Below are positions 1 to 27,962 of a stretch of 27,962 bases of DNA, in pieces. A program made the position numbers and the translations under genes. The stretch covers positions 1 through 27,962 of IMG/VR virus record IMGVR_UViG_3300038393_000379. The stretch is one strand, 5' to 3'. The number at the start of each line of letters is the position of its first letter. Positions within the stretch are counted from its first letter, which is position 1. The notes below the pieces were generated by a model. The model was not told where the DNA came from and did no database searches. It worked only from the letters and a program-made list of their open reading frames with translations. This stretch comes from a virus. Its lineage: Duplodnaviria; Caudoviricetes.

Positions 1-125
1 TGCACCCGGTCGGTAAGGGCGCACTGCGCGGGCCCAGTCACTACGCGCGCAGGCGCGAACGGCCCACTGAGGATCGAGACCCTCCGGTAGCAGTGCACGC
101 AGGCGATGCAGAGCGGCGCGCTCAT
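1..125 (-). CDS. Small Cys-rich early phage protein (partial, runs off left edge)
   Basis: ATG at 125 overlaps the stop of the upstream gene (ATGA). Manual translation MSAPLCIACVHCYRRVSILSGPFAPARVVTGPAQCALTDRV..., open to the window edge. Confidence 0.55.
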   Translation of the reverse strand, partial: MSAPLCIACVHCYRRVSILSGPFAPARVVTGPAQCALTDRV

Positions 126-367
126 GGTGCACCGCTGACGCGGGCGAGGGCGGCAGCGAGGCGGCGATCAGCGCCGAGCGTGTAGCCGAGCGGGCCGTTG
201 CCGGTGAGGCGTGCAAACTTCGCCGCCTCGATCAGCTCAGCCACGGCGGCGCGAGCCTCCAAAAGCTCGGCGTGACCTTCTTCGCCAAACCACTCGCGCC
301 GCTCGTCGTCACTAACTCCGATGAGTCCGCCGAAGAAGGCCAGCACGTCCACCGGCTGCGCGCTCAT
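122..367 (-). CDS. Hypothetical early phage protein (81 aa)
   Basis: C-terminal part of track ORF 122..499. Start MSAQPVDVLA at 367 is ATGA-coupled to 364..654. Confidence 0.7.
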   Translation of the reverse strand: MSAQPVDVLAFFGGLIGVSDDERREWFGEEGHAELLEARAAVAELIEAAKFARLTGNGPLGYTLGADRRLAAALARVSGAP

Positions 368-654
368 GCCCGCACCTCCGGCAGTCGCACCGGGCGCATC
401 GCCGTGACGCGCGCATCGCGGTAGAAGGCGAGGTAGCCGGTGCGGCGCATGCAGCGGCGCTGGTGCGCCAGCAGGTCGAGCGCATCGACCGGGGCCCACC
501 GCTTCCAGCCGGTGCCGCCGCAGTCGGTGCAGGCGACTGGCTCATCGCACTGCGGGTCGCCCAGCGCCGAACGGTTGATGGTCAGCTCGCCCGCGCCCTC
601 GCAGGTCGGGCAACGGCGGCAGGTCTTGGTGTTGCGGGCAGGCTTGCGGTGCAT
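364..654 (-). CDS. Small protein with DnaJ-type zinc-finger motifs; first gene of the leftward early operon
   Basis: Two CxxCxGxG motifs (CPTCEGAG, CTDCGGTG) and a GGAG RBS upstream on the minus strand. Confidence 0.75.
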   Translation of the reverse strand: MHRKPARNTKTCRRCPTCEGAGELTINRSALGDPQCDEPVACTDCGGTGWKRWAPVDALDLLAHQRRCMRRTGYLAFYRDARVTAMRPVRLPEVRA

Positions 655-694
655 CCCCTGACTCCTGCCGGTGTGAATTGCCCGGCTTGGAGTA

Positions 695-751
695 AAAGTA
701 GCACAGCTAATTCACGAAAGAACAGCGGAGCTAATATTTCCGACGAACGGT
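695..751 (-). promoter_or_regulatory. OL/PL region: two 15-bp operators, extended -10 and a 12-bp upstream box
   Basis: Imperfect palindromes AGTAGCACAGCTAAT (697-711) and AACAGCGGAGCTAAT (721-735), 24 bp apart. Minus-strand TGC-TACTTT (-10 at 700-695). ACCGTTCGTCGG on the minus strand at 751-740. Confidence 0.75.
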
Positions 752-784
752 AGGGGCAGGCGTGAGCCCGCCGGACGTCTGGGG

Positions 785-1081
785 TCAGTCGCCTAGGATG
801 CGCCTGGCTTGTGGGCAGCCGAAGCGGATCGACTGCAATTGATGGCGGGACTCGTGGGCGACCCGGCCGTTCTCATCAACCTGAGCCCGCAGCATGGCGA
901 TCTCGGCACGCAGCTGCGCATGTTCGCGGAGTAGGGCGCGCAACTCGCCGCGCTCGACTTCGCTAAATGGGGGCTCAAACGGCGCGAGGCGATCACGCCG
1001 CTCGCCGATAACAACGACATTAGCGTCCGGTGCGGCGGATGGTGCGTGGTGCGGTGGGTCGGACAGCTGGCGGTTCGGCAT
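785..1081 (-). CDS. Coiled-coil protein downstream of, and overlapping, the repressor gene (98 aa)
   Basis: AAGGGGA RBS before ATG 1081 (MPNRQLSD...). Heptad-like ELRALLREHAQLRAEIAMLRAQVDE. Confidence 0.65.
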   Translation of the reverse strand: MPNRQLSDPPHHAPSAAPDANVVVIGERRDRLAPFEPPFSEVERGELRALLREHAQLRAEIAMLRAQVDENGRVAHESRHQLQSIRFGCPQARRILGD

Positions 1082-1622
1082 GGGTTCCCCTTCGTGCGTC
1101 GACTTCTCTGACGAATTCGTCATTGTGCTGCTTCGTCAGGCGACCCCCGTCGGCCGCTACCCGAGCCCAAAGCTCAAGGAATCGGTCAGTTTCCGCCTGG
1201 GCTGTGTATTCCCCGGCGTGCATCCTGTCGTAGGCAAGCAGTGTTAACGTTTCGTGGAGAATGACGCGATCGGGTTGCGCCGGCTGAGACGCCGTCGAAT
1301 CTTTTACGGGATATTCACTCGGCGTTGATGGTGCTGTTAACGCATTCACGCCCTCGGCTTGCTGTTCAGGCAAATCGTGACGAATGGCACTCTCGGGGCA
1401 ACCCAGCTGTCGAGCAAAGAAGCGGACCGCCCGATAGTTCAAGGCGATCTTGCCGGTCATGTATTGACTTATGAGGCTCTGATTCGCGTCGCCCGGGAAC
1501 GCATCCGCGAGCGCCTGCTGTGTCGGCCGTCGCTCTTTGGGGATCGCGAGCCATAGGGCTTTGAGCCTGGCCGCTGCTTCGCGGTCGGCGCCGGTGATGT
1601 TCCGGGCAGACGGTTTCCCCAT
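1020..1622 (-). CDS. cI: CI-like prophage repressor (Cro/CI HTH, no S24 peptidase domain)
   Basis: HTH TQQALADAFPGDANQSLISQYMTGKIALN; divergent from cro and flanked by operators. Start is probably 1622 or 1631, because the track start at 1721 would overlap the operators and cro. Confidence 0.85.
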   Translation of the reverse strand: MGKPSARNITGADREAAARLKALWLAIPKERRPTQQALADAFPGDANQSLISQYMTGKIALNYRAVRFFARQLGCPESAIRHDLPEQQAEGVNALTAPSTPSEYPVKDSTASQPAQPDRVILHETLTLLAYDRMHAGEYTAQAETDRFLELWARVAADGGRLTKQHNDEFVREVDARRGTHAEPPAVRPTAPRTIRRTGR

Positions 1623-1640
1623 GTCGTCCATTGTCGGCTG

Positions 1641-1699
1641 ACCGTTCATCGGAAAGCGAACAGCGGGGCTGTTGGGGATAGAAGTAGCTGTGCTAATGT
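1641..1699 (+). promoter_or_regulatory. OR/PR region: two 15-bp operators, extended -10 and a 12-bp upstream box
   Basis: AACAGCGGGGCTGTT (1659-1673) and AGTAGCTGTGCTAAT (1683-1697), 24 bp apart. TGC-TAATGT (-10 at 1694-1699). ACCGTTCATCGG at 1641-1652. Confidence 0.75.
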
Positions 1700-1707
1700 C
1701 AACGCCC

Positions 1708-1962
1708 ATGAACCTGCTCACCTATCGCGAGACCCACGGGCTGACCCAGGCGGCCATCGCCGAAATGCTCATTGCCGCCGGCTACGAGGGAGTGAATCAA
1801 AGCCTCGTCTCCCAATGGGAACGGGGCGCGCTCGATATCTCGGCCGAGTGGTGCAAGCGCCTCGAGATCGTGACGAAAGGGGAATGCACGCGCCTCGACA
1901 ACCGCCCGGACCTGTTCGGTCCGCTGATGCCGTCGCGCGGGAAGCGTCGAAACAAGTCCTGA
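1708..1962 (+). CDS. cro: Cro-like HTH regulator (84 aa)
   Basis: LTQAAIAEML...VNQSLVSQWERG HTH with an RPDLFG C-terminal motif typical of Cro/YdaS-like proteins; divergent from cI. Confidence 0.85.
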   Translation: MNLLTYRETHGLTQAAIAEMLIAAGYEGVNQSLVSQWERGALDISAEWCKRLEIVTKGECTRLDNRPDLFGPLMPSRGKRRNKS

Positions 1963-1965
1963 CAT

Positions 1966-1996
1966 AGCCCGGCCTTGGAGAGGGTCGGGTTTTTTT
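1966..1996 (+). terminator. Intrinsic terminator after cro (tR1-like)
   Basis: Stem GCCCGGCCTT/AGGGTCGGGT with a GGAG loop, followed by a T run. Confidence 0.75.
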
Positions 1997-2008
1997 AGCA
2001 GCGTCCTT

Positions 2009-2026
2009 GTCCCACGCCGTCCCACG
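2009..2026. promoter_or_regulatory. Direct repeat with 10-bp period, candidate CII-binding (PRE-like) site
   Basis: GTCCCACG at 2009-2016 and 2019-2026, between cro and the cII-like gene, where lambdoid PRE lies. Confidence 0.45.
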
Positions 2027-2060
2027 ACGGGGGACACCCGGAAAACAAAGGGGGTTTTCC

Positions 2061-2489
2061 ATGAAACAGGTCATTCGACGCGCGCCAGAAGAAGCGTTGC
2101 GCGCCAGCGTCGACGCGCTCGGCGGACTGCAGGAGGTCGGACATGCGCTCAAGGGCGCCGACTCCGATCCGGTGCTCGCCGGTCAGTGGTTGTCACACTG
2201 CCTGACCGAATCGAAGCGCGACAAGCTTTCGCTGTCGCAGATTGTCCACGTTTTCAAGCGCGCGAGCGCCATCGGCGAGCACGACGGCTTCGCGATCTTT
2301 GCACTGCTGTGTGGCTACCAGGTGCAACCCATCGGCGTTGAGGCCCAGCTGGCCGAGGCCATGAAGGCAGCCGAGCAGGCGAGGGCGCAGGCCGAGGAGA
2401 CGGCTCGCAACCTGCAGACGCTGCTCGAGAACCCGAAGCTGCTGGCGACCATGCGCGCGGCGCACCTCAACGTAGAGGCCGCCGCATGA
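2061..2489 (+). CDS. CII-like regulatory protein (142 aa)
   Basis: Position after cro; helical HTH-like segment LAGQWLSHCLTESKRDKLSLSQIVHVF; AAGGGGG before ATG 2061. Confidence 0.6.
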   Translation: MKQVIRRAPEEALRASVDALGGLQEVGHALKGADSDPVLAGQWLSHCLTESKRDKLSLSQIVHVFKRASAIGEHDGFAIFALLCGYQVQPIGVEAQLAEAMKAAEQARAQAEETARNLQTLLENPKLLATMRAAHLNVEAAA

Positions 2490-2884
2490 GCGCGCAGCTG
2501 GCGATCGACTTCGACGTCGCCCGCGCTGCTCGCGACGAGGGAATGGGGCGTGCCGCTGACCATGCCGAGCGTGTGCAGGGCGGCTGGAAGGATGCCGCTT
2601 TTGCATTTCTCGTGCGTTATGCCGGCCAGCATGCCCGCTTCATCAGCGAGGAGGCGACGCAGGCGGCCGAGGCGCTCGGCTACGGGGCGCCTACTGATTC
2701 GCGCGCATGGGGCGCCATCTTTCAGCGCGCAGCGCGCGAGGGCGTCATCCGTCGCGATGGGTTCGGGATTAGCAAGCGTCGACACCTGAGCCCGACGCCG
2801 ATGTGGGTTTCTTGCGTGGCCGCCGGCGCGCAGGACGCAGCTCCGCAGGCGAACCCTGCCAACGTCAAGGTCGCGGCAGCGTGA
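2486..2884 (+). CDS. Hypothetical phage protein, possibly winged-helix
   Basis: ATGA-coupled 132-aa ORF in the early right operon (ARDEGMGRAADHA...DSRAWGAIFQRAAREGVI). Confidence 0.75.
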   Translation: MSAQLAIDFDVARAARDEGMGRAADHAERVQGGWKDAAFAFLVRYAGQHARFISEEATQAAEALGYGAPTDSRAWGAIFQRAAREGVIRRDGFGISKRRHLSPTPMWVSCVAAGAQDAAPQANPANVKVAAA

Positions 2885-3663
2885 GCGTCGAAGCCATCAC
2901 CTGGGCGCTCCGGCAGCCGGTGAAGCCGTCGTCGACAAAGTTCGTCCTCGTCGTCCTCGCCAACTGTGCGAGCGGCGACACGTTCCTCGCGTATCCCTCG
3001 ATTCCGTACCTCGCCGAGGCCACCGGGCAGGATCGCAAGACGGTGCTGGCCAACCTCGCGAAGCTCCGCGAGTGGGGGCTTATCGAGGACACCGGCAAGC
3101 GTGCCGGCGCTACGAAGCAAGTCATCGTCTACCGCGTGCGCTGCGGTGGCGATCTATTCGGCGAAGGAGCCCAAAACAGGAACAGTTCCGAAAACGGAAC
3201 AGTTCCGAAATCCACCGGAAACAGGCCCAATTTTCCCGCGGAACAGGCCCAAAAACGGGACACGGAAACGTCAGGAACCGTCAATAACCAAACAGCTGGT
3301 GCCGCACGCGGCACCCGCCTGCCGAAGGACTGGGAACCGAGCGCCGAAGACAAGGCCTACGCGACCGACCACGGCGTCGCCTGGAAGGCGCAGGCCGAAG
3401 CGTTCGCGGATTACTGGCACGCCGCGCCCGGCCAGAAAGGCGTGAAGGTCGACTGGGCTGCCACATGGCGCACCTGGGTGCGGCGCTCCCCGAAGTCTGC
3501 ATCCGGCCCCGCCGCCGCGCCCTACGTCCCCAGCCCGCACCCGCGCGCCCCCGATGTGATGGCGAAGTCGCGCGCCGCCAATCCCGTAGACCCGACGAAG
3601 CACATCGCGGACGTGCTCGCGCAGATCGGCGGCCGGGTCGCAACCGAGGACACCGAAGCATGA
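2881..3663 (+). CDS. Replication initiator (lambda O-like role): N-terminal HTH, C-terminal DnaT-like region
   Basis: GTG 2881 overlaps the previous stop. KFVLVVLANCA...AYPSIPYLAEATGQDRKTV winged helix, internal iterons, and C-terminal RGTRLPKDW...FADYW...DWAATWRTWVRR. Confidence 0.85.
   Translation: MSVEAITWALRQPVKPSSTKFVLVVLANCASGDTFLAYPSIPYLAEATGQDRKTVLANLAKLREWGLIEDTGKRAGATKQVIVYRVRCGGDLFGEGAQNRNSSENGTVPKSTGNRPNFPAEQAQKRDTETSGTVNNQTAGAARGTRLPKDWEPSAEDKAYATDHGVAWKAQAEAFADYWHAAPGQKGVKVDWAATWRTWVRRSPKSASGPAAAPYVPSPHPRAPDVMAKSRAANPVDPTKHIADVLAQIGGRVATEDTEA
3170..3270. repeat. Iteron cluster / phage replication origin inside the initiator gene
   Basis: GGAACAGTTCCGAAA at 3179-3193 and 3196-3210; AACAGGCCCAA at 3220-3230 and 3242-3252; A-rich relative to the flanks. 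Confidence 0.75.
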
Positions 3664-3911
3664 GCGCCATCCGCTACCCGATTCCGACCGTTCGCGAAGT
3701 GCTCGACGCCTTCCCGCGGGCTCACGAGGTCACGATCAAGCAGATTCGCGATCGCTTCGGGTGCAGCTATCACAGCGGCCGCGAATTGCGCGACCTGGTC
3801 GTGGACATCGCCCGCCGGACTGGCTCCGATCGCGTCGCGAGCGTGATGCGCGAACACCGCATGTCCGAGGTCGAGGCGCGCGACTTCATTGCCATGGAGT
3901 TGGCCGCATGA
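3660..3911 (+). CDS. Small hypothetical protein, possible HTH (83 aa)
   Basis: ATGA-coupled; TIKQIRDRFGCSYHSGRELRD resembles an HTH. Confidence 0.65.
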   Translation: MSAIRYPIPTVREVLDAFPRAHEVTIKQIRDRFGCSYHSGRELRDLVVDIARRTGSDRVASVMREHRMSEVEARDFIAMELAA

Positions 3912-4150
3912 AGCGCCGCCATTCCATCACGCCGACCGATGCGGGCAAGCCGCTGCTGGCAAACCCCGCATGGTCGTACAGCCCGCCCGAGCGCAAGCGC
4001 ATCACCGTCGAGGTGATCAACGACGACGGCGAAATCGAGCGCCGACGAATCGACGTGGTCGAAGTCGACGCGACGGTGCTGACGAGCGTCACCGCGCACA
4101 ACGTAGCGGCGGAGAAGTGCGGCAACGGCCGCGGATGGGGGCGGGGATGA
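3908..4150 (+). CDS. Hypothetical protein (80 aa)
   Basis: ATGA-coupled at both ends, GGAG RBS; MKRRHSITPTD... Confidence 0.65.
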   Translation: MKRRHSITPTDAGKPLLANPAWSYSPPERKRITVEVINDDGEIERRRIDVVEVDATVLTSVTAHNVAAEKCGNGRGWGRG

Positions 4151-4317
4151 ATCTTTGTAGGGTTGGCCTGCATCGCTGGCGTCGCGTCTATCGCTGGTGC
4201 TTCGAGACGACTACTCAGGTTAGTTCGCTGCTCGGTCATTTCGCGTTTCCGAGTGGCCCTGGTTGGGTTCGCGACGGCAAGCGCTGCCGACGCTGCGGCA
4301 AGCGGAGGCGCGGATGA
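4147..4317 (+). CDS. Small putative Zn-binding prophage protein (56 aa)
   Basis: ATGA-coupled; LCRVGLHRW...CRRCGK (C-x4-H...CxxC). Confidence 0.65.
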   Translation: MNLCRVGLHRWRRVYRWCFETTTQVSSLLGHFAFPSGPGWVRDGKRCRRCGKRRRG

Positions 4318-4730
4318 AGCAGCAGTTCCATGTGGAACGTCGCGAGGCGACCGACTGGCAGGAGTCCGGCCGCGAGCCGATGAGTCGCCAGCAACAGAAG
4401 CTGCTGAACGCTGCGTGTGGCGACCTCGCCGAGCAGCTGCGCTGGCACGGGATCCGTTTCAGCAAGGACGATTATCGCCACCTGCTGTCTGCGGTCGTGC
4501 TGGGCGAGCGCCTTGTGCCTGGCGTCAACACCGGCGAAGGCCCGCCTGGGCTGGTGCGCATGTCGCGGTCGAGCTTGGAGCTGTCGAAGTCGGACGCGAC
4601 CAAGGCGATCCGCATGGCCTTCGATATCGGCGACTACCCGCAGGACCAGGGGATTCCGGCGCGCGCCGTGCGCTGGTGCGAGGTGATCGTGAAAGCGCGC
4701 TGGTTCGTCGACGAGGCCGCCGCCGCATGA
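4314..4730 (+). CDS. ninB: NinB/Orf-like recombination protein
   Basis: SRQQQKLLNAACGDLAEQLRWHG...VPG...SSLELSK...VRW follows the NinB family pattern; nin-region position. Confidence 0.65.
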   Translation: MKQQFHVERREATDWQESGREPMSRQQQKLLNAACGDLAEQLRWHGIRFSKDDYRHLLSAVVLGERLVPGVNTGEGPPGLVRMSRSSLELSKSDATKAIRMAFDIGDYPQDQGIPARAVRWCEVIVKARWFVDEAAAA

Positions 4731-5107
4731 ACCCAGAGCTCCGCGACTTCGCCATCCGTGAGATCGGTTGCATCGCCTCGGCACTGTGGGCCGAGCGCAT
4801 GGGCATCCGCCGCGGCCCGGTGCCGTGCGAGAAGCACCATCTGAACGAAGGCGACCAGCCGGGACGCAAGCGCCGAGGCGAGAAGGAAACGGTAGGCCTG
4901 AGCGAATGGTCGCACCGCGGCATCTGCATGTGCGCGCCGTTGCGCGTGCAGACCGACTGCCCGGAATGCAAAGCAGAGTATGGACCGAGCTGGTGGCACC
5001 ACAAGCGGGAATTTATCCAGACATTCGGCGACGGCGACACGCTGCTCGCCGAGCAGAACCGCCGCATCCGCGCGTGGCACATGGGTGGCGTGGTGGTGTT
5101 CCCGTGA
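4727..5107 (+). CDS. Ref-like / HNH-fold nuclease with altered Zn ligands (126 aa)
   Basis: IGCIAS...EKHHL...GLSEWSHRG...YGPS...FIQTFG..DTLLAEQN matches the layout of Ref-like prophage nucleases. Confidence 0.65.
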   Translation: MNPELRDFAIREIGCIASALWAERMGIRRGPVPCEKHHLNEGDQPGRKRRGEKETVGLSEWSHRGICMCAPLRVQTDCPECKAEYGPSWWHHKREFIQTFGDGDTLLAEQNRRIRAWHMGGVVVFP

Positions 5108-5406
5108 GGCGTGCCGCCCGCCGCGACGGCAATCACAACGAAGTCGTCGATCGCTTCCGCGCGCTGGGCTGTTCGGTGTTCGAGACGGATCGGGTGGGCG
5201 AGGGGTTTCCGGACCTGGTCGTCGGCTGCCTCGGCGTGAATCACCTGGTCGAGGTCAAGAACCCTGAAACGCGCTACGGCCGGCAGGGGCTCAACAACGG
5301 ACAGACGTTGTTCGACGCCGCGTGGCGCGGCGCGCGGGTGTGGCTGGTGTGTTCGGTCGATGAGGCCACGGTGGTGGTGCAGAACTGGCGACGGGGGAAG
5401 CCATGA
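5104..5406 (+). CDS. VRR-NUC-like PD-(D/E)XK nuclease, putative Holliday junction resolvase
   Basis: GFPDLVVG...LVEVK...LNNGQ catalytic motif; GTG start overlapping the previous stop. Confidence 0.8.
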   Translation: MRRAARRDGNHNEVVDRFRALGCSVFETDRVGEGFPDLVVGCLGVNHLVEVKNPETRYGRQGLNNGQTLFDAAWRGARVWLVCSVDEATVVVQNWRRGKP

Positions 5407-5948
5407 CGGACAACGAGCTCGAGGAACTGCTCCGCCAGTGGGGCGCGCTGAGCAAATACACCGAGGCGCGGAAGGAGGGGGCCAGCGACTTCCATGCGCT
5501 GCAGCGCGCGCGGGAGTTTGCGCCGGGAACCCGCGCCCGCGCGGCGATGCGCCTGGTTGGGCGCGATGGCCACGACCGCCGCAAGCTCATGGCGCGCGAG
5601 CTCGGCGCGTGCGGCGTGCGCCTGGTGCCGATGGATTACGTCGACCCGGTCAAAGGCAGCGATTCGCGCAAGGGTGGTGGCGTCAGCAGCTGCCCCGCGC
5701 GCGATGACACGCCGCCGCACCTGCGCCCGGTGGCGGCAGCGGCGCTGCACCTGTACCGCGTCGACACGCTCAAGGGGCTGTGCCTGCGGCAGGAGTATTG
5801 CGGCTACGGCTCGCAGTCGGACAAGGCGGATCGGGTGAGCCTAGCGATGGAGTCGCCGGTCGGGCTGCGCATGTACCGCGAGGCGCTTGCGCATGCGCGT
5901 GGGTGGATGCAGGCCCGACTTACCATGCAATTGTCGGTTGCCTCTTGA
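5403..5948 (+). CDS. Putative late-gene regulator (Q-like antiterminator)
   Basis: Last early gene, directly followed by a promoter, terminator and lysis genes. N-terminal LEELLRQWG and a C-terminal helical DNA-binding-like segment. Confidence 0.6.
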   Translation: MTDNELEELLRQWGALSKYTEARKEGASDFHALQRAREFAPGTRARAAMRLVGRDGHDRRKLMARELGACGVRLVPMDYVDPVKGSDSRKGGGVSSCPARDDTPPHLRPVAAAALHLYRVDTLKGLCLRQEYCGYGSQSDKADRVSLAMESPVGLRMYREALAHARGWMQARLTMQLSVAS

Positions 5949-5975
5949 CGTGATGACATCGTGAGTGGTAGAAAT
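5945..5975 (+). promoter_or_regulatory. Late promoter (PR'-like)
   Basis: TTGACG (5945-5950), 18-bp spacer ending TGG, then TAGAAA(T) at 5969-5975. Confidence 0.6.
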
Positions 5976-5984
5976 TGGTCACTG

Positions 5985-6190
5985 TCAAAAATTGCCTCCG
6001 AGAAATGCGGAGGCAGTCGATATCACGATCGGCGGCACGAGCGGGAAACCGCTTAGAGCGATCCGGGAAGGAGATAGACCGCAAGGCCTTTCCCCGTAGT
6101 GCGGACAGGTTGTATCGGGCCACGCCTAGGCCAGCACCGCACAAGGCGAACACTTCGAGACCCCGGCCAAAAGCCGGGGTTTCTTCGTTT
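5985..6190 (+). ncRNA. Candidate structured PR'-tR' leader RNA (~200 nt)
   Basis: Stems 5991-6017, 6039-6054 (GAAA loop), 6065-6094 (GCAA loop) and 6099-6142, ending at a terminator; no credible ORF. Confidence 0.45.
6157..6190 (+). terminator. Intrinsic terminator (tR'-like)
   Basis: GAGACCCCGGC-CAAAA-GCCGGGGTTTC followed by TTCGTTT. Confidence 0.8.
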
Positions 6191-6240
6191 CCGGCTGTCC
6201 AGTCGGGAAATCGCCGTCGCGGGGCGCTACCCGGACGGCC

Positions 6241-6352
6241 GCCGGCCACGCCTCCTAGCTCCGGGCGTTGGCCGGCACCTCCCCTGTGGATCGGACTCTC
6301 TCCCCGGTCCATTCGGCGCCCGTTCTTCCCTGGGACGGGCGCCATCTTTTCT
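6241..6352 (+). ncRNA. Candidate three-hairpin RNA with C/U-rich loops, ending in a terminator-like hairpin
   Basis: Hairpins 6241-6276, 6287-6311 and 6315-6343; loops and linker TCCTAGCTCC, ACCTCCCC, ACTCTCTCC, TTCCCT; T-rich tail. Confidence 0.4.
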
Positions 6353-6368
6353 TCCGAGGTCGACCTGC

Positions 6369-6890
6369 ATGAGCGGACTGCTCGCGCTGCCGATGACGCC
6401 TGCGCAGTGTTTCGACGACATCATCGTGCCGACCTTCCAGGAGCTGCTGCCGGGCCGGTATTGGTCACGGCCGGCGCTGTGGATGCTGTTGTCGATCGCG
6501 ATGCAGGAGTCCGATCTCGAAGCGCGGCGCCAGAAGGGTGGCCCTGCGATGGGCCTGTGGCAATGCGAGCAGGGCGGCGCGGTGCGCGAGGTGCTGACAA
6601 ATGAGGCGACCCGGCTGGAAGCGCGCTTGCTGTGCGCCCGCCGCGGTGTCGAGCCGACCGAGAAGTTCGTCTATCTGGCACTGGCGAGCGACGACCTGTT
6701 CGCCTGCGGCATTGCCCGCCTGCGCCTCTACGCCGACCCCGCGCCTCTGCCGCGCTTGGGTGACACCGCCGGAGCTGCTGCGTACTACCACCGCACATGG
6801 CGTCCCGGCGCATGGGTCCGCGACCCGGAGGGCTGCGAGGCTCGGTTCCGCCGGAACGCCATTTCGGCGCAGAAGGTCGTCGCGCCGTGA
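6369..6890 (+). CDS. Endolysin, lysozyme-like fold (173 aa)
   Basis: LLSIAMQES...RRQKGGPAMGLWQCE (catalytic ES plus G-x-x-Q motif); GAGGT RBS; first gene of the lysis cassette. Confidence 0.8.
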   Translation: MSGLLALPMTPAQCFDDIIVPTFQELLPGRYWSRPALWMLLSIAMQESDLEARRQKGGPAMGLWQCEQGGAVREVLTNEATRLEARLLCARRGVEPTEKFVYLALASDDLFACGIARLRLYADPAPLPRLGDTAGAAAYYHRTWRPGAWVRDPEGCEARFRRNAISAQKVVAP

Positions 6891-7126
6891 GCCCGGCCGC
6901 GGCCCGCCCGGAAGCGCGGAACTGGCAATCGGTCCGCACTATCCTCGAAGCCGCCATTCTCGCGGCGCTGGTGTGGGCGGCCAACGCGCTGACCGACACG
7001 CAGAAGCAGATCGCGGTGCTGCAAGTGAACATCGCCAACCTGCAGACGCAGCTGGCTGGCGTGCCGCAGTTGGAGCAGCGGGTCACCCGCCTCGAAACCC
7101 TGGCCGAACGGAGCAAGGGCCCATGA
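6887..7126 (+). CDS. Single-TM coiled-coil protein (holin/antiholin-like)
   Basis: Hydrophobic ILEAAILAALVWAA followed by a coiled coil ending RVTRLE; GTGA-coupled within the lysis cassette. Confidence 0.65.
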   Translation: MSPAAARPEARNWQSVRTILEAAILAALVWAANALTDTQKQIAVLQVNIANLQTQLAGVPQLEQRVTRLETLAERSKGP

Positions 7127-7332
7127 AGCTCGTCACCGACTGGCGCCAGTGCTGGCGCTGGCTGTCCGTGCATGCGATGGCGGGAGCGATTGCCGTGCAG
7201 GCTGCCTGGCAGGTGCTCGACGCCGACCTGCGCGCATCGCTGCCGGCCGACTGGGTGCGCGCGCTGACCGTGGCGCTCCTGGTGCTCGGGATCCTCGGCC
7301 GCGTGATCGACCAGGACAAGCCGAAGGCGTGA
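7123..7332 (+). CDS. Putative holin (69 aa, 2 TM)
   Basis: MKLVTDWRQCWRWLSVH..., two hydrophobic segments and a charged C-terminus GRVIDQDKPKA. Confidence 0.75.
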   Translation: MKLVTDWRQCWRWLSVHAMAGAIAVQAAWQVLDADLRASLPADWVRALTVALLVLGILGRVIDQDKPKA

Positions 7333-7946
7333 TGTTCTGGCACCTCGCCACGAACTGGATCGCCGGCCACTGGCTGCTCGGTGCAGGCGCGGCAGTGGCG
7401 GTGCTCGCCTGTACGCCGGCCGGGTGGGCATTCCTCAAGCTCGCGCTCGGGACGCAGCTCGGACGCATGGCGCTGCTGGCCGCGCTCGCGCTCGGCATGG
7501 GCAGCTGGTACGGCGCCGCCCGCTACGCCGCGGGCGTACGCGACACCCAAGCGGTGGCCGACGCGGCCACCCAGAAAGTCAGCGAGGCGGCGCGGGAAGC
7601 CGAAGCCGCTCGCGCTGGCGTATTCCATTCCAACGAGGTCGCCTATGAACGCGGACGCGAGGAAGCGCGCGCAGCTGTGGCTGGTGTGCTTGATGCTGTG
7701 GCCCGTGGCGATTACGTCCTGCGGGACCGCTTCCGCTGTCCGGTCATCCACCCCGCCGCTCCCGCCGATTCCGGCCGCGCTAACGACGCCAGCGCCAGCG
7801 CCTGGGGCCTTCAAGGCGCGGATGTGCAGTTTCTTGTTCGCTTCGCCGACGACGCTGATGCCGTGTCCGACCAGCTTCGGCTCTGCCAGTCCAGCCTCGC
7901 CGCCGATCGTGCCGCCATTCCTGCCCGGGCAACGGTGACGCCATGA
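7332..7946 (+). CDS. Rz: i-spanin (Rz-like)
   Basis: N-terminal hydrophobic anchor, Ala-rich coiled coil, LRDRFRCP...QLRLCQ; contains a nested lipoprotein gene. Confidence 0.8.
   Translation: MFWHLATNWIAGHWLLGAGAAVAVLACTPAGWAFLKLALGTQLGRMALLAALALGMGSWYGAARYAAGVRDTQAVADAATQKVSEAAREAEAARAGVFHSNEVAYERGREEARAAVAGVLDAVARGDYVLRDRFRCPVIHPAAPADSGRANDASASAWGLQGADVQFLVRFADDADAVSDQLRLCQSSLAADRAAIPARATVTP
7645..7938 (+). CDS. Rz1: o-spanin lipoprotein (Rz1-like), nested in the +1 frame of Rz
   Basis: GAGGT RBS; signal peptide MNADARKRAQLWLVCLMLWPVAITS-C with lipobox; Pro-rich mature region. Confidence 0.8.
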   Translation: MNADARKRAQLWLVCLMLWPVAITSCGTASAVRSSTPPLPPIPAALTTPAPAPGAFKARMCSFLFASPTTLMPCPTSFGSASPASPPIVPPFLPGQR

Positions 7947-8134
7947 GCTGGTGGACCTGGTTGTGGGTGTTCATCGGTTCCTGCCTCGCCGGCGCCGTCA
8001 CGGCGCTGCTCAAGGCCTTTGGCGTGGTCGCCTGGCCATGGTGGGCGGCGCTGCTGCCGTTCGTGCCCGCTGCGGTGATGGTCGTCCTGTTCCTGGTGGC
8101 AATCGACCGCCTATTTCAGGAGGGGTTTCACTGA
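7943..8134 (+). CDS. Small 2-TM membrane protein
   Basis: Very hydrophobic 63 aa with LKAFGVVAWPWW motif; ATGA-coupled. Confidence 0.7.
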   Translation: MSWWTWLWVFIGSCLAGAVTALLKAFGVVAWPWWAALLPFVPAAVMVVLFLVAIDRLFQEGFH

Positions 8135-8263
8135 TGCGTGCCGACCGTTCCGCCGATCTCGACCTCGCCTCGAAGCCGGCCGAGCCGCCTGTGATGGCGC
8201 AGCCAGTGACGGAGCGCCTGCCCGAGCCGCCCGTTGAAGTTCGCTGGACCCGGAGCGAGGACC

Positions 8264-8857
8264 GTGGCAACCCGTAAGCCCGCCAGGAAGAAGGCGAAGG
8301 CCAAGACGGCGGCCAAGCCCAAGGCAGAGAAGAACAAGGGTGGCCGCCCGACGAAGTATTCGAAGGAGCGGCTCGACGCCATTTGTGCCCGCCTGCGTAA
8401 AGGTGAGCCGCTCGTCCAGATTTGCGCCGACCCTGCGATCGGAGTCGATGACGACACCGTGCGGGATTGGGAGAAGCGGCAGGACGTGGGCGCCGAAGTT
8501 TCCCGGGCCCTCGCGCGCGCACGCGAGGCGGGTGAGGAGTGGCTCGCGGCCGAGTGCCTGACGATCGCCGACACCCCGATGCCCGGGCGGACCGAAAAGC
8601 AGGAGCTGCTCGGCGTGCTCGAGCGGGAAGGTGAGGGCGGGGCCACCGAAAAGGTGGTGCTGCCGACCGCTGAACTCGTGACGACCGAAGTCCGGGTCGA
8701 GGACATGCTCGGCCACCGGAAGCTGCAGATCGAGACGCGCCTCAAGCTGCTGGCGGTGTGGAACCCGCGGAAGTGGGGCAACAAGGTCGACCACAACCAC
8801 ACGGGGCACCTGACGCTCGAGCAGCTGGTCGCGGGGTCGCATGACGGCGGGAAGTGA
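8264..8857 (+). CDS. terS: Terminase small subunit (Sf6-like)
   Basis: GAGGA RBS plus GTG 8264; GRPTKYS...ICARL..GEPL..IC...ARAREAG...IAD...KLQIETRLKLLAVWNPRKWG. Confidence 0.85.
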   Translation: MATRKPARKKAKAKTAAKPKAEKNKGGRPTKYSKERLDAICARLRKGEPLVQICADPAIGVDDDTVRDWEKRQDVGAEVSRALARAREAGEEWLAAECLTIADTPMPGRTEKQELLGVLEREGEGGATEKVVLPTAELVTTEVRVEDMLGHRKLQIETRLKLLAVWNPRKWGNKVDHNHTGHLTLEQLVAGSHDGGK

Positions 8858-10304
8858 TCGCATCCGGGCCTGGCGCGCGGATCCGGTGCTGTTCGTGCGC
8901 GATGTGTTCGGGGTGGCGCCGGACGATTGGCAGCTGGACGCGCTGACCAAAGCGGGCGGCCCGCCGAACCCGGCACGCAAGCTGTGCATGAAGGCCTGCA
9001 CCGGACCCGGCAAGTCGGCCGTGCTGGCGTGGCTGGGATGGCATCGCCTGCTGTGCTTCGCCGCGAAGGGCGAGCATCCCAAGGGTGCGGCGCTGTCGGT
9101 CTCGGCTGACAACCTGAAAGACAACCTGTGGGCGGAGCTGGCGAAGTGGCAGGGTCGATCGGACCTGCTGATGGCGGCGTTCAAGTGGACGAAGGAAACC
9201 ATCTACGCGGTCGACCACGCCGAGACCTGGTTCCTGTCGAAGCGCTCGTATGCCAAGGACGCCGACGCGGAGGCGATCGGTCGCGCGCTGTCGGGCCTGC
9301 ATAGCCAGTTCCCGTTCGTGCTGCTCGACGAGACGGGCGAAATGCCGGTCGCGGTCGGCCGCGCAGCGCAGCAGATTTTCACCGGCAACCCGACCGACGC
9401 GCTCATCGCCCAGGCAGGCAACCCGACCAGCACGAATGGCCTGCTCTACGAGTCGGCCGGGCGCGGCGGCTGGGATGTGGTCACGATCACCGCCGATCCG
9501 CTCGACCCGAAGCGCACGCCGCGCGTCAGTGTCGAGCACGCGCAGGCGATGATCGACGAGTACGGGCGAGACAACCCGTGGGTCATGGCCACGATCCTCG
9601 GCCTGTTCCCGCCGACCGGCTTCAATGCGTTGATCGGCCTCGAGCAGATCGAAGCGGCGATGCGGCGGCACTACACGCCGGAGCACTATCGGCATGCGGC
9701 GGTCATCCTCGGTGGTGACGTGGCGCGCCAGGGCGATGACAAAAGCGTGCTCGCTCGCCGTCAGGGCGTGGTGCTGTTTCCGCTCAAGTCCTACCGCATC
9801 CCTGACACCATGCTGGTCGCCGATGCGTTCGGGCAGGAGTTCAACGAGCACAGGGCCGATGCGCTGTTCGTCGACGAGACGGGCGGCTACGGCGCCGGCG
9901 TGGTCGACGCGCTGCGGATGCGGAACTTCCAGGTCACCGGCGTGCAATTCGCGGGCAAGCCAAGCGACCCGCGCTACTTCAACAAGCGCAGCGAGATGCT
10001 GTTCAAGCTGTGCGAGTGGATCAAGACGACGGGCGCGATTCCGCCCGATGCCATCGGTCTGCGCGAGGAGCTGCTCGCGCTCGAATACACCTTTCAGGGC
10101 GACAAGTTCGCGGTCATCCCGAAGGAAAAAATCAAGGACAAGATCGGCCGCTCGCCCGACGAAAGCGATGCGGCGGCTCTGACCTTCGCCTACGACGTCA
10201 TGCCGGGCCCGCGCGATGCGGCCGGCAATTCATTGGAGTCGATGGTCAACGACTCCTATCTCCCGCGCGGCGATGCCGCCGGCCCCTACAACCCCATGGG
10301 GTGA
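8841..10304 (+). CDS. terL: Terminase large subunit
   Basis: Walker A TGPGKS, Walker B VLLDE, coupling motif GNP, RNase H-like nuclease GGDVARQGDD...VDETGGYG...SPDESDA. Confidence 0.95.
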   Translation: MTAGSDRIRAWRADPVLFVRDVFGVAPDDWQLDALTKAGGPPNPARKLCMKACTGPGKSAVLAWLGWHRLLCFAAKGEHPKGAALSVSADNLKDNLWAELAKWQGRSDLLMAAFKWTKETIYAVDHAETWFLSKRSYAKDADAEAIGRALSGLHSQFPFVLLDETGEMPVAVGRAAQQIFTGNPTDALIAQAGNPTSTNGLLYESAGRGGWDVVTITADPLDPKRTPRVSVEHAQAMIDEYGRDNPWVMATILGLFPPTGFNALIGLEQIEAAMRRHYTPEHYRHAAVILGGDVARQGDDKSVLARRQGVVLFPLKSYRIPDTMLVADAFGQEFNEHRADALFVDETGGYGAGVVDALRMRNFQVTGVQFAGKPSDPRYFNKRSEMLFKLCEWIKTTGAIPPDAIGLREELLALEYTFQGDKFAVIPKEKIKDKIGRSPDESDAAALTFAYDVMPGPRDAAGNSLESMVNDSYLPRGDAAGPYNPMG

Positions 10305-10307
10305 GCC

Positions 10308-10508
10308 ATGTGCTTCTCGAAAGCGCCGAAGGTGAAGCCGATCGCCACGCCGCCGACTGCCTCGCCCGAGGTGATCGACGAAACGGCGGTCAAGGAAAAG
10401 GACCGCTTCCGCAACCGCGCCCGCGCTCAGTACGGGCGGCAGGCGACGATCCTCGCCGGCAACGACGCGCCGCCGACCGCGCCCGTGAAAACGGTGCTGG
10501 GTAGCTGA
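10308..10508 (+). CDS. Small virion-associated protein preceding the portal
   Basis: MC...PKV...PP...R..G...TIL...KTVLG pattern typical of this position in BPP-1/epsilon15-like podoviruses. Confidence 0.75.
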   Translation: MCFSKAPKVKPIATPPTASPEVIDETAVKEKDRFRNRARAQYGRQATILAGNDAPPTAPVKTVLGS

Positions 10509-10511
10509 CGC

Positions 10512-10613
10512 ATGGCTACCGTCAACACGCTGGTCGCGCAGGGCAAGGTGGGCACGTTGCGCGTGCGTCCGCTGACCCGTGCCATCCGCGCCGCGCTGGG
10601 AATCCGTCAATGA
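10512..10613 (+). CDS. 33-aa peptide coupled to the portal gene (below track cutoff)
   Basis: MATVNTLVAQGKVGTLRVRPLTRAIRAALGIRQ fills the gap exactly, and its TGA overlaps the portal ATG. Confidence 0.5.
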   Translation: MATVNTLVAQGKVGTLRVRPLTRAIRAALGIRQ

Positions 10614-12316
10614 CTCTCGAGCTGCGCAAGCACTGCCAGGCGCGCAAGACGGCCCTGCTTGCCGAGCGCGACCTCTACGTCGCCGACTGGAAGGCAGTGG
10701 CGGAATACGTCGACCCGTACGCCGGCCGGTTCTTGATGAATCAGCAGGGCGGCACGCGCAAGCTGCCGAGCCGCAGCAAGATCATCAATTCCGAGGCCAC
10801 ACGCTCGGTGCGGACGATGGACGCCGGTTTCATGGGCGGCCACACCTCGAAGTCGCGGCCGTGGTTCCTGCTCGGCGTCGGCGACCCGGTGCTCAAGGAG
10901 CGGCCGAACGTCAAAGCCTGGTGCGACGACATCACCCAGGCGATCCGCGACGTGCTCGCGCGGTCCAACTTCTACACGGCGCTGCCCGACTTCTACCATT
11001 CGCGCCACCTGTTCGGCGTGGGCGGGATGCTGTGCGACATCGACCCGAAGGACACGGTGCGGTTTTACAGCCGCGCGATCGGCACCTATGCCATCGGCCT
11101 TGACGCCCGCGGCATCGCCGACAGCTTCTGGTACTGCTTCGAGCGCACCGCGCGGCAGATCGAGCAGCAATATGCGGCGACGCTCGGCGGTAACGAGAAG
11201 CTGCCGCAGAAGGTGCAGGAGGCGCTGAGGAACAACCGCGGCGACCAGAAGTTCACCATCGAGTCGCTCATCGAGCCAAACCCGGACGCGAAGCCCGGCC
11301 GGCAGGCCTCGCCGTTCCGCCCGTTCCGGCAGGTCTACTGGATCGACGGCGACGCAAGCGATGTCTGCGGCTGCCTCAAGGTCGCCGGCCATTACGACAA
11401 TCCGGCGCTGGTCTCGCGCTGGGGCGCCACCGGCAACGACTGCTATGGCCCGAGCCCGGCGATCGACACGCTGGGCGACATCAAGCAGCTGCAGTACCTC
11501 GAGGGCGAGAAGCTTCGCCTCATCGACCTGCTCTCGAAGCCGCCACTGCAGCTGCCCGACTACCTGCGCAACAAGGGCGCCAGCCTCAACCCGGGCGAAC
11601 GTATCTACGTCACGCCGATGCAGACGCAGCAGGCCGTAACGCCGATCTACACGCCGGACGCGCGCGGCCTACAGCAGGTGCAGCAGGAGATTGAGACCGT
11701 CACCGCGCGCATTCGCTCGGCGTTCTTCGTCGACCTGTTTCGCATGCTCGACAGCCTCGAGGACCGGGAGCGTACGGCCTACGAGCTCAGCGAGCGGAAG
11801 GAGGAAAAGATCGCCATGCTCGGCCCGGCGCTGGAATCGCTGACCGACGAGGTGCTCGATCCGGTCATTTCCCGCGTCTACGGAATCATGGACCAGGCCG
11901 GGCTGCTGCCGCCGCCGCCGGAGGAATTGCAGAACGGCGTGCCGTTGAACGTCGAATACACGTCCATGCTCGCCCAGGCGCAGAAGGCCGCGGGGCTGGG
12001 CACGATCGAGCGCACCATCGGCTTCGTCGGTCAGATGGTGGCGCAGTTCCAGCGTCCCGACCTGGTCGACAAGCTCGACCTCGACCAAACCATCGACGAG
12101 TACGCCGAGCGCGCGGGCTCGCCGTCGCGGATCGTGCGTTCCGACGACGACGTCGCCGCGATCCGCGAGCAGCGTGCGCAGGGCCAGAAGATGCAGCAGC
12201 TGGCCGCGATGGCGAAGCCCATGGCCGATGGCGCCGCGGCGATGAAGACGCTGGGCGAGGCGGTGCCGCAGGACGGAAGTGCGATCCAAGGCCTGGCTGA
12301 GGCGATGGGTCAATGA
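10610..12316 (+). CDS. Portal / head-tail connector (T7-like family)
   Basis: 568 aa; SRPWF, SNFY, RW...YGPSP, FFVDLF, RTAYE...EEK...LGP, VEYTSMLAQAQK motifs. Confidence 0.95.
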   Translation: MTLELRKHCQARKTALLAERDLYVADWKAVAEYVDPYAGRFLMNQQGGTRKLPSRSKIINSEATRSVRTMDAGFMGGHTSKSRPWFLLGVGDPVLKERPNVKAWCDDITQAIRDVLARSNFYTALPDFYHSRHLFGVGGMLCDIDPKDTVRFYSRAIGTYAIGLDARGIADSFWYCFERTARQIEQQYAATLGGNEKLPQKVQEALRNNRGDQKFTIESLIEPNPDAKPGRQASPFRPFRQVYWIDGDASDVCGCLKVAGHYDNPALVSRWGATGNDCYGPSPAIDTLGDIKQLQYLEGEKLRLIDLLSKPPLQLPDYLRNKGASLNPGERIYVTPMQTQQAVTPIYTPDARGLQQVQQEIETVTARIRSAFFVDLFRMLDSLEDRERTAYELSERKEEKIAMLGPALESLTDEVLDPVISRVYGIMDQAGLLPPPPEELQNGVPLNVEYTSMLAQAQKAAGLGTIERTIGFVGQMVAQFQRPDLVDKLDLDQTIDEYAERAGSPSRIVRSDDDVAAIREQRAQGQKMQQLAAMAKPMADGAAAMKTLGEAVPQDGSAIQGLAEAMGQ

Positions 12317-12645
12317 TCGACGAGCAGCGCAATGAGGCGCGCCTGGCTGAGGAGCGTCGCAAGGTCAAGCTCCAGGTCGCGCAGTTCCGCAGTGACGTGC
12401 AGGCCGTGTTCGGCACGGTCGAAGGCCGGCGCGTGCTGTCCGCGTTCCTGCACAACGCCGGCGCCGATCAATCGACGCTGCGCCACGACAACCTGGCCAC
12501 GGGCCACGCGATCGGCTGGCAGGACGCCGCGCGCTGGTGGCTGACGGCCTTGCGCGCGCACTGCCCGGAACGGGAGGTGCAAATGCGCGCCGAAGCAAAA
12601 CGAGAAGCGGCGCAAGGCGCGCCGCAGGATCCCGACGATGAGTGA
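12313..12645 (+). CDS. Bbp19-like phage protein
   Basis: DVQAVFGTVEGRRVL motif; position between portal and scaffold. Confidence 0.75.
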   Translation: MIDEQRNEARLAEERRKVKLQVAQFRSDVQAVFGTVEGRRVLSAFLHNAGADQSTLRHDNLATGHAIGWQDAARWWLTALRAHCPEREVQMRAEAKREAAQGAPQDPDDE

Positions 12646-13276
12646 CACCACCACCGAACCCGCTGCGTCGACGACGACCACCACCACGGACGCCGTCGAC
12701 ACCAGCGCTAGCACCGCGACCACTGCGACCACGGACTCCACGGCGACCACCGCGTCGGCCGAGGGGGAAGGGAAGGGCGGCACGGAGACGACGACCGACA
12801 CCACGACCACCGAAGGCGCCCCCGAGGCGTATGCGGCGTTCAACGTGCCGGATGGCTACACCCTCGAAGGCGAGCGGCTGGAAAAGCTCCACGCGTTCGC
12901 GAAGGCGAACAAGTGGACGCAGGCCCAGGCGCAGGCGGCCGTCGACCACTACATCGAACTCGACCAGCAAGGCCACGTCGCCACTCGCGAGCAGCGCGTG
13001 GAACTGTGGACCGAGCAGTCGAAAACGGAGTACGGCGACAAGTTCGACGCCATCGCCGCAGACGCGCGTGCGGGCGTGACCTGGGCGCAGCAGCACCGGC
13101 CCAACATGCTCAAGACGTTCGACGACGAGGGGTGGGGCAGCAACCCCGATGCGCTGTGGGTCTTCGCCAAGCTCGGCGAGCTCACCCGCGGCGACAAGAT
13201 GGACGGCCTTGGCAACGCCACATCAAACGGTGCCGGCGGACGTTCGATCGAGGACCGCCTCTGGCCTAAGAAGTAG
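12638..13276 (+). CDS. Capsid scaffolding/assembly protein
   Basis: Low-complexity N-terminus, APEAY.F..PDG, TQAQAQ, G.GSNP....F..LG; directly upstream of the capsid gene. Confidence 0.8.
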   Translation: MSDTTTEPAASTTTTTTDAVDTSASTATTATTDSTATTASAEGEGKGGTETTTDTTTTEGAPEAYAAFNVPDGYTLEGERLEKLHAFAKANKWTQAQAQAAVDHYIELDQQGHVATREQRVELWTEQSKTEYGDKFDAIAADARAGVTWAQQHRPNMLKTFDDEGWGSNPDALWVFAKLGELTRGDKMDGLGNATSNGAGGRSIEDRLWPKK

Positions 13277-13297
13277 CACCCCAACCCTGACCACCCC

Positions 13298-13323
13298 GGC
13301 CGCCAGCAGGCGGCTTTTTTATT
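13298..13323 (+). terminator. Terminator-like hairpin just before the capsid RBS
   Basis: GGCCGCC-AGCA-GGCGGCT followed by TTTTTATT. Confidence 0.7.
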
Positions 13324-13335
13324 GGGAGTTCCACC

Positions 13336-14382
13336 ATGGCAACCATGCCTGTGAAGTCCGGCGCCGTGACGCTGCTGGACATCGCCAAGTCGCTCGATCC
13401 GGACGGTTCCGTCTCGGCGGTCGCTGAACTGCTCTCGCAGCAGAACGACATCCTCGACCGCATCCACTGGAAGGAAGGCAACCTCGAAACGGGCCAGCAG
13501 GGCTCGATTCGCACCGGCCTGCCGGCCGCGACCTGGCGCAAGCTGTACGGCGGCGTCGCGCCGAGCAAGTCGGCCCGCGCAACCGTGACCGACACCTGCG
13601 GCATCCTCGAGGCGCGTTCCGAGATCGACAAGGACGTGGCCGACATCAACGGCAACTCTGCCGCGTTCCGCCTGTCGGAGGGCAGTTCCTTCGTCGAGGC
13701 GATGAACCAGACCTTCGGCGACTCGCTCATCTACGGTGACGTGTCGCAGAACCCTGAGCGCTTCAATGGCCTGGCGGTGCGTTACAACACCATCAACACC
13801 AGCACGTCGGAAGTCGCCAAGAACGTCATCAACGGCGGCGGCTCGGGCAACTGCACGTCGATCTGGCTGGTCGTGTCGGGCCCGGAGACGGTGTTCGGCA
13901 TCTACCCGAAAGCCTCCAAGGCGGGTCTGACCCACCAGGACCTCGGCGAGTTCGACGCGTTCGACGCCAACAACAACCGCTATCGCGCCGTCGGCGACCT
14001 GTGGAAGTGGAAGTGCGGCCTGCACGTCAAGGACTGGCGCTATGTCGTCCGCATCGCGAACGTCTCGATGACGGACCTCATCGGCCAGTCGGGCACCCAG
14101 GCCAACACCGCGGCCACCTGGCTGCCGAAGCTCATGGTGAAGGCGCTGGCGCGCATTCCGTCCATGAACATGGGCGCGGCGGCGTTCTACTGCAGCCGCA
14201 CGGTCAAGGAAATGCTGGCCGTCGGCGCGCTCGACAAGTCGCAGAACGCGCTGTCGATCCAGGAAGCCGTCAAGCAGTACGGCGACGTCAGCACCGCCTT
14301 CACGACCCAGGAACTGCGCTTCCTCGGCGTGCCGGTGTGCACCGTCGACCGCATCCTCGAAACCGAATCCGTGCTGACGTAA
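13336..14382 (+). CDS. Major capsid protein (BPP-1 Bbp17 / epsilon15 gp7 type)
   Basis: 348 aa; ELLSQQNDIL, RTGLP..TWRKLYGGV..SKS, YGD...PERFNGL..RY, TSIWLV, DWRYVVRIAN. Confidence 0.95.
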   Translation: MATMPVKSGAVTLLDIAKSLDPDGSVSAVAELLSQQNDILDRIHWKEGNLETGQQGSIRTGLPAATWRKLYGGVAPSKSARATVTDTCGILEARSEIDKDVADINGNSAAFRLSEGSSFVEAMNQTFGDSLIYGDVSQNPERFNGLAVRYNTINTSTSEVAKNVINGGGSGNCTSIWLVVSGPETVFGIYPKASKAGLTHQDLGEFDAFDANNNRYRAVGDLWKWKCGLHVKDWRYVVRIANVSMTDLIGQSGTQANTAATWLPKLMVKALARIPSMNMGAAAFYCSRTVKEMLAVGALDKSQNALSIQEAVKQYGDVSTAFTTQELRFLGVPVCTVDRILETESVLT

Positions 14383-14394
14383 GGACTCACGACC

Positions 14395-14874
14395 ATGGCA
14401 TTTCTCGATAGCAACCTCGAGTTCTCGGACGCCCAGGCCGTCACCGCCGCGGCGATCTCGACCAACGTGTTCGACACCGCCGCCCTGCGCGCCGGTGGCG
14501 GCACGGACGTGGCGGCCAACATCCGCCAGGACCTCGGCAACGGCGAGGACGACCTCTGGCTGTGCGTCACGGTCAACACCGCCTTCTCGGGCGGCGCGGC
14601 CACCGGCATGACGGTGACGTTCGAGACGGCGGACGACGCCGGCCTCACCACGAACGCCACCGTGCTGCTGACCTCGGGCGCGATCCTCTCCGCCGGTCTC
14701 ACCGCGGGCACCACGCTGATCCAGGCGCGGATCCCGTCGGCGCTGTACCGCCGCTACATCGGCGTGCGCTACACGCCGGCTGGCGGCAGCTACGGCGCGG
14801 GCGCGGTCGACGCCTACCTCACCATGGCCCCGCAGGCGAACCGGATCTACAAGTCCGGCTTCACTGTCCAGTAA
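14395..14874 (+). CDS. Capsid cement protein (Bbp16-like)
   Basis: LD..LEFSDAQAVTA.AISTNV.D...RRYIGVRY...GAVDAYL; follows the capsid gene. Confidence 0.85.
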   Translation: MAFLDSNLEFSDAQAVTAAAISTNVFDTAALRAGGGTDVAANIRQDLGNGEDDLWLCVTVNTAFSGGAATGMTVTFETADDAGLTTNATVLLTSGAILSAGLTAGTTLIQARIPSALYRRYIGVRYTPAGGSYGAGAVDAYLTMAPQANRIYKSGFTVQ

Positions 14875-14885
14875 GGACCTGACCG

Positions 14886-15131
14886 ATGAGCAAGGAAACG
14901 AAGGAACCCGCGGCTGAGGCCGCGGCAGACGTCGAGGTGATCGCGACCGAACGCGGCCACTGCGGCACCCGCGTGCGCGAGGAAGGTGAGGTGTTCACCG
15001 TCCCCGCCAAGCGCCTCGAAGACGGCTCGACGTGGTTCGTCCCGTTGGCGAAGGCGCCCGCGGCGAAGGAAGCCACGGCGAAGGATCCGAAGGCCCGCCC
15101 GCCGGGCGCCGGTCCGCTGCCGTCCGCCTGA
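14886..15131 (+). CDS. Small virion-associated protein
   Basis: VIATERG...R.EGEVF.V...W pattern; AAGGA RBS. Confidence 0.7.
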   Translation: MSKETKEPAAEAAADVEVIATERGHCGTRVREEGEVFTVPAKRLEDGSTWFVPLAKAPAAKEATAKDPKARPPGAGPLPSA

Positions 15132-15153
15132 CCGTCCGCAGTACCAACGCAGC

Positions 15154-15186
15154 AAAGACGGGGCCGGCAACGGCCCCGTCTCTTTT
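15154..15186 (+). terminator. Intrinsic terminator after the head genes
   Basis: AGACGGGGCCG-GCAA-CGGCCCCGTCT followed by CTTTT. Confidence 0.8.
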
Positions 15187-15196
15187 GGAGTGACCA

Positions 15197-15850
15197 ATGG
15201 CCGCCTCGCAGGTCGATCTCTGTAATGCCGCGCTGACCAAGCTCGCGCAGGACATCCCCATTGCGGCGATGTCAGAATCGAGCAAGGCCGCGCGCGTGTT
15301 CACGCGCTGCTACGACCGCGTGCTCGACCTGGTGCTCTCTCGGCATGCGTGGCCGTTCGCGCTCAAGGCGCAGGCGCTCGCAGCGAGCCCTGATGCCGCG
15401 TTCCCCGGCTGGGCCTACCGCTACGAGGTGCCGAGCGATTGCCTCAACGCGCTGGCCGTGTGTGACGCCAACGGCGTGCGCGCGAGCCTCAAGGCCGTTG
15501 CAGGGTGCGACACGCCATTGCCACTGACCGACGGCCGCGTCGACTTCGACACGGTGTGGGGCTCGCAGGCCTCGAACATCGTCACCGACCTGGCCGGCGC
15601 GTACCTCATCTATACCGTGCGGGTGACCGAAACCGGCCGCTTCCCGCCGCTGTTCGGCGAAGCGCTGGCTTGCCGCCTCGCGATGGAAGCCGGCCCCGCG
15701 CTGGCCGGCGAGCTCGGCGTGCGCCTGGCGCAGAAGCTGCAGCAGGACTACGAAGTCGCGCGCGCCGAGGCCATCGCGCAGGCGCTCAACGAAGGCCGGG
15801 ACACGCTGCAGGCGGCGACGCCGAGCGTGCAGGCGCGCGGGGGCTACTGA
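15197..15850 (+). CDS. Head-tail adaptor (tail tubular protein A-like)
   Basis: SQVDLCNAAL..L, HAWPFA, Y.Y..PSDCL, FPPLF.EALA.RLA. Confidence 0.85.
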   Translation: MAASQVDLCNAALTKLAQDIPIAAMSESSKAARVFTRCYDRVLDLVLSRHAWPFALKAQALAASPDAAFPGWAYRYEVPSDCLNALAVCDANGVRASLKAVAGCDTPLPLTDGRVDFDTVWGSQASNIVTDLAGAYLIYTVRVTETGRFPPLFGEALACRLAMEAGPALAGELGVRLAQKLQQDYEVARAEAIAQALNEGRDTLQAATPSVQARGGY

Positions 15851-17032
15851 GTGAAGTTCCTGCAGCCCAGTCTGTCCGGCGGCGAGATGGCGCCGGGCCT
15901 GCGCGGCCGCGTCGACGTCGCCCGCTATGCGATCTCGCTGGCGCAGTGCCGCAACTTCATCACCCGCCCGACCGGCGGCGCGATCAAGCGCCCTGGCCTG
16001 CGCTTCAACGGCGAAGTTAAGGACAGCGCCAACCCGCCGCGCATCCTGCCGTTCGTCTACTCGACCGAGATCAAGTATCTGCTCGAGTTCGGCGTCGGCT
16101 ACGTCCGCTTCTGGGTGCCTGCCACGCCGTACGGCTACAGCCTGCTCAAGAGTGGCGGTGTGCCCGTCGAGGTGGTCACCCCGTACACGGCCGCCGACCT
16201 GCCGAATCTGCGCATCACCCAGTCGGCCGACGTGCTCTACATCGCGGGCGTGAACGGCGCAACGAAGATCCCGCCGAAGGAACTGCGCCGCACCTCGCCC
16301 ACCAGCTTCACCCTCACCGACTTTGCGTTCCGCCGCGGTCCGTTCCGCGCGATGAACGGCGACGAGTCGGTGAAGATGGCTGTCACGTCGGTGACCGGCA
16401 AGACGACGATCACCTGCAACGCGCCGGTGTTCACCGCGAACATGGTCGGCGGGCTCCTCTACTTCGAGGAGAAGGAGCTGCGCGCGGTCAAGCCGTGGAC
16501 GCCGCTCGAGAAGAACATCGGCGTCGGGACGCTGCGCCGCTCAGACGGCAAGGTCTACCGCTGCGCCAGCGTGCCGAGTGTCACCAGCCCCGCCTACTAC
16601 ATTTGCGGCAACGACCGCCCGATTCACGAGGTCGGCCGGGCCTTCGATGGCCCGCAGGACGTGCGCAACGACGGCGTCAACAACTACACCGTCGGCGTCG
16701 AATGGGAATACCTGCACGGCAGCTTCGGCATCGCCAAGATCACCGGCTACACGTCCGCCTATGCCGTCACCGGCGTGGTGGTCGAGCGCATCGCCAATTC
16801 GATCATCGGCACCGCGCCCGCGCCGGGCGGATCGTGGACGTTCAACGGCGATGGCAGCACCGTGACGTTCAGCCTGACCAGCCCGAACAACACCAGCCCG
16901 TCGGTCTACGACTACGCCGTCACCATCGGCGGCACGCCGGTGCGGTCAAACCCGTATTCGGAGCCCACCTCGGGCGTCGGCGGTCGCGGCGGTGGCACGA
17001 ATACCGGCCCGCTGGGGAGTGACGTGCCATGA
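15851..17032 (+). CDS. Tail nozzle (tubular protein B-like), N-terminal part
   Basis: QPSLSGGEMAP.L.GRVD..RY, NF...GG...RPG, R.LPF.YS, LEFG..YVRF, TQSADVL. Confidence 0.85.
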   Translation: MKFLQPSLSGGEMAPGLRGRVDVARYAISLAQCRNFITRPTGGAIKRPGLRFNGEVKDSANPPRILPFVYSTEIKYLLEFGVGYVRFWVPATPYGYSLLKSGGVPVEVVTPYTAADLPNLRITQSADVLYIAGVNGATKIPPKELRRTSPTSFTLTDFAFRRGPFRAMNGDESVKMAVTSVTGKTTITCNAPVFTANMVGGLLYFEEKELRAVKPWTPLEKNIGVGTLRRSDGKVYRCASVPSVTSPAYYICGNDRPIHEVGRAFDGPQDVRNDGVNNYTVGVEWEYLHGSFGIAKITGYTSAYAVTGVVVERIANSIIGTAPAPGGSWTFNGDGSTVTFSLTSPNNTSPSVYDYAVTIGGTPVRSNPYSEPTSGVGGRGGGTNTGPLGSDVP

Positions 17033-18720
17033 GTCAGGGCTGGTCGATCGACAACGTCGCGCACACGATCACGTTCCTGGAAGCGCCGGCCGTGGGCACC
17101 GGCAACGTGGTGGTCAAGGAATACGCCGCCAGCGCGTTCGGCGGCACGGACTGCTGGGCCATCGGGGCCTGGAATGCGGAGTACGGCTGGCCGACCGAGG
17201 TGGAATTCTTCTCCGATCGCCTGTTCTGGGCGGGTAGCGCCAAGGATCTGCAGACGATCTGGGGCTCGAACGTCGGCGACTACACGAACTTTGGCAAGTC
17301 GACGCCGATCATCGACTCGGACGCACTCACCTTCGCGATCAACACGCGACAGGTGAACGCGGTGATGGACCTGGTCCCGCTCGACAAGCTCATCGTGCTG
17401 GCCAAGGGCGGCGAGTTCCTAATGACCGGCGGGCAAGACGAGGTCGTCACCCCGTCGACCATCGGCATCAAGCCGCAGTCCTATCGCGGCACCGGTGGGC
17501 TGCAGGCGAAGGTCGTCGGCGACACGGCGATTTTCGTGCAGGAACAGGGCCAGCGGGTTTTCGACATCGGCTACAAATTCGAGCAGGACGGCTATCGCCC
17601 GCAGGACATTTCGGTGTGGGCCGAGCACCTGGTCGAAGGGCACATGCTGGTGCGCATGGAGTGGATGCCGGCGCCGTGGTCGCTGCTGCATTTCGTGCGC
17701 GACGACGGCGTGCTGCTCGGCTGCACGTACATGCCCGAGCAGGAGGTGATCGGCTGGCACCAGCACGACACGGCGGGCGAGATCCTCGACGTCGTCTGCC
17801 TGCCGGGCGACAAGCAAACCGAAACGCACCTGCTGGTGCGCCGCACCATCAACGGCGTGTCGAAGGTCTACCTCGAGCAGTACGCCGACAGCTTCGTCGA
17901 GGACATCCGGGACTGGTGCTACGTCGATGCGGCGCTGACCTACGACGGACGCAACACCGGCGCGACCACCATCACCCTGAGTGGCACGGGCTGGACCGAG
18001 GACGACACCCTGACCCTGACCGCCTCGGCGCCGCTGTTCGTGGGCAGCAGCGATGTCGGCGACGGGTTCGAGCTTGCCCGCACCGTGACGGAGACCGATC
18101 CCACGACGGGCGTCGACACCGACGTGACCCACAAGGTGCGCGTCATCATCACCGGCTACGTCTCGGCGACGGTCGTGCAGGTCTCGTCGATCGGCGCGGT
18201 GCCGGCGGCGCTGCAAGGCGTGGCACTCACCGACTGGGTGCTGCAGCGCTCGACCATGTCGGGGCTCGACCACCTGGAAGGCGAGGAGGTCTCGATCCTG
18301 GCCGACGGCTCGGTGCATCCGACGCGCGTGGTGACCGGCGGCGCGATCACCCTGCAGTCGCCAGGCGGCGTCGTGCAAATCGGCCTGCCGTACCGCGCGT
18401 TGCTGGAAACGCTCGAGGTCAACGCGGCCGGCGGCGAGCCCATGCGCGGCAACAAGAAGTTGATCCAGTCCGTCGGACTGCTGGTCAAGGACGCGCGCGG
18501 CCTCAAGGCTGGTACGCGCCTGGACATGCTCGACGACCTGCCGCAGCGCGAGTTCGAGGCCTACGGCGATCCGACACTGCCGCTGACCGGCTACGCGCGC
18601 ATTCCGGTGTCGGCCGAGTGGGGCGAGAACAACGGCCACATTTTCCTGGTCTCCGACGACCCGCTGCCGGCCGAGATCCTGTCGCTGCTCCCGCGCCTGA
18701 TGAGTTCCGACGCCGGATGA
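17029..18720 (+). CDS. Tail nozzle (tubular protein B-like), C-terminal part
   Basis: GWP..V.FFSDRL, WGS..GDY.NF, QEVIGWHQH, GLDHLEGEEV.ILADG, IGLPY, DPLP..IL; ATGA overlap with GGGGAG RBS. Confidence 0.85.
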   Translation: MSQGWSIDNVAHTITFLEAPAVGTGNVVVKEYAASAFGGTDCWAIGAWNAEYGWPTEVEFFSDRLFWAGSAKDLQTIWGSNVGDYTNFGKSTPIIDSDALTFAINTRQVNAVMDLVPLDKLIVLAKGGEFLMTGGQDEVVTPSTIGIKPQSYRGTGGLQAKVVGDTAIFVQEQGQRVFDIGYKFEQDGYRPQDISVWAEHLVEGHMLVRMEWMPAPWSLLHFVRDDGVLLGCTYMPEQEVIGWHQHDTAGEILDVVCLPGDKQTETHLLVRRTINGVSKVYLEQYADSFVEDIRDWCYVDAALTYDGRNTGATTITLSGTGWTEDDTLTLTASAPLFVGSSDVGDGFELARTVTETDPTTGVDTDVTHKVRVIITGYVSATVVQVSSIGAVPAALQGVALTDWVLQRSTMSGLDHLEGEEVSILADGSVHPTRVVTGGAITLQSPGGVVQIGLPYRALLETLEVNAAGGEPMRGNKKLIQSVGLLVKDARGLKAGTRLDMLDDLPQREFEAYGDPTLPLTGYARIPVSAEWGENNGHIFLVSDDPLPAEILSLLPRLMSSDAG

Positions 18721-19187
18721 GGCGCGCCTGGCTGGTCCCGGCCGCGGCCGAGCACGTCGCGCCGATTGCGGCGCATGCGCGGCAGGCAGACATCGACGAG
18801 CTCTGGGCGCAGGCGCACGCGACGCCAGCCGAGTGCATGACGCACGGGATCGAAGCCTCGGTGCGCGCTTACACAGCGATGCTGGATGACGTGCCGGTGT
18901 GCATGTTCGGCGTGGTGGCGGCCGAGGCGATGGGCGAGGGCGCGCCGTGGATGGTCGGCACGACCGCGCTCGACAGCCTGCGCGCGCAGAAGGACGTGCT
19001 GCGGATTTCGCGCGCGGCCATCGCCGAGTTTCAGGCCCTGTTCCCGAATCTCTACAACCTCGTCGACGACCGCAACGCTGCTGCTAAGCGCTGGCTGCAG
19101 TGGCTCGGCTTCACCGTGCTGCCGGCGAAACCACTCGGCATGGACGGGGAAATGTTCTGTCCTTTTTACCAGCAAGGTGCCGCATGA
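18717..19187 (+). CDS. GNAT-fold protein (T7 gp13-like position)
   Basis: RQADIDE, P.CMFG, LYNLVDDRNAAAKRWLQWLGF. Confidence 0.8.
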   Translation: MRRAWLVPAAAEHVAPIAAHARQADIDELWAQAHATPAECMTHGIEASVRAYTAMLDDVPVCMFGVVAAEAMGEGAPWMVGTTALDSLRAQKDVLRISRAAIAEFQALFPNLYNLVDDRNAAAKRWLQWLGFTVLPAKPLGMDGEMFCPFYQQGAA

Positions 19188-19726
19188 CCCTCGCGCTCTC
19201 CCTGTCCTGGTCCGCGCGCCCGTTCGCGCAGGCCGATGGCTTCGTGCCGCTACCGATCGGCCGGCCGTCCGCGCCGCCGCTGGCGCCGTCGCTGGCGCAG
19301 ATCAAGCAGCTGCAGGACCGGCTCGTCGCCACGGGCGCCGGCGTCGACCTGTCGGAGAGGTTGCGCCACCACTTCGCGCCGGGGATGTACGGCCGCGAGC
19401 TTGCGATCCCGGGCGGCATGGTCGTGGTCGGCAAGGTGCATCGGCACCAGCATTTCACCCTGCTGCTGTCGGGCGAGGCGACGATCAACACCGACCGCGG
19501 CATGGAGCGCATCACTGGCCCGCACGTCTGGGTGTCGCAGCCGGGGGCGAAGCGCGCACTGATGACGCACACCGATTGCGTGTTTTTCACCGTCCACCTG
19601 AACCCCGACGACACGAATGACCTCGCATTGATCGAGGAACGCACGATCGTGCCCGAGGACGCCATCGCCTACGAACCGGCGCAGCTGGCCGAGTTCGCCG
19701 ACGACCTGCAGGAGGTATACGCATGA
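19184..19726 (+). CDS. Cupin-like phage protein
   Basis: HHFAPGMYGREL.IP.G...VGKVHRHQH....SG...PG.KR...H. Confidence 0.8.
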   Translation: MTLALSLSWSARPFAQADGFVPLPIGRPSAPPLAPSLAQIKQLQDRLVATGAGVDLSERLRHHFAPGMYGRELAIPGGMVVVGKVHRHQHFTLLLSGEATINTDRGMERITGPHVWVSQPGAKRALMTHTDCVFFTVHLNPDDTNDLALIEERTIVPEDAIAYEPAQLAEFADDLQEVYA

Positions 19727-20226
19727 CGTGGGTCTATGTGGGCGTCGCTGTCGTCACGCTGGTCGTGGGTGCGGCCGAAGCCAAGCAGCAGCGCGAAGCG
19801 GGCCGCGCGAACCAGCAGATCGCCGAGAACAACGCCCGCCTCGACGAGGTGCAGGCGCAGGACGAAGCGAACAAGGGCGCGCGCGAGTCGCAGCAATCGG
19901 CCTGGCGCACCCGCGCCTTGATCGGCCAGCAGCGCGCGGACATCGCCGCGGCAAATCTCGATTCGGACCTCGGCACGCCGTTTGACATCCAGACCGATGC
20001 CGCGCTGTTCGGCGGCGCCGACAAGTCGGCCATCCAGATGGATGCGGCGCGCAAGGCGTGGGGATTCCAGTCCTCGGCGCTCAACAACCGCAACCAGGGC
20101 GCGCTCGCCAACTGGCAGGGCCAGTCGTCGTCGAAGATCACGATTCTGCGCTCGTTCGGCAGTGCCATGAGCAGCGCGGCCGGCGCCAAGGGCAGCAGTT
20201 CCACCACCAACACGCAGTGGTACTGA
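19723..20226 (+). CDS. Small internal virion (ejection) protein, T7 gp14-like
   Basis: Hydrophobic N-terminus, Ala/Gln-rich helix, G.QRA..AA..D...GTP motif; first of three core genes. Confidence 0.8.
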   Translation: MTWVYVGVAVVTLVVGAAEAKQQREAGRANQQIAENNARLDEVQAQDEANKGARESQQSAWRTRALIGQQRADIAAANLDSDLGTPFDIQTDAALFGGADKSAIQMDAARKAWGFQSSALNNRNQGALANWQGQSSSKITILRSFGSAMSSAAGAKGSSSTTNTQWY

Positions 20227-20230
20227 CCCC

Positions 20231-22507
20231 ATGGCGATCATTCCCCGCGCCAATCCTGCCGACGTCACGCAGATTTCATCCCTGCCCGGCGTGCGCAACA
20301 CGTCCGAGGTGCGCCCGGTGTCGGGCATGGCGGACGCGATCACCGGCGTCGCCGGACAGGCGCTGCGGATCCATGAGGACGCGGTCGCCCGCAATGACGC
20401 GACGGCGGTCATGGCTGCGCGCCGGCAGCTGTCGGACTGGGAAGCGCACACCTTCGACCCGTCCAACCCGGACGGCATCACGAAGTACCAGGGCGGCAAC
20501 GCGCTGGGCGCCAGCGACGCGCTCATGCCGGACCTGGACAAGACCGTCGCCGGCATCAGCGACAGGCTGACGCCGCGGCAGCGCCGCGCATTCGATGCGG
20601 TCGCGTTCAACTTCCGCGACTCGGTGCAGGGCCGGCTCACCGCACACATGACGCGCGAGCACGAGACGTTCTTGCAGCAGCAGGATGAGGCGACCCAGAC
20701 CAGCCTGCTCAACGACGCGGTGAGCGTCAGCCTCGGCGGCGACTACGCGACCGGCCGGCAACGACTCGACGAGGGCGTCTCGGCGATCGCGCTGTCGATG
20801 GGGCACCGCGGCGCGCCGGCGCAGGCGATTGCGCAGGCGCAGCAGAAATACGTCTCCGGCTACCACGCGGCGATGCTCGACTCGATGCTTTCGAGCGACC
20901 CGTCGCAGGCGCAGGCCTATTTCGGCGACCACGAGAAGGAAATGACGGTCGACGACAGGCTGCGCGTCGAGCGCGTGCTGCGCCCGGTGGCGACGGAGGC
21001 GAACGCGCGCAACCTGGTCGACAGCTGGGTCAAGGGCGGCGCCACGCCGGCCGCCGGCCAGCCCGTCGAGGGCGCGGCGCGCACCCCGGCCGAGGTCGAA
21101 GCGGTGGCGCGCGCGTCGGTCGAGCGCACGGTCGGGCTGGAATCCGGCGGCAAGGCCGACGCCAAGAACCCGGCCTCGAGCGCGACCGGCAGCGCGCAGT
21201 TCGTCGACGGCACCTGGCTGGACGTGATGACCCGCTATCGGCCCGACCTGACCGCGGGCAAGTCGCGCGCGCAGGTGCTGGCGCTGCGCAACGATCCGGC
21301 GCTGTCGAAGGAAATGGCGACCGCCTACGCGATCGAGAACTGCAAGGGCCTGTATGAATCCGGCCTGCCGGTGACGCCCGAAACGGCCTACCTGTGCCAC
21401 CACTTCGGCCTGGCCGGAGCGCGCAACCTGCTGCGCGCGGACCCGAATACACCGGTGCGCGACGTGCTCGACCCGCAAGCGTATGCCGCGAACGGCTACC
21501 TGCAGGGCAAGACGGTGGCCGACCTGCTGCACATCCATGCCGGCCGCGCCGGCGATGCGCCGGGGCCGGTCGCGCCCGGTCCGAGGGCCCTGACGCCCGA
21601 GGGAAAACCCGACTTCGCCGCGCTCGCCGCGCGCGCCCAGGCGCTGCCGAACCCGCTGCTGCGTGATGCCGCGCTGCGCGAGATCAGCCAGCGCGAGACG
21701 TTGCAGAATCGCGCCGAGCAGGACTATCGCGAGTCGATGGTCACCGCGCTCAACCAGGCGGTCGAGACGGTTCCGCCGGGCACGCCGTACGAGAAGGCGT
21801 TCACGCCCGACCAGCTGGCTTACGCGCGCGATCACGGCCTCGTCGACAACCTTCAGGCCCGGCTCAAGGCGCGCGCCGCCGGCACGCTGGTGCAGTCCGA
21901 CCCGGTGCTGCTCGATGCCTACCTGCGCGAGTCGGTGACCGACCCGCGGACGTTCGCCACGCGCAAGGCCGAGATCCTCGCGCACGCCGACAAGCTGGCC
22001 ACCGCCGACCTCCACGAGCTCGTCGCGCGCATCGACACGCTCAACGACCCGAAGAAGCAGGGCGAGGCCGCCGATTGGTCGACCGAAGCGCAGCGGCTCA
22101 ACGGCGGCCTGCGCATGCTCGGCATCGACCCCGCCTCGAAGGCGGCGGCCGACAAGGAAAAGGCCGCCGGCTTCGGCATGGCCTACCGGCAGGCGAAGCG
22201 CGCGCTCATCGAGACCTTGGGCGGCAAGAAGCCGACGCCGGAGCAGGAGGAGACCCTCATGCGCAACGTGACGCGCAACTGGGCCGCCGACATCGCCGCC
22301 GGGCGCAAGCCGTGGATCGGTGCCAAGGCGCAGGAGAACCTCGCCGCCGGTGCGCCGATGACCGACAACGCCGGCAACCCGGTGCAGCTGACCGCGCAGG
22401 ACCGCGTCACCGTCGCGGCGGTGCTGCGCCGGCGCTTGGGGCGGGAGCCGACCGAGGCGCAGATCCTCGCTGCGGCAGGTAGCTATCTGGCCGGAGGTGG
22501 CCGTTGA
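20231..22507 (+). CDS. Internal virion protein with a lytic transglycosylase domain (758 aa)
   Basis: Helical protein with central LESGG...AKNPASSATGSAQFVDGTW...YLCHHFG (lysozyme/SLT-like motifs). Confidence 0.85.
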   Translation: MAIIPRANPADVTQISSLPGVRNTSEVRPVSGMADAITGVAGQALRIHEDAVARNDATAVMAARRQLSDWEAHTFDPSNPDGITKYQGGNALGASDALMPDLDKTVAGISDRLTPRQRRAFDAVAFNFRDSVQGRLTAHMTREHETFLQQQDEATQTSLLNDAVSVSLGGDYATGRQRLDEGVSAIALSMGHRGAPAQAIAQAQQKYVSGYHAAMLDSMLSSDPSQAQAYFGDHEKEMTVDDRLRVERVLRPVATEANARNLVDSWVKGGATPAAGQPVEGAARTPAEVEAVARASVERTVGLESGGKADAKNPASSATGSAQFVDGTWLDVMTRYRPDLTAGKSRAQVLALRNDPALSKEMATAYAIENCKGLYESGLPVTPETAYLCHHFGLAGARNLLRADPNTPVRDVLDPQAYAANGYLQGKTVADLLHIHAGRAGDAPGPVAPGPRALTPEGKPDFAALAARAQALPNPLLRDAALREISQRETLQNRAEQDYRESMVTALNQAVETVPPGTPYEKAFTPDQLAYARDHGLVDNLQARLKARAAGTLVQSDPVLLDAYLRESVTDPRTFATRKAEILAHADKLATADLHELVARIDTLNDPKKQGEAADWSTEAQRLNGGLRMLGIDPASKAAADKEKAAGFGMAYRQAKRALIETLGGKKPTPEQEETLMRNVTRNWAADIAAGRKPWIGAKAQENLAAGAPMTDNAGNPVQLTAQDRVTVAAVLRRRLGREPTEAQILAAAGSYLAGGGR

Positions 22508-25500
22508 TCGACCCGAGCAAGCTGTCCGCGTTCCTCGACGAGCAGGACACCGAGCGCGCGCGTGCGGCGGCCGTCGCCGCGCCCCCGGTCGCCCCGGCGC
22601 AGATGGGCCGCGCGCTGACGCTGTCGCAGCAGACCGGCGCGCCGGCACTCGCTGTCGCCGATGCGCTGCCCGACTTCGAGGCGCAGGCGCACCGCGATGC
22701 GGTGGCGCAGGCCGCCACCGACAGCCCGGCGTTCGCGCGCTGGCATCAGGCGCCGGAGCACGCGGCGCTCGCGCAGGGCGAGGCGAGCAAGCTCGGTCTG
22801 CTGGCGAGCACGCTCGAAGCCTTCAACAGCCTGCGCGGCGGCTACGTGCGCCCGATCGCCGACGCCATCGGGCGCGGCTTGGCGCGTGCCCGCCTCGGCA
22901 CCGCATTCCAGCAGTCCGATGCGTCGATGCTGGCGTCGACGGCGCAGGTGGCCAGCGATTACCTCGACCAGCCGCGGCAGGCGCTGGCAGGGGTGCTGCA
23001 CCCGCTCGGCATCGACTACGGCGACCCGCTCTATACGCAGCGCGCCGCGGACGCGACCGCCTTCGCTGCGCACGAGGCGAGCGCGGACCTGCAGCAGACG
23101 ATGCAGGCCGTCGGCGCACGCCCGACCGCGCGCGACGTGTTGCACAACCCGTTCACCGCGCTCGAGCAGGGCGTTGCCTACTACGGCACCCGGCAGGCCG
23201 CGTCGGCGCCGGCGCTGGCGTTCCTGCTCGGTACGCGCGACCCGCACGCGGCCGCGCTGTTGATGGGCGTTCCGACGGGTGCGCAGACCTATTCGGACCT
23301 GCGCGGGCAGGGCGTCAGCATGCCCGTCGCGACCGTGGCGGGGCTCGGCACCGGCGCAGCGGAAGTGCTGGGCGAGGAGGTCGGTCTCGAGGGTCTGCTC
23401 AAGCGCCCCCTGACCAACGCCGTGACCCGCGGCATCGCGGTGGAAGCGGGGCAGGAAGGCGTCACCCAGGCGATGCAGGATGAGATCGAGGCGCAGGCCT
23501 CGGGCAAGCCGCTGACGCTGGGCGAGCGGATCGGCAACGTGTTTGACGCGATGGCGCTGGGCGGCGGCACCGGCGCCACCATCACCGGCGCGCGTGCGCT
23601 GCTCACGCGCGAAGCGGCGCCCACGGTCGATGGCCTGGCCAATCTGGCCGGCGCTGCGGAGGGCAGCCGGCGCATCGCAGACGTCGTGCAGCAGGTGGCC
23701 GACCTCGGTCTCGGCAAGCACAGCCCTGAGGCGCTGCGCGCGCTCGCGCAGGAGGCGGCCAGCGATGCGCCGGTGTACCTCGCCGCCGACCAGGCGCGCG
23801 CGTTGTTCCAGTCCGAACGGGCGAGCGCGGATGCTTTCGTCGGCGACCTGACCGGCGATCACAACGCGCTACGCGAGGCCGAGGCCAGCGGCGGCGACCT
23901 GGTCATCCCGCTTTCGACCTTCGTCGCCAAGGTGGCCACGCTGCCGAACGCCGCGGAGATCGCCAAGCACACCCGTCTGTCCGCCGACCACCTCTCGCGC
24001 GCCGAACTCGAGAACGAGGCCGCGCTGAACGAGCGCCTCGCCAGCCTGTTCGGCGATACCGCCGACGCCGCCGGGCGCGCGCAGCCGGAAACTGCCCAGG
24101 CCGACACCAGCGACAAGGTGACGCAGGACGTGCTCGGCATGCTGCTCGCGACCGACCGCTACAAGCCGGCCGACGCCGAGCTGCAGGCGAAGCTGGTCGG
24201 TCGGGTGTTCGGCCGCATGGCCGAGCGGACCGGGCAGGATGCGTTCGACCTGTATTCGCGCTACCAGCTGCGCATCAACGGGCAGGGCGGCCGGCAGGGC
24301 CGACCGAACACGCTCGACCCGCGCACCGATGCCGTGCTCACTGCGGCGCGCACCGGCGCCATCCCCGAGGGGCGTGACCTGTTCGGCACCTCGCTAGTGC
24401 AGGCGCTGGTCGCGCAGGGTGGCGTGCAGGACGAAGGCGGCGACCTGCGCAGCTTCGACGCGCTCAAGTCGCGCCCCGGCCTCATCAACAAAAACGGCAT
24501 GCCGCTGGATGCGGCGCGCGAATGGGCGGTTGAGGCCGGCTATCTGCGCGACCACGGCGCCGAGCAGGGCGGCGTCACCACCTCCGACATCAACGACCTG
24601 CTCGACGCGATCGACAGCGAGCTCCGCGGCAATCCGGTGTTCTCCGAGCAAAACGCGGACCCGAAGGCGCAGGCGTTCGCGAACGAAGCGCGCGACCTGC
24701 AACGGGCGATCGACGAACACCCGGCGCTGCGCGACATGTCGGCGAGCGAGTTTCAGGCGCTGTCGAACCAGGAGCTGCACGACCTGCTGTTCGCGCCCGA
24801 GGACACGGCCGAGCCGTCGCTGCTGCAGAAGGCGTTCGGCAAGGTCAAGGCACTGTTCCAACCGGCGTTTCATGGCTCGCCTCACCACTTCGACCGCTTC
24901 TCGCTGCAGCACATTGGCACGGGCGAAGGTGCTCAGGTCTACGGCTGGGGCATGTATTTCGCCAGCCGGCGCGATGTCGCTGAGTATTACCGCGAAGGCT
25001 TGTCGGCGCAGTACCGCACCGGCGAAGAAATGCAGTGGAACGGCAAGACGGCCGAGCAACACTATGAGGCTGCGGAACGTCGCTCGGACTACGGGAAAAT
25101 GCTGGTTTTGGAGCGCATCATGCTCCACCAGCCTAAGCGGGTGATCGAACAGTATTTTGCGGAGGATGCTGACGAAAATCAGCAGTCGCGCGATGCGCTC
25201 GCCTACTTGAAGTCGCTCCCGAAGGAGGCATTCGCGTCGACGGGCGGACAGCTGTACCAGGTCGATGTGCCCGAGGATTCGGATCTCCTCGATTGGGACA
25301 AGCCGCTCGCCGAGCAGCCGGAGAAGGTGAAAGACGCGCTTGATCGCGCCGGCATCTACCCGAACTGGCGAAAGCAGGAGGCTCTGCAACGTCGCATCGA
25401 CGCAGCCGATACGGAGGAGGGCACGGAGGAATGGCGTCGCCTCTCGGATGAAATGGCGAAGCTGCGCGGCGAGCATGGTCGCGGCCCTGCTGCGACCGGA

Positions 25501-27962
25501 AGCTCGGCGTATCACAGCCTCGGAATGGCTGTCGCATCGCGCGACGGCAGTCCGTTTGCCGAGGGTCGCGCCGACTTCAACCCAGCGAAAATGGCTTCGG
25601 AGGCGCTACTCGCCGTTGGCATTCCCGGCCTGCGCTACCTCGATGGCGGCAGCCGCGGCATGGGCGGCGAAGGTTCACACAACTACGTGATATGGGACGA
25701 GAGCGCCATCGGCGAGCCGCGCACGTTCTATCAGTCCGCCGTTCCGCCCGAGGATGAAATCGCACGGCTGCGCGCGAAGATCGCCGCGCTCGAAAAGGAG
25801 CTGCGCACCGACGCGCTCACCGGCATGCGCAACCAGCGCGCGTTCGACGAGGATGCAGCGCTCGGCTGGCCGAGCGTGGCCGCCGCCGACATGGACGGCC
25901 TCAAGCGCCTGAACGATGCCATCGGCCACGAGGCCGCCGACGCCGTGCTGCGCAGCCTGGGCGGCGTCCTGCTCGCCAGCGAGACCGAGGGCGTGCGCTT
26001 CTACCGCCGCAGCGGCGACGAGTTCGCCGCGCGCTTCCAGAACCCGGACGATGCCGAGCGCATCATGGCCGCGCTGCAGCAGCGCCTCGAGGACGTTGCA
26101 ATCGACCTCGACGTGGCCGATGCTGCCGGCAAAGTCCGTCACCTCACCTATGAAGGGATTGGCCTGAGCTATGGCACCGGACCCGACTACGAACGCGCCG
26201 ACGCCGCCGCCAGCGTCAACAAGCGAGACCGCCTCGCCGCCGGCATCCGCGAAGAAGCCCGTACCGATGGGCAGCCTCGCCGACTTCAGCCCCGCGGACC
26301 TGCGGGGCGGGACAGTGGTGGGGGTGAAGGTGCGGGATCGCCGGACACCACCGGCCAAGTAAACGACGAGACCCCGCCCACCGGCGGGGTTTCTGCTTCT
26401 GGCGACCTGCACCAGCCCGACGGCGCGGGCGCGCCGCGTGGCCGCCTGCGCATCGGCGCCGACCGCAGCATGGCGATCGACCTGTTCCGCGGCGCGGACC
26501 TATCGACGTTCCTGCACGAGTCGGGCCATTTCTTCCTCGAGGTAATGCAGGACGCCGCGGCGGGTTCGCCCGAAGTCGCGGCCGATCTCGACCGCGTGCG
26601 CGCCTGGGTGGGCAACACCGGCGAGGCCTTCACCGAGGAGCAGCACGAGCAATTCGCGCGCGGCTTCGAGGCCTATCTGCGCGAGGGCAAGGCGCCGGCG
26701 CCGGAACTGCGCGGCATGTTCGGCCGCTTCCGCGCGTGGCTGTGGTCGGTCTATCGCGACCTGCGCCAGCTGAACGTCTCGCTCACCGACGAGGTGCGCG
26801 GCGTGTTCGATCGCATGCTCGCGACCGACGCCGAGATCGAGGCCGCACAGGCGAAGCAGGGCGTGCAGCCGATCGCGCTGGCCGACGAGGCGAAGGCGCT
26901 GCTGTCACCGGGCCAGTGGGAGGCCTACGTCGCGGCGACCGCCGAGGCGACCGAGGAGGCCCGCGCCGAGGTGCTGCAGAAGCTGCTGGCGGCGCACGCG
27001 CGCGAGGCGAAAGCCTGGTATCGCGAGCAGAAGGCCGCGGTGCGCGACGAGGTCGAGGCGGAATTCGAGGCAGTGCCGGCGGTGCGCGCCTGGCGCATCC
27101 TGGCGGGGCGGCAGACGGTCGATAAGGCAACGCCCCCGCCGGCGAAGGGCATGGTGCGGGTGTATCACGGCGGCGTCGACGGCCAGAGCGCGGATCATTC
27201 GCGCTGGTTCACGGCGAGCCTGCCGCGCGCCCAGGCATACGCCGACAAGGGCGTCGAAGGGAGCCGCGTCTACTACGTCGACCTGCCCGCCGATCACCCG
27301 CTCGTCGCACCGGAGTACGAAGGGCAGGGCATCCTCGACGGCGCCGATTGGGTGGGCGAACTGCCGTTCGAGATCGCGCGCCAGCGTCGCCCCTTCGTCG
27401 AGGCCGACTCGCCGATCGCCGGCCTGCGTCTCGACCGACAGGCGCTGGTCGACGCCTACGGCGAGCAGTGGGTTAAGGAGAAGCTGCTCAAGCTCGGCGT
27501 GTACCGCAAAGAGGGCGGCGTGCATCCGGACACCGCGGCTGCGGCGCTCGGCTTCCCGTCCGGAGACGCGCTGGTGAAGGCATTGGCCGAGGTCCGCGAC
27601 CTGCAGGCGCGCATCGCGCAGGAGGTCGACGACCGCATGCACGCGCGCCATCCGGATCCCGCGCTCGACGGCTCGCTGCCCGATCTCGCCATGCGCGCGG
27701 TCCACAACAACGCGCGGGTGAAGGTGCTCGAGGCCGAGCAGGCGATCCTGGCCACGTTGGCGAACCAGCCGGCGCCCCCGGCGCGCTTGGTGCGCGAGTA
27801 CGCCCGGCGCAAGGTCGCCGCGCTCACGGTGCGCGAGGTGCGCCCGAACGACTACCTGGCGGCCGAGCGGCGCGCCGCGGCCGCGGTGGCCAAGGCGGCC
27901 GCGCAGGGCGACTATGCCGAGGCCCTGCAGCACAAGCGCGCCCAGGCGCTGCAGGCGGCGCT
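22504..27962 (+). CDS. Giant internal virion / polyvalent protein (partial, >1800 aa): ART-like, GGDEF, HExxH peptidase-like and second ART-like domains
   Basis: Not in the ORF track (no stop in window). GGAGGT RBS at 22493-22498 and TTG 22504 overlapping the upstream TGA. Manual translation (MIDPSKLSAFLDEQ...) has no stop to the edge. Motifs: FHGSPHHFDRF 24868, DALTG 25810, SGDEF 26011, HESGH 26515, VRVYHGG 27154. Confidence 0.9.
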   Translation, partial: MIDPSKLSAFLDEQDTERARAAAVAAPPVAPAQMGRALTLSQQTGAPALAVADALPDFEAQAHRDAVAQAATDSPAFARWHQAPEHAALAQGEASKLGLLASTLEAFNSLRGGYVRPIADAIGRGLARARLGTAFQQSDASMLASTAQVASDYLDQPRQALAGVLHPLGIDYGDPLYTQRAADATAFAAHEASADLQQTMQAVGARPTARDVLHNPFTALEQGVAYYGTRQAASAPALAFLLGTRDPHAAALLMGVPTGAQTYSDLRGQGVSMPVATVAGLGTGAAEVLGEEVGLEGLLKRPLTNAVTRGIAVEAGQEGVTQAMQDEIEAQASGKPLTLGERIGNVFDAMALGGGTGATITGARALLTREAAPTVDGLANLAGAAEGSRRIADVVQQVADLGLGKHSPEALRALAQEAASDAPVYLAADQARALFQSERASADAFVGDLTGDHNALREAEASGGDLVIPLSTFVAKVATLPNAAEIAKHTRLSADHLSRAELENEAALNERLASLFGDTADAAGRAQPETAQADTSDKVTQDVLGMLLATDRYKPADAELQAKLVGRVFGRMAERTGQDAFDLYSRYQLRINGQGGRQGRPNTLDPRTDAVLTAARTGAIPEGRDLFGTSLVQALVAQGGVQDEGGDLRSFDALKSRPGLINKNGMPLDAAREWAVEAGYLRDHGAEQGGVTTSDINDLLDAIDSELRGNPVFSEQNADPKAQAFANEARDLQRAIDEHPALRDMSASEFQALSNQELHDLLFAPEDTAEPSLLQKAFGKVKALFQPAFHGSPHHFDRFSLQHIGTGEGAQVYGWGMYFASRRDVAEYYREGLSAQYRTGEEMQWNGKTAEQHYEAAERRSDYGKMLVLERIMLHQPKRVIEQYFAEDADENQQSRDALAYLKSLPKEAFASTGGQLYQVDVPEDSDLLDWDKPLAEQPEKVKDALDRAGIYPNWRKQEALQRRIDAADTEEGTEEWRRLSDEMAKLRGEHGRGPAATGSSAYHSLGMAVASRDGSPFAEGRADFNPAKMASEALLAVGIPGLRYLDGGSRGMGGEGSHNYVIWDESAIGEPRTFYQSAVPPEDEIARLRAKIAALEKELRTDALTGMRNQRAFDEDAALGWPSVAAADMDGLKRLNDAIGHEAADAVLRSLGGVLLASETEGVRFYRRSGDEFAARFQNPDDAERIMAALQQRLEDVAIDLDVADAAGKVRHLTYEGIGLSYGTGPDYERADAAASVNKRDRLAAGIREEARTDGQPRRLQPRGPAGRDSGGGEGAGSPDTTGQVNDETPPTGGVSASGDLHQPDGAGAPRGRLRIGADRSMAIDLFRGADLSTFLHESGHFFLEVMQDAAAGSPEVAADLDRVRAWVGNTGEAFTEEQHEQFARGFEAYLREGKAPAPELRGMFGRFRAWLWSVYRDLRQLNVSLTDEVRGVFDRMLATDAEIEAAQAKQGVQPIALADEAKALLSPGQWEAYVAATAEATEEARAEVLQKLLAAHAREAKAWYREQKAAVRDEVEAEFEAVPAVRAWRILAGRQTVDKATPPPAKGMVRVYHGGVDGQSADHSRWFTASLPRAQAYADKGVEGSRVYYVDLPADHPLVAPEYEGQGILDGADWVGELPFEIARQRRPFVEADSPIAGLRLDRQALVDAYGEQWVKEKLLKLGVYRKEGGVHPDTAAAALGFPSGDALVKALAEVRDLQARIAQEVDDRMHARHPDPALDGSLPDLAMRAVHNNARVKVLEAEQAILATLANQPAPPARLVREYARRKVAALTVREVRPNDYLAAERRAAAAVAKAAAQGDYAEALQHKRAQALQAA
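26171..26362 (+). CDS. Nested out-of-frame small ORF (63 aa; alternative start 26267 gives 31 aa)
   Basis: +1 frame inside the giant gene, ending in TAA 5 nt before a terminator. Its 3' half has GC-ending codons while the main frame there is a low-complexity linker. Confidence 0.5.
   Translation: MAPDPTTNAPTPPPASTSETASPPASAKKPVPMGSLADFSPADLRGGTVVGVKVRDRRTPPAK
26368..26400 (+). terminator. Intragenic intrinsic terminator
   Basis: GAGACCCCGCC-CACC-GGCGGGGTTTC plus TGCTTCT; nearly the same stem as the terminator at 6157. Confidence 0.7.

Follow-up and report, generated by a model that had tools for sequence, protein, structure and literature searches.

A GGDEF domain behind a predicted leucine zipper in the giant internal-virion-type protein of an uncultured short-tailed phage

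The window analysed here is the whole stretch of 27,962 nucleotides of the IMG/VR record IMGVR_UViG_3300038393_000379, and all the features described below lie on its plus strand. Profile matches identify genes for the portal, scaffold, major capsid, tail adaptor and split nozzle at positions 10610..18720, a podovirus context of the epsilon15/BPP-1 type. The first ejection gene (19723..20226) encodes a 167-aa protein similar to internal virion protein B (phrog_418, internal virion protein, E 1.6e-26). Its product has the same length as gp33 of Xacm4-11. The second ejection gene (20231..22507) encodes a protein of 758 aa similar to internal virion protein C, with a transglycosylase (phrog_10475 and phrog_4067), and its stop codon overlaps the TTG start of a giant gene (22504..27962). 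The latter matches phrog_9880 (E 7e-158) and resembles the polyvalent internal virion proteins of the IVP-D, Bbp10 and epsilon15 gp17 kind. The window holds its 5' 1819 codons, with the reading frame still open at the end. The full length of 2654 aa was read from the IMG/VR contig L001, which is identical to the window over 12,213/12,213 overlapping bases. Terminase, portal, capsid, nozzle and the two core genes lie upstream of the giant gene, and a tail-fibre-like gene lies downstream.

Searches with tblastn matched the giant protein to Xanthomonas CP2-like phages, Bbp10 of BPP-1, gp32 of Carin1 and gp16 of AF. The Bbp10 match, to a protein entered as IVP-D in PMC4819975, has 40% identity over 18% of the 1819-aa query (E 3e-30). 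In the IVP-D proteins (Bbp10, epsilon15 gp17, CP2/Xacm4-11 gp35, Carin1 gp32 and AF gp16), as here, the gene comes third after those for a 167-aa protein and a transglycosylase, and the identity in scaffold segments is 35-40%. Synteny and homology to Bbp10 and epsilon15 gp17 thus support the assignment of the giant gene to the ejection-protein slot. Unlike the protein studied here, none of the cultured IVP-D members listed is described as having a GGDEF domain, nor is any of the best 40 cultured-phage matches listed for the giant protein.

The composition of the protein is that of a polyvalent protein: 2654 aa, LPD22 and GGDEF domains above the Pfam cut-offs, an ART-PolyVal match below it, and a single HExxH motif. 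The LPD22 domain covers residues 18-100 (22555..22803; PF18834, 44.9 bits, cut-off 28.6). The ART-PolyVal-like domain, with a long insert, is assigned to residues ~789-1065 (24868..25700) on a weak match (PF18760, 27.2 bits, cut-off 31.2) that spans residues 789-834 only, its extent to 1065 being our reading of the sequence. The HExxH motif (HESGH, 26515-26529) lies in a conserved scaffold segment at 26422..26880. This segment had no Pfam or NCBIfam match, and we label it a putative zincin-like peptidase (MPTase) because of the motif and of section 8 of PMC5512222. It is matched by 79/79 scaffold relatives, which were fetched with that very segment. In contrast, residues 700-1300 are matched by at most 10/79 relatives and form a zone of swappable cargo.

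Within this zone, positions 25750-26250 encode a short coiled coil followed by a GGDEF domain (D1103-R1249, 25810..26250), identified by Pfam and PDB matches, a structural model and a family alignment. The profile search proposed with the initial annotation bore out the identity of the domain: PF00990 matches with 51.2 bits (E 1.6e-13, cut-off 23.8), and TIGR00254 of NCBIfam narrowly misses its cut-off (35.9 bits, 1.5 below 37.4). Of the PDB sequence matches, 27 carry a molecule name, and each of these is a GGDEF or a response-regulator cyclase. The AlphaFold model of the domain (pLDDT 94.6, pTM 0.88) has the DxLT turn and the beta2-beta3 motif hairpin of the class III cyclase fold; no final short strand is seen in it after the last helix. 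Every Foldseek match listed in the PDB is a GGDEF protein, the best being DgcB, SiaD, PleD and DgcR (E about 1e-9, best TM 0.72). With these fold matches and no Pfam match to mCpol or another cyclase family at E 0.01, we rejected assignment to such a family.

The translation returns exactly the motifs quoted in the initial annotation, in the claimed order. DxLT starts at D1103, D1129-D1146 reads DMDGLKRLND..GH...D, and these are followed by SGDEF (S1170-F1174, positions 26011-26025), by D1233 and K1240, and by a family-specific C-terminal signature, K-x-x-R-x-x-x-G-x-R. Relative to DgcR, the metal ligands D174, E217 and E218 correspond to D1129, D1172 and E1173, the phosphate lysines K179 and K289 to K1134 and K1240, and the guanine-reading N182 and D191 to N1137 and D1146, the preceding histidine being H1142. 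All are present, so the metal-binding and guanine-binding residues are retained as stated. The I-site position (T1161-V1164) reads TEGV, and its loss is family-wide: RxxD is found in 0/57 family members versus 80/128 host domains, the latter being ordinary cyclase GGDEF domains among the matches listed from genome and metagenome scans. The plain cyclase reading of the initial annotation holds for the motifs; it missed two substitutions. The cross-dimer arginine (R147 in DgcR) is replaced by Q1111, and the tyrosine of ADxALY (Y286) by S1237. Both are inter-subunit contacts in DgcR, conserved in cyclases but not known to be essential. The arginine is 94% conserved among cyclases; it occurs in 11/57 family members versus 124/128 host domains. 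With glutamine at this position, the rate or the product may differ, and in view of the two losses neither the efficiency nor the product can be taken for granted to be canonical.

The coiled coil (E1083-T1102, 25750..25809) is a helix in the model. Its hydrophobic residues lie at -17, -14, -10, -7 and -3 from the aspartate of DxLT, and charged residues fill the positions of the inactive register. According to PMC8041772, this is the activated register, and the GCN4-WspR fusion (PDB 3I5C), which is highly active, has the same one in the PDB sequence alignment, with hydrophobics at -14, -10, -7 and -3. In the phage family, large hydrophobics occupy -3, -7, -10 and -14 in 80, 96, 98 and 77% of the sequences, and the inactive-register positions -4 and -11 in 1% and 0%, versus 44% and 25% in hosts. 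Such a heptad pattern fits the activated state. The module could dimerise alone and may not need the oligomer of the ejectosome, which strengthens the initial interpretation. GCN4-WspR is also the top PDB sequence match, and activated DgcR and PadC share the register. However, these host enzymes, whether engineered or regulated, all have the cross-dimer arginine, whereas the phage module is natural, sensor-free and devoid of RxxD.

The suggested survey of ejection-type proteins for the fusion found the domain again in 63 further giant proteins, which represent several scaffolds. Together with the identical contig L001, this rules out an assembly or frame artefact, and a host gene stuck to the contig is ruled out by the in-frame position and the phage genes on both sides. 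The Bbp10-type scaffold of this phage is shared by 23/63 carriers and absent from 40/63; LPD22 occurs in 20/63, an N4-like virion RNA polymerase in 3/63, an InPase in 7/63, and further carriers have SNF2/methylase domains. A search for shorter proteins with the domain gave four matches only, three of them on contigs <3.2 kb, and no cultured phage was matched when the domain was searched for at the DNA level. A second GGDEF lineage has been captured into the same slot (L036 and L038).

The novelty of the fusion was overrated in the initial annotation. Section 22 of Iyer, Burroughs, Anand, de Souza and Aravind 2017 (PMC5512222) already reports GGDEF domains in polyvalent proteins of phages and prophages, and proposes their injection and their interference with nucleotide signalling or defence against rival elements, the same two hypotheses. 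Those proteins share with ours the giant size, the virion gene block, LPD22, ART-like, HExxH peptidase and GGDEF domains; their treatment in that section consists of two sentences and an Acetonema example, without analysis of the active site, I-site or register. Hence, the fusion is not new in kind: it was catalogued computationally in 2017 and has apparently seen no experimental test since. An addition to the known picture is that, by sequence, the lineage also has a standalone member in cultured YuA-like phages. The best cultured matches to the domain (about 33% identity) are standalone GGDEF proteins, known by annotation only, of YuA-like Pseudomonas phages and Vojvodinavirus Bordetella phages. 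They share DLDSLK/DMDGLK, SGDEF or AGDEF and the K-x-x-R-x-x-x-G-x-R end, and cluster with the ejection clade (SH-aLRT 94, unstarred). In contrast to the phage module, they are non-structural proteins of 152-156 aa that keep the cross-dimer arginine and GHxxGD and have neither the beta-hairpin insert nor the long zipper. Lysogens of LK3 form more biofilm, an effect for which the GGDEF gene would be no more than a candidate.

We consider it somewhat probable that the domain is a constitutive cyclase, a zipper-plus-GGDEF cargo of the largest internal-virion-type protein that makes c-di-GMP free of feedback after likely injection. The giant protein would be packaged and probably injected with the DNA, its module, housed in the variable cargo region, reaching the cytoplasm. 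The adjacent putative HExxH peptidase could release the GGDEF cargo, the zipper is predicted to dimerise in the activated register, and the c-di-GMP made would likely escape host control because the feedback site is missing. About 4 injected copies would yield ~0.1 micromolar/min, so that the effect is more plausibly local or priming than a global surge. The most likely purpose would be to shift the infected cell into a non-motile state with its pili off, holding it in place and excluding competing pilus-using phages. There are precedents for this: the YfiN-interacting peptides of PB1-like phages (PMC8085984) raise host c-di-GMP and cut motility by twitching, although they are early-expressed activators of a host cyclase rather than enzymes and are not virion-borne, and PlzR, induced by c-di-GMP, blocks pili and YuA adsorption. 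Type IV pili are needed by a phage 92% identical to the scaffold relative CP2. In a bolder version, which we regard as speculative and rather doubtful as a whole, the module would be a natural 'GCN4-WspR', a sensor-free, zipper-locked cyclase exchanged as a cassette between unrelated ejection proteins of the Bbp10, N4 polymerase and DarB types, signalling upon injection before any phage gene is expressed and shutting pili for instant superinfection exclusion, with the loss of the arginine perhaps allowing another nucleotide.

Alternatively, an active cyclase could serve late in infection, when the many unpackaged copies of a late gene product would raise c-di-GMP, carriage in the virion being a by-product. 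By our own arithmetic, a burst of ~300 (Xacm4-11) and ~4 copies per virion (from the 8:8:4 of T7) give ~1200 enzymes versus 4 injected, and late synthesis could outweigh injection in importance. The standalone members lie in non-structural regions of YuA-like phages, which suggests that injection is not required for function. Late production of a locked-on cyclase in large numbers would also cost GTP, an expense that the constitutive, injected cyclase proposed above leaves unaccounted for. Nevertheless, a late function would not need a fusion, and the lineage was repeatedly put inside injected-type proteins on different scaffolds, with the second lineage in the same slot as well. We hold this alternative to be unlikely.

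It is less probable still that the domain is weak or dead, binding GTP and poisoning host cyclases by pairing with them, or acting as a structural dimerisation element. The loss of the R147 and Y286 contacts (Y286 is kept in 3/64 sequences) favours this, as do the change of K179 to Gly in 10/64 (Lys in 51/64) and the patchy presence of the module: a GGDEF of any kind occurs in 3/79 scaffold relatives, which shows it to be dispensable. The variants at K179 and D191 (Asp in 57/64, Asn in 7/64) may be a mark of drift. Against this, both metal ligands, the fourth-position Glu and the phosphate lysine (D1129, D1172, E1173 and K1240) are invariant in 64/64, and would not be needed for pure scaffolding. 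The family-specific R1243 (64/64) and R1249 (63/64) could replace the lost contacts. N1137 is likewise invariant, H187 is kept in 63/64 and D282 in 62/64; the residue before D191 is mostly Ala in place of Gly, and the first Gly of the GGDEF motif is mostly Ser. In favour of the constitutive cyclase, mean identity in the 64 sequences is 53% and only 12/148 core columns are invariant, yet 5/12 functional positions are among these (Fisher p 0.0008), and three pairs of related phages give dN/dS values of 0.08-0.24.

The least probable reading is a mixed or different product (3',3'-cGAMP or another purine dinucleotide) aimed at nucleotide-signalled defences: the cross-dimer position is non-Arg as in promiscuous Hypr GGDEF enzymes such as GacA, where Gln, Tyr, Ser or Ala go with cGAMP, the GDEF aspartate that Hypr enzymes require is present in 64/64, and the guanine-reading site varies to Asn as given above, but D1146 is kept, Asp there with a GGDEF motif means a diguanylate cyclase only (PMC6456294), and no other cyclase family was matched. 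Ser or Thr, the residues of Hypr enzymes at this site, are found in 0/64 family sequences, and D1146 rules out a typical Hypr enzyme.

Host nucleotide signals are known targets of phages, which destroy or sequester them, and there is one phage peptide that activates a host cyclase. Our literature search, mostly without subscription journals, found no test of a GGDEF enzyme of a phage's own, injected or not. An inexpensive test of the 2017 prediction is now within reach, given the standalone lineage member in cultured YuA-like phages that infect a laboratory Pseudomonas strain and a module of 175 residues whose borders are clear and whose structural prediction is specific (a locked active register without feedback). 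If true, second-messenger synthesis would be a virion-delivered step of infection. Among the matches listed, two relatives have a named host: one, WP_199097240.1, belongs to a carrier prophage of Dyella sp. ASV21, and the other comes from a Lysobacterales MAG.

The stretch at 25750-26250, which the initial annotation read as carrying the ordered motifs of a diguanylate cyclase, corresponds to residues 1083-1249 of an open reading frame that starts at 22504 (+) and extends past the end of the window. Re-translation confirmed the motif reading. The Pfam GGDEF profile matched the region with 51.2 bits (cut-off 23.8, E 1.6e-13), while NCBIfam TIGR00254 gave 35.9 bits, just below its cut-off of 37.4. 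Hence, the GGDEF domain is real but divergent. The top PDB sequence match of the module is the GCN4-WspR fusion 3I5C, its AlphaFold model has a pLDDT of 94.6, and the Foldseek matches listed for this model in the PDB consist entirely of GGDEF proteins (91 at E <= 0.001). Since host cyclases make up most of the alignment given to AlphaFold (107 rows: 17 of the phage lineage and 90 of hosts), the modelled fold and the sequence match are not independent lines of evidence. Judged from its sequence, the fusion is real and well conserved, and of a kind predicted before by PMC5512222, which already counts GGDEF among polyvalent-protein domains. We found nothing further on this domain in PMC7824862 and PMC9239159, and no phage GGDEF whose activity had been assayed in the literature searched.

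The window belongs to an epsilon15/BPP-1-like short-tailed phage. Its genes for terminase, portal, GP7-type capsid, adaptor, and split nozzle are followed by an ejection-type block encoding a 167-aa internal virion protein, a 758-aa transglycosylase protein, and the giant protein, and then by a tail-fibre-like gene. The IMG/VR contig L001, which agrees with the window at all 12,213 bases of their overlap, completes the giant gene at 2654 aa. Segments of its scaffold are 35-40% identical to proteins of Xanthomonas CP2-like phages, Carin1 gp32, AF gp16, and BPP-1 Bbp10 (among the best 40 of 55 records). Bbp10 and epsilon15 gp17 are given as IVP-D (PMC4819975), and in the Xacm4-11 preprint the candidate core proteins are gp33 (167 aa), gp34 (730 aa), and gp35 (2300 aa). 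From this homology and synteny with IVP-D proteins, the giant protein is predicted to be packaged and ejected. As in Xacm4-11 (gp30/gp31), the tail nozzle is divided between two overlapping genes; here (15851-18720) they match the two halves of phrog_376. A divergent repressor/Cro-like pair (the leftward repressor labelled by eye, without a profile match), a CII-like gene, and an O-like initiator at 1020-3663, with NinB also in the window, suggest a temperate lifestyle.

The search with the GGDEF domain retrieved 63 other proteins of 2070-4466 aa. On these and the query (mean identity 53%, minimum 24%), we placed the residues of DgcR (PMC8041772) by motif offsets. All 64 sequences have D174, N182, E217 (as Asp), E218, and K289; H187 is retained by 63, D282 by 62, D191 by 57, D183 by 56, and K179 by 51. 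Of the 148 core columns, just 12 never vary, and these include 5 of the 12 functional positions (p 0.0008, the sequences not being independent). Three pairs of related phages give dN/dS values of 0.08-0.24. Contrary to this conservation, the query has Gln at the cross-dimer R147 and Ser at the inter-subunit Y286. Arg occupies the R147 position in 11/57 phage vs 124/128 host domains, i.e. those kept by motif anchoring out of 64 and 170, the unanchored being dropped; the hosts are a convenience control, retrieved by patterns from our own alignment in 5/64 parts of each collection. According to PMC6456294, an Asp at the base-reading site allows diguanylate cyclase activity only, and the cross-dimer Arg promotes a preference for guanine across the dimer, this residue being substituted in promiscuous Hypr enzymes. 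Given that the Asp is present but the Arg is lost, the most probable product would be c-di-GMP, although its rate and purity are somewhat doubtful. The phage domains end in a signature K-x-x-R-x-x-x-G-x-R (R1243 in 64/64, R1249 in 63/64), whereas host cyclases typically end in K-x-x-G-R-N. One sub-lineage (P0020, P0025, P0031, P0053, P0057) has both Lys-to-Gly at K179 and Asp-to-Asn at D191, making its members candidates for altered specificity or decay.

The loss of the inhibitory I-site, noted initially in the query, extends to the family: RxxD occurs in 0/57 phage domains vs 80/128 hosts. Two coil registers are described ahead of DxLT (PMC8041772), with contacts, counted back from its Asp, at -14, -10, -7, and -3 in the activated one and at -14, -11, -7, and -4 in the inactive one; GCN4-WspR in the activated register is highly active. 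The query has L1089, I1093, L1096, and L1100 at the activated positions, and K1092 at -11 and E1099 at -4. Large hydrophobic residues are found across the phage family at -14 (77%), -10 (98%), -7 (96%), and -3 (80%), and hardly at -11 (0%) or -4 (1%); hosts have them in 25% of cases at -11 and 44% at -4, with mostly Ala at -3. From the missing RxxD and this coil pattern, the module is predicted to dimerise on its own, with no means of being switched off. Deeper members (L181-L185, L187, L205) lack the zipper and start with an ERR...R segment and an M(S/T)xEE helix. Arg-rich motifs are reminiscent of c-di-GMP-binding segments, and the feedback of these members may differ.

In a FastTree of 245 rows, omitting permuted L091, duplicates, and two short host rows, the 64 giant proteins, 9 further viral domains, and the standalone L187 and L205 form one clade (support 0.81). 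These two genes (L187:1176-1742, L205:9908-10435; 175-188 aa) branch within the phage lineage; their surroundings look chromosomal, and they are possibly domesticated copies. Pseudomonas phage NEU2024 and Bordetella phage CN2 encode standalone GGDEF proteins, which are the best cultured matches (among the best 40 of 109 records). These proteins have the signature end common to the ejection-protein family, are encoded among non-structural genes, and are sister to the phage clade (SH-aLRT 94, not starred) in a midpoint-rooted tree of 75 rows (every third protein plus deep members, every fifth host). PMC8471281 records the standalone gene and, separately, more biofilm in lysogens.

The GGDEF module is a swappable cassette. 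From 403 viral loci with the HExxH segment we took the top 80; leaving aside the window's own, these gave 79 scaffold relatives for comparison with the query. Most of residues 1301-2500 is matched by 72-79 of them, and residues 701-1300 by at most 10 anywhere; in the 17 proteins scanned, this zone is occupied by ART, zeta-kinase, GNAT, or PBECR domains. GGDEF is present in three relatives. The domain of L033 belongs to the query's lineage; those of L036 (6251-6745) and L038 (8489-9052) form a second, unrelated one, which groups with host cyclases and was captured by the same LPD22 scaffold. Among the 63 other GGDEF carriers, 23 have the query's C-terminal scaffold and 40 lack it; their labels include LPD22 (20/63), InPase (7/63), N4-like virion RNA polymerase (3/63), LPD38/39, SNF2, and SLT. 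Shorter proteins gave four matches among the 8000 best candidates, three of them on contigs below 3.2 kb. The polymerase fusions are P0036, P0044, and P0052, of which P0044 comes from the cultured Dyella sp. ASV21; the other carrier with a name is a Lysobacterales MAG.

On the favoured reading, the giant protein would be packaged and then ejected through the envelope, its cargo zone with GGDEF would arrive in the cytoplasm, and the HExxH domain would perhaps cut this zone free, as section 8 of PMC5512222 proposes in general. Assuming ~4 copies (T7 ratio) and 0.33 per second (activated DgcR, PMC8041772), injected copies would yield 40-80 molecules per minute, or ~0.1 micromolar per minute in 1 fL. 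By this arithmetic, they would matter locally or over minutes, with no overwhelming surge. The main rival is an active cyclase useful in late infection, when unpackaged copies act in the producing cell: the ~1200 copies made late could outweigh the ~4 injected. Regarding purpose, PMC5512222 suggests that GGDEF in polyvalent proteins could disturb nucleotide responses of the host or protect against rival elements. A phage peptide raises c-di-GMP and lowers twitching (PMC8085984), and c-di-GMP induces PlzR, blocking pili and YuA adsorption (PMC11461919). By analogy with these precedents, pilus shut-off with superinfection exclusion would be a reasoned guess for the injected cyclase, no more.

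A few details of the giant genes deserve mention. In L091:3374-3952, within a 4125-aa InPase/LPD38 protein, the SGDEF hairpin precedes the DMDGLK..ND..H..D segment in one DNA frame, by either natural permutation or misassembly. At 27136-27420 of the window, a second small insert (YHG...WFT), matched in 7/79 relatives, resembles by eye a minimal ART-type fold, and Pfam and NCBIfam profile searches gave no match. Finally, the linker after GGDEF contains, inside the reading frame at 26363-26392, an inverted repeat followed by T's (accccgccc accggcggggt ttct) that looks terminator-like by eye.
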